Shown here: positions 1 through 64,000 of the stretch, piece by piece | Layout: each line of letters starts with the position of its first letter | Position numbering within the stretch: position 1 is the first letter of the stretch | NCBI GenBank assembly: GCA_963825865.1 | Contig: CAWGVG010000026.1 | Coordinates: forward strand, 64,001-128,000 | Source of the DNA: an uncultured Nitrososphaeraceae archaeon | Lineage (GTDB): Archaea > Thermoproteota > Nitrososphaeria > Nitrososphaerales > Nitrososphaeraceae | Length of the DNA stretch: 64,000 nt | Reading direction: 5' to 3' | Notes under the pieces: model-generated | What the model saw: the letters and a program-made list of their open reading frames with translations, nothing else | What the model was told of the DNA's origin: nothing | The model's database searches: none | Position numbers and translations under genes: made by a program

Positions 1-584
1 CCTTCTTTAATACTAATTGTTCCTCCAATAAGACACGATAAGTTACCCTGCGCCTCTAATGTATAAGATTTGCTGAGTTTAGATAAGATAAGTTTTGATT
101 TTAGATTTGATCCATTTTCTGATTTAGATGGCGATGATGTCAATATAACCGACATGTTTGCGGATAATGGATTTGGTAATTTACTGTTTCTTAAATCTTT
201 GGGTCTCTCCTTTAATAGTTCGCTTAAAGTTGGTTGCTTGCCCTCTCTGTGATAATAACTTTTAGTAATAATATTGATGACAGGCTCATTTAAACGCAAA
301 TTCATTGCAGCAAAATAGTGGTAAGAAGTTTCTGAAAAGTGCAAAATAAACATTCCAGCAACATCATTAAAATGCCAATCATCTAATCGAGCTATTCTGT
401 CATCGAAAAACTCAAAGCCTTCTTCTTTCGAATGTCTTTCGATAGAATCAATCCTACTTGCAATTTCTTTTATTAGATAATCTGGCACTTCGTATTTGCC
501 ATTGGAAAAAGTAGCTGAAACATCTTGTCTTTTAATTGGTCTTGATATTGATTCAAAAAGAATGAGAAATTCACAATCAGGCAT
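1..584 (-). CDS. Nudix-like hydrolase (NUDT22-like), runs off the window start
   Basis: Hand translation from ATG 584 has no stop down to position 1: MPDCEFL...FFDDRIARLDDWHF...ILHFSETSYHYFAAMN...SKLPNPLSANMSVIL...LILSKLSKSYTLEAQGNLSCLIGGTI. Motif order resembles NUDT22-type proteins. Not in the ORF track. Confidence 0.5.
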   Translation of the reverse strand, partial: MPDCEFLILFESISRPIKRQDVSATFSNGKYEVPDYLIKEIASRIDSIERHSKEEGFEFFDDRIARLDDWHFNDVAGMFILHFSETSYHYFAAMNLRLNEPVINIITKSYYHREGKQPTLSELLKERPKDLRNSKLPNPLSANMSVILTSSPSKSENGSNLKSKLILSKLSKSYTLEAQGNLSCLIGGTISIKE

Positions 585-1058
585 TTCCTTATTACTATTT
601 ATCACTCTTTATTTCACTTTAAGATATTGCAACTTTTGAATATGAAGATTGGTCTTGTCTATTGGTGTCTGGATTAATCTTACAAACTTTAGATAACATT
701 AATGCAAGCTTATTGACCATATAATAATTGGGATAGCCATGAGGACTCTGAAATATTCTTATGAGAAAAATAAGAATATTCTGTTCAAAAAGGCAGATGA
801 TACTTGGTATCCACAAGCTTGCAAATTTTTAAAATTGGAACATCATTTACATTCTTCTTTTGAGAAAAGCATCATATAGAAAGAACAATCCAATATGTTA
901 AAGATAGAACTGAAAGTTTTGATGACTATTTGTCTTGTATTACGTGTTCATTCCCATACGTACGTGATTGGCTAAAATGAGCATCCATTTAAAAATGAGG
1001 CAAATGCTAGATTAATATGCAATCTTTTAACAGGAGGTCCCATAAAGGCTGACGCTCT

Positions 1059-1445
1059 ATGCACTCTAATGAAGCGATTGAGACCGTCCGTTTGCTGAAA
1101 AATGGTTCGATAGCTGATGAAAGCGAACTGCAGAAATTGGAGCTTTTAATAAAGACAAAGAAATGGAATCTATATTGTATACGCCACTCGGCTATTACTT
1201 CTGATTCTGACTTTTTACCTGAGTATGCACTGAAGAAAAAGGTGCGATGGTCTATGAATTCAAACCAAGGTGCTCGGTACATAAAAAGAAGAATGGGTAA
1301 TGATTTAAAGCTAAAGATCCTTGTCCGAAATGGTATTATTTCCGAGCAACAGATAGAGAAAAGGCCATCTATTCTAAATTGTCCAAGATGTAGCTTAGTC
1401 AATGCAATGGACCTATTTCTTTTCAGAGTAGATTTGAAAAATTGA
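1059..1445 (+). pseudogene. C-terminal fragment of a tyrosine recombinase/integrase
   Basis: WNLYCIRHSAIT (HxxRH-like box), WSMNS..GARYI (catalytic Tyr region) and a C-terminal CPRC knuckle; N-terminal part missing. Confidence 0.7.
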
Positions 1446-1660
1446 ATTAGTGACACACATTTCGCTGTTACCCATGAATATGCATTATCTCACAACCAAA
1501 TAACTTCCTGTTATTTATTATATGAAATATCACTCGTAAAAAGCAATAAAGAGTCACGCACTGTCTTGTATAAGAAGTGAGATTCTTTAGAAGAACTGAA
1601 GTGAATATGCTCAACTATAGCAATTAAGTCCGCTGACATATGTCCAACCAGATCGTTTTA

Positions 1661-2305
1661 TTAGCTGCTTGTATTAATTATCATTTCTTTACAATGATGA
1701 TGTAGTAAACTTTGCTTTTGTTCCTTTGTAAGATAATCGCTAAAATCTGATTCATGATAGCAACAAAATGCTTTTAGTTTTAAATCAAACTTTGGAGGTA
1801 AAGTAGTTTCATGTTCGATAAGCTCTTGTATTTTATTAAAATAAAAAAATGCACCCATATCAGCTATTACACAAACACCAGTCTTTCCAGAATGTTTTGC
1901 ATGCTCTAATAACATTCCTACAAATACCTTGATATCTACTACTGTATTGGAACCAAAATATGCTTTCTTGGAATCTACAATTATAAGAGAGCCTTCTTTT
2001 TCATGCTTCCTTATATCTAAGCTACAGACACGATCATCACAACTAACATCATCGCTCGTTGACAGAATTTTTCTAACGGATTCAGTAGTTTCATAAAATG
2101 GAAGAAGCAAGACGATATCATTTTTATTTTCAAGTTGCATTTTTGAATAACCACTATAAATTTTCCTAAAAGTAAGTAAATCAGGATATACAATAATGTA
2201 GTGGGAACCATAGTCTGCTTGCAGTATAGTTTCCAAGATGTGATTAATGTTGTCATAATGATCAATATTTCTGACATCAATAATGTTTTTTTTATCATGA
2301 GTCAA
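1661..2305 (-). CDS. MEDS-domain sensory protein
   Basis: GSHYIIVY, GSLIIVDS, GVCVIADMGAFF, AFCCYH motifs; directly downstream of a receiver gene. Confidence 0.75.
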   Translation of the reverse strand: MTHDKKNIIDVRNIDHYDNINHILETILQADYGSHYIIVYPDLLTFRKIYSGYSKMQLENKNDIVLLLPFYETTESVRKILSTSDDVSCDDRVCSLDIRKHEKEGSLIIVDSKKAYFGSNTVVDIKVFVGMLLEHAKHSGKTGVCVIADMGAFFYFNKIQELIEHETTLPPKFDLKLKAFCCYHESDFSDYLTKEQKQSLLHHHCKEMIINTSS

Positions 2306-2315
2306 ATGCTAAGCA

Positions 2316-2735
2316 TCATATCCTTGCATTGTAATAATTTCCAACTTTATCAACAATATGCCTTTGAATAATATTAGTTAACTGCCTAGGAGATACTGGT
2401 TTATGTACAAAGTCATCTATCATAATTGATCCTAAAGATGTTGATAATTCATTATTATCAATCTCAAATGCAGACATAAGCAAAACTTTGGTTATGGGAT
2501 TTATCTGCTTAATCCTTTTTATGAATTCAAATCCGGTCATTCCTGGCATCCTTATGTCAGAAAGAACAATAGCACAGTTGTTATAATTTAACTTGAAATA
2601 TTCTAATGCCAATAATGGCCTAGTAAAACCATAAACATGACTAAAACCTCCGTCTACTTCTAGTGATCGTTTAATTACATGAAGTATGTCTAATTCATCA
2701 TCAACAACTAAAACAGACTTTTGATCTAATGTCAT
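2316..2735 (-). CDS. Single-domain response regulator (CheY-like receiver)
   Basis: VLVVDDE, SDIRMPGMTG, LLMSA and FVHKP receiver motifs. Confidence 0.92.
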   Translation of the reverse strand: MTLDQKSVLVVDDELDILHVIKRSLEVDGGFSHVYGFTRPLLALEYFKLNYNNCAIVLSDIRMPGMTGFEFIKRIKQINPITKVLLMSAFEIDNNELSTSLGSIMIDDFVHKPVSPRQLTNIIQRHIVDKVGNYYNARI

Positions 2736-2773
2736 ACCTCAGATGGCTATAAGTTACTATATTATAGTACTAT

Positions 2774-3007
2774 TTAAGTAAACTTTTTTAGTGCATTTTG
2801 CCCTTTCCCAAAAGATAAAAAAAACAAAGGCAAGTAGTTTTTCCTATTGGAAAACACTTTACAACAAAGGGCGAACACAACTGTCACTTTCTTTTCATGA
2901 GATGTTTTTGTTGTATTGTCTTCCCCAGTTTCTGCTGAGAGCCTAGTAGGTGATTCTTCCTTGTCTTTCTGTGATGATTTAGAAATCTCTGTATCTTCCG
3001 TGGTCAT
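2774..3007 (-). CDS. Small hypothetical protein
   Basis: Probable start MTTEDTE at 3007 with a TATA-like TTATTAAG about 25 nt upstream; charged low-complexity N-terminus. Confidence 0.35.
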   Translation of the reverse strand: MTTEDTEISKSSQKDKEESPTRLSAETGEDNTTKTSHEKKVTVVFALCCKVFSNRKNYLPLFFLSFGKGQNALKKFT

Positions 3008-3281
3008 AACATATGAATACACGTCAATACTTAATAAGAAATTCATGCTATTGTATGAGCTATGGCGGTGATCCTCTTGGTATCATCACCTATGCAGACG
3101 ATATGTAGCTATACATATCGTGAGCTGATAGCATGTCTAGAGAGGGCTGGAATAGTGTTTCTTAGATAATAACAGCACTATGCATGCTGAAAGAGTTGTG
3201 AGATTAATTAATAAGATATATGCGCTCAATGCATATAATCAACATTTTGTTTTTGATATTGCCTATTATCTGGCTAGACAG

Positions 3282-3590
3282 CTAGTGTGTTGGTATTCCT
3301 TTTACTGGTAGTACCGCGATGGGGTTTACTCTTGGAATAATTAAGGGTTGAGCACGATCAGCACAAAATGGTGTTGCTGTAATACTGGCAAATGTTACTA
3401 GGACTGATCCGGTCATTCCGCCACCTGTACAAACTATACCGCTACTGCCAGGTGTTGCTAGTAACGGAGTTCCCTCTTGTGAACAAGTTGCGTTGTTTCC
3501 TGAATGGGTACATACCACATTTTGAGCTTCTTGTTCTTGTACATTATCAAATCCACTTGCTGTGCCGTATTGTTTGTCTCTGCGGAGTTA
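3282..3590 (-). pseudogene. 5'-truncated member of the secreted GFDN/CTHP family
   Basis: In-frame RDKQYGTASGFDNVQEQEAQNVVCTHSGNNATCSQEG, homologous to 8059-8322; preceded by a stop and lacks a signal peptide. Confidence 0.75.
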
Positions 3591-3619
3591 AGAAACAGCA
3601 CTTGATTTGCTATATGATT

Positions 3620-3691
3620 AATTATACGAAATTATTCGGTATTAAATCATATTAAATAAATCAGCATTAACTTACTCAAGTCAAATATACA
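3620..3691 (+). promoter_or_regulatory. Orphan copy of the GFDN-family promoter (two upstream units plus the TATA-containing motif)
   Basis: TAACTTACTCAAGTCAAATATACA at 3668-3691; AATTAT...TCGG and AATCAT...TCAG units at 3620 and 3645. Confidence 0.6.
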
Positions 3692-4078
3692 TATGCCACT
3701 GGCTAGAAATCTAAGCATACATTACACTTGTTAGACAGACTGAACAAGTCCAATCTTAACAATCATTTCTCCATTAAACACTATAAGGATCTAGGAGAAT
3801 TATGATACATATAATTATATATTTAAATTTCTCATAACTACATACGATAAATAAAAAATCTCATATATTTTTATGAGTTGAAAAAAATTATATAAATGGT
3901 CCATATATCGTGTGATTGACAACTGAAGTGTTAACTTTCCAGCCCTGAAGCATGTGGGCTTGTAACTGCCTAAAAAAGAGCCGTAACCATAGTTTCATTG
4001 ACCGGAACTCTATTCTTTATGTTTAAAACTCCTGCATAATCTAGCAGTTCTTAAATCCACATTGCTCACACATAACGG

Positions 4079-4555
4079 TCATGCTACACCTGTGACATTT
4101 ACATGGGCGTATTGTTTCATGTTAGGGTCGTTACCACAAGAGATTTTTGCAGCTATCCTGTTTTCTCCTTCTTCAATTGGAGTATATTTAGAAGTCAGTG
4201 TTATACTCCACTGTGAGTAGTCATTGGCTCCGCCAGGACCATCTGCTACTGCTGGTTGATATGGTTTTACACGATTTAAATTTACAGTGATTTTGCAATC
4301 AGAAGCAGCGTTGGCCATGGACGTTCCTCTTACCTCAAGATCTTGGCCAATAGGTATTCTTTGACCATCTTGAGGTGATATTATTGTTATCGCACCATCA
4401 GGTAACGTTGCCGTTGATGGCTGCGGTGTCGATGATTCTGGTAATTGGGCATATGAAACATTAGCTAAAAAAACAGTAGTAGTAGGAGCAAGCATTATCA
4501 TAGATAAAGAAAAGGCTATCACAACAGGTATTACTGATATCTTTTTAGGGGTCAA
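4079..4555 (-). CDS. Secreted protein with an Ig-like domain
   Basis: Signal peptide ending VSYA, P/T/S linker, then ITIISPQDGQRIP...EVRGTS...C...YSQWSITL...GENRIAAKISC. Confidence 0.7.
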   Translation of the reverse strand: MTPKKISVIPVVIAFSLSMIMLAPTTTVFLANVSYAQLPESSTPQPSTATLPDGAITIISPQDGQRIPIGQDLEVRGTSMANAASDCKITVNLNRVKPYQPAVADGPGGANDYSQWSITLTSKYTPIEEGENRIAAKISCGNDPNMKQYAHVNVTGVA

Positions 4556-4601
4556 TGTATATGTGATTTTATATTATTATATTTAAAATTTACTAACAGT
4601 T

Positions 4602-5349
4602 GGCTTTGTAGAAACCATGCGATTATAGTAAGGTTAGTTAATCTGTGGGTATTGTAGGCGATGCATCTGAATGATAATTCCCTGTTTTGTGTTCTCACTA
4701 GTCTTGATGTAATGTGTTCTCCAAATAATCTTTTTATGACTGATATTATGGTTTCATCCTTGTTTCGTTGATTGTACAACAATTTGGAATAGCCACGCTT
4801 AATCTGTTTCCTATATTTACCATGTGTTCTCCATACTGGTACATGTTCATATCGAGCTGGGATTACACTGAATGCATGTAAATCTTCCCTTACCAAAAGG
4901 TGGTTGTCTTCACTATCATATCCCCTATCAGCTGTAACTACAGATAATGGCAAGATTTCTGATGTTTGTAAGTAATAATATGAATGAGGAAATTATTCTC
5001 TCTAATAATGTACCATTTATTCTTTCAGCAAACTTCTGAAGGGTAGTATAATGGGGTATATGTGATAACTGAAGAAACATTCTGAGATAATATGCTTCTA
5101 TCAACCATTCCACAAACATTCTATAACTCTTACCTTCATACTGTCGTACAGTAAGCAAGACTACATGCTCCATACGCTAAATACATGGTTGCTCTTTCGA
5201 TGAAGAAGCAGTGGTATTCTTGAATTTCTTAAAACACGATATATTGTATTTGCTAGTCTAACATACTTAGATTCCTTCAATATACATAGTGTATTATGCT
5301 TCTAGAAAGCTTTGACGTAATCTATCAAAAGCATGTTTTCTACAATGCC
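4602..5349 (-). mobile_element. IS5-family (ISH1-group-like) insertion sequence, internally deleted
   Basis: 19-bp TIRs (GGCTTTGTAGAAACCATGC / GCATGTTTTCTACAATGCC, 17/19 match); 8-bp target duplication TAACAGTT at 4594-4601 and 5350-5357; transposase fragments IPHYTTLQKF, TADRGYDS and YNQRNKDET. Confidence 0.9.
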
Positions 5350-5729
5350 TAACAGTTCTGTCTCCCTTTGATTTTGTTATTACGTATATCCTAAAACTTC
5401 CTAAATTCTAATAGTGTCTTGCATATAAAATTAAATCAGTTAATTTTCGAGTAATAAAGTTAATATTCGTTTTTATAATCTGCAATCCAGAATCTTATTT
5501 GAGAGTTCTCTCGAAGCAAACTCTGCACTAGGTCAATGGATACTACCATCATCGGAATTAAAGAATGCCTACAAGCAAGGATATCATGAATCCAATGTTA
5601 CTATGGATGAAGTCAAGCAAAGAAAATAACAACAATAATAAACCAGCAACAAAAGAAGAAATTTCAAAAAAAGCACAGTAAAAGAAGTTTAAGCCTGCAC
5701 CTAGTCCCAAAGCGAGAATTGAATGCCTT

Positions 5730-6119
5730 TTATTCCTTCATGGTAACTTGATTAACTTCAAAGAATCCTAGCTGTCCTGGTATAGGTATTGGTTTAATGA
5801 ATTTCCTCGCGTCTTTTAGCAAAAAACCATACTTGGGTTCCGTATAGCTTGAACTGAAATGTTTATCCTTGTCCGCTACAAAATCTTGTTTGGTAGAATA
5901 TCTCTTAACATCGTATAAAAATGCAAGGCCTATTATTGCTCCCTTTGTTAGTTTACTACAATCCATATTCAGTATGTCAGAACTCTCTTTGTCAATAATC
6001 ATTGATGCATGAATAAGGAATTTGCCTCTGAAATTTGTCTTCCATGTTCTTGTCTCTATAGTTTTTCTTCCGGCTACCACAAGCTCAGCATAGGGTTGCC
6101 TTAGAGACAAACATTTCAA
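5730..6119 (-). CDS. ASCH-domain protein
   Basis: LSLRQPYAELVVAGRKTIETRTW, LIHAS and PIPIPGQLGFF. Confidence 0.9.
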   Translation of the reverse strand: MKCLSLRQPYAELVVAGRKTIETRTWKTNFRGKFLIHASMIIDKESSDILNMDCSKLTKGAIIGLAFLYDVKRYSTKQDFVADKDKHFSSSYTEPKYGFLLKDARKFIKPIPIPGQLGFFEVNQVTMKE

Positions 6120-6309
6120 AGGCTTTCGTTCTCTTGCTAGGGATCGTTTGTAAATAAAACTACTTGCTCATTTTCGTGATAAGTAATCTTGCACGGCTCT
6201 GAAACTGATAGACTATATACTTTCTGTAAGATTATGTTATTTGTCATTCTATATCGCGACATTATTAATTTACAAACCAAGAATGAATCAGTTCTAAAAT
6301 TTTCAACAT

Positions 6310-6453
6310 CTATTTCACTTCGTGATGGCCTTTTTTCTCGTAAATCTGCAATAACTTTTCTATGATCTGGTCATAAGTTTCTCCTTTTTTTCCTATATCT
6401 TTGAGTTTGTCCCTAGTCGTTTACTTTAGCTGTATAGTTGTAATTCTGACCAT
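6310..6453 (-). pseudogene. Small ribbon-helix-helix/antitoxin-like DNA-binding protein with an in-frame TAA
   Basis: MVRITTIQLK*TTRDKLKDIGKKGETYDQIIEKLLQIYEKKGHHEVK. Confidence 0.55.
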
Positions 6454-6667
6454 TACAAAAATTTTACCACACTAACCATATAAGCATAGAGTAATTATGG
6501 TAAGCCATAGTGCCATACATACACATCGCTATACATAGGCATTCCGAAACAACAAACTGACTGTTCATACCATAACAGTTGCTATAGTTATATACATTTT
6601 ATTTATTGTTATTAGATATAATGTATGATGGAAATCAAAAAATCTATTGTTATTTGATAGTCTCAAT

Positions 6668-6726
6668 AATTATATCGGATAATTCAGCAAAAACAAATAG
6701 CATCACTTACTCAAGGCAAATATATA
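6668..6726 (+). promoter_or_regulatory. GFDN-family promoter
   Basis: AATTATATCGGATAATTCAG unit at 6668 and TCACTTACTCAAGGCAAATATATA at 6703-6726, about 25 nt before ATG 6752. Confidence 0.65.
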
Positions 6727-6751
6727 GAACGATCGAAATGCTTGGTAACAT

Positions 6752-7350
6752 ATGAACAACACCAAAACTCTAGCAGCTACTGTCTGCTATCTTAATCGCA
6801 ACAACATTAGTAGTATGAGGAGCATTCGGAGCAACATCCGCATTTGCTTATCAAAAGAAAGGAGCATCACAAGAAAATATTAAAAATGGTAACACAGTTA
6901 CCATCCAGGCATGCAAACAAAGAGGGTAAGTAAGTGGAAATGATAATACACTAGGACGAGAATGTCAAAACGTGATATATACCCATCCAAGCAGCGATGC
7001 AACCTGTGTAAGGGATCCGGGCAATGAAAAACCAGTAATATCACCAACATCAGGCCAACTCCGGGTACGTTATTAGTTAAAAAAATCGTAGTCTGTAAAG
7101 ACGATATGGCCACATCTATAGTAAGAGATGAATGTCCTAACCCTGGAGACTTCAAAATAACAGTAACTGGTACCCCATCCTGACCCAGATTCATTCAAGG
7201 GAAGTGAAAGTGGCACTCTTGTTACACTAGTTGCAGGTCGTTACTCAGGTGATTGCAACGCAAATGGCTCTGGTACGATAAAGGCAAACGAGCATCAGAC
7301 ATGTACTGTTACAAACACAGAACAAGACAAGGAAATGAAGAATTATTAGA
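6752..7350 (+). pseudogene. GFDN/CTHP-family secreted protein with a C-terminal SpaA/prealbumin-like domain, disrupted
   Basis: MNNTKTLA...SAFA YQKKG...KNGNTVTIQACKQRG*VSGNDNTLGRECQNVIYTHPSSDATC, then TLLVKKIVVC...PGDFKITVTG...ESGTLVTL...SGDC..GSGTIKANEHQTCTVTNT; several stops and frameshifts. Confidence 0.75.
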
Positions 7351-7915
7351 CATTATTGAGACACAATACCAAAAAGAAGGGCAATTTAAACCTCCCAACT
7401 CTTTTTTTAATTTTAAATAAAGTTTAGTAATGATTTGAAAAATTTACGGAAAAGGCAGAATAAAAGGTGTTTTATCAGGTTCTGCAGAGTAGTGAAGGCC
7501 TTGTTGCATGCAAGTTGTATTAATATTACTATCGCACATATACCGAAATGCGCTCGCTTGTTGTTGCAAAACTAATGCAGTAAAAGCTCCTCCTATCACT
7601 ATTACTGCCAGCATCAGTAGTAGTAGTATTAATATTATCGTGATAATTTAATGTCGTCTCCAAAGTCATTATCATTACTAGAGATATATTGGATTAGGTA
7701 GTTATTGCTGTATTTTGTTAATGAAGTTGTTTCTAAATTATCTACTATTATTATTAATACATATATCTCACTTATAATTTACGATCAATACTGTTATATT
7801 CATGAAGTTTTCAATTTTAATAGATATTATTTTCTTATTGTAACCTTTTAAAAAATTGTATTACTAGTAATATATATAAATAATAAGTAAGTTCTCATAG
7901 TTTGGTAACGTAAAT

Positions 7916-8026
7916 AATTATGCTAAACAACTTAGTAGCAAATTATACTACAGAAATCAGGTACTAGATTATACTAAAGACGTCAGTAATAACAAACAGT
8001 AGTAACTTGCACAAGTCAAATATATA
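7916..8026 (+). promoter_or_regulatory. GFDN-family promoter with three tandem upstream units
   Basis: Units at 7916, 7941 and 7967; TAACTTGCACAAGTCAAATATATA at 8003-8026. Confidence 0.65.
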
Positions 8027-8058
8027 GATGATATCATAAGGCTTATGACGAAATTTAC

Positions 8059-8322
8059 ATGAACAACACAAAAACTCTAGCAATAGTTGCTGTCTTAACA
8101 GCGGCAACATTAGTAGTGGGATTAACAGTCTCAGCAACATCAGCAGCATTTGCTTTCAAGAGGGGACAAGACGATAGTAAAAATGGTAACACAGTTACCA
8201 TACAGGCAGAGAAACAAAAAGCTTCAGTAAGTGGATTTGATAACGATCTAGAACAAGAAGCTCAAAGTGTTATCTGCACACACCCTGGCGAAAACGCAAC
8301 CTGTACTAGCGAAAGCGGTTAG
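8059..8322 (+). CDS. Small secreted protein, intact GFDN/CTHP family member
   Basis: Signal peptide ending AFA, core NGNTVTIQAEKQKASVSGFDNDLEQEAQSVICTHPGENATC; TATA upstream and T-rich terminator downstream. Confidence 0.85.
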   Translation: MNNTKTLAIVAVLTAATLVVGLTVSATSAAFAFKRGQDDSKNGNTVTIQAEKQKASVSGFDNDLEQEAQSVICTHPGENATCTSESG

Positions 8323-8367
8323 AATAGGACAGGCAGGAGCTGTATCTGTTACTGCATGGCAAGGTAG

Positions 8368-8401
8368 TTCTTTTTTTACTACTACCACAACCTTTTTTCT
8401 T
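8368..8401 (+). terminator. Oligo-T terminator, exact 34-bp copy at 14950-14983
   Basis: TTCTTTTTTTACTACTACCACAACCTTTTTTCTT directly after 8059-8322. Confidence 0.6.
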
Positions 8402-8427
8402 ATACCAGGCAGCGTTTCGATGTCCAA

Positions 8428-8500
8428 TTCACTAATGGTGAGATGACATATATGTCTTTACTAATGGTGACTGCTATTAATTCTGTTCACTAATGGTGAG
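8428..8500. repeat. Three imperfectly palindromic 14-bp direct repeats, 29-bp period
   Basis: TT(C/T)ACTAATGGTGA at 8428, 8457 and 8486. Confidence 0.85.
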
Positions 8501-9020
8501 CGGACAAACGCCTACATTTGTATTCAGCTGCTAAAAAAGCTACCTAGACTATGGTGTCTTATGTTCTACTAATATACGTATTATTGATATAATCTTCAAT
8601 TTTGTGAAAAAATTAGTGTCTGGACTGCATATGCAGCGGAATTACACGACCATACCTATTATATAGATGTTTGATATGTGAATTGATATGTGAATACGGC
8701 CATATTTCCCTAAGATGCTTGAGACGAATTCATCTACTTCTTCTTCTTTTGTTGTATCATCTTTGATTTGTTGTACTGTGTTGAAGAGGTTCACATAGAC
8801 CGTATCGTCGATCGCTAGAACATCTTCAGCATCATCCTGTGATGGGTTTTCTTGTGAATCTATATCTTTCTGGGTTATTTCTTGCTGATTCAGTTACAGA
8901 CAGAAATGCGTATCTTAGGAGTACTTTTGCATTTGACAAATACCTACTCACTTTGTTAGAAATTGCGTAAGACGGGGTCGATACCATAAGCTATACTTCT
9001 ATTGTACCATATCGTATTGA

Positions 9021-9195
9021 CAAAGGGATAACACAGCTAATGACGATTCTTTTTAAAGCCTATTTCTCTAAATTTACTTTAATATTCAAAATAGGTAAGG
9101 ATGTGTTAGAAGGTTATCTGATAGCAGAGGGCCTTAAGAGGTATCACGAAGATGACTTGAAAAATTGCAATATCTAAGTTTGATATATTTATATA
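9021..9195. repeat. Dispersed ~180-bp non-coding repeat, copy 1
   Basis: Aligns by eye with 9722-9934 and 42446-42650. Confidence 0.85.
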
Positions 9196-9540
9196 TAATG
9201 AACTGTCAATCCATCCTTTATCAGGTCCTCGAAGATCCAGATAGGTGAGCGCCATGACTACTATAAAGAGCAAATACAGAAATACCAAAAGTCAGAGGTG
9301 TTTACTGATTGGGAGCAGTATATGACAGCAATTCCAGTACCTTTCGCTAGACAGCATAAAGATATGATTGCACACTGCAAGATGCTGCTGTATGATGGAC
9401 GACTTGTTGCAATACATCCAAAAAGGTCTGACAGGCTGATAACTTCCTTAAGAACAGCTGTGGATAACGAACGAACTCTAGACAAGGAAGCAACATCACA
9501 TAACGATTCATGCTTTTCGCCTAGCTATGAAGTTTTATAG
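9196..9540 (+). pseudogene. C-terminal remnant of a terminase large subunit-like protein
   Basis: TVNPSFIRSSKIQIGERHDYY...IPVPFARQHKDMIAHCKMLL...VAIHPK..DRLITSLRTAV...LDKEATSHND resembles, from recall, the nuclease end of Nitrososphaera TerL-like proteins. Confidence 0.55.
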
Positions 9541-9716
9541 ATTTGAACAGTAGCAGAAGGAGGAAGCTTGGACACCCAGTAGACAGTAGAATATTGTTTT
9601 TGACACATGTGACACATATCATACAAAAATGGCAATTTACACGCCTCGCATGTCGCCCACCCCGAAAACCCCAGGCAAACAGGTTTCGAGCAAGTACTGT
9701 TATTGCAATATATCAT
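9525..9716 (-). CDS. Small Cys-rich putative zinc-finger protein
   Basis: CxxxxC, CEAC and CHMC motifs in 63 aa. Confidence 0.4.
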   Translation of the reverse strand: MIYCNNSTCSKPVCLGFSGWATCEACKLPFLYDMCHMCQKQYSTVYWVSKLPPSATVQIYKTS

Positions 9717-9721
9717 ACTAA

Positions 9722-9934
9722 CAAAGTGATTATACAGATGACAATGAATTACTTTTTAAAGCCTATTTTTCCTAAATTTAGTGAAATTCATCATTAAAGT
9801 AAGGATGTGTCGGAAGCGATAATGGTAGCAGAGCGTTTTAAGGGGTAGCAGGAAGGGGACTTGAAAATGCAATATCTAGATTGGATATATATCTATATCC
9901 ACCTGCACTTATCTATATAGAGCGTTTTCATGAT
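9722..9934. repeat. Dispersed non-coding repeat, copy 2 (diverged)
   Basis: Shared blocks CTTTTTAAAGCCTATTT, GTAAGGATGTGT, TAGCAGAG, GACTTGAAAA, TGCAATATCTA, TTTCATGAT. Confidence 0.8.
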
Positions 9935-10024
9935 GCATTGGTAATATATCCACGATTGAAACGATCGGGTACATACTAAAAAGATGTGTTTGGTAGGTGT
10001 TCAGATAGGATTGAAAGAGATTTT

Positions 10025-10046
10025 TGATGCGCTATATAGCGCATCA
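10025..10046. repeat. Perfect 22-bp palindrome
   Basis: TGATGCGCTATATAGCGCATCA. Confidence 0.85.
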
Positions 10047-10051
10047 GCTTA

Positions 10052-10237
10052 TTATAGAAACTGACCTAGATATGGACGAAACACTATGAAACGAATGACT
10101 TGATTAGCTGTTGTACTTACAAACATAGAGTCACCTGGATATATTGGTATATCTTGACTTAACAGATGAGTCAGATCAAAGAACGTTCTTGAAATTGTAA
10201 TCGCATTACTTTTTCTATTCTTCTCTGTGTCATTCAT
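10052..10237 (-). pseudogene. N-terminal fragment of a cyclase/kynurenine formamidase-family protein
   Basis: FFDLTHLLSQDIPIYPGD matches the family N-terminus; similarity ends after it. Confidence 0.55.
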
Positions 10238-10383
10238 ATTGCTACTCTTTTCATACTTTATTGTGACATCTAGTTGTTTTCATTATACAGACTAAAGCAT
10301 GAAAATCATTATGACTCATAAAGTTCAGGCAAGTAATATAAATTATTGATATCATGACAAGCATAGCTTTTGTAAAGCCATTC

Positions 10384-10578
10384 TCATTTTTCCGATTCTT
10401 CATCTGATGGGATATCTCCTTTCTGAATATGCTCTACTAGTATATGCCTCTGCATATCACCAAAGCTATCAAATTTCATTCCACATGATCTGCATGTGTA
10501 ATACAGAGAAAGATCCTCAGTAGAACTCTCTGGTAAAGCTTTCAATTGATTTCTATCATCTCTTTTCTGCCTGTACAA
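10384..10578 (-). CDS. C2H2 zinc-finger small protein
   Basis: YTCRSCGMKFDSFGDMQRHILVEH. Confidence 0.8.
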   Translation of the reverse strand: MYRQKRDDRNQLKALPESSTEDLSLYYTCRSCGMKFDSFGDMQRHILVEHIQKGDIPSDEESEK

Positions 10579-10664
10579 TATAGTATGCTATAATAATATA
10601 GTTGATAAGAATTTGTAATATTAAATAAATCTTATAAAAATGATAGTGTAACAAAAAGTAAGAT

Positions 10665-11768
10665 ATGCCAGACAGTAGCTATGCAGATAGTGGTTGGATA
10701 TCCTTTGTAGATACAGCAAACAGATTCTTGCAAAAAACACAAGAGCATGTGCTTCAGGGAATAAACCCAGGGGGGATTTATCAAGCCATATGGTGCAGGG
10801 ATGCTGCATACATTCTCAGAGACTGGTTTTTATCTGGTAATATTCATGGAACAATGCAGCAGATTTATCAAATATGGTCGCACCAGATAGCGCCAACTAA
10901 CCCTGAAAAGCTGGTTTACGGTAGAGGGTCACCTGAAATGAACTTTTCAACAGAGGTTGCAAAAGAAGATAACGAAAAGGAGTTTGAGGGGGCCTTACCC
11001 ACAACAATATATCCAGCTGGTTTTTCTGAAGTATATGGACAGAATCCAGATATTGACTCTACAGCTTTAATGATTTCCACATCTTCTTGACTTTTAGTTA
11101 GGTCTTTAAATGATAGGCAACCTATATCTGAAACTCCTACATCAGCACAAACCACTATAGCATCTGAACATTCTTCAGATTATATTTTGGCTCTATTATC
11201 AAAAGTTGGGATAACCAATCCTCAAAAAGTAGCTGAATTTACAGTCCCTCGTATGCTAAAGGCTGTTGAATATCTATCTAACAGAGATACTGATAATGAT
11301 GGCTTGCTAGAGCAGAGTCATAATGAAGACTGGATGGATACTGTACTTAGAGCTGGTAAAATAGTTTTCAGCCAAGCCTGTTGGATTCTTGCATTAAGCA
11401 ACCTATCTTCTCTATTATCTCAGCTTCGAAGAGATGATGAATCTGACAAGATAGTCGGATTAGCAGATAAAGCAATGAAAGCAGTAGATAAAAAGTTATG
11501 GTCAGAAGAAGAAGGCTGTTATTTGGATATACAGGAGACACATCATATTGGAGGTCCTTACAGGACACTTACACAAGATGTTTCTCTATATTTGGTAGCA
11601 ATTACAGAGAATACTACGAACGATAGCCTTAAAGGTACAAGAAAACAAAATGGAGGAGAAGAAGCGGAAGCAAAAATTCTAAATCAAAACCTTAGCAGTA
11701 GAGCAAATCGTACCCTTGATGCAATCAGAACAAGAGCATGGAAAGAGAAAGTGATGATGACATGTTAA
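10665..11768 (+). pseudogene. (alpha/alpha)6-barrel glycoside hydrolase (amylo-alpha-1,6-glucosidase-like), interrupted and C-truncated
   Basis: YQAIWCRDA, DIDSTAL and DTDNDGLLEQSHNEDWMD; the two ORFs are in one frame, split by TGA at 11088-11090. Confidence 0.7.
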
Positions 11769-12192
11769 GAGACATGAGCTGTCTTCAGATTTTGTAGCAA
11801 ACTTTGTAAACAACCTATGCAATATTTCAGGATATCTGTCCCTTTACCGGTATCCCTTGTGAGAACAACAACTTCTTGAATACTGTCTTTCTTTTCTGTC
11901 TCTGTCCTAATAGACACAGTCCCTTCCTTCATGGTCTTAGGTCAGATCATATGCAGACGTACCGAAGGATGTGAAATTTGATTCATATATGATAGTATTT
12001 AGGTATAAGCAATTAAATTTAGTATAACCAATTTTAAATTGGCCATTTACAACGAAATGAAGTTAGAATAAGAAAAGAAATTTGATATGAAATATTACAA
12101 TGGTTTATATTAGAATAACTATCTAGTTATATAGATATATATATGATACTAATAATCAAGGAGCTCCACTAATTTCTTGCAAATGAATAACT

Positions 12193-12783
12193 TTGAAAAC
12201 TGAAACGGTCAAATCTCCTAAAGGCATTCGAATCTTACAAATTGTACTTGGTGGTATTGCCATAGCACTATCGCTTGCAATTATCGCAAATCCCGGAGTG
12301 GGTATTGCAACTCTAACTTTCCTGCTCTCTATTACATTACTGGTTGTAGGGATTGAGAGAGTGGTTACAGGCCTTACACTATCAAAACATTCGAAGTCCT
12401 CTCGATTTGGAAATATTGGTCTAGGTGCCTTAGCTCCTTTATTAGGAATCGCGGTTCTGGCATTTCCTCTATTTACAACAGGTGTGTTAGTTACTTTACT
12501 AGCTCTTGGTCTGCTTTTCACAGGAATTGCAAGAATCATTCATGGTATGTCAGAGAAGAATACTTCAAAATGGTCAAAGGGCTTGCTTGTAGGTGTAGGT
12601 ATTTTGTCATTGGCAGTATCTTTTATGGTCTTTGCATCCCCAGCATTAGGTGTATTTCTTTTGACACTAGTATTAGGTATTAACCTCCTAATAATAGGAA
12701 TACAAAGTGTTGCATATGCTATATCAGGCCATCAAAGAAGAACATATAATCCAACTACTACTACTGTCGAACATGGAACATAA
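12193..12783 (+). CDS. HdeD/DUF308-family membrane protein
   Basis: Six hydrophobic helices with repeated G..AI.L...IIANP / G...LLIIGI pattern. Confidence 0.8.
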   Translation: MKTETVKSPKGIRILQIVLGGIAIALSLAIIANPGVGIATLTFLLSITLLVVGIERVVTGLTLSKHSKSSRFGNIGLGALAPLLGIAVLAFPLFTTGVLVTLLALGLLFTGIARIIHGMSEKNTSKWSKGLLVGVGILSLAVSFMVFASPALGVFLLTLVLGINLLIIGIQSVAYAISGHQRRTYNPTTTTVEHGT

Positions 12784-13646
12784 AAAAGGTAGAAGAATAA
12801 CAGAGATCTAATCCTCATTTTTTGTAGGTAAATCACGACTTGATGATGATATTACCAATGTTACTTAAAATATTAGTCAATTTTCTTGGCTTAAATGGCG
12901 GTTACAAATCATAAGAACTAAGATATAGATCTTCTATTCCTTTAGCCTTTATAACATAATTTAATATAAAACATAAAGATAAAACAGGATCTTAAAGGTG
13001 CAAGCAAGGGATATTATCCGATCAGTCTAGAATAATTGAAGTTTAAGAGTTTCTATCTTACGTAATTGGCAGGAATGAAAAACAACGGTAGCCTCAGCAA
13101 ATTCTCGCACCATCTTGTGCTTCAAACATCGTCTATATTACACTAGCTGCCTCTGAGGACACACTCCGAGTTCCATTCTTTGTAGTCTATTATCAGTAAG
13201 GGTGAAAGCAGGCTTTAAACATGATTTATGATATCAGCAAGTCGCTATACTACTTTGGTAAGGATACTACGACTGGTAAGATCTATTAGTATACTTTATT
13301 AATTCATCAGTATTATAAATTTGAAATCTTTGCTAATAATCCTGTGCTTTCGTGCAGGATCAGCTTGAATTGCCTTTGCAAAGATATCCTCGGACATATC
13401 AGGATCCTTCGAAACGATATCTTTAGGTAACTTATTTGCGAAGTTAATTCACTGCACTCGTTCGTTTAGCTGTTTTGTTGCCCTTTTTTCATACTTTAAA
13501 TAATTCTTACAATTGGTTTATGATATTTGGTGAAGGTAATATGTGAGGATACTGCATTACGTTTTTGATCATAGAAGATCGCATTAGTATTGATCAAAAA
13601 ACTACCATCTTGATTTTACGATATATATATATTTGAGATATTTACT

Positions 13647-13826
13647 ATGGACAAGAAAATGTCTGAAGTTAATAGTAGACATGAAGAAGAAGGAGAAGAT
13701 CAATTAGAAGAAGTAAGAGAAGATAATATAGAAGCAGCAAAAAAACAACAACAACAAAAACCAAAATCTAAAGAAGATGTCATTGAGTCGACAAACTCTT
13801 CTGATCAGAAATGGCCAACAACATAG
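13647..13826 (+). CDS. Small acidic/hydrophilic protein (59 aa)
   Basis: MDKKMSEVNSRHEEEGEDQLEEVREDNIEAAKKQQQQKPKSKEDVIESTNSSDQKWPTT; ATATATATAT box about 26 nt upstream; below the ORF-track cut-off. Confidence 0.6.
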   Translation: MDKKMSEVNSRHEEEGEDQLEEVREDNIEAAKKQQQQKPKSKEDVIESTNSSDQKWPTT

Positions 13827-14013
13827 TAACTTAAAAGTCTAGCTCAGATTTGTATCGATAAAATGAAACATACAGACATTTTGATGATATGTAAAGGATG
13901 AATCAGCAAAGGACGAATCTATTCTGAAGACAGATTATTATAGGCCAACAACAGCAAGAACAAGAAAAGTTTTACCTCTACTATGGCTATAGCGGTGGGC
14001 AGTAGAATAGTAG

Positions 14014-14227
14014 TTAACGTTCTACACCAAATGCTATTTTGACAGATGTATGATATTCAGTAATATTTCCGCTATTTGGATCTACTTTTGCAGTCATATC
14101 TCCAACTTCTACTCCAGTTATCCCATGTATTGTTTTCTTAGCTTCATCTAATGCAGCTCTGTGCTGCATCTTGCCAACCTTTATCAGAACTGCCGACTAC
14201 CTCTATTATTTTTGCAATACGCGTCAT
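14014..14227 (-). CDS. Dodecin-family flavin-binding protein (frameshifted)
   Basis: MTRIAKIIEVVGSSDKGWQDAAQ, shift, LDEAKKTIHGITGVEVGDMTAKVDPNSGNITEYHTSVKIAFGVER. Confidence 0.85.
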
Positions 14228-14949
14228 AAAATATTGAAAAAATGAAGCTTCTAATAAACTGTAAGGATATTCATTGTAATGCATAAAGATATCCTTCACG
14301 AAGATATCAATAAAGCTTAACATGAATGATGACAAATATATAATTTCAAGTTTTAAGGTTGTTAATAACAGTCCATTGTAAAAACTAATTGCAGCATAAT
14401 ACATATAACTAATAAAGATTACTCGATGCTATTCAGAATGATGAAAAGTCATAATAGTAGCAGATGGTGAATCAGATTTTTAATTTAATGTATGTATGCA
14501 AGTTAGTCTGTTAATATGTTAATGTATGGGAAGAGTAGTGTGTGCGAAGGTGGAATTAAGATGTGCTTAAGTTCGTACTTGTAGGTCCTAGTCGTTTTGG
14601 ATTAGTAGATCCCCTTTATGCCGCTGCTATCTCTTTAGATCAAATAACTTGCAACTTGCGATTTGTAATTCGATTTTGAAAGCGTAATCGAAATTGAAGT
14701 GATGAACGGTTGAGGAGATAGGAGAAACTACTCATAAAGTTTAGAAACAAATGGAAAAAGAAGAACGAAATTTTCAAGAATCTTCAGTAGAAAATTTGTT
14801 ATTCGTGGTTCAAAATATGGCTATTCACATGCTTAGGGGTTTCGGATAGAAAAAGATATCAAAAATTTTCAAGGGGAATATATCTATTGAAGAAAACGAT
14901 AGCAACCATAATGTGTAGTAATGCAGGGAAAGCATTACTACAGAAACAT

Positions 14950-14983
14950 TTCTTTTTTTACTACTACCACAACCTTTTTTCTT
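14950..14983 (+). repeat. Exact copy of the 34-bp terminator motif at 8368
   Basis: Identical 34 nt. Confidence 0.8.
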
Positions 14984-15164
14984 TTTTTGCCAGTTCAGCA
15001 AAATTGAAATTTTTCTGCAATTACTAGGATCATATTGTCATAATTAATTTACTATATTTAGTGTTGTGTTACGGATTATTAGTAACATATATGAATCATT
15101 CTAATTTTCCTTCAGTAAGTGTGATAATGATGGAAAAACAATAAAAATAACATGGCGAGGAGAG

Positions 15165-15547
15165 ATTTGAGGAAAAGAACTGACAGGTAAACGATCGAAC
15201 ACCATGATTAGTGATGGGCAAGAAACTTTAATGATTCATTTAACAAGGAATTTTATACAAATACAACGCCGAGTACTAGACATATCTCTCATATTCGATT
15301 ACAAGGCGACCATAACAACAATAAGATGAGATTCAATGGCGAGGTCAGGTATAGAGAAAAAGTAATGCGCGGCCTAAAGAGGAAATATACATCAATACTA
15401 ACAGGTTACCAAATTTATCATAACTATATACGACCACATGAAGGATTAAACGGCAAGACACCAGCAGATGCTAGCGGGATTAAAATTGAAGGTTAGAATA
15501 AGTGGATTACAATAATTCAGAACGCCGAAAGGAACGTAAAAACATGA
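15165..15547 (+). mobile_element. IS6-like DDE transposase, C-terminal remnant
   Basis: MISDG, RHISHIRLQGDHNNNKMRFNGEVRYREKVMRGLK, YQIYHNYIRPHEGLNGKTPA and KWITIIQNA; stops and frameshifts. Confidence 0.75.
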
Positions 15548-15692
15548 TGAGATATTGTTCAAAATGTCAAGGTGGAGTCATGGAAGATGAGACTCAGACA
15601 ATTCCTAAACAAATTCCACTACCAATTCTCTACACGGTCTATATCTGCACTACGTGTGTGGTAATCTAGAGCTATTCCTGAGTTAACCAAAA

Positions 15693-15950
15693 CTAACTAA
15701 TTTGTTCCATTGATAATTCATGCCAATTGTTTGTAACGTGAATTTTGAATATACCCTCAACATATTCTCCATTTTCATTTCTCACTAATAATTTAAAATG
15801 TGCATCACCAATGCTAAAACCATCCTCAGCAAAGGAAATATTAGGTGGAGCAATATTGTTAAAAGAATTTAAAGTACATATTTTTGCATATATTTTATCA
15901 CGCCTAACATTCTTAATTATGCTCTCGGTACCTCTTACAATGTAGGCCAT
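15693..15950 (-). CDS. Hypothetical protein or fragment
   Basis: 85-aa ORF with protein-like composition; no family recognised. Confidence 0.35.
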   Translation of the reverse strand: MAYIVRGTESIIKNVRRDKIYAKICTLNSFNNIAPPNISFAEDGFSIGDAHFKLLVRNENGEYVEGIFKIHVTNNWHELSMEQIS

Positions 15951-16057
15951 GCCACCTACCTGACAGCATGTAGTGAGATAATTATATTGGAAGTGTAAGC
16001 TTATTGTTTACGGAGAATCAATCTCAACCTCATAAACCCATACATATATACAGTTAC

Positions 16058-16783
16058 TCATCGAGTAGCTGAAGATCCACCCTGTGTAAATACGTATATA
16101 CAGTTGCTTGCCTTAGTATCTCCCTCAGATGGATTAAAGTCTAGTACCAGAGCAGATTGTGATGTGCCACCAGTTCTTGTATTTGCACCACAGTTAAAAT
16201 AATCTTTACCAGATCCTCCTATTAAAGTATCAGAAGAAGCTCCTGCATATAGCTGATCGTTTCCAGGCCCACCAACAAGAGTATTTGTTCCAGTTCCGCC
16301 AAAGAGGAGATCATCTCCTTCTCCACCAATAACTAGAGCATTTCCAGCTCCGCCATTAATTTCATCATTTCCATCTCCACCATATAACTTAGTAGCGCCT
16401 GATCCTCCTGTTATAACATCGTCACCCTTTAGACCATATATAATAGAGTCAGTTACCGACACGCCAATAATGATGTCATCTTTGTCTGTGCCGATTATTA
16501 GCGGGCAACTGCTGGCACACGAAGGTCCTGTTATCAGATTTTTTGGAATATCGCTGCCTTTTATTGCATTAGAAGGAAGAGGGAAATTTTGATTAGGTGG
16601 TGTTATCAAATGATTTGGAATAGATAGCCTGTTACCAAGCCCTAAACGGTGGTCTTTGCTTCCTCCTGCATTCGCTAACGGTAGCAGTGCTAAATTAGAA
16701 GAGAGCATTAATATCAATATTAGCATACTAATTATGCCAATTGATCCGGACAATGTAAAGCTATTTTTCCTTAAAGAAGACAA
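16058..16783 (-). CDS. Secreted RTX/hemolysin-type calcium-binding repeat protein
   Basis: Signal peptide and multiple GGxGxDxLx nonapeptides (GGDGNDEIN, GGEGDDLLF, GGPGNDQLY, GGSGKDYFN). Confidence 0.88.
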   Translation of the reverse strand: MSSLRKNSFTLSGSIGIISMLILILMLSSNLALLPLANAGGSKDHRLGLGNRLSIPNHLITPPNQNFPLPSNAIKGSDIPKNLITGPSCASSCPLIIGTDKDDIIIGVSVTDSIIYGLKGDDVITGGSGATKLYGGDGNDEINGGAGNALVIGGEGDDLLFGGTGTNTLVGGPGNDQLYAGASSDTLIGGSGKDYFNCGANTRTGGTSQSALVLDFNPSEGDTKASNCIYVFTQGGSSATR

Positions 16784-17269
16784 TGTTTATAAATATCTAT
16801 ATCTTCTTTGGGCATTTAAGGCTTCATAGAAAAATTTCTGTTTCTTGTTATACTATAATCGATGATAGATAAATCAACTACGCCGTGTTTACAAAAATAA
16901 TAGTATGAGCGACCAACAATAATAATAATAATAATAATAATGGTAACTATAATATGTTCCTAATATTTTTGACAGGCTTCTCTACAAGCTATTTTTTCCA
17001 ACCAAACGTCGGATTGGACCCGAGTAATAACGAATTGAACGAATCGACAACCTTTATGATTTAGTGTAAAAACGTAAATTTGGAGACTATAAAAAGAAAC
17101 AAACTATAATATCACCTATAGCTAAGAACGATCGATACAAACAAGGCAACAGATGACAATGATAGTGACTGAATAGAAAACTATCAGAGAGAATGTTGAT
17201 TGCAGACTGATTTTAGGTGTTGACTTATAACATAATAAGATTTAATGTAATTTGAAATTATTATTATTG

Positions 17270-17415
17270 GAAATAAGTTCTCGGTTCAAATGCGGCTATT
17301 AACACATGGCATCGGAAGTGCAAGCTAAACCGATATCAAAGTAAATCCAGATGGTGTGCGCATACGCATTCATTCATATTAGGATTCAAGCCAACGAATT
17401 CTAGAATATTACAAT
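17270..17415 (+). promoter_or_regulatory. Structured 5' leader of the TRAM gene
   Basis: Nested helices AGTTC/GAATT, TCGGTT/AACCGA, AATCC/GGATT and GTGCG-cata-CGCAT. Confidence 0.45.
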
Positions 17416-17685
17416 ATGAGTTACGGAAGAACAGACAGCGGCGGTAGTTACGGGGGCGGCGGCGGTTATGGCGGAAGAGGAAGAGGATTTAACAGCTCTG
17501 GTCCTAAACCTGTTGAAGTTGGAAAAGAATATGACGTGCAAGTTACAGAAACAAGTAACAGGGGCGATGGTATTGCCCGAATACAAGGATTTGTTATTTT
17601 TGTTAGAAATGGAAAAGCAGGAGATAATGTAAAGATCAAGGTTAATTCTGTAGGTAGTAGGTTTGCTATAGCTGAGATTGTCTAA
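17416..17685 (+). CDS. Single TRAM-domain RNA-binding (cold-shock-like) protein
   Basis: G/R-rich N-tail, then PKPVEVGKEYDVQV...RGDGIARIQGFVIFV...GDNVKIKV...RFAIAE. Confidence 0.92.
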   Translation: MSYGRTDSGGSYGGGGGYGGRGRGFNSSGPKPVEVGKEYDVQVTETSNRGDGIARIQGFVIFVRNGKAGDNVKIKVNSVGSRFAIAEIV

Positions 17686-18128
17686 ACAGAGAAGAATAAA
17701 AGAGACAACCTTTTCAAAGGATATTTTTATTTCTTTTATTAGTGCTAACAGGATTTAGAGCACTGGATGATGATTAGGATTTTAAAACAACTGTCACACA
17801 TGCCGATACTTCACATGCTTGCTTGCTTCACGAGGACAAAAAAAGAAAGAAAGGTTACGTTACACTAGATTATAGTCGAGGCGGCGGCTGCTGGCCTTGA
17901 TAATTGGTTGCCCTTGTATTTTACCGTCAGTAAATTTCTGCTTACTTACTTGCTTGCTTGCGTATTCACAACATACATTTTCTTCCTAGCAACAACGAGT
18001 AGTTTGCATTCTCATATGTTGCTGAAAATAGTAATATATATTTATATAATATGTGCTCAAAATTGTGCTCTTTAGAGAACAGTAATAGCCAACGTGTATA
18101 AGGAAGAATCAAGAAGGCATATCATAGT

Positions 18129-20388
18129 ATGACTACTAAAGATAACAGTAATAATAATAATAGTAATAATTATCTGTCAATAAAGATACTTGAAGCTTAC
18201 AGTAGGGATGTAGGCCGCGGCGTTGCTCGAATTGATTACGAGTCTATGGATTCTTTGAGTGCATCTACAGGTGACGTTATTGAGATTAAAGGTAACAAGC
18301 GTCGAACAGTTGCCAAGTGTTTGCCACTTTACCCTTCAGATGAAGGAAAAGGCATAATCAGAGTTGATGGGCTTGTCAGGAATAATGCCGGCGTCGCTAT
18401 AGGGGATACTACCGTGGTAAGAAAAATCAAGGCAGTCCCCGCCGAGAAAGTTACAGTTGCGCCGTTAGAGGCAATACCTTCTGTCGATGAGAGGTATTTA
18501 GCCGATGCTCTTGAGAGCGTTCCCCTTATCAAAGGAGACAATGTCATGGCTCCGTACTTTGGTGGGAGACTTGCATTTCAAGTTATAAATGTGACGCCAC
18601 CTCCGTCGGCTGTTGGTGCTAGTGCTAGTGCTGAGGCTTTCATGGTTACCACGAAGACGGTATTTCATATAACCGATAAAGATCAAGCGTCAGGGCACGG
18701 AGTTCCGCAAATTGCATACGAAGATATCGGCGGATTAAAAGAGGAAATCCAAAAAGTTAGAGAAATGATTGAACTTCCATTAAGACATCCAGAGATATTT
18801 GAAAAGCTGGGTATTGAAGCACCAAAAGGAGTGCTGCTCCATGGTGCTCCGGGCACGGGCAAAACCCTACTTGCAAAGGCAGTAGCCAATGAAAGCGACG
18901 CTCATTTCATTAGCATCTCTGGACCTGAAATAATGAGCAAGTTCTATGGTGAATCAGAAGCACGTTTGAGAGAAATATTCAGAGAAGCAAAGGAGAAGGC
19001 GCCATCCATCATGTTTGTTGACGAAATTGATTCTATCGCTCCAAAGAGGGAAGAAGTAATGGGCGAAGTCGAAAGGAGGGTAGTGTCCCAGTTATTATCT
19101 TTGATGGACGGTTTAGAGGGAAGGGGTAAAGTCATTGTAATTGCTGCCACGAACCGGCCAAACGCACTTGATCCGGCATTGCGACGTCCAGGGAGATTCG
19201 ATAGAGAAATAGAGATCAAGGTGCCTGATAAACGCGGCCGATTGGAGATATTGCAAATCCACACACGCAACATGCCGCTGAGCACTGATGTCGATCAGGA
19301 AAGAATAGCCGCAGTAACCCATGGTTTTGTAGGTGCAGATTTAGAATACTTATGCAAAGAGGCAGCCATGAAATGTTTGAGAAGGCTGCTGCCCGAACTT
19401 AATTTAGAAGATGAGAAGCTTGCCCCAGAGGTATTGGATAAATTGATTATAGTCAGAACTGATTTTGAGGGTGCTATAAGAGATGTTATGCCGTCTGCCA
19501 TGAGAGAAGTCTATTTAGAGCCACCTGATGTTAGTTGGGAAGACATAGGAGGTTTGGACGAAGTTAAGCGTCAATTACAGGAAGCAGTGGAGTGGCCTAT
19601 GCGTTATCCAAATCTGTACAAGGAGCTGGGACATATGATTCCAAAAGGAATCCTGTTGCATGGACCTTCAGGAACTGGTAAGACCATGCTTGCAAAAGCT
19701 GTAGCTACAGGATCTGAAGCCAATTTCATCAGCGTAAAGGGCCCAGAATTAATGTCAAAATGGGTGGGCGAATCTGAGAAAGGCATTAGAGAAATTTTTA
19801 GGAAAGCAAGGCAAGCCTCTCCATGTGTGATATTTTTTGACGAAATTGATTCTATCGCCCCTATGAGAGGAGGAGGGGCAGCAGGGATGGGAGAAGGAGG
19901 AGGATGGGTAAATACCGGTACAGAAAGGATGATTTCCCAGCTTCTGACTGAGCTGGATGGCATACAGGAGACTGCACGGAGTAATTGTGCTGGCTGCAAC
20001 CAATAGGGTTGACATGATAGATACGGCGCTAATAAGGCCTGGAAGATTTGACAAAATCGTGTTTGTGCCCAAGCCTGATATAAGTACAAGGCAAAAGATT
20101 CTAGAAATATGTGCAAAAGGTAAACCTATAGACAAACACATGAACATGAAAGCAATTGCAGAGATTACAGAAGGGTTTAGCGGCGCTGACGTATCTGCAA
20201 TTGTTAATTCCGCAATTTCTTTGGTATTGCACGAATATTTACAGAGGTATCCTACACCAGAAGAGGCAGCAAAACACGCTTCTGAGGCGATTGTTTCGCC
20301 ACACCACTTTGAAGAAGCGGTCAAGAAGATAAAGACACAAAGGGATATGAAGCCATTAGAGAAGGCGAATTTATCACAATACAGGTAA
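18129..20388 (+). CDS. cdc48: CDC48/VCP (VAT) AAA+ ATPase, one frameshift near 19970
   Basis: N-domain [10 protein letters not shown], two Walker A ([16 protein letters not shown]), Walker B FVDEID/FFDEID, and RRPGRFD/IRPGRFD across two overlapping ORFs. Confidence 0.95.
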
Positions 20389-20690
20389 AAAATAATGGAG
20401 CCAAAAAAATGTTGATATGGCATTTGTGTCGTCCACTTTATCCTGAACAGATTAAGATAATAATATATATATATATATATGTATAAATAAATAAAAATAT
20501 ATGATGCACAGGTTACCACAGCCAACACCACCAGCATGTGAGTACAAGGTTTCGTAAAAAAAAGTAATTAGGAATGCAAAGTCGAAATACTATTGGCTCA
20601 AAGATGTTCCTTGTTCCATGTATAAGTATATGGCACTACTGTTTACAAGTTAAGTTATATATCCCCTTTGGTAATGTTAATTGATCTTTT

Positions 20691-21029
20691 TTGACACAAA
20701 ATAGTTTTCCGATGAGAGAGTGGCATATTGAGCACATGAAAAAAACAATTGAAAAATATATAATTGGATTATCTGAAAGTGCTACAAAGTATCAGAAACG
20801 ATTGCATAAACGGTACGGAAATTTGACTAGTGTTTGTAGGCAAATAAATTACGACGTCAAACATGGAGTCACAAATGAACAAGTTCTTCTGCTATTACAA
20901 AAAATTCGAAATGATTCTTCTTATTCCAGCATGCTTAAGGATATAAATGGGTCTTTGGAAAGGCTAAATGAGATAGAAAAACATTTTCTGCCATCTGAAC
21001 AAGAAAATAGAGGGTATCGTTTTAATTAA
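20691..21029 (+). CDS. Conserved hypothetical protein (Nitrososphaera-type)
   Basis: FPMREWHIEHM...RQINYDVKHGVT; clean 112-aa ORF with TATA upstream. Confidence 0.65.
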   Translation: MTQNSFPMREWHIEHMKKTIEKYIIGLSESATKYQKRLHKRYGNLTSVCRQINYDVKHGVTNEQVLLLLQKIRNDSSYSSMLKDINGSLERLNEIEKHFLPSEQENRGYRFN

Positions 21030-21220
21030 TGATGTACCTAGAATGGTTTAAGAATAGTTGTTGTTGCTAGATGGCTTTAAAAACTTTAGAAAAGGAATTG
21101 ACCTGTAAGGGCGTAAATGCGTTAATTACTGAAAGAAATGTATCTCACTACAGAACAGTTTAGCATAACAAAGGATAATTTCCCTTATTATGCGACGCAT
21201 TCAAGACTAGGGTAATAATT

Positions 21221-21385
21221 ATGGATAGCGAATCTGATTTGTTTCTCAGATGTCTAAAGTGCCAACACCAGAAGGTTGATCATGACCGGAACTCTACTGG
21301 AGATAAAATGAAATGTTTGATTGGCGAATGTAAATGTAAAAAGTATATTCCAGATAGAAAGTACTATAGGGCGAGCAGAAAGTAA
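21221..21385 (+). CDS. Small Cys/His zinc-binding protein (54 aa)
   Basis: MDSESDLFLRCLKCQHQKVDHDRNSTGDKMKCLIGECKCKKYIPDRKYYRASRK followed by a T-rich terminator; not in the ORF track. Confidence 0.65.
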   Translation: MDSESDLFLRCLKCQHQKVDHDRNSTGDKMKCLIGECKCKKYIPDRKYYRASRK

Positions 21386-21643
21386 TTTCTTTTTTTATGC
21401 ATACAATTTATGGTTTTGTTTGTAATAATTTGATAAGTTGTCTGCTTTTATTAATGATAGAACTACTACCTTTAGTCCTTCTTTAGGTAAATTTCAACAA
21501 AGGGATGGGATCAGATGAAGCGTTGTGACCTCATATGATAATCGTTAGCTTTTGTATTTACGCTTTCTATCTGTGCTAACAGTGCAATGCGTTGTCCGCA
21601 ATTGATTATAGATATGCAGGTATTACTAACATTATCCTTATTA

Positions 21644-22556
21644 CTATTTAATCGCTAACTTATTCAGAGCCCTTGATATATTTCTGATAGTTACTTCTGT
21701 TACTCCAGCAGTTTTTGCAAATATGGTCTGTGCTATGTTTTCCTCTCCCGTTAGGGAGCATGACAAGTAAAGTACAGTTGCCGCAAGCCCCATCGGATTT
21801 TTTCCAGCAGATATTCCTCCTCTCTTAGTAATATCAGACATTATGTCAATTGCTTTGCGTTTGGTTTTTTCACTCACATCAACTTTATTTGCAATGCGTG
21901 TAATGCATTTCATAGGCTCAACTATTGGAATTTTAAGGTCAAGTTCGACAACGAGGCGCCTGTAATTCCTTGTTATATCTTTACGTTTGAGATTGCTAGT
22001 CTCAACAATGTCTCTTAATATTCTTGGACTTTCCATTTCTCTGCATGCAATATACACCGTAGCTGCTAACACCGAATGTATTTCCCTTCCGCGTACTAAA
22101 CCTCTTTCTTGAGCTTTTCTGTAGATATATGCAGTCTTTTCAACTGCTGCATCTGACAATCCAAGTTTATCCTTGAGCCTCTCAAGCTGATTAAATGCCT
22201 GGCTAAGATTTCTATCCGTAGAAGTATATGCCTGGGTTCTATAATCCCAAGTTCTTAATCTTCCCATAGTAGAACGTATCAATGCATCTAGCTTCTGTCC
22301 TTTAGCATCTTTGTCTGTGTTACCAATAACTGTATAAAGTCCCATATCATGGCGCGCAAGGGATCGAAATCTACTACTATTATTGCCGGTAGCATGACTA
22401 CCATCTGCAAAATTGCGCCATTCAGCTCCAGTCTGTTCAGCTTTATCAGAAATTACCATACCGCAGTCTGCTACAGATGACTTCACCTGAGGCAGGGTCC
22501 GTCACTATCTTACTACTACGAGCTTTACACAATATGCATGTAATAGGAGCTAGCAT
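21644..22556 (-). CDS. tfb: Transcription initiation factor IIB paralogue (frameshift in the Zn ribbon)
   Basis: CILC...DPASGEVIC, AEWRNF, HDMGL, RLRTWD, GLVRGR, GKNPMGLAA and AGVTEVTIRN. Confidence 0.92.
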
Positions 22557-22681
22557 GAAAGAGAAACCATGAATTGTTGTTACAATTCAAGATATAAACG
22601 TGTAGCGGATTAGAATTACAATACATTATTGCAGATTAGTAGTTTAAACTGTTCTTCTTACGTCAATTTATTGTGTCTAGC

Positions 22682-22870
22682 TATGCTAGTGTTATGATTA
22701 TGGCCCTGGGAAGAAACACAACAAAGTGCCCTGGTTAGTACCAACTAATGGTACACACACACAAATTACTCGCTCTTGACTGCGCCCCTCAAAGAGAAAT
22801 GTGGATTACAAGAGGGTAGAGAAGCATCTGGGTAGCGGGCAGTTTGAAAGGGAGTTAGGGTGATAGTGTA
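22682..22870 (+). ncRNA. Candidate structured RNA
   Basis: GC-enriched intergenic segment with nested helices; no convincing ORF. Confidence 0.25.
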
Positions 22871-23193
22871 AAAATTACAATAGCAATAATAGCGAGATAT
22901 GCATCAACAACAAGACAGAGAAAAGGAAGAAATTTAGCTATCTAAAGCTAATATAAATATAAAGTTATAATTTTGAAACCTCTATTTTAGATCATATCGA
23001 TCAACCTTATTTTATTTTAAAAAATAACTGTTCAGAATCATCGTCAGATAAATCAATGGTTGCTCAAAAGAAGAAACTTCCGTACCTCCCATAGACAGCG
23101 AATTAATACATCATCCTAACCGCTTGAGGAACCATCGTGATGATAATGTCAAAGGTTTAGCCGTATTTTGTTATCTTGTATAAGATGAATTTT

Positions 23194-23892
23194 TTAAATT
23201 CCTGCCAATGGCTGTTCTCCATGGGGAGGCGAAAACTCAATTGTTACTTTAAAATTACTTGGTGTTTTGGCTTCAGTGATGGTTAGAGTTATTTGCTTGC
23301 CTTTGTGTTCAGCCAATGTAGCTACTACAGAATATGATGTATTCTTATTAATGCTAATATTTCCAGTCAGAGGGAATTGTGCATTATCTGCGTCTGAATT
23401 GGCCGTAGGTTTAACAGAACCTTTTAAATTTCCTGTTAACAAATATTTGTCATTCAAACTATGTAATATAAGAGCAAGTGTATTATTTGCTTGAATTTTG
23501 TTTATTGTTAAAGTGGTTGGTCTAGCAGGTAATGTCTTACCATCGCTCAAAGTAATATCATTTGATGATGATGCTGAAGAATCAAAGGTTTGAGGAAAAA
23601 GCGTATCATCTGCAAAACTTGTGAGATGAAACAATGTTATAGCAATAGTATCAGCTTTGTCGTGGTAATCACTAATGCCGCCGCCATTATGATCAAGTAC
23701 AACAACGTTGTTATGAAAGTCTTTGCTTTGAATTAAAGGACTATTTCTGTTATCGCTTGCAAACGCATTATTGTTTATTACGAAGAATGAAACACTAAAA
23801 ATACTAACAATGGAAACACCTACACAAACCAATGAGTAAGACAATCTGTTGTTATTCATGTTCATGTTAATTCTTTTGGTATAATACATCAA
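23194..23892 (-). CDS. Secreted hypothetical protein
   Basis: Hydrophobic N-terminus ending NAFA; beta-rich mature region. Confidence 0.6.
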   Translation of the reverse strand: MMYYTKRINMNMNNNRLSYSLVCVGVSIVSIFSVSFFVINNNAFASDNRNSPLIQSKDFHNNVVVLDHNGGGISDYHDKADTIAITLFHLTSFADDTLFPQTFDSSASSSNDITLSDGKTLPARPTTLTINKIQANNTLALILHSLNDKYLLTGNLKGSVKPTANSDADNAQFPLTGNISINKNTSYSVVATLAEHKGKQITLTITEAKTPSNFKVTIEFSPPHGEQPLAGI

Positions 23893-24300
23893 TATTTATA
23901 TGTTAACGGTGTCAGATTAACCGTATTTAGATATAATGCAGATAGTGTCATCACATTAAGCAGCAATTATATCAACGCATGATTATTGTGATTTTATCAC
24001 AGGCAAGGGGACCCCGCAAGAGAAAGTGGATTTGATTACACAGTTCTTATTTTTGCAGTCCCTAGTTTCTTCTATGCCTGCAAATTCTATATCGCTTTAA
24101 TTCAGCGATTTCGGGAGATTAACAATGAAAACAATCATCACGAATTTAGGATATCTTAGTTGTTAAAATATGTTATAAAATATCTTTTAAAAAAAAGCAA
24201 CTTAACAATCTTATAAAAAAATTCTGTAATCACTTATTCGAATTTACTTTTATAATACAAGTTACAAACTTTTAAATCTAATACAAAGTTTGTTGGTCTG

Positions 24301-24537
24301 ATGTTTAACAAACATGAGGCAGTGCTATCTGCAATGGTGGTTTCAGTTCTACTTGTTGCATCATTCTTTGCTATCAGCTTTGTACAACAAGCATTAGCAC
24401 AAGGAGGCAACATGTCTAGTTCTGGTGGCGGCAATGCGACTAGTGCAGGCAGCAACATGAGTAGCCCATCAACCGGTACATCTGGTGGCGGCCCTGCTAC
24501 AAGCGGCGGCCAGACGACTGGCGGCGGTGGCTACTGA
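24301..24537 (+). CDS. Small secreted Gly/Ser/Thr-rich protein
   Basis: Signal peptide ending ALA; mature part has NMS/NAT/NMS sequons and repeated SGGG. Confidence 0.7.
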   Translation: MFNKHEAVLSAMVVSVLLVASFFAISFVQQALAQGGNMSSSGGGNATSAGSNMSSPSTGTSGGGPATSGGQTTGGGGY

Positions 24538-25397
24538 TCCGATAAATAAATAAATTAAGAAACACCTCTATTTTTTTGTTGTTTATAATATGTTTTGTTC
24601 ACTTAGCAAAGCTCTCATTAAGCGTATCTACAAGCCGATTAAACCATGTTTGTGTAGTGTGTTGCAGTTTACAACTATCTCTTTTGGCATTGAAAATAGT
24701 TATCAAATCTTTCAGTTCTAACTCTTACATACTGAACAGTTCGCCCTGTGATTTTTTCACAAGAAATGGTAGATGGATACAGAAAGAGAAAGTGTATCCG
24801 CAATCCGAGGAGCAGTTTCAGCCATGACGTACCGTGTAGATACAGCTAGTTTGATTTGGTCTAATTTGACTGACACGCAGACAGACAAAAAGATTACAAA
24901 ATGATAGAGTGAAATTAAAGATTAATGAACTATCTTTACGGACAAAAGGGAATGAAATTAAAAGGATTTTTTAGATTTGAAAGCAAAGTTACTGTAAATA
25001 AAAGAGAACAAAAAAAGAGCAAAGCAACATCATTATGCGGAAGGATTATGGTAGAGTATCTAGGTAAAAGAATCTCAGGTACTGCTTTTTAATAATTAAA
25101 TAGGCATGTCAATCTGTGGAAACCATTATAAAATATCTTGTTAGGAAATTAACGGTACAAAATTAAACTGTATTGTATTTAATTTTTTAATAATCAGCTA
25201 TCCTAATGATCTGCTAATAGTAGAGGAGATCCAATAAGAGTTCTTTAAAGCAGCAGAATATTGAGACTTCAACCAATATTTGCTGTTGCTATCACTCTGT
25301 ATGACATTTCTCCTCTACTATTACTCCCCAACCAACGGAGACTTGTAAGTAACCTTATCAGTTATCCTATAGTAGCATCTAACTTAGCTTATGTCTC

Positions 25398-25577
25398 TCA
25401 GTCAATTGTTCCAAGCCCAAACTCTGGGACATATTTCATTCCACCTGTCCCTACGTATATCGGTTCATTTTTTGAACGGCCTCGACCTTTATCATAAAAT
25501 GTCTTGCCACAGACATTGTGCTTATGGAGAACTTCATTTAGCTCTCCGACGCGTTCATGAGGGACTATCATACGCAT
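25398..25577 (-). pseudogene. Truncated P-II family nitrogen regulator
   Basis: MRMIVPHERVGELNEVLHKHNVCGKTFYDKGRGRSKNEPIYVGTGGMKYVPEFGLGTID*: KGRGR plus a T-loop-like YVPEF segment; C-terminal half absent. Confidence 0.7.
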
Positions 25578-26026
25578 ACCACTTACAGAATGTCCATGAT
25601 ATTATAATGTCAAAGGGAACTGAATAGAGATGCAGGATGTTTTTATGAAAATATAAGATAGTAAATTGGAACTAATAGGCGAGTACAAAAGTGATTCACA
25701 GGAAAACTAATTTCAAAAATTGTTATCTATTGCTTCTTCTATAATTTGCAATTAAAAAAGAAGTATACTACCAAAAAATGCAGGATATGTTGAAGCCTAT
25801 TTTTTCATTTCTTTCTTTAAAAAAATTATATACCCATGAAGTCCTTTAGGGAAATCTTAACGAAAGCGTATGCGACATTATTTAATAAATACAAAAATGG
25901 TTCTGGTAATAACTTGTTGGGTTCTCTAAAAGGGGTTTTAATTATCGGGTCATAAACTTATATTTATAAAAAAAATAGAATGGGATTTATACCCATCGCA
26001 GTAGCTATAGTGACTACTATAGTCCG

Positions 26027-26233
26027 CTATTTGTGGCAGTTGACGCAAATTATGTTACTTGCGAGTTGAGTTACATGATTAAAAAAGCCGGTCACGTGTG
26101 CCCTTTGATCGATGCTCTGGGTAACATTAGTATTACCGCCTCTACTGGTTGCAAATGCGGGTGTTACGGCTAGTGTTCCTACTACTAATACTGCCACTGC
26201 CAGCAGTGCGAATATACCTATGGTTTTATTCAT
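26027..26233 (-). CDS. Small secreted protein, divergent minimal GFDN-family member
   Basis: Signal peptide ending PAFA; GNTNVTQSIDQRAHVTGFFNHVTQLASNIIC aligns without gaps to the 8059 core. Confidence 0.75.
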   Translation of the reverse strand: MNKTIGIFALLAVAVLVVGTLAVTPAFATSRGGNTNVTQSIDQRAHVTGFFNHVTQLASNIICVNCHK

Positions 26234-26439
26234 TATAGAGTCTAGTAATAGTCTAACATATAAATATATACATATATAGATAAATATGAAAAAAGTCTAT
26301 TTAATTTCATTCTAATTTCGCTGATTTTCGGCGGACTTAAATGGTTCTCCGTTGGTTTAAAAAGCCGAATAAAAAACGTCAGATATTTTTACTAATAATC
26401 AATCGTCATCAGATGACAGTTCCCCTTCTAATTTCCAAG

Positions 26440-26602
26440 GTTTGGATGTATGATTATTTGCTGTATACTTTGTATCTGCGACTTGCTGTGCAATCCAAAA
26501 TCTTGTTTCATCATCCATAAGTGGATAGAGATATTTCATATCGCCTTTGATTTTCAAATATAGTTCATCAGTCCTTATTCTCTGAACCCTTTGCTCTGTC
26601 AA
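26440..26602 (-). mobile_element. IS6-like DDE transposase, internal fragment
   Basis: RTDELYLKIKGDMKYLYPLMDDETRFWIAQQVADTKYT. Confidence 0.7.
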
Positions 26603-26649
26603 GCGTTATTCGTTCCTTTGCTTATACATATCGTATTGAAAGAGAGAGA

Positions 26650-26961
26650 CTATTCTTCCACATACACATTACCATTTTCTATACTGACTTTGAACGAGCG
26701 AAGGGATTTCAGCTTCTCTGTGAACAATACCATCTTTCCACTTGTCACATCCCATTTTGCACCATGCCATGGACATACCAATTCCTTGCCATTGAGTCTA
26801 CCTTCGTGAAGTCTAGCCCCTTCATGGGAACATATGTTACTTGTGGCATAATAATTTCCTCCTATATTGACAACTAGAATATCTTTCTTTTTACCCATCA
26901 GTAAATGAATCATTTTTCCGTGTGGAATATCAGAGGCCTTCCCAACGAAAAGTCTAGTCAC
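26650..26961 (-). CDS. Rieske 2Fe-2S ferredoxin
   Basis: CSH...CPWHG motifs. Confidence 0.92.
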   Translation of the reverse strand: MTRLFVGKASDIPHGKMIHLLMGKKKDILVVNIGGNYYATSNICSHEGARLHEGRLNGKELVCPWHGAKWDVTSGKMVLFTEKLKSLRSFKVSIENGNVYVEE

Positions 26962-27102
26962 TCAAAATATATAGTCGTATTTTCATTATTTAAAATCTAG
27001 CCTGATTGTCAATTTAGAAAATGCAATCAATAAAATTAAAAAAATTATTGTCTGGTGTGAAGTTATGGTAACGACTATGGGTTGTAAGGATTTTCCTCCT
27101 CC

Positions 27103-27880
27103 TCATCCACCTTGAACATTTACTATGCCCACTTTATTCAATTCAGATCCTATTCCATAACCTACAAGTGCCACGCCAGTGCCTAGACCTGCCATCTCAA
27201 TTCCCCCTCTAACCCAATTCTTCTTTGCCATACGCGATTTTATTGCACCTACTATAAATGAAGACGTTACGCTCAGACCTATTGCTATACCAATAGCTAT
27301 ACTAGAAGATATAAATCCAGCTTTAACAACAAAGTACCGGTAGGATTGGTAGAATACCGCCCAAGAGAAATGCTCCAAACATAACCAATGCACCTTTTAA
27401 TGGACTTCCTACAATTTCCAAATTGAGTCCCAATTCTTCAGTTAACATTGTCTTGAGCCAAACATCTTTGTCGGACGTTATCTTGTGAACTACTCTTCTA
27501 AGGTCATCACCTCTAAACCCTTTGGCCATGTATACGTCCTCTATTTCCTGTCTTTCCTTATCTGGAACATTCTCTATCTCGAATTCTTCTCGTTTTATTT
27601 CTGATTCTAATATCTCCCTTTGAGATTTTACTGCGAGGTAATTCTGAACCGCCATCGCTTTGGCACCTGTAAACATTCCAATTAGCGTGGCAAGTATAAC
27701 AATATCAGCGGCAACTGCAGCACCACCAACACCAGATACAATTCCTAAGGATGTATTGACCCCATCACCAAATCCAAATACCAAATCTCGTATATTGCTG
27801 CTTTCTTTGATGTGAGGTTCTATGTGTGTTCTAGATTTACTTTCCAATTGGCATTCTAAATGAATTTTGTAGATACACAT
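27103..27880 (-). CDS. VIT1/CCC1 iron/manganese transporter (frameshifted)
   Basis: IRDLVFGFGDG, AMAVQNYLAVKS and MLTEELGL; C-terminal helices in a second frame. Confidence 0.88.
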
Positions 27881-28540
27881 TAAAAAAGATTACAGTGGCT
27901 ATTAACTATTCATCACTGGTTATTTTAGTTTTAGATAACGCTGTTTTTATCTAAAGATTTCTTTGCAACTTCATACAGGTTAAGGCCTAATTTTTTTTAG
28001 TACGTAGAATAAGGCGCACAACCACAGTATATCTACTACCGATTGAAATATGGCTACTACTACAATGTATTTAGGGGGTCTGTGTTGTAGATCAATTTAC
28101 TTAAGATCCAGAGGCTAAACTTAGGGCTGATAGTGAGAACACCTAAGATTGCCAAATCAGAGAATTTGTTTAAGATATAACACTCAAAATATTATGCTAG
28201 AAGAAGAAGCGTTGTGTATTTGCGAGCAACAATACAAAGCCAGTACTTCTTTTCGGAAAATGGTAGTAGTATTGTTAATGATCGCAAAATTGAGTCATAT
28301 ACATTACGGTAGTCTCGAACTTTCATTTTCCACAGTTTGTGCCTTAATTATTAGGTTATTTAATTTGGATCCTCAGCTTTTTAACGTTTTAGAGTATATC
28401 TTGTGAGTATAAGAACCTCTCCGCTACTGCACAGCCTACCAGAAAGTCCAATTAATTAGAGAAGACAGGAATAATCTATCTTTTCAATATAAATAATGGC
28501 ATCAAGCGGGTAACTAAAGAATGTTCAAATTCATTTTTAT

Positions 28541-29029
28541 ATGGTCTTTAGCGTATTTAGATATATTAAGTTGCCTCCTGCAGAAGATTCAAAATTTTCA
28601 AAAATAATGGTAGCAATTGATGGTTCAGAGCATTCATTGAAAGCAGCTGAATATGCTTTAGAAATAGCAAAATCCTTTAGTGCACAGCTTTATGCAGTTA
28701 CTGTTACCTATGTTCCTGAATCATACCATCTTAAACAAGAAGATGTATTAAACCAATCAATAGAAATGCGTGGTAGCATCGAAGATGCCAAAACATGGCT
28801 CAAAAAGTTCAATCAGGACTCAAGAGAAGACAGCATCCAACTGAAAACAGAATTAATTAACAGCCACAGACCTGTAGATTATGTAATATTAGAATACGCA
28901 GAGAAGAACGATATTGATTTGATTGTGCTAGGAACAAGAGGAAGATCAGGATTTAAGAAACTATTACTTGGAAGTATTGCATCTTCTGTAGTAACTTATG
29001 CACATTGTCCTGTAATGGTAGTAAAGTGA
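28541..29029 (+). CDS. Universal stress protein (UspA family)
   Basis: IMVAIDGSEHS and DLIVLGTRGRSGFKKLLLGSIASSVV...CPVMVVK. Confidence 0.93.
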   Translation: MVFSVFRYIKLPPAEDSKFSKIMVAIDGSEHSLKAAEYALEIAKSFSAQLYAVTVTYVPESYHLKQEDVLNQSIEMRGSIEDAKTWLKKFNQDSREDSIQLKTELINSHRPVDYVILEYAEKNDIDLIVLGTRGRSGFKKLLLGSIASSVVTYAHCPVMVVK

Positions 29030-29115
29030 GCTCTTTATTATCTACTAAAAGGAAAATGGGGAAGACATAATAAGCCTTTTTAGGCATATTCATTAGTATT
29101 GACTTTCAGGTGCTC

Positions 29116-29583
29116 TCAATTTAATTGTGGAATTTTGGCAATACGTCTTCCATATACGTCTTCGAATTCCCTTGGCTTGGCATCTTTGAAAACATCTTTG
29201 CTACAATACCTCATAGAGTATGCTGCCATCATATCCAAAATTGGTTGTAGAGCCAGGCCTTTTTCTGTTGGACAATACTCTACTCTTATAGGTGTTTCAT
29301 GTGAGTAGACTTTACGTTTTATTAGTCCTATCTTTTCCATTTCTCTAAGTCTCACAGATAGAGTTTTGGGATTGGCTCCTTCTAGAGACTTTAATAATTG
29401 ATTAAACCTGGTCTGTTTGGCATTTATCATATTTCTTAAAATTAAAACTGTAAATTTTTTGCCAATTATCTTAAAAGTGTTTTCGATGGGACAAGATTTC
29501 ATTCTAATATTGTCTGACGGGTTTATTATTTGTTCAAAGGCAGTATTAGTAGCAGTAGCAGTAGCTGCTCTAGTAGCTTCCAT
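29116..29583 (-). CDS. HxlR-family winged-helix regulator
   Basis: CPIENTFKIIGKKFTVLILR, RFNQL, KTLSVRLREME and PIRVEY.PTEKG. Confidence 0.9.
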   Translation of the reverse strand: MEATRAATATATNTAFEQIINPSDNIRMKSCPIENTFKIIGKKFTVLILRNMINAKQTRFNQLLKSLEGANPKTLSVRLREMEKIGLIKRKVYSHETPIRVEYCPTEKGLALQPILDMMAAYSMRYCSKDVFKDAKPREFEDVYGRRIAKIPQLN

Positions 29584-29715
29584 AGCTACTATAAAGTTGT
29601 ATCACCTTATATAGTTACCTTTGTATAGTTAATAAAATACATACTGTCTCGTAACTCACTATCCAATGAGTAACTTTCATATTTATATATAATTACTGCA
29701 TTATAGTAACCAACG

Positions 29716-30734
29716 GTGAGTTATGAAAATATGACTTCTGAGTTCAATAAAGATAATTCCAAAAACCAGAGAGAATATCCTAATTCTAATTTACAATTAC
29801 AAACTTCTATTACTGATTCTAATGCTGTATGTTCTGTATGCAAAAGCAATCAAATAATTACAGATATTGAATCTGGCGAGATTATATGTAGTAAATGTGG
29901 CCAGGTTATTTCAGAGAAGGTCCAGGAAATACGACCTGAATGGCGGAATTTTGCTTCACAGTCATCATCATCAGATGGATCCTTAAATGATAGAAATAGA
30001 ATAGGTATGCCAACAACCTTAGCTCGACACGATATGGGGCTATCAACAATAATCGGAAGAACTGACAGAGACGCCAGTGGACAAAAAATAGACGCAGGAA
30101 TGCTCTCTGCAATGGGCAGGTTGAGGACTTGGGACTTAAGGACAAAGATTCACACACCTACTGAAAGAAATCTTAAGCAAGCCTTTTTTCAACTTGAAAT
30201 ATTAAAAGACAAACTTGGACTACCAGATACTGTAGTTGAAAAAGCGGCATACATCTACAGAAAGGCTCAGGAAAGACAATTGGTACGAGGTAGGACAATT
30301 TCTGGAATTTTGGCTGCTGTCCAGTATATATTACATGTAGAGAAATGGGCATCTCAAGAACGTTAAAAGATATAGGTACCAATAGTAACGTTAAACTCAG
30401 AGAAGTTGCTAGAAGCTATAGGCTACTATACCTTGAACTTGATCTTAAAATCCCAATAGTTGATCCTATGAAGTATATTGCAAGAGTGGCAAACAAGGCT
30501 AACCTGAGTGAGAAAACTAAACGACAAGCGGCAGAGATTATGAACAATGTTACTAAAAGAGAGATATCTGCTGGAAAAGATCCAATGGGGCTTGCAGCAT
30601 CTGTACTTTATGTATCCTGTATTAAAACTGGTGAGAATAGAACCCAAAGTAGTATTTCAAAGGCGGCAGGAGTAACAGAAGTGACTCTCAGAAGTAGGTA
30701 CAAGGATCTCGTAAATCAACTTCAGTTAAATTAA
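29716..30734 (+). CDS. tfb: Transcription initiation factor IIB paralogue (frameshift near 30320)
   Basis: CSVC...GEIICSKCG, PEWRNF, HDMGLST, LVRGR, GKDPMGLAAS and AGVTEVTLR. Confidence 0.92.
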
Positions 30735-30947
30735 GATCAATATATCTATTTACTAAATGATCATTTCAAAGAGTTTAAGGCAACGGCAGAGATATTAAGA
30801 TAAGAGCTCTGTTTCGCTATATTAGAAATGAATTAGCCATCAGTAGAGCATGCGCTGCATCATAAAAAATTTATTCTCTACTCTCTAAACTATTAGTTAA
30901 TAAGGAAAAACTTATAGTTTACAAGAGCAACCACAAATATTAGTAAC

Positions 30948-31145
30948 ATGCCAGTAAAATTAGGAAAAAAGAAATACGAAAAATTTTCAGATGCATCTAC
31001 AGCAATTCAGAAAAAGAAAGGTATATCAAAAGACAGAGCTAATGCTTATGTTGCATCAGTAGAACGTAAGCAAGGTATAGAACCAAGAACAGGAAAAAAC
31101 ATAAACAAGACGAAGATGCCTGGAAGAAAGACAAATAAAAAATAA
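30948..31145 (+). CDS. Small Lys-rich basic protein
   Basis: 65-aa ORF with a TATA-like CTTATAG upstream. Confidence 0.6.
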   Translation: MPVKLGKKKYEKFSDASTAIQKKKGISKDRANAYVASVERKQGIEPRTGKNINKTKMPGRKTNKK

Positions 31146-31548
31146 AATGAGGAAGGGCTTGCGAAGAAGCCAATGCAGGAAGGAGATGTTTCTAACGACA
31201 TAGATCAGGCAGCAGCAGCATGAGGAGGAGAAACATCGTCGGCATCCAACAAAGCGCTAGGAATAGATTTATCAGAAGATGGTAAATTTGTAATTGATGG
31301 GCAAAGGCTATATAATTTAGCAATACATAACAACTATGACCCACCATTATATTGTAACAGATGTTAAGGGAAAAGGATCTCGAATATACGCATCTACTTT
31401 TGGCTAATATAGCTATATACTAATGTCTAAGTGAGACCATTAACCTATTTAAGCTTGTATCGAGCTTGCCAACTTACCTGTCCTTCACCTAGTAACATCA
31501 TCATCACTTAGTAGTTTATATACTTACAAATATATAGTAACTAACGTT

Positions 31549-32190
31549 ATGCTACAAGAAGACGATATTATACTTACCTGTGGGTTTAGTAAGAAAATTG
31601 CTTATGAAAACGATCCTGGAGAATTTATTGACAATGAAAATTTTAGATCAGAAGTGGCAGTGCCGAATACGATGATAACTAACGAAGAAGAAAAAGAACA
31701 ACGACAACAACGCAATGGAAACAAAATATTACAATTAACGGATTTCAATCAAGCATTTGAATTAGTAAAGTCCGCAGTCGAAGACAAATTTAAGATGCAT
31801 AGAGCTGGATTGAGTTTGATACTTCAAGGACTACCGACCAATCTAGGAGCCTATCACGTTCTCGGGTCCAACTTAATCATTGTAAATAAAAGAATCCTAG
31901 CTATAATAAAAAAGTACAAGTCTCATGAGGAATATAATTCATACTTGTTTATGGTGTTAGCCCACGAATATCTTCATAGCTTTGGCATAATAGATGAGTG
32001 GCAAGTTAGAAAGATGACATATGATTTGATTAGTTCATTAGTTGGAGGAGATCATATAGCCACAAAGATGGCACGATACCAACCTTGGGAATTGTTTCCA
32101 GAATTAAGCCTTTTTTCTAATAATAGCTTCGAAGGCAAATTTGAAATTATAAAGAATTTTGACAAGACAACTCAATCCTATATTGGATAA
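31549..32190 (+). CDS. Zincin-like metallopeptidase-fold protein
   Basis: HEYLH (HExxH) preceded by LGAYH...NLIIVN. Confidence 0.7.
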   Translation: MLQEDDIILTCGFSKKIAYENDPGEFIDNENFRSEVAVPNTMITNEEEKEQRQQRNGNKILQLTDFNQAFELVKSAVEDKFKMHRAGLSLILQGLPTNLGAYHVLGSNLIIVNKRILAIIKKYKSHEEYNSYLFMVLAHEYLHSFGIIDEWQVRKMTYDLISSLVGGDHIATKMARYQPWELFPELSLFSNNSFEGKFEIIKNFDKTTQSYIG

Positions 32191-32227
32191 ATCAAACCTA
32201 TATTTACAAAGATAGATAGATATTTTG

Positions 32228-32400
32228 TATTGCCATAGAGAAAAATAAAATCCTGCAAGCATACGCTTGGGCTTCCGCGACACTAATGGAAAAAGCCTCC
32301 GATCTTTTCGCATAGCCACAAGTTATCGAGAAGGTCGACGTCCTTGCGGCCAAGATTCCTCGGCAGATGTTTGGCGATGGAAAACGATCTGAGGTTTCCA
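32228..32400 (+). ncRNA. Candidate rod-like structured non-coding RNA
   Basis: Six nested helices with five G-U pairs on the + strand, GC-rich island, TATA-like TATATTTA at about 32199. Confidence 0.5.
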
Positions 32401-32564
32401 GTATGGAATATTCAAGGGAAATTTAAAAAAAAAGATCAAGGATCCAAAAAACTACAATTATCAAAGCAATAACAAAAGTCACAAAATCTAAGATCGGTAT
32501 AACATTTGTTTCATTCATTATTCATAACAAATGTTAAAATCCAACATAGGAAGAAGAAAAAGAA

Positions 32565-32759
32565 ATGAGCTATCAAACAACCGCGGTCTTTACTATCAAA
32601 GACAATGCAACACAAGTCATAAAAAAATATAAATTTCGTGTAAGTGGTGATACGTTAAAAGAAATAGTTCAACGAACGCAAGCTTTGAAAGACGAGATCC
32701 ACGTTATACTCTACGAAGGAAAATTAGTTAGTATTGATTATGAGTTAGGAGGAGAATAG
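32565..32759 (+). CDS. Small hypothetical protein
   Basis: 64-aa ORF with alpha/beta-like composition. Confidence 0.5.
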   Translation: MSYQTTAVFTIKDNATQVIKKYKFRVSGDTLKEIVQRTQALKDEIHVILYEGKLVSIDYELGGE

Positions 32760-32986
32760 GACAAAAGAAAGAAAAGAATAAGTCAAAGAAAGGATCAAAA
32801 ATATTTTCAGTTATAAGGAGAAGGAAAAAGATCCAAATAACAGCTGATCTTAATCTATATATTCATTTAGAAATATTAAAGTTGAAAATTGATGAACGAA
32901 AATAATCTTAAACTCCTTGCTTTTATTATTGGTAATTTTTAATAACATGGCATCCGATTATACACCTAGCCTTACAACTATAGAGG

Positions 32987-33967
32987 CTAGACATCAGACT
33001 TTATAGGCTCCTTAGACATATAGCTTTTCTTTATACTGTTAACTGTTAGATAGGATGAAACGAGCAATACAGCTATGCTTATTATAATAAATAATACTTG
33101 AAACGGTGCAAGCGCTGCTCCTGCTGCTGAAGGTGCTGCTACTGCTGCTGCAGCTAAACTACTAGGTGCACCAGCAGCACTTATTATTGTGCCGGCTATT
33201 GTAAAAAAAAATGTACCAGCGCATGTCGGGCATGCAGTAAAAAGACCCGTTGCGGCTCCAATTCCGCTAAAACAACATGAAGTATTTTTTGTATTTTTTT
33301 TAGATCTCTTGTTTTGAAATACATACAACGCAAGTGTCATGTTCACGCTAACCAGAGTAGACAGCACTACTGTAAGAATTAGGTTTATCGGAATTACAAA
33401 CACAATTAGATTATCGGATATGTAAGCAGTAAATGTTGGAACAAGGCCAGGTAGATTGCAGCACGGGGTAATTATCCAAGATGGAATGGTTACTTGATAT
33501 ATATGAGAAAATGATACGTATGGTCTGAAAATTATAATTTGAGAAATAAAAGCAAAAAGCAGCGCATATGCAATTAATACAGAAATGAAGACTAGCCGAT
33601 ACCTTTTTGCTTGTGAAATGATATCTACAACAATCGGTAATAACATTCCACTATTATATCCTTTTTTAACATCAATGGCTGATTGAACTTTCATTTTCTC
33701 GGCTAAACATATTCGATACACACTATATCCTATTACAACCAAGGATCCAACCAAAAATAAAAGGACTGCTAATCCAAGGGTGGACATCGACTGAACAGTC
33801 TTCGAAGAGATGATACCAATATGTAATGGAGATGTGATATAACCATAAAGCGCAAAAACCACTATAATCGCAAATGTAGCAAAAAATGAAATTCTGATAC
33901 CTCGATTTCTGATATCAACGTAATAGTCTTTCTGCTGCATATTTATAATCCATCTCTCTAAAACCAT
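32987..33967 (-). CDS. Multi-pass membrane protein with CC and CPTC motifs
   Basis: About 6 TM segments; TPCCNLPG, SCCFSG and FTACPTCAG. Confidence 0.7.
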   Translation of the reverse strand: MVLERWIINMQQKDYYVDIRNRGIRISFFATFAIIVVFALYGYITSPLHIGIISSKTVQSMSTLGLAVLLFLVGSLVVIGYSVYRICLAEKMKVQSAIDVKKGYNSGMLLPIVVDIISQAKRYRLVFISVLIAYALLFAFISQIIIFRPYVSFSHIYQVTIPSWIITPCCNLPGLVPTFTAYISDNLIVFVIPINLILTVVLSTLVSVNMTLALYVFQNKRSKKNTKNTSCCFSGIGAATGLFTACPTCAGTFFFTIAGTIISAAGAPSSLAAAAVAAPSAAGAALAPFQVLFIIISIAVLLVSSYLTVNSIKKSYMSKEPIKSDV

Positions 33968-34311
33968 ACTCCAAATATATTGTTTCTATATATACCCTCT
34001 GCCATTTGATATTTTACATTGAATAATAAAGAATATGCTATACCAGAGGAGAAATTACAACCAAAAAAGAAGAGAATTATAAAAACGCTCATCTATAGGT
34101 TCAAAAATAGCGAAAATGACATCATCCTGCTTCTTACATAACTGCTACCTGTCCAGCAATGTATGTTGCTAATGCGGTTCATTCAGGTAATCGATAAATT
34201 TTCAAAGAATAGAAAAACAATAATAATAAAAATCAAATTGTGACATATAGTTCTAACCATTTAGCTGAATCTTGAATCTTTCAAAATTCCTTCTAGGACT
34301 GAAAAATAAGA

Positions 34312-34533
34312 CTATGTGTTACTATTATATAATTCATATATTGCGACATTTATTTTTTTAAGTAATTTCTTTTTCGCTTTGTTAGCTTTTTCATTAGTCC
34401 TATAATCCTTTACTTCTAACAAAGTTTGTAAGTGTTCTAACTCTGGTCTTGTCAAAACATTCAGGCCTTTTTTTGATGTAAGTTCGAGTAGCCTTCTTCT
34501 TTCTGTGTCATCATCATTCTTTGAATTTTGCAT
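34312..34533 (-). CDS. Small helical hypothetical protein
   Basis: 73-aa ORF with TTTATC about 25 nt upstream. Confidence 0.55.
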   Translation of the reverse strand: MQNSKNDDDTERRRLLELTSKKGLNVLTRPELEHLQTLLEVKDYRTNEKANKAKKKLLKKINVAIYELYNSNT

Positions 34534-35455
34534 AGCTTAGACAATAGATCTATCTTGATAAAGTATTTGTAATAGTCTGTTCTCTTCTTCCACTTTCGAT
34601 AATCATAACATGATCCATGATGCCATTTTGATATAACGACATGTCTTTAGTTTTCCGTGCTGTTCAATTTCAGTTTCCAATGAGTCGGTAATAGAAAAAC
34701 CACATTTGGAACACTCATGTAATAATTTGATCATAACATGTTATTAGATGAAGTATAACTGTTCACTATTAATATACCCTTAATAGGATATTAATACCAG
34801 CATATACAATATCCAAAAATATGGATAACAAGAGGAAGAAAATGTTCGGATGATCTCCACTATATATGCTCCTCTCTGTAGCTTCTGCATAAATAAAAAC
34901 GGTATTGTAAGATATGGTGATGAAGACGCTAGATTATTTCTCAGTCAACTATATCCATATCGATGTTCAGTTACTTGGATTATGGTTTTAATAGAAGGAA
35001 AACGTATCTCTTCTTAAATATAAAACAATGAAGTCTAACTTCAAAGTATTAATCATTTGTGAAGTCTTGGTAGTGTTGCCTTCTCCTTTTTTGACTCTGA
35101 AAAGCAAGCTATTTCCATATAAACACAATAATATTGGAGCAAATATCACAAAAAATAACAATAATGTATCCCTATCTACTACGGCAGTAACATCCTCACT
35201 ATCATGAGTGTGATCAAACTTTATGGAAACATGTTTACCAGTCAAGTAGGTTACAGGTACTAATAGCTGCATAGCTGTTTCAGGTATAATGTAAAGTAAC
35301 AGAGCTGAAGCAGATGGGGATACCCGTTTGCGATTAAAACTAAATCCACAATTTACTAAGCTGATAAATTCGGCTAATATAAAAGATCAAAATGGTGACT
35401 TAGTTCCATGCACTAATTTATGATTAAAGTAGAGTATGCTTGAATAAAAAAAAGC

Positions 35456-35893
35456 TTAAATTTTGACTTTGTTATCCAAGGCTACATTTTCAGGAATAGG
35501 GGATGATACTATGCTATATGAATTCCCGTCTAGGTCTTTGAATTTAGACATTATGCCTCCCCATTCCTGCTTTTCAGGTTGACTGATATCAACTCCCTGA
35601 TTCTTAAGTTCTTTGTATGTTGATTGCATATCGTCTGAATAAAACCATATGCCCGTTTCTGTTCCAATACCCTTCTTGGCAGCTTCTACTATTCCTTCAT
35701 TTGACATCATCTGGACATTTGGCAGCATAAGGCTAATCGTTGATTGAGAGTCTTTTGGCGCTACTTCAATCCATCTTATGCCGACAAATGATATATCTGT
35801 TTTAATCTCAAATCCAAGTTTTTGACTATAAAATTCCACAGCTTTTTGTTGGTCTGAGACTATTACTACTATTCCACCCATCGTGCCAATCAT
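35456..35893 (-). CDS. VOC/glyoxalase-family protein
   Basis: VSDQQKAVEFYSQKLGF, RWIEV and EWGG...FKDLDGN. Confidence 0.9.
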   Translation of the reverse strand: MIGTMGGIVVIVSDQQKAVEFYSQKLGFEIKTDISFVGIRWIEVAPKDSQSTISLMLPNVQMMSNEGIVEAAKKGIGTETGIWFYSDDMQSTYKELKNQGVDISQPEKQEWGGIMSKFKDLDGNSYSIVSSPIPENVALDNKVKI

Positions 35894-36391
35894 TTTCTAA
35901 CCATTCTTTTAATCAACCAGTAGATTATAAGAAGGAATGCTATAGACCTTCATGAAGAAAGTATCCTCTTCCTGGTCGCTGTGATACTATGAACAGTTAT
36001 TCTGGGCGGCAAAATTGAGTCAATTTGTATCAATTCCCTCCGAATCTTTCGCATTTTTTGGCAGTGCTGTGCTCTGTTATGTGCGCGGTGATTGCTTTAA
36101 ACAGCAGTTGTTCCTGTGCTATCACTCATATTACTGCTATAATGGGCTGGAATACTAAAAGGCAATCCAAGTATTTGGTTATTCACTGTAAGGACGTTAA
36201 TAAAACTATAGTTGTTATTATCATCAGTGGATGTAAAAAGATAGTTCGCATATTGGTGATGGTTGCCGTCTTCGAAACCTTAATCAAAACGGCGAGGATG
36301 GCAAAAATTTATGATTCTACTCCATATATATACATGTAGAACTACTCTATTTTTATAGAGTAAATTATTATCTAATGCTGGTATTTAGTAG

Positions 36392-37667
36392 ATGACCTTA
36401 CAACAGCTATTTACTCCCATGCAATTCTTTCAGGATGCTAATTCATTATCTTCACCTGCATTGTCCTCTGATTTCATAGTTCAAGACTTTGCAGTAATTA
36501 TGATAGTCGCCGCAATAATGCTAGTTATTACCTACAAGTTAAAACAGCCGATGGCGGTTGGTTATATTTTAGCAGGTATGATCATAGGTCCTCACACGCC
36601 ACCGTTTAGCTTGATACGGAATGTCAATACAGTAAATGTTTTTGCAGAATTAGGAATAATCATGCTTTTGTTTGTCATTGGCACTGAATTCCCTATCGCT
36701 AAACTTAAATCTGTAGGTAGAATTTCAGTTGTTGTTGCTTTAGCGGAAACAATTGGAACTTTATTATTTTCATTCTTTGTAGCACAAGCATTAGGATTTT
36801 CATCCTTTGATTCTATGTTTCTTGCATTAGCGATGTCTATTACAAGCACAGTAGTAACTATTAGAGTTTTAGAAGAACTTGGTATGATAAAGGATGAGTC
36901 TACCATTTTGCTCTTGGGTATCTCTGTTGTAGAAGATATTATAGCCATTACGACACTTGGCGTGTTTCAATCGATTGCTATTAATGGAAGTGGTGGAATA
37001 TCTATTTTACATATTTCTATTTCAATAGGTATAGTAGCGGCATTTATAGGTAGCATACTAATCCTTGGTTCTAGGTTTATTCCAAATATTATTGACAAAA
37101 TCAGCAAAACAAATGATTACGCAATACTTTTGATTGTTATTCTTGGACTAGCATTTGGTTTATCCTTTGCAGCTAAAGGCCTTGGTCTATCAGCTGCTAC
37201 TGGAGCATTCCTGGCTGGAGTATTAGTAGCAGAGTCAAAAAATGCAGCAACAGCCCGTGTAATCACTATCCCGCTCAGGGATATGTTTGTCTGCTCTGTT
37301 CTTTATATCGATAGGCGCATTGATGGAAGTATCTCTTATTCCTTTGTTTATCGTCCCTGCGTTGGTGCTTATTTTAAGCTCGTTTGCTTCAAAGTTCTTG
37401 ATAATAACCCTCATCGTGATCAGATCATCAAAATACAACAGCGTAACGGCGTTAAGAACAGGATTTGGAATGGCATCGGCCAGAGGAGAGCTATCCTTAA
37501 TTGTAGCTAAAGGAGGTCAGGACGTAGGTGCTATCTCATCAGCGGTCTTCCCAATAATAGGCGTAGTAACTATTGTAACAATTTTTATGACTCCTTATAT
37601 ACTCAAGTTTGGAAGGCAACTTACAACTTCATTATCATCATTTGCATCAGAAGAAGAAAAGGAATAA
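36392..37667 (+). CDS. CPA2/KefB-type cation:proton antiporter (frameshifted)
   Basis: LKQP..VGYILAGMIIGP, AELGIIMLLFVIG, SVVEDI, GAFLAG and RGELSLI. Confidence 0.9.
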
Positions 37668-38246
37668 AAGGACAATGAAAACCCACGACAACTATGGTTC
37701 TGTTTTAACGCTGACATAGGGATTACTATATCATGTCATCCCCAAACACCGTACATCTATATTTATATACACTGGAGGAATGAGTGTTTACATTTATGCA
37801 TTGATCAAACTCATGTAAAACACTAAATTTAAAGGAAATAAAGGATAGTATTTGATTTGCAAATTTTTTTGAAAGACAGATGACTGTAACTCATTTGGTA
37901 ATAATGTGTTGAATAGCAAAAATGACAAGGTGGAAGGTATTTAATGAAAATATCATTGGCATATCAAGCTTAACAAGTAATAACAACAACAATAATAATA
38001 ATATTATTAATTTCTCTTCCTTTTCCTAAACTACCATCTCCTCGTCAGTTAAGCCTTATCCAATAAGCCCTCTGTTTAAATGACTGAATCTCTTCTTGCT
38101 TTATATCAACAAAATTATCACGTTAATTGGAATGAAGTTAAGAGATTGAGCTCCAATGTGAGATGATTAAGTTCCTTTTACTAACAGCACATACATACAC
38201 TAAGTTGAAATACCTGTGAATATACAATGAAGACATCCGTAATAGA

Positions 38247-38720
38247 ATGCTTCCAAGTATAATATCAAAGGTAGCTTCTGTGAAAATCAGTCGAAAGGAA
38301 GGAACAGTCAGAACACCAGGTAATGATGATGGCGATGACAGCGACGGCAATCAGCCTAGCGACCATGACCGTAGCTATGATGATAACAATAAAGAAGGAA
38401 TTCACAACAAATGTGAGAGTTTAGATGAGGGAACATTTGCATTTATGCATTGGATGAGCTCAGCGGACAAGAAATCCTTAACTTCTGACAATCCCATAGT
38501 TTTAGTGAAGTTTGTCAATGACAAACATACAATACTATATGATACAGATATACAATCTGAAATATATATAGAGATAGACAATGGTGTTCCTTACTGTAAG
38601 CATTGCAAAGCAGACGATTGCTCTCATGTGGGCTTTGCTATATGCGTTGAGCAATTTTATGGGAACAGACGTGGAAGTGGAAGAGAAGAAACAGTAGAAG
38701 ATATCATACTTGACAATTAA
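38247..38720 (+). CDS. Hypothetical protein with a SWIM-like Zn motif
   Basis: YCKHCKADDCSHVGFA. Confidence 0.6.
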   Translation: MLPSIISKVASVKISRKEGTVRTPGNDDGDDSDGNQPSDHDRSYDDNNKEGIHNKCESLDEGTFAFMHWMSSADKKSLTSDNPIVLVKFVNDKHTILYDTDIQSEIYIEIDNGVPYCKHCKADDCSHVGFAICVEQFYGNRRGSGREETVEDIILDN

Positions 38721-39181
38721 TATGCCACGATGTTTCTGATATTTAGAAACGCAGCCAACAAGATTTCAAGGAGGTTTGGTCCTTGCATATAGGGGGTTAG
38801 CTACCATCAATAATTCCAATTTTTATATTGTTATTGTGTCTTAGGAATGCAAATTACCTTGTCATTTTTGAATATGTGGTTATATCGTTACTGAATCTCC
38901 ATAGACAGACCTATCAATCTATATGTCACTATTCGAGATTCATAGAAATTATAATTAAATAACAAATACTTATTTTAAAATTGAACTTATACTTGCTAGT
39001 GTTTGTCTCAAGCCTTTAGAATAAGAGTATTCCACAGAAATGAGTATGAAAGAGTCAAAAAACTTATTTCAGATATCAGTATTAATGAATTTAAGTTTAC
39101 TCGAGATTGATGTTAATAAATGAGTAAGATAGTTTTTAGCGAGATTCCCAATTTCTAGGTACCTGGATAGATAACGCTGTT

Positions 39182-39578
39182 TTGGACGTTCTGTTGAGAG
39201 TGGGGTGTCACGAGCTCGCTCAATTTACTAAAACTAAATTTAAAAGAACTGACAACTGGATTTTTAGAACCGCTACACCTTTACCAGATTTACAAGTTGG
39301 CGGAGATGCATTACTCAAAGAATTGGCAGCATCATTAAAAAATGAATTGGAGGAAAACGGATGATCCTTTTATGTGGTATTCCTTCTGAGACCCCCCACT
39401 AGCAATGGTTGCCAGAGAACTTGACAAATTGAGTATACCACACATAGTATTTAACCAGCGCGAATTTGCCAATTCGAGAATAGGTTTCGAAATGTCAAAT
39501 GATCTTATAAAAGGCAAGCTCCAATTAAAAGAGAGCATATCGCCTTGAAGATATTCGAGGTGTCCATATTAGATTAAT
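39182..39578 (+). pseudogene. Remnant two-gene operon: C-terminal fragment plus the N-terminus of an ATP-grasp (RimK/MvdD-like) ligase
   Basis: ATGA overlap at 39361; MILLCGIPSET(P)LAMVARELDKLSIPHIVFNQREF...LEDIRGVHIRLM with frameshifts. Confidence 0.5.
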
Positions 39579-39885
39579 GTTGCTTACCAAAGAATACCTT
39601 AACATCTGGCCTATAAAGATAATAAATAATTATTGCATTTATGATAACAGGCAATATAGATACTACATTACCAGTTACAATTGAAGCAAGACCTAAAGCA
39701 ATTCCAATAAATGATAATACTAAAGTTATAGTCCAAGCCCATCCTTTTCCTTTCCATAAACCATACGCCATGACCAAAAATGCAATACCCAATGGTATGA
39801 GTATTATACTAACAAGAAATCCTATACCACTAATTATTGTGAGCAACGCTATTATAGTTACTCCTAAAGGTCTAGATTTTTGCAT
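39574..39885 (-). CDS. Small four-helix membrane protein
   Basis: RPLGVTIIA...AYGLWKGKGWAW...IIYYLYRPDVKVFF. Confidence 0.8.
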   Translation of the reverse strand: MQKSRPLGVTIIALLTIISGIGFLVSIILIPLGIAFLVMAYGLWKGKGWAWTITLVLSFIGIALGLASIVTGNVVSILPVIINAIIIYYLYRPDVKVFFGKQH

Positions 39886-40223
39886 ACTGTTTTATTATCA
39901 ATGAACGATACTTATTAATTTTATAAAAAAAGAATCAGATATTTTGTTATATCTCATCTTTGTTCTTTCCCATCTCTTTCATAAACGACTTAATTGGTTC
40001 CCACAATCCCTTCTCCGCTGGATCAGGGTCATTATTACCATTTCGTTTTCACATATAGGAAAACAAAATATTTCTGTAGAGGAAAACTAATCACCTCATC
40101 CCTCCACGAATTTCTTTTGTATTTGTCCTAGCCATCTAATATCACCATCGTTTGATTGATTGCTTGTAATAAACCTCAAAATCTAAGCCTGCGATATACT
40201 GTGGGAACTACTTTTACTAAATA

Positions 40224-41281
40224 GACCTATTGCGTAATTACGAAAGAAAGAAAATCTCTTTATGATACTTAACTTTGGCTTGCTTGCTTTCTAAAGTAAC
40301 ATCATTCCATTGGTTCGCATTATCCTGAAATTTACTAGTCCTGAAACAATGTCAGAAGCATGATCATATCTTACAAGCTTATTTCTAAATTTAGTACCCA
40401 TTATTCCGAACTTTTTAATTCTGCTCACAGTATGCTCGACTATTACCCTTAGCTTGGAATGCTTTCTATTGTGTTTCTTTTCTTCATCTGAGAGTTCACT
40501 TTTCCTTTTCTTTCTAACTGGAAGCACAGACTTTACAGTGGGAAAGTCATTCTGAACTCCCATGTACCCAATCAAATACATTCTCAACTTGCGGTGGAGT
40601 TGTTGTAGGATGTTTATTTTTGAAAATCTCATAATCATGTATTCTTCCCCGATCATGACCTGTTTTGTGCAGTATGGTACCTCATTGTTTACCATATATT
40701 GTGTCTTTACAGTATGTTTCTTCTTTTTGCCAGAGTAATAGCTCTTTCTCCTTCTCTTGTTCTTTGGTCTTGGGATCTCTTGTTCGGAAGAGTCAATAAA
40801 TGCTTTGAAACCGGGAAAGTACTCTTCTACTTCATCTATAGTTCTAAGTCTTCTTGTACAGTTTATACAACTTCTTTGGCAATGGGATACACAGTTTGAC
40901 AAGTGGTTCAAGCATAGATATATCTCTGCAGATATTACTCTGGTCAAGATCGAACAGAAATCCTGAAAGTGTATACGTTATGTACAGCCTATAATACACT
41001 AAAAGTATCAAGAACCTTTCTTTAACTTTTAGTTTGAATGGTCTACCCGCACCTACTTTCCTTTCTCTTTTCCTATTGGAAAGACGCTTTCTTTCATGCT
41101 CATCATATTTTGATTCTATATCTTTGGCAATAACATCAAATTCTGATATTTCAAGTCCAGTAAATGATCTAAATAACAAAGACCTCTTAGATAGTCTAGC
41201 ATAAGACATCAAGACAGCATCACCGAATGAATGCTGTACAACGTAAAATATAGCTGTAAGCCTTCAATTACGCAACAGGTC
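40224..41281 (-). mobile_element. IS5-family (ISL2-group-like) insertion sequence with a frameshifted transposase
   Basis: TIRs GACCTATTGCGTAATT / AATTACGCAACAGGTC flanked by TA on both sides; FRSFTGL, GRPFKL, FIDSSEQEIPRP, YSGKKKKHT and RVIVEHTVSRIKKF. Confidence 0.9.
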
Positions 41282-41472
41282 TAATGTAATTAAATATTCC
41301 ATTTCTATATGTCGACTTGCCTAATTCTCATACATAATGAAGAAAATGACCACAATGAATAAGACAGTTTCTTCATATGGCACCAAAGTGAGATGAGTCA
41401 TGATATCAATTCATTTATTTATTTGCTAACCTTCATAACAATGTATAAGACTATTTGATGATTTGTAGCATC

Positions 41473-42373
41473 ATGCAAAACAATAATAATCTGCAGGATA
41501 ATCGACTTGTGGAAAAATTTTGTGAACTATATTCAGCGTCAGAATCAAAAACACCATCATCCTCCAATCATCAAGGAAACAGAAAGATCACTTACTCATT
41601 TGTTACGCTGTTGCAGGATATCCAGATATCAAAACCACAAAAGAAATTATATCGACTATGATACAGGCAGGTGCTGACATTATTGAAATAGGAATTCCAT
41701 TTTCTGATCCCATTGCAGATGGTCCTATAATTCAAGAGACTTCTTTTATTTCCTTAACTAATGGAATAACACCGGACAAGAGTTTAGAAATTGCTAAAGA
41801 CATTAGAAAGGAATTTCCAAAAACCCCTATAGTTTTGATGACATATTCAAATATTCTCATTAAAGCAGGATTAAGTAAATTTATAAAAAATGCAAAACAA
41901 TGCGGAGTCGATGGTTTCATACTTCCTGATATGTCAATTGAAGAATCTGATAAATATGTTAAAGAAGCATCACAATTAAACCTTGCAACAATATTTCTAG
42001 TATCACCTAACACAAATGAAGAAAGATTGCGCTCTATTGCTTCTAAATCCAGTGGATTTCTTTATTTAATTTCAACATATGGAACAACAGGTATTCGTAA
42101 TTCATTTGAATCTCTCTTGTGCAGAGCTATATTAAAAACAGCAAGAGAGTTGTAGGTTCTTCACTTCCCATTGCAGTGGGATTTGGTATTAGTAAGCCAG
42201 AACATGCTAAATTCATGATTAAAGCTGGTGCAGATGCAATAATAGTGGCCAGTGCAATAATAAATATGATGAAGATTTATGCATCTGATAGAAAGAATGC
42301 AAAAAAGAAGAAAGAAATGCTCAAGGATATAAGCAATTTTGTATCAATCATGAAAAACGCGTGTAGAACATAA
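41473..42373 (+). CDS. trpA: Tryptophan synthase alpha subunit (two frameshifts)
   Basis: AGYPD, IEIGIPFSDPIADGPIIQ, LMTYSN, GFLYLIS..GTTG and AVGFGIS. Confidence 0.93.
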
Positions 42374-42445
42374 CCATATAAAACGTTTGAACATAAAACA
42401 TAACCTATAAACTCTTACTGTTCATGCAAAACAACAAAGGGATAA

Positions 42446-42760
42446 CAAAGGGATAATACGAGCTGATAACGATTCTTTTTAAAGCCTATTTTTCTAAATT
42501 TACTTTAATGTTCAAAATATGTAAGGATATGTTAGAAGGATAAATGATAGCAGAGGGCCTTAAGAGGTATCACGAAGATGACTTGAAAAATTGCAATATC
42601 TTAGTTTGATATATTTATATCCATCTCAAGTAGGGGCTTGCTTTCATGATATAATCAACTGCCAATCCATCCTTTCTCGGGTCCTTGAAGACAGGTGAGC
42701 GCCAGGACTATAAAGAGTAAATACAGAAATACCAAAAGTCAAAAGTGTTTACTGATTGGG
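42446..42760. repeat. Dispersed repeat copy 3 plus an attached terminase-like fragment
   Basis: Near-identical to 9021-9312; preceded by a tandem duplication of CAAAGGGATAA (42435/42446). Confidence 0.85.
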
Positions 42761-43021
42761 TATTCCTTATGGATTCAAAAGAGACTTACAGTTTATTAGT
42801 CCTCTGCTGCAATTCTTAATCGATAACTTTCATGATATTAACAAAGTCTAGATATCTATCACACTGTGTTAAGGCAAGTGGGTGGGCACTTCCTTCTTCA
42901 CTAAATTGCCTGGTTCACTACAGCCTATTCTCATTGTGTTAACATTTGTAATTGGTTTTGAATCATTTTTGAGTTTTTAGTATATTACTTTGACACCATC
43001 TGCTATGTTATTTTCAGCGGT

Positions 43022-43345
43022 GTGAGCCAGTGTGATGCCATGTATCAAGTCGATTACAGAGATACAGGACTTCCACTTGAAACAATTCGTTCGGTAAGTA
43101 AGGTTTCTGACGGCATAGAAGTTACTGTAAGCGTGTCAGCACCACAGACAATGAGATATGATGGTTTAAACCTTGCTGATATAAAAGACCCTGCAAATAA
43201 TAAGTCAGTCTTTCAAGCAAGATACCAAGTATGGTGGAAAGAGCCTACAAAGGGATTTGAATCCTTAGGCGGAGTATTGTGTCCTCGGGTACTGCTTCTT
43301 GTTTTCGGGGCTCTGGTCGTTTGGATGTTTTTGTTAAGGCTATAG
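43022..43345 (+). CDS. Hypothetical protein fragment with a C-terminal TM segment
   Basis: 107-aa ORF; no family recognised. Confidence 0.3.
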   Translation: MSQCDAMYQVDYRDTGLPLETIRSVSKVSDGIEVTVSVSAPQTMRYDGLNLADIKDPANNKSVFQARYQVWWKEPTKGFESLGGVLCPRVLLLVFGALVVWMFLLRL

Positions 43346-44239
43346 CGGGTGACATTAATAGCAAGTGGTTCCAAAATGGGTGGTCAAACTGGCTGGCTGA
43401 CTCCTAATTCCACAGAATCTGTTTTGATACTAATTTCGGTAAGTAAGCAAAAATAATAAGAGGAAACGGTATTCAAAGAGTTATTTTTTTGAATGCATCA
43501 CAAATTAGGTCGTATTTGTATATTTGTATGTGTTTTTTTATGATACATTCACCACAGTCTTTAACTTCTTGGTTATTACATTATTCAACAACCAGCTATC
43601 ATCTTTGTCTTTCCATCAAACCATTAACATATCCTGTTTCAAGCATCAATAGCGCGTACAGAACATTTGCAATATGTGTCTGTACCTATTCAATCCCACT
43701 ACAGGGTCATTTTCTACATTTGTTTGAGAGGTGTATGTTATCACTGTAGTATTCTTCCCCAATATTTTCAATTTAAGAATCTCTTTGATTTGTATTTGTG
43801 AATCATAAGTTTTTGTTGTATATTCCAACTCATTATTTACTTTTTTAGTTGTTAGACTCCTTGTAATTCCAACAAAGAACTCAGGAAAAATTTGTTCTAA
43901 ACGTGTATCTTTAAGAGCACGATAAATGACATTCAGCTGGAACACGTAACGAGAGAGATTTGCTAATTGACGACATATTACACTATTTCTAATGTATACT
44001 CAACTATCCAATCATTTTATAGGTTGTTTTAGATGGCATGCGCTAATCTAGATAATAATCCTTGCCCGATTATATGACATAGTCTATATCATACAAAATT
44101 TATTTTTTCCCTTCTAGACAATGTAATGAATTTCATGCTTAATAACTAACATCTCTGTTCTATTTCTGTTGCATGCAGATGACTTTCCATTCGCGACAGA
44201 AGTCTAAATTGTGATTGGTCAATCAATCATAGTTTATAT

Positions 44240-44611
44240 TTGTATTCATCACCGCTAATATTAACAATAATAATTATGATAATGGAAGCAAGGTGTGGTC
44301 ATGTAGAAGAAAAATTATATGCAGATGCACACCATGGGCTATGTAGAAAATGCCACTCCAATTTTGCATTTCTGTTAGAGTTAGAACAAAAGTTTGGTGA
44401 AGATGCATTAATAGAGTACTGGTATGCCAAAATACTCACTTATTCATCATCAGAAAGAAAAACAGAAGAACTAGACTGCTTTATAGATCATTTAATTGAG
44501 TTATATCAACAGAATTTAATCAAGTTTCCGTCAAAAGAGAAATATATCAGGAAAATGCTATATATGTTGCATTCACTTAAAAAACCATTTGATATAGAAA
44601 CATTAAGATGA
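44240..44611 (+). CDS. Conserved hypothetical protein with a CGH...CxxC motif
   Basis: EARCGHVEEKLY...GLCRKCH; true start probably MEARC. Confidence 0.6.
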   Translation: MYSSPLILTIIIMIMEARCGHVEEKLYADAHHGLCRKCHSNFAFLLELEQKFGEDALIEYWYAKILTYSSSERKTEELDCFIDHLIELYQQNLIKFPSKEKYIRKMLYMLHSLKKPFDIETLR

Positions 44612-44729
44612 AGATTACATGACCATTTTTCTGCATATGATTAAGTCAACTGTCATAGTTAATGTCGTCATATCATCTTCCAAATCGTTTGTCCAAATAT
44701 TCTGATACTACAGCTTTCTGTTCTTCTAT

Positions 44730-45010
44730 ATGTTCATAGCCCTTCATCAAGCCACCCCTCCAGTTGTCGTACTTCCTCCACCTCCTCCTCCATCCCCTCA
44801 AATTCCGCCTACATGCCAACCAATTGTCGACAATATCAAACAGCTGAAGAGCGATTTGCAGGAAATGCAGAATGAACTTAATACGCCGCCATTTCCAACT
44901 GCTGGTCAAAGATTGTAAATAGTATAAAACGAATCAACAACCAGATCGCTGAGAAGCAAAAGGAACTTGACCTATGTGTCCAGCAGACGCTCTGGAAAAC
45001 CTTCTCCGAA
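44730..45010 (+). pseudogene. Pro-linker plus Cys-flanked coiled-coil fragment
   Basis: PPPPPPSPQIPPTCQPIVDNIKQLKSDLQEMQNEL, shift, SIKRINNQIAEKQKELDLC. Confidence 0.35.
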
Positions 45011-45092
45011 CTGAACGCTGATGCCAACTTTTCTGCCTTGAACATACGGGCGAGCATTATTTCGTGCTAATTCATAATTTTATAATAATTTC

Positions 45093-45500
45093 TCATCTTT
45101 TTTCTGTAAATGGCATAACTTTATTTTCAATAACATCAATGACTTCAGATTTCAAATCAAATGAAAGCAAGAGATAGTAAAATTTGTTTTCTTCTTCTTC
45201 TCTTCCTTCTCCACCAAACCTCATTGGAACAGTTACACGAATAAGCCTTTCATACTTACCAATTGAATATTCTAGTCTACCTATTTTTGATTCAAAATCT
45301 TCCCGTGTAGCAGCACGAAGAACGGCCTGTATAGCATAATGTGAAGTCTCTTCCTTTGTCATTAAAGGCATTAGGTTTTGTCTATATTCTGTAGTAATTA
45401 TACTACCAAGGTTATTGACTATGGCTACAAACCTAATAGAACTATCTAACTGCAGTATTTTTTTGCAAAGAACAGTTAGATCCTCTTCAGTTAATGTCAT
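45093..45500 (-). CDS. Roadblock/profilin-like thaumarchaeal protein (DUF6659-like)
   Basis: LCKKILQLDSSIRFVAIVNNLG...IGRLEYSIGKYERLIRVTVP. Confidence 0.7.
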   Translation of the reverse strand: MTLTEEDLTVLCKKILQLDSSIRFVAIVNNLGSIITTEYRQNLMPLMTKEETSHYAIQAVLRAATREDFESKIGRLEYSIGKYERLIRVTVPMRFGGEGREEEENKFYYLLLSFDLKSEVIDVIENKVMPFTEKR

Positions 45501-45750
45501 AGCAATACTATAAGCGTTGTTTCTTATAACGTTAATATTTCTCCTTCAAACATATGATGGTGGTTTTATATGACCACATTATAATTTTAAGATACTAGTA
45601 AAATAAACTTTTTGCTATATCATATAGAACAGGAAAGATAATCTTTTGCATAAAAGATTGTATAAGCCCTTAAAATAATCCCTAGATATTAAAAATCATT
45701 GAGCACCAAACATTAATCTCAGAGGTCCGCAAAGTGACGTATGATAAAAA

Positions 45751-46896
45751 TTGTCTGGAACATATGAAGTATTAAACGGATATGCAACTGATAGTGGAAC
45801 GAAAAGATATATGGAATATGCAGTTCAAAGAGGAAAGCCTTCTATTCACTTTCGTCTTTTTGATGGACTATACTTATCAAGTATTGGCATGGGCACATAT
45901 CTGGGCGACCTCAGCACAGAAAATGATAAGGCTATGGAAAATGCAGTCTATGAGTCAATCAAATCTGGTGCTGTAAATGTCATAGATACAGCTATTAATT
46001 ATCGTGCTATGAAGTCAGAGAAAAGCATAGGTAGAGCATTGTTACGTTTGACAGAAGATGACATTATATCAAGAGACGAAGTTTTTATTTGTACGAAGAA
46101 TGGCTACATTACAAACGATGGCGACTATCCACGCATAGATGTAATGGAATACATGCAAAGAATGTTCATATCGACTGGGCTAATAAGGCCTGATGACATA
46201 AGCTCTGGCTATAATGTTCTCAGTCCTAACTATATTGAAAGATGTATGGACAAATCATTAACTAATATGCATCTGAATACTATAGACTTAGTATACATTC
46301 ACAATGCATTCGAAAGTTGGCATGAGGACATCAAGAGAGAGGAATTTATGCAAATGCTTAGCAGAGTCTTTGAAGTATATGAAAGATACAGGTCAAATAA
46401 CAAGATCCGCTATTATGGAATGGCAACATGGACCTGTTTTAGACTACCGCCAGATAATAAAGAATATCTATCTTTAGAAGAGGTTGTTGATCTAGCTGAA
46501 AAGGTGGGGGGCAAGCAACATGGATTTAGATTTATTCAACTCCCATATAACTTAGCTTATAGCGAAGCGTTATTACTCAAAGGTCAAAATGTAGGAACCG
46601 AAAAAAATTTGACAATACTGGAGGCTGCTGAGAGGTTAAAGATAAAATTGTTTACTAGCATTCCATTATTCCAGGGCAGATTGCTCAAAGCCCAAATTCC
46701 TGATTATATGGGCTTAACTGATCAGGTAGTGAAACTGATTCAGGTAATACGTTCTAGTCCTTCAGTTATCGCACCGCTTATAGGTTACAAGAAGCCACAA
46801 CATGTTGAACAAAACCTAAAGATTGCAAATATCCCGCCACTAAATGATGAAGAGTTTAAAGAAGTAATTCATTCCTTATTAAAAGGAAATTTATAG
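45751..46896 (+). CDS. Aldo/keto reductase
   Basis: SSIGMGTY, NVIDTAINY, SEKSIG, FICTKNG, IDLVYIHN and IQLPYN. Confidence 0.92.
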   Translation: MSGTYEVLNGYATDSGTKRYMEYAVQRGKPSIHFRLFDGLYLSSIGMGTYLGDLSTENDKAMENAVYESIKSGAVNVIDTAINYRAMKSEKSIGRALLRLTEDDIISRDEVFICTKNGYITNDGDYPRIDVMEYMQRMFISTGLIRPDDISSGYNVLSPNYIERCMDKSLTNMHLNTIDLVYIHNAFESWHEDIKREEFMQMLSRVFEVYERYRSNNKIRYYGMATWTCFRLPPDNKEYLSLEEVVDLAEKVGGKQHGFRFIQLPYNLAYSEALLLKGQNVGTEKNLTILEAAERLKIKLFTSIPLFQGRLLKAQIPDYMGLTDQVVKLIQVIRSSPSVIAPLIGYKKPQHVEQNLKIANIPPLNDEEFKEVIHSLLKGNL

Positions 46897-47306
46897 TCCA
46901 GTCTTGTCCCAATTGCCTTTTTATAGTATCCATCATTTTCTAGGCTCTCTTTCATAGCAGCTAAAGAATTTGAGAAACTGAGAAGTATGGACTTACTTTA
47001 GAAGTTTGGATCCGTTCCTTCTTGGAAGTTGGGAATTATCTTTATTGCTGCTGTAGATATACTTAATGGAGCTTGATATAGCAGGCAATATTATACTAAA
47101 ATAAAATCATTTAAATTTGTTAACGTGATTGTTTAGCTCCTTTAAGCAACCGAATTGTATAAGTCGATCTTGAGTTTAGACCTTGTTTTTCTGCATCTCT
47201 TCTTAGAGAAGATCTAATATGTCATTGAATTATAGGTTAAGTTGACATGCAAAACTACCGATAAAATGTATTATGTCCAAACGCTCCTGGAGAATATCTG
47301 TACTAA

Positions 47307-48194
47307 TTATTTTACATCTTCGTCTTCCTTTTTCTTAAATAAAAACCATTCCCTAAAATCATTGTAATCATCCTTTGCAAGACCGGCACCTAATCCAGAC
47401 AAAATGCCAGTAATGATCGGCTGTTTTTTGTACAAATTAGATAAACCAAGCAATGCACCGATTGCGCCATGATGCACCCTTCTATTAAATATGTATACTT
47501 TGGATGGATTTTCTTTTGAATTCCAAGAAGACGTTAAAATATCAGCAATTGAAGATCCTAATTGGAATGATTTGTTTTGTTGTCGATTTTGGTGGTTTTT
47601 CTTATTATTGTCTTCTATTTGATTGAGCATTTTGGATGCCGAATCTATTAATTTACTACATGTCAATACCTTTTCTTGCAAATTTTTCTTGAGTATGTTT
47701 ATTGCATCCTTTGCGTTCATTTTTTCAGCTATTTTTAATACCATTTTATATCCTAATATCTCTGCATTTTTTATCATCGCATCTTCTTTTGTTCTTAATA
47801 TCTCGCTCTCCATTACGGTAATAACATGATTGCTATTTTTATCATCATTATTATCACCTTGCAAACTTTGCAACGTAGATTTTATCTTCTTGTCATTTTC
47901 CGGGCTATTATCAGTTATATCGATTGTTTGACCAGTCGCTGAGTTTAATGAAAGTAGTTTTGCTTTTGAATCTGTTGGTTTTCCATCATATTCGGAAATT
48001 AGGTTTTTCAACTTACTTTGATGATTCTTTTCTTCCTGCAACTGCTGTTGTAATATATTCTTGGATTCAGGAAACTGAGTTTCTTGTATTCTTTTGCGTG
48101 ATCTTTCCACTATTGCATTTTCTGCTGATAGAATTTCATTTAAATATTCTATAAATTTATTTTTATCCGGTCCATCAGCCTTTGAGTTAGACAC
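47307..48194 (-). CDS. Ferritin-like (DUF892/YciF) protein with an extra C-terminal hydrophobic domain
   Basis: YLNEILSAENAI, EEKNHQ, NAEILGYK and NLQEK helices, then RRVHHGAIGALLG...GLGAGLAKDD. Confidence 0.65.
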   Translation of the reverse strand: MSNSKADGPDKNKFIEYLNEILSAENAIVERSRKRIQETQFPESKNILQQQLQEEKNHQSKLKNLISEYDGKPTDSKAKLLSLNSATGQTIDITDNSPENDKKIKSTLQSLQGDNNDDKNSNHVITVMESEILRTKEDAMIKNAEILGYKMVLKIAEKMNAKDAINILKKNLQEKVLTCSKLIDSASKMLNQIEDNNKKNHQNRQQNKSFQLGSSIADILTSSWNSKENPSKVYIFNRRVHHGAIGALLGLSNLYKKQPIITGILSGLGAGLAKDDYNDFREWFLFKKKEDEDVK

Positions 48195-48533
48195 TGGTTT
48201 AGAATAGAAAATATTTTATTTAATGATTGTATTAGGCGGTTGGCTTGCAACTGGAGTTCAGCTCATATCAGCCATTTTGCTTGAGTCTGTGCTTTATCTA
48301 ATATGGATACATCAATACGTATTCTGACTTTATACTTGAATATTATTAATAGTGATGAGGCAGGTGTATCGCTACCTTTGTCAAAATCATTGACTTTATT
48401 TTTGTATTATGATATCAATCAAATATAGCACCACTCCTATAGCAACATTGTTCAGAAACATTCATTGATGATCGACAATTTTTAGAAGTGATCATTCATC
48501 CTTGACATTCAGCTGCTTCTTTCGCTACTCATT

Positions 48534-49115
48534 TTATGTTAGAATGATTTTGTTATTATGAAGATTGAGTAAATGTTGTCTTTGGTGTTCCCTAAGTCGT
48601 ACAAAATCAGTTTTATTATAGCCACATAGTACTTTCACTTTCATGTCATATATTGACGAGGATAGTTCTGTTTCATATTTGATTAAATCGTTTATTCTAT
48701 CTAGATCAAAGAACAAACCCATATCCGAAATTACAGTTACACCAGCCTTCCCTAGCTTGTTTGCACGCCGAAGTAACATTTTCGTCATAATCATTACTCC
48801 AACAAACTTATCTGTCAAACTATAGTATCCTTTTTTTGATTCTACAACTAGAATTGAGCCTTCTTTTTTGCATTTGTCTATATTAATACCGTTATTTGTT
48901 AAGTCGTTAAGAAGATCTGCTATTGAGTGGTAATGTGGTAAAATAAGAACTATTTCATCTAATGATTCTAATGAGCTTTTGCTATAATTTGAATAAATTT
49001 GTGCCAGAGTAGTAATATCTGAGTATAAAATTAAATTGTGAGATCCAAATTTACACTGCATAATCCTTTCCAATATATGACTTTTACCTACATTTTTGAG
49101 GCTATCATTTTCCAT
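48534..49115 (-). CDS. MEDS-domain protein
   Basis: GSHNLILY, GSILVVES, GVTVISDMGLFF and VLCGY; paralogue of 1661-2305. Confidence 0.75.
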   Translation of the reverse strand: MENDSLKNVGKSHILERIMQCKFGSHNLILYSDITTLAQIYSNYSKSSLESLDEIVLILPHYHSIADLLNDLTNNGINIDKCKKEGSILVVESKKGYYSLTDKFVGVMIMTKMLLRRANKLGKAGVTVISDMGLFFDLDRINDLIKYETELSSSIYDMKVKVLCGYNKTDFVRLREHQRQHLLNLHNNKIILT

Positions 49116-49850
49116 TTTTTTACTATTATATTGTTAATTGTCAGAACAATTTAAATTTCATTAAAATTGTTGCTACTTTTCTAAAGCCATTTTATTTATC
49201 TATCTCGAACATGAGCATTACTCCACCTTCCCACTAGATTCTATTTGGTAGATGGGTGAGTTATACTCCATAGTTCGATCACTCAATTTATCAAAAAGTC
49301 TAATCCAAATGTTTTTTGGCTTGAGGAGGATGTAACATTGCTGCCAGGGCTTTGTTCTTAAGCTTCTTTCTTTATTCCCATGACAAAAAAATCAAGCAGT
49401 CTACTGAGATCATTCAGAAATATCATAACATATCATTTTTTATCATGTTCCAATTGATATTCCACTCCACATTGCTCTGAACAAAATTCATTGGAATTGC
49501 TATCATCGCCAATTTGGTCAGCACAGTTTTTACAAATCCCTTTTTTATTCATATAGTTAAGACACTAGATTTTATTATTACACCTTTCTGTTGTGACATA
49601 AAAGGCAACTATTGAAGTGTTAACTCGATGCTGACTCATTATATCTTCAGCCTTGAATCAAGTATACTGTATGTTTTAGATATATTTATCAATATTTTGT
49701 TGTATATGTAATAGTTTCTGGAATCCATAACCTTAAAAGCCAAGACCAACTAGTGTCATATCATCGCTGGACAAGACTTTAATCTTTATGTAATAAATAA
49801 TAACCAGCTTTAGTTTATAAATTATCAAAGCTAAAAGCCATTTAATCGTA

Positions 49851-50832
49851 TTGCTAATTCAACATAACATAACAAAGTCAATGGCCATAGGCTTTACAGT
49901 CGCAATCATAGCCGCTGCTCTTTTTGGTTCGGTGTCTACAATTGCTAAACCGGTATTAGCTACGGTAGATTCATTCTTACTTTCATCTTTAGTCTATCTA
50001 ATATCTGCAATGTTCTTCAGTGCAATAATAGTACTAACAAACAATACAGCATCAGCAGCAGCAGCATCATTGCAAAATTATGCCTCATTTTCTAAAAGAA
50101 GACACTACGTCTTGGTAGTAACAACTTCAATTATTGGTGGAGCGATAGCGCCAGCCATGTTCTTCTTTGGTCTCAGACAAACAACAGCATCAGATACTTC
50201 ACTTTTGGCAAATGGGGAAACTATTTTTTCTATCATAATGGCAATTCTATTTTTCAAAGAAAAGCTAAAGCCATTGGGGTATATGGCAGTACCTGATGGT
50301 CTTAGCAGGACTTGTCGTTGTCACAACAAACCTCCAAATCCATAGTTCATTATTTGGAATAAATTCTGGCAATATGCTTGTTCTTGGAGCTACCGCACTC
50401 TGGGGACTAGATAATAATATATGCAGATTTATCATTTATCGCATGGGCATTGCAAGACTTGTACAGGTAAAATCAGTTATTGGAGGTGGTACTCTCCTTA
50501 TTTTCTGGAGCATTTGTATTACACGTTCCATTAAACATTAGTGTAGCATCGATACCACAGATAGTTGTGCTTGGTGCTGTTGGCTTTGGTACGTCATTTA
50601 CTTTTTTCTAATTAGTATGAACAGAATAGGAATTGTCAGGTCGGTATTGGTATTATCATTATCTTCTGTCTTTGGGCTTGTTTTTGCGTCATCGTTGTTA
50701 GCTGAACTAATAAGTGTACACCAAATAATTGCTATTGTAGTTATGATAGCAGGAATATATTTGATTAACATAGAAAAAGGAAATGGCAAAACAAATAACA
50801 CTATTGCTTCTGTAGAAGAGAGAAATGATTAA
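49851..50832 (+). CDS. EamA/DMT-family transporter (frameshifted)
   Basis: AALFG..STIAK, APAMFFFGL, SLLANGE, LFFKEKL and LWGLDNN spread over three ORFs. Confidence 0.85.
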
Positions 50833-51163
50833 TAAGAAAAAAAAGTTGCCAACAACAAGGCATTGGGCTTCGGCGGTGGTTTTATATTACTCAAATTAGA
50901 AAAAACAGGCAAAATATAGCGATTGGGGGTGTGGAGATATTGGACCATGTTATTCTGTGCATTCGAGCACCTCATGTAAGTTGTTTTGCTTATTTAGCCT
51001 TTCCCTCTTCTAATATTGAAGGTATCACATCTAAACCTTGATCTATTGCAACTATTCTATGGGACAGATTTGACCAGATTCGCAACCCATTTTTCAGGAA
51101 ACGTATAATCTTACATCAGGATGACACGGCTTAAGAGATACTATTGATAACATCTCTATAAGT

Positions 51164-51382
51164 ATGAGAAAGCCAATATTAGTTAGGATATTAACTGTTG
51201 TTGGATGTATGCTTATAATAGCAGGAATAGTATTTGTAGCACAAAGTAATTCGGTGGTAGGTCCACAATCTTCGTTTATGTACAGCAATCCTCAGTGGAC
51301 AGTAAACGGATTTGCGATTTCTATAATAGGATTAGTTGTCTTGAATTTTGGTGTACTAATTCGTTTTATCAAAAATATATAA
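51164..51382 (+). CDS. Small two-TM membrane protein
   Basis: GIVFVAQSNSVVGPQSSFMYSNPQWTVNG between two helices. Confidence 0.7.
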   Translation: MRKPILVRILTVVGCMLIIAGIVFVAQSNSVVGPQSSFMYSNPQWTVNGFAISIIGLVVLNFGVLIRFIKNI

Positions 51383-52128
51383 CATATCTATATTGTATCT
51401 GTATAGACTGTATCCAAGGCTTTTATATGCCTAAAATCCCTACATATAACTCAGAGGTTACAGACAGCTATAGCCATAGTATACCAATTCCGATCCTTGA
51501 GGTGAAATACAGAAGAAGTAGAGATTACAAAGAAAGGTCGGACCGGAATCAGTATATATGGGTTTCTTCTCGTTAATCTCTAAATCTCTCTCGGATAGAT
51601 ATGGACACACAAAATAATAAACTTTTCAGATGATAGTTTGTTTGCATCCTTCGAAAAGTCATTTCTAAATAATGTTGCATTCGAATCTCTTACTATTTCT
51701 ATAATTAAAATTATTATTACTATCAGATGTTCTTCCTCCGGCTCCATTGTTTGATTTGTCAGTATTATCAGATTCAAAATGTATTTGTAATGCTATTGGG
51801 TGGCCATTATCAGTTACTTGTATTGTTGTGTTTGCTGATTGTGAAGAGGTAATAGAAACATTCATTAAATACTAACACCTCGGTATAAAAATGAATTAGC
51901 AGAAGAATTAGCCCATGATGCAGAAACAACTATTCCTATAATCAATAAAACTGTTCCTACGATTAAAACGTTGTAACATAACCTAATGCTACCAGATAGG
52001 TGTTGTTGTTGTTGATTGATGATTGTAAATGCTGCCTCTATATTAAGGCCATTCCTTAACAGCCAGCCAGTAAATCGCTTTTTATGCAATGTCCCGGCTG
52101 CTATCTTCCTCTTTCTAAATTACTATCG

Positions 52129-52572
52129 TCAACCGTCAATATGCGATAAGATTTTTGTCTGCATCTGAGACTTAGAAGTAGCTCCAACAAAGCCGTCCAC
52201 ATTATTGCCATTCTTGAAAATAGCTATGGTGGGTATGCTCCGTATTCCAAAAGTATTTGCAATTCTAGGATTTTCATCCACATTCACCTTTCCAAACACA
52301 ACCTTTCCGGAAAGTTCGCGTGCAAGTTGTTCTAATATCGGAGATACCATTCTGCAAGGACCACACCAAGGCGCCCAGAAATCAACTACCAATAGAGGAT
52401 ATTTATTTACAGATTCAGCAAAGTTAGCGTCTGTTACTATAATAGGAGTATCAATTACCACTACCTTAGCATTACTACTATTATTATTCCTAGCTAAATC
52501 GTTCATCTTTTTTGCCATAATATTACTTAGTTCATCATCCCAATTTTGCATGGTTTTGTTATCTCCGTACAA
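52129..52572 (-). CDS. trxA: Thioredoxin
   Basis: VVDFWAPWCGPC and RSIPT. Confidence 0.95.
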   Translation of the reverse strand: MYGDNKTMQNWDDELSNIMAKKMNDLARNNNSSNAKVVVIDTPIIVTDANFAESVNKYPLLVVDFWAPWCGPCRMVSPILEQLARELSGKVVFGKVNVDENPRIANTFGIRSIPTIAIFKNGNNVDGFVGATSKSQMQTKILSHIDG

Positions 52573-52679
52573 TACTATTTAGTTAGAAGGTTATAAACCT
52601 TATGGCTTTGTCAAAGATGTACAAAACCTATTTAAGTTGCGTTAGATCTAACATATATGTAAAGAGTCGAAATAAAAAA

Positions 52680-53075
52680 ATGTCACGGCCATCAAATTCG
52701 ATTAATATGCTGACGCAAATTGATTCTTCATGTGAAGATGTCTTTGCCTGTCTCTATAATCTATCAACATCTGAGATTAACTTACTGACTATTTTACTAA
52801 AATCTAAAGGGCCACTTACCTTAGAAGCTCTTTCAAATAAAAGTAGCAGAGACAAGGGTACCGTGTTTAGATCATTGCAAAAGCTGGTGAGCTTGGATCT
52901 TTGCACCAAAGAATCTAAAACACTGAAAGGCGGCGGATATTATCATCTTTATAACGCTGTTGACATTGATACAATTGAAAAAAATATTGAAAAGAGGATA
53001 AGAGAAATTCAAAGATCTCTAAATAGAATCATCAAAAGATTCAGAAATGATATTGAAAAAAAGATCGAAAATTGA
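52680..53075 (+). CDS. TrmB/MarR-like HTH regulator, divergent from trxA
   Basis: CEDVFACLYNLS..E, RDKGTVFRSLQKL and GGGYYHLY; likely start MSRP. Confidence 0.8.
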   Translation: MSRPSNSINMLTQIDSSCEDVFACLYNLSTSEINLLTILLKSKGPLTLEALSNKSSRDKGTVFRSLQKLVSLDLCTKESKTLKGGGYYHLYNAVDIDTIEKNIEKRIREIQRSLNRIIKRFRNDIEKKIEN

Positions 53076-53481
53076 TAACTTTGGACAATTATAAAGACTA
53101 TAATTTTTTAATAAATATCTAAAACTACAATTCAAATAACAACAATAACATAACAACGATAATCATTCCACCACACTATAAAACTTTTTTTGCTATGGTA
53201 GCCATCGTAAGCTAGATAAACAAGAATATTCTAAGCCTCATTATATCTGTTTATAACGTGGTGAATCCTTTTCAAATGAACAAATGATATCTTTTTAGAA
53301 TAATCAATAGCTCTTTGGCTGATACATTTGCATTACTATAACATTTAGCTTGTTGTAGCTACTATCTATTATATTATTATATTAATTTTCTAAATAGCAA
53401 TTGCTGTTGCTGCGAATGTTACTCCTACTACTAATGTTGATTTGATTTCGGATCACAATTTCATGATGTTGATCAGTGAAT

Positions 53482-53904
53482 TTACAGCAAGGTTGTAGAA
53501 TTTGTTTCAGACTTCAATTTATTATTATGTACTGAATTAACATACAAGAGTTGTGGATTTTCAATTATATCTTTTACAATATATCTATGGCAATTTTCAC
53601 CCTCTATTTCATAGCATAGTAACGTAATGACGAGAAATTCATTTTGTACATTTAAGTCCTCTATCCTTTCCAAACTATCTTTGTTATCTCTAATCTCTGA
53701 CATAAAGACAGTTTTAAATTCTTCCCAATTATACTTACCTTGCCGATAATTTTTAAGTAGATTACGACTTGGTGAGAGTTCCCTAATCCAACAATCAAAT
53801 TTGTCTTTCTTAACTCCCCTTGGATAATATCTTGTAACTAAAACTCTAATACCATCGTCATTCTCTTCAGCAGGTTCATATATTGACTTTGTTTTAATGA
53901 CCAA
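53482..53904 (-). CDS. DUF488 (YeaO-like) protein
   Basis: DGIRVLVTRYYPRGVKK, WIRELSPS and LLCYE...CHR. Confidence 0.88.
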   Translation of the reverse strand: MVIKTKSIYEPAEENDDGIRVLVTRYYPRGVKKDKFDCWIRELSPSRNLLKNYRQGKYNWEEFKTVFMSEIRDNKDSLERIEDLNVQNEFLVITLLCYEIEGENCHRYIVKDIIENPQLLYVNSVHNNKLKSETNSTTLL

Positions 53905-53975
53905 ATTACTATTAATTGCTGGGATTCATTATCATTAAATGATAAATAAACTTATAATGTATACTTATTCATGTA

Positions 53976-54521
53976 TCACAAGTACTGGTTTTTTACATTA
54001 TCTATTATCTTCTTAGTTGTACTTCCTAGCAGTCTTCTTACTAATGAAGTTCTACTACCTGCCATTACTATCAAATCGACATTCATATCATCAGATAGCT
54101 TAACTATTTCATCAACTGGCTTACCTGTCTGTATTTTATAGGATACTTTGCTTTTTACTCCTGCTTCTTTACATAATTTCATTTTGTCTTCTATCATACT
54201 TTTTACCTCTCCTTCTACTGTAATTTCAAAGCCTTCTTTCCTTTCTTTCTCATTATCTTTACCTTCTTTTTTAGAAGTTGCCAAAAGTGCACTAGAATCC
54301 ACATTATCAATATGCTCAACTATATGTAGGATAACAATTTCAGCACCTGATATCTTTGATAAGTAGATAGCATGGTTCAAGGCTTTATCTGCCGTTTCCG
54401 AGCCATCATGCGGCACCAATATTGTGTTATATTGGGGATTAGTATCAGAAGAAGCCTGAGGAGGAGAAGGCATACTTGAAGTTGTTATTGGATGTTCTGA
54501 TTCTGTTTTTCCTATATGCAT
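53976..54521 (-). CDS. Universal stress protein (probable frameshift at the C-terminus)
   Basis: ILVPHDGSETADKAL, GKP..EIV and DLIVMA...LLGST. Confidence 0.9.
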   Translation of the reverse strand: MHIGKTESEHPITTSSMPSPPQASSDTNPQYNTILVPHDGSETADKALNHAIYLSKISGAEIVILHIVEHIDNVDSSALLATSKKEGKDNEKERKEGFEITVEGEVKSMIEDKMKLCKEAGVKSKVSYKIQTGKPVDEIVKLSDDMNVDLIVMAGSRTSLVRRLLGSTTKKIIDNVKNQYL

Positions 54522-55319
54522 GCATAAATTAATGAGAATCTAAGTATTAATAAACCATTAAACTATAATAATACCCCTTCTTTCACTTAACGTATAAAAA
54601 TATTCTATTTGTCAATATTCCGTAAGTAAGTAAGCCTTTTTTTATTCACTCATATGGGCCTTTCTATTTAACTATCTTTTCGAAAGCTTGTCTAAATTGT
54701 TCTAATTTTTCCTTTGAATATTTTTACAGTCGTCAGTGTCTTGTTTCAGAGGCATTTTATCCTGTTCTTGGTTATAATCTAAGTATTTTATATCTGGAAT
54801 GCCTTCTGACTCTATACCTACTTTTATCTCTGGATGATGTTGATTCATAAATTCAATGGCAAAATAAGCATTTTTTAGGAAATCCTTCATTGTAATTTCT
54901 TTATGTGGTGAGGCTGCACAAGAATCAGGTGAACCTATCCATGGTCCCGCTCCTGGAACCGCCTCCCTGTAACAGAATGAATCTATATTATTCAAATGAC
55001 TTTGATATTTAGTCTTTTAGAAATTGTCTAAGCTAATGATTATTATTTAGCATAAGCAAAATTACTATACTAGATTTTGATTCGGCCCTCGTAGTTCTGA
55101 CTTTAACTTTATACAGACATCAGTGGCCTGGGTGGCTATAGCATCTATTATTATTATCAAAATTCTCAATATAAAATCTAAAATCTAAATTACTGATATA
55201 CTCAATCTTTCAAACTGCTCTTAAAATGTAAAATGCCCCGTCCACCCCGCGAGAGCACTCATCCAGCAATTGCTATTATTATAATTGAAAAAACATTTGG
55301 ATTTCAGATCAAGTAATTA

Positions 55320-55436
55320 TCAGTCGATATCCTTCAGTTTAGAATCGCTTAAACCACATTCTTTGCATTTGTAAATTACTGTCTTTTCCAATTCTTTGTC
55401 TGGTAACATTTCTGATCCACAACAGGCACATTTCAT
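55320..55436 (-). CDS. 38-aa CPxCG-type zinc-finger microprotein
   Basis: MKCACCGSEMLPDKELEKTVIYKCKECGLSDSKLKDID; TTTAAA box about 25 nt upstream; not in the ORF track. Confidence 0.7.
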   Translation of the reverse strand: MKCACCGSEMLPDKELEKTVIYKCKECGLSDSKLKDID

Positions 55437-55597
55437 TTTATACGCAAATGAATGTGGAGTTTTTAAACATAAAAACTGGATGATCATGCTCTGATATATG
55501 GTTTCTGCTACAGTATGGGCACAGTAAAATAACTCATTGAGCTCACAAGCTTAAGACCACTTGATAAGAATATATATAGACAATAAATGCGTGCCAT

Positions 55598-56216
55598 TTG
55601 TTGAGGTTCGACTAAAATAAAACAAAAGGACCGTCGAAATCATGCAAGCAAGGTCGTGAGAGAAAAGAAAATCAAAAGGCTTGTTGTAATTGGAGTCATA
55701 GGCAGCTATAGCTATAGGTATTGGTATAGTTGTAGCAACTTCAAAGGTACCATTACAAGCTAGTGCTGTACCAACAATAGATGGAATACAATGTAACCCG
55801 TCTGAAAAATTTGTTTTACATAATCATGTGCATATTGATACTTTTATCAACGGTCAACGTTATACTGTTCCATCGCAAATTGGCATTATACCTGAAAGAT
55901 GCATATATTGGCTACATACACATGACGATTCTGGAATTATACATATAGAGTCACCTGTAGTAAAGAATTACACACTGGACAGTTCTTTGATATATGGGAT
56001 AAGAAATTCAATAACTCACAAATATTTGATAATGTGGCTAATGGTAAAAATAATAATAACAATAATACGTTGAGTGTATATGTTAATGGCCAAAAAGTAA
56101 GCAACGGAGCAAATTATAGAGATATCAAGCTTAATGAACATGACCAAATTGCAATAGTTTATGGCAAGCCCCCAACTAGCATACCTACAAAATACGAATT
56201 CCCAAAGGGATTGTGA
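55598..56216 (+). CDS. Membrane-anchored His-motif protein (frameshifted)
   Basis: N-terminal TM, IDGIQC, HNHVH, CIYWLHTHDDSGIIHIES and LNEHDQIAIVYG. Confidence 0.7.
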
Positions 56217-56257
56217 TGATGATAATAATAATCTAGTTGAATTATAGCACCTGTTTA

Positions 56258-56728
56258 ATCAGCTGTGAATACTGTTTGAACGGGTTGTTCTGGTTGGAAT
56301 ACAGCTATCGTAAAGTCAGATGGGTACAGCACAATTAGGGTCTGTAGCCAAACAAACAACATTTTTTATTACTCTCAAGGTTGTTGTTGGTGTTGGCTGT
56401 GGTGTTGGTGTTTGTGGCGCTGCTGCCTTCCCTCTTGCTGTACAGGTTGCGTTTTCGCCTGGATGGGTGCATATCAGGTTTTCACATTCTTGGTTCACTG
56501 GATGTATCAAATCCACTTGCAGACCCTCTATTCTTACATTCCTCAATGGTAACCGTGTTGCCATTCTTACTATTTTCTTGTTGTTGTCCTCCTACTCCTT
56601 TCTTACTAACAGGCAGCAAATGCTAACTGCGTTGTTGCTGTTCTCGCTGCAAACGTTGCTCCTATTACTAACGTTGCAATCATAAAGATTGCGACTATTG
56701 CTGGAGTCGTTGTGTTGTTCTTATTCAT
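56258..56728 (-). pseudogene. GFDN/CTHP-family secreted protein with a P/T linker and the start of a SpaA-like domain, disrupted
   Basis: MNKNNTTTPAIVAIFMIATLVIG...LAFA; KNGNTVTIEECKNRGSASGFDT; NQECENLICTHPGENATCT; PQTPTPQPTPTTTLRVIKNVVC...SDFTIAV. Confidence 0.8.
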
Positions 56729-56748
56729 TGTAAGCAATAACAATGTTA

Positions 56749-56795
56749 TATATATTTGAAGTGAGTAAGTTAATGCTGGCTTATCTAAGATAATT
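56749..56795 (-). promoter_or_regulatory. GFDN-family promoter
   Basis: Reverse complement reads AATTATCTTAGATAAGCCAG-CAT-TAACTTACTCACTTCAAATATATA. Confidence 0.65.
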
Positions 56796-56949
56796 ATTGA
56801 CGATATGAAACAAGGTGATATTATACTACTACAAAATTATAATAAATAAAAACGATAACATCAATCTCTCTATATATCTGCTGATAAAGCTAATTACACA
56901 ATATGATACTATAATAATTCTATACAATCTAATATCTCTCTGTTGAAAG

Positions 56950-57695
56950 AGAGATTTATCACGTATAATATAAGACTCTTGTGTTATTTTCTCATGCTGC
57001 CTTTTCCTGAACTCAAAATACTCGTTTAATGCGGCCATACACTCAGGTGTTAATAGAGCATTGTATCTAGAATTTTTAGACTGCGGATAGATACTTAAAA
57101 TACCAATGTTATTCTCTTGCAATTTCTTGAGATGCTTTATCTTTAATTCCTTGATAGCTCCTACTCTTATTCCGGTAGATGACATTAGTAAAATTAGACA
57201 GCGATCTCTGGGATCAGCTTCAGACAAGAGTTTTGCGATTTCATCTCTTGTATAAGCTCTCAAATTATTAGTAACTTGTTCAGGACAATATTTTACATCT
57301 TTTTCCAGTTTAGCATTGTTTCATTAAAGTCAAGGAAAGATTGTATGCCAGCCAAATAATTTTTAATGGAGTTTACAGATATTTCACCTCGTTTTGCTTT
57401 ACCGACCGATTGCTTAGCATTCTGTTTAAGGTGTATAATGTAGTTAAGAACCATATTCCTTATTTGTTCTGTTTTTAATTGAATTAAAGAATCAGGGTCA
57501 ATACTGTGATATTTGCAAAATAATGAAAGGTGAATCCTATATAGTTTCTTTGTAGCTTGGGAATTATATCCCTCTAGCCATATTTTGCAGGAGTTATAAC
57601 TTTCTAATTCTAGCTTGGCGAAACCACAGTTTGTCTTTGGGGCGGCGGCAATGGTAGTGGTGGTGGTAGAGGTAGTACCTCATAATAGCAGTCAT
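56950..57695 (-). pseudogene. Tyrosine recombinase/integrase, N-terminal two-thirds
   Basis: SQATKKLYRIHLSLFCK, NSIKNYLAGIQSFLDFN and RAYTRDEIAKLL...RDRCLILLMSSTGIRVGA; C-terminal HxxR/Y region missing. Confidence 0.8.
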
Positions 57696-57934
57696 CCTAT
57701 ATTTACAAGTCCCCAGCTATTAACCATACTAAAAGGTTTAGTTAATGTATTAAAACTTGAATTCAACAAATACAAATTACCTGTATCTATAAGAAGTAGG
57801 CTTCTATGCAGCAAGGCTTAACTGCGGTGTATATATATCAATAACAGAAATAACTACCGCATTTACAGATTACAGGTGGCATTCCAGTATAAAAGAAAGG
57901 AGACTGGAAAGAATCTTCTCTGCTTTATTATGGT

Positions 57935-59204
57935 TCAAGCTGAAGAAAGAACTATTCTATATATGGCTCCGCTATATGAAAGAACATACAGATATCCATC
58001 AGGTCCTACCTGTATATCCGTAATGCCACCAAATCCATTTCCAAAGGCGATTTCCTGCGGGTTAGTTGCAACTTTACCGACAAGTAATCCTGTTCTCTGC
58101 TCGTTGAGCTTAAAGTTATAAAGATTGCCATTGATTATATCTCCTACAAACATATCATTTTGATATTGTTGGCCTAACTTCTCAGAGTTGAGGAATTTGA
58201 GTGCAGTAGGGCCAACTGGCTGATTCCATACAAATTCAGGATCACGATATGTTCCTTTTCCATTTATATTTACCAAAACATTAGCTGGATTAAGTTGACG
58301 AGCCTGTGCTGACCCTTGAATCTTTGTCCATCCGCTATTGAACCCCGGTTCTACAAGGTTAATTTCATCACCAAAGGTCGGACCATTCTCTGTATCCCAT
58401 AGCTTTCCTGTAACAGGATCAAAATCAATTCCAAAACTGTTGCGTATTCCATAAGCATAGTATTTGTTTAAAGTAGGGTCTGTATCGTTACCCAGAGGGC
58501 TGTTTGGTATTACTGCATCACCATCCTGTGTAACTCTAAGTACACCACCTGTGCCATCAGGAAGTGGTCCGCCTATTGCGTTTTCACTTTGTGTCATATG
58601 ACCTCCTACGTCACCGATAATAAGATATACATTATTATCAGGACCAACCACAAGCTTCCCACCATTATGCTCGAAACGAACAGAGTTGGGATTGCTTGGG
58701 ATAGCAGGCAGATCTAAAAGAAGTTTGGGATTTATTAATTGATTATTTGCCAATTCGTACCTATATAAACGATTACCGATCGAGTTATCTACTCCACCAC
58801 CTGCTTCCGTATAATACAAGAATACATAGGTAGTGGGTCCATTCCTTGTTACGGCAATTCCTAGCATGCCTCTTTCAACTTGGGTAGCAACATTAGCATG
58901 TAGTAGTGGCTGTGGAAGCATTTGTCCATTCGTAATTCTATGTACAGTTACCAGTATTTTTCTCCAAAACCAAAATATCATTTGGACCTAAAAACGCCAT
59001 GCTCGTTGGGCGAACAAGGCCTGTAAATACTGTCTCTACCTTGAGAGCAGGATCATTAATTGTCGGTCCACTTGCTGATGGAGATGGTATGGTGTATGCA
59101 GCATAAGCAAAGTGTCCAGAAAGTGCTAAAAGTCCTGCCAGAAGAGCTAAGCTTGTAATAAGGACAGCTGATGAAAGTCCAACATTCTTCCTCATAATCA
59201 ACAA
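57935..59204 (-). CDS. Secreted PQQ-dependent glucose/sorbosone dehydrogenase-like protein (frameshifted)
   Basis: PTSMAFLGPNDILVLEK, ERGMLGIA, HNGG, YAYGIRNSFG, DTENGP..GDEIN and GPDGYLY. Confidence 0.9.
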
Positions 59205-59446
59205 ACGTTGTCAATTCCAAACGTTTCTCTCTGGTATTTGAATGTAAGTAAACTATGTTAAATAACATTTATCACTAGCAGCCGCACCCAACCAGGGATC
59301 CTTATGATGGGTATATCATATTCAAGGGAGAAGGGACTGCGATGGAGTTAAATTAATTTTAATAAGCGCATAAAATTCTACAAAAGGTATAATACTATGT
59401 CAATCTTTAATAATAAAAATACAAGTCGTTCCTGTTTTTTGTCACT

Positions 59447-60647
59447 ATGATGTTACTAATCTTTATATCATCAAACATACATGATACATTGTATATGATA
59501 AATTATACGAAGAACAGAAGCCCAGATGAGATTATTTCATCCATTTTACAGGCTGCTTACGGAGGATCATCCAAGACAACAATTATGTATAAAGCGTTCA
59601 TAACCTATGACCAGTTGAACGAATTTCTATCGCTTCTAGTAGAAAAAGGGTTGATGGAGTATCGAGAAGGAGAGCGAAGTTTTAGAACTACAGATAAGGG
59701 AATAGGTTTCTTGCAGAACAACATAAAATCAACACAATTCAATAAAGTTCTGATAGTTGGGCTTGGTCAATTAGGGCTTCCTGTAGCTAAATATGTAAAG
59801 GAGAGAGGATTTGATGATGTCTATGGATACGATATAAGCCCTGAAGCGATGGATCGTGCAGAAAAAACAGCAGGAATAAAGAAAGCTAATGATTTTAGTG
59901 ATTTTGATGTTTATGTTTTATGCGTCTCTACTCACAAATCTGACGATATATTCTCGCCACAGGTAGAAGGTCTATTATCTATAGTAGAGAGAATTTCAAA
60001 GGAAGCAAAGAGAAATGGAGCACTTCTATCAATAGAAAGTACCATTCCAAAGGGAACATCAAAGAAAGTGTTTGAAATACTCAATCACAGACTGCATGTA
60101 GCTCATGCGCCCCATAGATGGTATTCTTTAGAAGAAAAAGAGCATGGTGTAAATCAGCTACGCATTGTTGGTGGAGTTTCTAATTGTTGTCTTGAAGCGG
60201 CCATGCAGTTCTATAATGGAAAAAGCTCTTTTGAAAATATTGATAATGATGAAAATGTCAACAACAACAACAATTCAATCGATTCTACTACTACTAATAC
60301 TAGTAGCATGCCATCAAAAACAAGAAAAAGCCTAGGGATTCCTATGCATCCAGTTTCAGAAATAGAAATGGCTGAATTAGCAAAGATTGTTGAAAATGCT
60401 CATAGATATTTGCAAATTGCATTCGCTGAAGATCTTTACCTATACTGCCAAGCAAATAACATAAACTTTCCGGAATTGCGAGATGCTCTGAATACTAAAT
60501 GGAATGTGCACATTTTAGAACCAAGAGAAGGGATTGGAGGACATTGTTTGCCAAAGGATACTAAAATGTTCTTGCAATCGTCTCAATCTATAAAAAGTAA
60601 AATATTGACAGCTCGCCGTAGAAGTAGATGAGGAATATAGACAGTGA
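59447..60647 (+). CDS. Winged-helix (ArnR1-like) domain fused to a UDP-glucose/GDP-mannose dehydrogenase-family domain
   Basis: RSPDEIISSIL..SKTTIMYKA...TTDKG, then IVGLGQLG, IESTIPKG, AELAKIVENAHR and GIGGHCLPKD. Confidence 0.8.
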
Positions 60648-61235
60648 AGCTCTCGACAGGTAATAAAGTAGTGTCGACTCCTCTCAACGTAGTAAATGGT
60701 ACTGGATAGCATTCTTTACCATTTTCATTATTTTGGAATAAGGGTTAGATTTTAGCATTTCATCATTACAGATTTTAATACTCATTAAAACGTGAATGTT
60801 TTATTTATGGATCTCAGCGACTAAGCAATTATGAGTAATGAATACGATTTTATATATTGTATTTTGTGACTACTTATTTACCGATTATTCCATACACTGT
60901 ATTTAGTCATTACGATATGAAATATCTTAAAATGGATCAAGACGACAACAGGGTGTTTATTTGACAAGTGAATCTGATATTGAAAGGCTTGGAACTTTGA
61001 TTGCTATTCCAGCAAGGTTCTTCCCATTAAATCTTATATCAATCTATACCCTGATTGTCTCTAAATTGGTTTTCTTGATTTAAAACGAACCATCTCCACA
61101 GCATCGTCATACTAACCAGCAATTGAAACCAGAAAATATCTTCAGACGAATTATTTGAAATATGTGTGTAGTAATCACTAAGAGTACATATCTAAAATTT
61201 TATAAATGGACAGATTAAACATAGACGCAACTTAA

Positions 61236-62241
61236 ATGGATACAAATCGGGGAGTAGTATATCGATTTAGCGAATCTGAACTGGCCCTTGATCAATTTGC
61301 CGATGATGTAGAAAAAGGACTTGGCTCTCAAAGCAAGTATCTCAAACCAAAGTACTTCTATGATCAAATCGGTTCAAAAATATTTGAACAGATATGCATA
61401 CAACCAGAATATTATATAACACATATAGAATCTGATATACTAAGAAATAATTCTCCTAACATTGTCAGCATGTGCAACGGTGATATCAGTATAGTGGAGC
61501 TCGGAAGCGGCAGTTCCTCTAAGACTCGAATTCTCTTGGAGCATACGTTGGAAAAACAGACCTTTCTCTACTATTTTCCTATAGATGTCTCTCATAACAT
61601 ACTCCATCAGACGGTTCGAAATCTCTCTTCAGATTTTTCAAATCTTCGTACAGATAGGGATTTCTTCAGATTATGCTATTGGTATAGAAAAGGCTACGGA
61701 GTTAATTATTACTCAATCTCCTGTTACATCAAGAAAACTAATACTTTTTTTAGGATCGAGCATAGGAAATTTTGAACCGTTTGAAGCAAGGTCTTTCCTT
61801 CAGATGCTAAAAGACTTGATGAACAATAAGGATCTTCTGCTAGTAGGATTTGACCTGCAAAAAGAGCCAAAAATACTTGATGCTGCATATAATGACAGGG
61901 CTGAAATGACAGCTAAATTCAATCTTAATCTACTATCGCGAATTAACAGAGATCTAGGGGGAGAATTTGACATCAAAAAGTTTAATCATTATGCATTTTA
62001 TAATAAAAATAAGGAGAGAATAGAGATGCATTTGGTGTCAAAGGTCAATCAGAACGTGCACATCCAAATTATAGATGCAACATTTAGGTTTAAAGAAGGA
62101 GAATCAATCCATACAGAAAATTCATACAAGTATTCACTTGAACAGATACAACTTCTAGCTGAAGAGAGTGGCTTTGAACTAAAAACGAATTTCTTAAATC
62201 AAAGAAAATGGTTTGACTTAGCCCTCTTATCTCCATTATAA
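61236..62241 (+). CDS. egtD: L-histidine N-alpha-methyltransferase (frameshifted)
   Basis: PKYFYDQIGSKIFEQI...PEYY, VELGSGSSSKT, FLGSSIGNF, AAYND, FNLNLL, RIEMHL and IHTENSYKY. Confidence 0.92.
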
Positions 62242-62280
62242 CGAAATTAAATTGAATAGCATTGACACACACAATATCAA

Positions 62281-63628
62281 TTAAATGTCAATGGCACAGC
62301 GGAAGCCTGAGAAAAGTATTCTTTCCTGCGGCTTGAAATAATTTCGGTAGCTGTTCCTTATCTGATCGGTTGGGGTAGCAAAGCTTCCTCCTCGAAGTAT
62401 CTTTTGATTTATTGCCCATTTGTTTGTATATTCAGAAAACTTTGGCTTAAAGCCAGGATAGAGAACATATTCTGAAGATGTCCACTCCCATACATCACCT
62501 ATCATCTGATAGCAGCCATAATAGACTCTTACCATCTGGAAATGAACCTACCTTAGATGGGGCCCATAAGCAAGACTCAAGTAAATTACTTTGTTTTGGA
62601 GTAGGTTTTTCATCTCCCCATGGATATAAAGTCTTTTTTTGTAATTCTTCATTCCAACTTGCAGCTTTTTCCCATTCTGCTTCTGTAGGAAGTCTTTTTC
62701 CAGCCCAGTTAGCATAAGCATTGGCTTCATAGTAACTTACATTGGTTACAGGTTCATCAGGGTCAATTTCTCTCATACCTCGAAAGTCCTTTTTCATCCA
62801 TGCATCATCTTCTTCTTTCCGCTCCCAGTAAAGTGGAGCTTTCCATTTTTCCTCCTTTACAAGTTCCCAGCCATCGGCTAGCCAATAGTGGAAATCATCG
62901 TATCCATCATCCTCAATAAACTTCATAAATTCGCCATTAGTCACAGGTCCCACGTCTATTTTGAAAGTAGGAAGGTAAACCTTATGCTCCGGAAGTTCAT
63001 TATCATAGCAAAAACCCCCGCAGCTAAAACCTAATTCGTATATCCCACCAGGTATTTCAACCGTGCCGGTGGGCTTTTTTACTTGCTCAGAAGGTGGCGC
63101 TAATCTGCTTATAGGTTTATAATTATCGGCAGGATCTGGGAAGCGCTGGAAGTAATGCTGGAAGTCATAAATCATAAGTTCCTGATGCTGCATTTCATGC
63201 TGGTTGGATAGCTTAATATCATATTTTAGTTCTTCTGATAATTTGTTAGAAGATTCCGTCTTGTTCAAAAACGAAATGACCTTTTCTTCAATAAATGTTC
63301 TATACTTAAGAGTCTCATTTACAGTTGGTCTTGGAAATTTACCCCTCTCGGATTTAGGAAGTATCTTCCCAAACTTCTGGTAGTAAGAGTTAAGGTATTC
63401 CAAATTGACATTTTCGTTAGAATAAATCTCTTCTCCGTATTTTTCCAAAATCTTTTGGAAGAACCAAGTTACATGGGCAATATGCCAGTTTGCAGGACTT
63501 CCAAAAGTATTTGACTGCATAACTGCATCCTCAATTTTTAACGGTTTGAATAGGTTAGATGTATTTTTTCTAACCTTAATGAAGTCAGCAAGCAAATCAT
63601 TGATGCCTTCGCTGAGTATTTGAGTCAT
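62281..63628 (-). CDS. egtB: Ergothioneine biosynthesis sulfoxide synthase (frameshifted)
   Basis: [21 protein letters not shown] iron motif, and FGE-like domain [31 protein letters not shown] and FSGFRCA. Confidence 0.88.
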
Positions 63629-64000
63629 ATTATATCGAGATCTCTAAAACTTATTAATAGTTTCTTATTTCATGTAGTCAATCTTCAAAGAAGTAAAAAT
63701 GGAAAATAAATGAAAAAACCTGCAGACATAAGAAATAATTATTTTTTTAATTTTCTATGATAGAGCGTGGAGTAGTTTTACAATAATGATAACAGTATTG
63801 CTAGATTATGGTATTATATGTTAGTGACTATTTACCTACGGAAGTTGTGTTAGTTAAAAGATAGTCTCACACTTTGAGAGCATTTTGCATTGCACGGAGG
63901 AATTATTGTCATTATTGTTATTTTTTTATTATTATTGTGTTGTAAATATTTATCTTCTTAAAGTCAAGATGCAATATACTACTAACCTGTATAGCATAAT

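Follow-up and report, generated by a model that had tools for sequence, protein, structure and literature searches.

The curli subunits CsgA and CsgB are secreted, hydrophilic, N/Q-rich proteins made of tandem repeats, in which a turn that contains Gly separates two polar strands. The Streptomyces chaplins (ChpA-H) form a small Sec-secreted multigene family with a conserved domain of ~40–50 residues that contains a Cys pair; the short forms amount to roughly the domain only, and the long forms carry extra C-terminal parts. Mycoplasma vsp and vsa lipoproteins combine a conserved upstream region and signal peptide with variable mature parts, and their rearranging loci include broken copies. SpaA_2 domains (PF19403) typically form the stalks of surface adhesins and pilins, and dockerin-type docking modules are small and conserved, with P/T linkers and unrelated passengers. 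Conotoxin, defensin and NCR families share a conserved promoter and pre-region, followed by diversifying, disulfide-bonded mature parts.

Here, we describe a gene family represented by five loci in a window of 64,000 nucleotides, the whole stretch of DNA analysed, from an uncultured archaeon of the Nitrososphaeraceae. Each gene is laid out as a cassette of upstream element, signal peptide, spacer, one 46-residue core and an optional C-terminal module. We are confident, from comparison of the sequences, that these genes make up a lineage-specific and modular family of small, putatively exported proteins that are predicted to be disulfide-bonded and co-regulated. In architecture, the chaplins are the closest match. 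However, the chaplin domain is hydrophobic and surface-active whereas the family core is polar and acidic, the eight chaplin copies compare with ~47 promoter-linked copies in this host, and the family lacks a sortase-type anchor. Mycoplasma vsp and vsa genes are alike in their many paralogues, conserved 5′ part and common broken copies, but the archaeal family has neither a lipobox nor a single expression site, and its core is itself conserved. The likeness to SpaA_2 surface proteins lies in the passenger of one sub-type, which matches above the cut-off in protein P0340, and excludes the core; no cell-wall or membrane anchor is recognised in the family. Dockerin-type systems are similar by architecture only; this family has no known scaffold partner, and many of its members consist of the module alone.

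A first-pass annotation of the window had called the core curlin-like. Curli subunits resemble the predicted proteins in being secreted, hydrophilic and N/Q-rich and in the Gly-containing turn between polar strands. Unlike the tandem curli repeats, however, the family core is single, Cys-containing and more charged, and the archaeal host has no outer membrane; CsgG was not found in it (no match at E ≤ 0.01 in the 82%-complete genome or among 41 ORFs of three family clusters, with a positive E. coli control). The curlin repeat profile Curlin_rpt (PF07012) failed to match the two intact window proteins at E ≤ 10, 24 paralogues at E ≤ 0.1, or the six-frame translated genome at E ≤ 1, a search in which 19 candidates were scored and the E. 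coli control was positive. Exactly one core is present in each of 294 proteins out of 294, and a profile-to-profile comparison of the two core halves detected no significant internal repetition (P 0.16, probability 0.4%), a weak test with profiles this short. Membership in the curlin family was therefore rejected. The chaplin profile (PF03777) had a single match, which lies at another place in the genome and, with E 0.8, does not reach the cut-off.

Family Loci in the Window

The 87-aa product of the intact gene at 8059–8322 (+), used as the query of a six-frame genome search, recovers all four other loci and no sixth in the window, so the five places and their relatedness given in the first-pass annotation stand. 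Five as the size of the family does not, with ~65 related loci in the genome. Three-frame translation shows two members only to be intact, at 8059–8322 and 26027–26233, and the other three to be pseudogenes. Window positions are those of contig C26 minus 64000.

The pseudogene at 6752–7350 (+) retains the signal peptide, core, linker and a prealbumin-like tail, interrupted by frameshifts and two in-frame stops; the core Cys has become Tyr. Its match to the 8059 product spans 6780–7022 (E 5.5e-18, 58% identity, two in-frame stops), and it is preceded by an upstream element at 6648–6750 (+; nhmmer match at C26 70648–70750). The copy at 3282–3590 (−) is indeed 5′-truncated, as had been noted, and consists of the second half of the core and a different tail (match at 3474–3611, E 1.8e-10, one stop). 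Adjoining it on the opposite strand is an orphan upstream element at 3591–3701 (+; nhmmer match at C26 67591–67701) with no family gene downstream, and the 3590/3591 boundary looks like a rearrangement junction. The locus at 26027–26233 (−) encodes a divergent, intact member of 68 aa (match at 26033–26230, E 1.1e-6, 45% identity) whose core ends in C-x-x-C, and nhmmer with the element profile found no upstream element near it. The locus at 56258–56728 (−) is a 4-Cys-type pseudogene in which a P/T linker leads to a prealbumin-like tail; its coding sequence is distributed among three frames and is matched at 56433–56719 in three pieces (E 1.2e-5 to 0.01). The upstream element of this copy lies at 56737–56824 (−; nhmmer match at C26 120824–120737). 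In all four copies with a retained N-terminus, the hydrophobic stretch of the signal peptide is followed by A-F-A, and the earlier description of three kinds of C-terminal continuation behind the core is correct.

Insertion sequences and split genes abound in the region, and near-identical copies of parts of the window are present on other contigs; a 17-kb segment, for example, is 94–97% identical to contig C2. Copy numbers and pseudogene calls therefore carry a caveat, since either may stem from strain co-assembly or from errors of the assembly, and co-assembly of close strains may have inflated the copy number. The window also encodes a thioredoxin at 52129–52572, which was considered as an extracellular disulfide catalyst and dropped because it has no signal peptide.

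Architecture of the 8059 Gene

The 8059 gene represents the short 2-Cys form of the family. Its upstream element extends over 7882–8054 (+; nhmmer matches at 7882–7960 and 7969–8054) and includes repeated TCAG-N-A-N-TA words and a BRE/TATA-like box, AAATATATA, at 8018–8026, 33 nt 5′ of the ATG. Codons 1–32 (8059–8154, +) encode a signal peptide of M-N-N-T-K, ~22 hydrophobic residues and A-F-A, followed by a short charged spacer of residues 33–42 (8155–8184, +) that in many paralogues is far longer and rich in Lys, Tyr, Gly and Asp. The core, delimited by paralogue conservation and Cys counts, runs from G43 to C82 (8185–8304, +) and is of the 2-Cys type: Cys73 and Cys82 bound an 8-residue loop with an N-A-T sequon, and positions 51 and 68, both Cys in the 4-Cys type, are Glu and Ala. 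Five acidic tail residues and the stop codon (8305–8322, +) complete the frame, and no passenger module is present. Downstream, two T-runs at 8371–8377 and 8393–8398 (8371–8398, +) are likely an archaeal oligo-T terminator. Following Sec export and cleavage behind A-F-A, the mature product would have ~55 residues and would be acidic and N/Q/T-rich, with one disulfide-closed loop.

Contigs from three soil RNA libraries match 8088–8297, 8132–8298 and 8181–8319 with zero mismatches, and an RNA-library contig reaches 8360, past the stop codon. Because paralogues differ by at least 9%, these contigs come from the 8059 gene or from a near-identical strain; because RNA libraries can contain DNA, they are a weak hint of transcription only. 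Contigs from RNA and DNA runs carry neither depth nor transcript ends, and the parts they leave uncovered are uninformative.

A Conserved Upstream Element and Signal Peptide

The upstream element is ~150 bp long and is recognisable from about −150 to the ATG. A DNA profile built from 33 paralogue upstream regions (nhmmer) has 88 matches in the genome. Among 74 TATA-proximal copies, 29 stand before intact core genes, 18 before broken core genes, 11 before other intact genes, most of which encode a signal peptide of like type, and 16 before nothing recognisable. A total of 47 core genes thus lie behind a common element, and the fact that 18 of these 47 are broken suggests that part of the family is decaying or that the assembly contains errors. 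Mean pairwise identity is 72% over the upstream 150 bp and 82% around the TATA box, and the former exceeds the ~62% at synonymous sites of the core. The position and conservation of the element suggest that it is a promoter, and that the genes behind it may be co-regulated.

The signal peptide is conserved in plan, with M-N-N-T-K/R, a long hydrophobic stretch and an A-x-A end. A32 is invariant among paralogues and A30 at least 90% conserved. An [A/S]-x-A site is found in 204 of 248 proteins (AFA in 121, ALA in 40, AYA in 16), a Tyr or Phe stands right behind the predicted cleavage site in 148 of the 248, and the median length is 34 residues. The short polar N-region, hydrophobic core and small −3/−1 residues are those of a Sec-type (class I) signal peptide, and by the −3/−1 rule we infer cleavage after A-x-A. 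The FlaFind-type class III motif consists of a basic residue and Gly or Ala, then hydrophobic residues, close to the N-terminus; it occurs in 1 of 248 N-termini, in which the usual sequence is K/R-T-L. The spacer has a median charge of +2 and is 21–23% Lys, with Gly, Asp, Asn and Tyr besides; some paralogues extend it into Tyr-Lys-rich repeats, and this basic spacer is probably disordered.

The Core, Its Cysteines and Its Passengers

Ten of the 46 core columns are invariant among 25 paralogues. The core contains 22–23% N+Q and has a median charge of −2, so that charge is laid out along the protein as +2 in the spacer, −2 in the core and −2 to −4 in the tail, at a median pI of ~5. Cys73 does not vary, and the T74, H75 and P76 that follow it are each conserved to 90% or more. 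The loop up to the next Cys has 8 residues in 184 of 248 proteins, 6 in 57, 7 in three and 2 in one, and three of the 248 have no Cys within 14 residues behind Cys73. About half of the members have a glycosylation sequon in the loop.

Positions 51 and 68 covary: among 290 unique proteins, both are Cys in 144, neither in 142 and one only in 4, much as in an earlier count of 184 proteins (93, 90 and 1, respectively). This covariation is the only solid structural restraint that the alignments provide. It points to disulfides, as the first-pass annotation had supposed, and suggests that the flanks of the conserved S-G-F-D-N turn are adjacent, as in a β-hairpin or β-arch. Mutual information within the core was calculated from 236 unique strings (~37 effective), and besides Cys 51/68 its top pairs track two sub-families, so no contact map was drawn.

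The two sub-types differ in what follows the core. The 142 2-Cys tails comprise 70 short ones (≤25 aa), 29 acidic or low-complexity, 4 helical, 5 prealbumin-like and 34 other; the 144 4-Cys tails comprise 7 short, 3 acidic or low-complexity, 42 helical, 37 prealbumin-like and 55 other. What usually follows in the 4-Cys forms is either a bundle of five helices with four Cys or one to three prealbumin-like β-sandwiches. A family of small proteins that combine a Sec-type signal peptide and a common conserved core with exchangeable C-terminal passengers had been proposed from the window alone, and the wider set of sequences bears this out. For the prealbumin-like type, one of 12 proteins scanned, P0340, scored 36.6 bits against Pfam SpaA_2 (PF19403; cut-off 25) and has two such domains and a third module. 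Of 24 paralogues scanned from the host genome, one reaches only E 0.016 against SpaA_2, and the window copies with a prealbumin-like tail are pseudogenes. AlphaFold2 predicts the helical module as five helices at pLDDT 85–90. Its structural neighbours gave no usable match (best VIA-align Z 5.2, best Foldseek E 1.2), and relations to SAM, death-domain or BAF-like folds were rejected, as common helical arrangements reach such scores.

The core has no match in Pfam, to a known globular domain or otherwise, nor in NCBIfam, PHROGs or PDB sequences; the one signal in NCBIfam is a sub-threshold, signal-peptide-like match (19.6 vs. 52.5 bits). AlphaFold2 gave a mean pLDDT of 56 for the 87-aa precursor, too low for the model to be used in a fold search, and about 40–70 for the core in two runs (131 and 148 sequences). 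This low-confidence core model is equally compatible with folding on assembly, intrinsic disorder and model failure. A complex prediction with four copies of residues 33–87 (alignment A2) scored 0.02 against a mark of 0.42, and weighs neither way on self-association.

Distribution, Selection and Genomic Context

The assembly comprises 4.98 Mb in 62 contigs (82% complete, 2.8% contamination, GC ~34%). It carries archaeal amoA, with an AmoA whose identity to soil MAGs labelled Nitrososphaeraceae reaches 98%, and by this marker the host is a soil Nitrososphaeraceae ammonia oxidiser, in line with the Nitrososphaerota assumed in the first-pass annotation. The single 8059 protein has 89 matches in the genome. 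Profile iteration against the 25,951 ORFs with 40 aa or more recovered 55, 69, 73 and finally 74 ORFs, which merge into 65 loci, some with only the signal peptide or only the C-terminal module in common. Of 24 genomes from the host's own taxonomic family, 12 gave weak matches to a profile with the signal peptide included; of 16 from other families of the order, none did. The first-pass annotation had proposed searching Nitrososphaerota genomes with a profile of the core; such a profile (A4, 46 columns) matched 4 of 237 other genomes of the taxonomic family, at best with E 4.1e-6, compared with E 3.5e-28 to 1.7e-22 among the matches listed for the host. The distant relatives are built to the same plan, with a like signal peptide, a spacer of charged character, a segment that resembles the core and a closing pair of Cys.

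Searches of larger collections returned the same kind of protein. Metagenome protein clusters number 363 of 47–153 aa and 248 of 154–2000 aa, nearly all named hypothetical and without Pfam domains. Among 1.84 billion representative proteins, 184 matched at E ≤ 0.001, with at least one listed match (P0346) being an unrelated repeat protein, and 135 at E ≤ 1e-10. A protein atlas search returned only unnamed Nitrososphaerota clusters. One peptide pattern, run against 185,579 species genomes with the host excluded from the answer, matched three stretches, none of them confirmed. Database proteins of 87 aa are 83–97% identical to the 8059 product, whereas its nearest intact paralogue in the host is 78% identical, which argues that individual paralogues are maintained across strains. 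Expanded families of small secreted proteins with a conserved pre-region are a known kind; what appears to be new is this particular family, with its core and promoter cassette. The core family is not described in Pfam, NCBIfam or PHROGs, and the family was not found in the full-text literature searched, including PMC6393860 and PMC11131427. That literature leaves out most subscription journals and all supplements, so an earlier mention of the family may exist there.

Both the core and the signal peptide are under purifying selection. Over 149 pairs from 18 paralogues, the core has pS 0.38 and pN 0.175 (pN/pS 0.46), and the signal-peptide codons pS 0.16 and pN 0.064 (pN/pS 0.40). The 5′ coding part and the upstream DNA are also conserved at silent sites, which could be due to gene conversion or to selection at the DNA level. 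In three 20-kb clusters (41 ORFs scanned), the loci are surrounded by genes of unknown type, housekeeping genes and fragments of mobile elements. Neighbours that recur are response-regulator receivers, which are candidate binding factors for the upstream element, a pair of small ribbon-helix-helix and membrane proteins, transposases, and DNA-polymerase and MCM fragments; no recurrent anchoring signal, partner, or dedicated secretion, modification or assembly gene was found beside the loci.

Possible Functions

We tentatively favour, at a level somewhat short of probable, a matrix, surface or adhesion role in which the core is a common association handle. The surface-type passengers, the P/T linkers, the basic-to-acidic charge layout and the common N-terminal module all point in this direction. 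Under such a scheme, the common promoter would lead to secretion of the whole protein set together, the core would tie family proteins to each other or to one envelope or matrix partner, and the family would together build or decorate an extracellular matrix or the cell surface, with the resulting proteins serving adhesion or aggregation on soil particles. Because neither model gives the core a confident fold, the association handle is deduced from architecture alone. Against it, the core-only protein is the commonest 2-Cys form (70 of 142), and such forms are no less what one would expect of a peptide that works by itself, be it a toxin, a signal or the subunit of a fibre, than of a docking handle.

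Several other accounts share parts of this evidence. Dozens of small Cys-containing, putatively secreted products encoded in variable, transposon-rich regions, with signal peptide and upstream region better conserved than the mature part (pS 0.16 vs. 0.38), recall the logic of conotoxins, defensins and NCR peptides, and the family could accordingly comprise diversified effectors for antagonism or signalling. We consider this rather unlikely: selection on the core is purifying rather than diversifying (pN/pS 0.46, 10 of 46 columns invariant), the mature proteins are acidic (median pI ~5), no toxin domain was found in the 24 + 12 members scanned, no conserved immunity-like gene lies directly downstream, and prealbumin-like passengers are typical of surface proteins. 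A functional amyloid or fibre is unlikely in our estimation. It would make the core a strand-turn-strand unit that stacks between molecules, with the short 2-Cys forms as the bulk subunit and the long 4-Cys forms grafting cargo, in the way of chaplins or of CsgA and CsgB; this division of labour is itself doubtful to the same degree. In keeping with it are the 22–23% N+Q of the core, its alternating polar and apolar stretches, the division into one mostly short and one mostly cargo-bearing sub-type, and the failure of AlphaFold2 to fold the core as a monomer even though the attached helical module folds well. The covarying Cys 51 and 68 would place the flanks of the S-G-F-D-N turn side by side, but the same contact serves equally well for an ordinary β-hairpin in a small globular domain. 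Against it, 7 of the 32 residues from N42 to C73 in the 8059 protein are charged, the 294 proteins hold one core each with neither arrays nor a significant internal repeat, and Curlin_rpt, chaplin and CsgG matches are absent.

The halving and more of synonymous divergence in the signal-peptide region, together with the conserved upstream DNA, is what gene conversion predicts, and would fit variable surface or decoy proteins selected by viruses or grazers, for which the 5′ cassette is a recombination platform and broken copies are donors. The 18 broken and 16 empty cassettes, the integrase fragments nearby, and the orphan element that adjoins an opposite-strand truncated copy at 3590/3591 agree with such a system. 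Nearly every copy has its own promoter, however, hence no single expression site, intact recombinases show no consistent linkage to the loci, and the junction may be mere decay; we regard these decoys as decidedly unlikely. It is very unlikely that the hydrophobic N-terminal segment is retained, giving membrane-anchored stalks or pilin-like filament subunits. In favour of it, conservation along the protein is highest in the N-terminal 21 residues, the hydrophobic segment is long (median 34 residues to A-x-A) and one database homologue is auto-named FlaF/FlaG. Against it, the class III-type motif is confined to 1 of 248 N-termini, its basic residue is wholly missing in distant relatives, and positions −3 and −1 show the strong conservation of small residues that cleavage by signal peptidase I demands. 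Finally, ammonia-oxidising archaea depend on copper, and the invariant C73 with T74, H75 and P76 at least 90% conserved would allow extracellular binding of a metal such as copper through Cys-Thr-His-Pro…Cys. This we hold to be highly improbable, with a Cys–Cys loop that varies between 8, 6, 7 and 2 residues, no His in several members, a glycosylation sequon in the loop of about half of them, and some fifty paralogues that are hard to reconcile with scavenging; a closed disulfide loop is the simpler account of the pattern.

Soil Nitrososphaeraceae are major nitrifiers, and little is known of their secreted products and attachment. This host gives dozens of genes to a single type of small, putatively exported protein, with a near-identical promoter region and signal peptide. 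Should the genes be decaying repeats of a mobile-element-rich genome, their interest would be mainly evolutionary. Were the core instead a minimal self-assembling unit, which we think improbable, some fifty co-regulated cassettes would yield an N/Q-rich, hydrophilic fibre or gel with grafted cargo, an independently arisen archaeal counterpart of the chaplin and curli systems and the first described protein matrix system in ammonia-oxidising archaea. The conserved 150-bp element gives an entry point to gene regulation in archaea, and the signal peptide may prove useful as an export tag. If the matrix or surface role that we favour is true, these proteins would be candidates for adhesion, aggregation and virus interactions in an important group of soil organisms.

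Genomic Context of the Core Family

The core family consists of small secreted-type proteins with a signal peptide, a spacer, and a single 46-residue core. At 3590/3591 of the window, a truncated minus-strand family copy (3282-3590) directly abuts a plus-strand orphan of the conserved upstream element, the promoter-like region of about 150 bp that precedes core-family genes, and no gene follows this orphan element. The boundary arose by inversion or recombination, or else through decay. The broken minus-strand copy at 56258-56728 is immediately adjoined by a tyrosine recombinase fragment (Phage_integrase; 56829-57263, minus strand, E = 8.4e-7), and a similar fragment is present in the family cluster on contig C62 of the same assembly.

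On contigs C10, C14, C15, C24, and C47, a pair of small genes is repeatedly found between family genes (for example, at loci L006 and L015), the first encoding a ribbon-helix-helix-like protein and the second a putatively FUN14-like membrane protein. The recurrence of this pair suggests that multi-gene units were duplicated. Within window positions 32982-50810, about 17 kb matches the start of contig C2 at 94-97% identity. Either the segment was duplicated recently or a close strain was co-assembled, and this near-duplicate affects every copy-number statement. An insertion sequence at 40220-41287, containing a DDE_Tnp_4 transposase ORF (40291-40947), has more than 50 copies genome-wide at 75-99% identity.

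Several ordinary genes in the window also appear split or truncated, namely those for Cdc48, TFIIB, tryptophan synthase alpha, and a histidine-specific methyltransferase (18129-20006, 29716-30734, 41658-42155, and 61236-62241, respectively). TFIIB is spread over two ORFs, tryptophan synthase alpha is a 165-aa fragment, and the methyltransferase occupies two overlapping ORFs; Cdc48 on contig C36 is likewise split. Pseudogenisation or assembly frameshift errors could account for these genes.

Other Putative Exported Proteins

The window encodes a secreted 158-aa protein of unassigned family (4079-4555, minus strand) that matches nothing in Pfam. On contig C36, paralogues of this protein are preceded by the core family's upstream element, so the element is used by at least two families of exported proteins. 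A minus-strand ORF with RTX calcium-binding nonapeptide repeats (16058-16783, E = 2.8e-18) probably encodes another extracellular protein.

In other Nitrososphaeraceae genera, small proteins share the N-terminus type of the core family (L049 and L034 in genome G017; L035 and L039 in G002 and G019), but their mature parts differ from it, being N/Q/G/S-rich and Cys-containing, some with internal repeats. The Nitrososphaeraceae encode a broader and as yet unexplored repertoire of small exported proteins.
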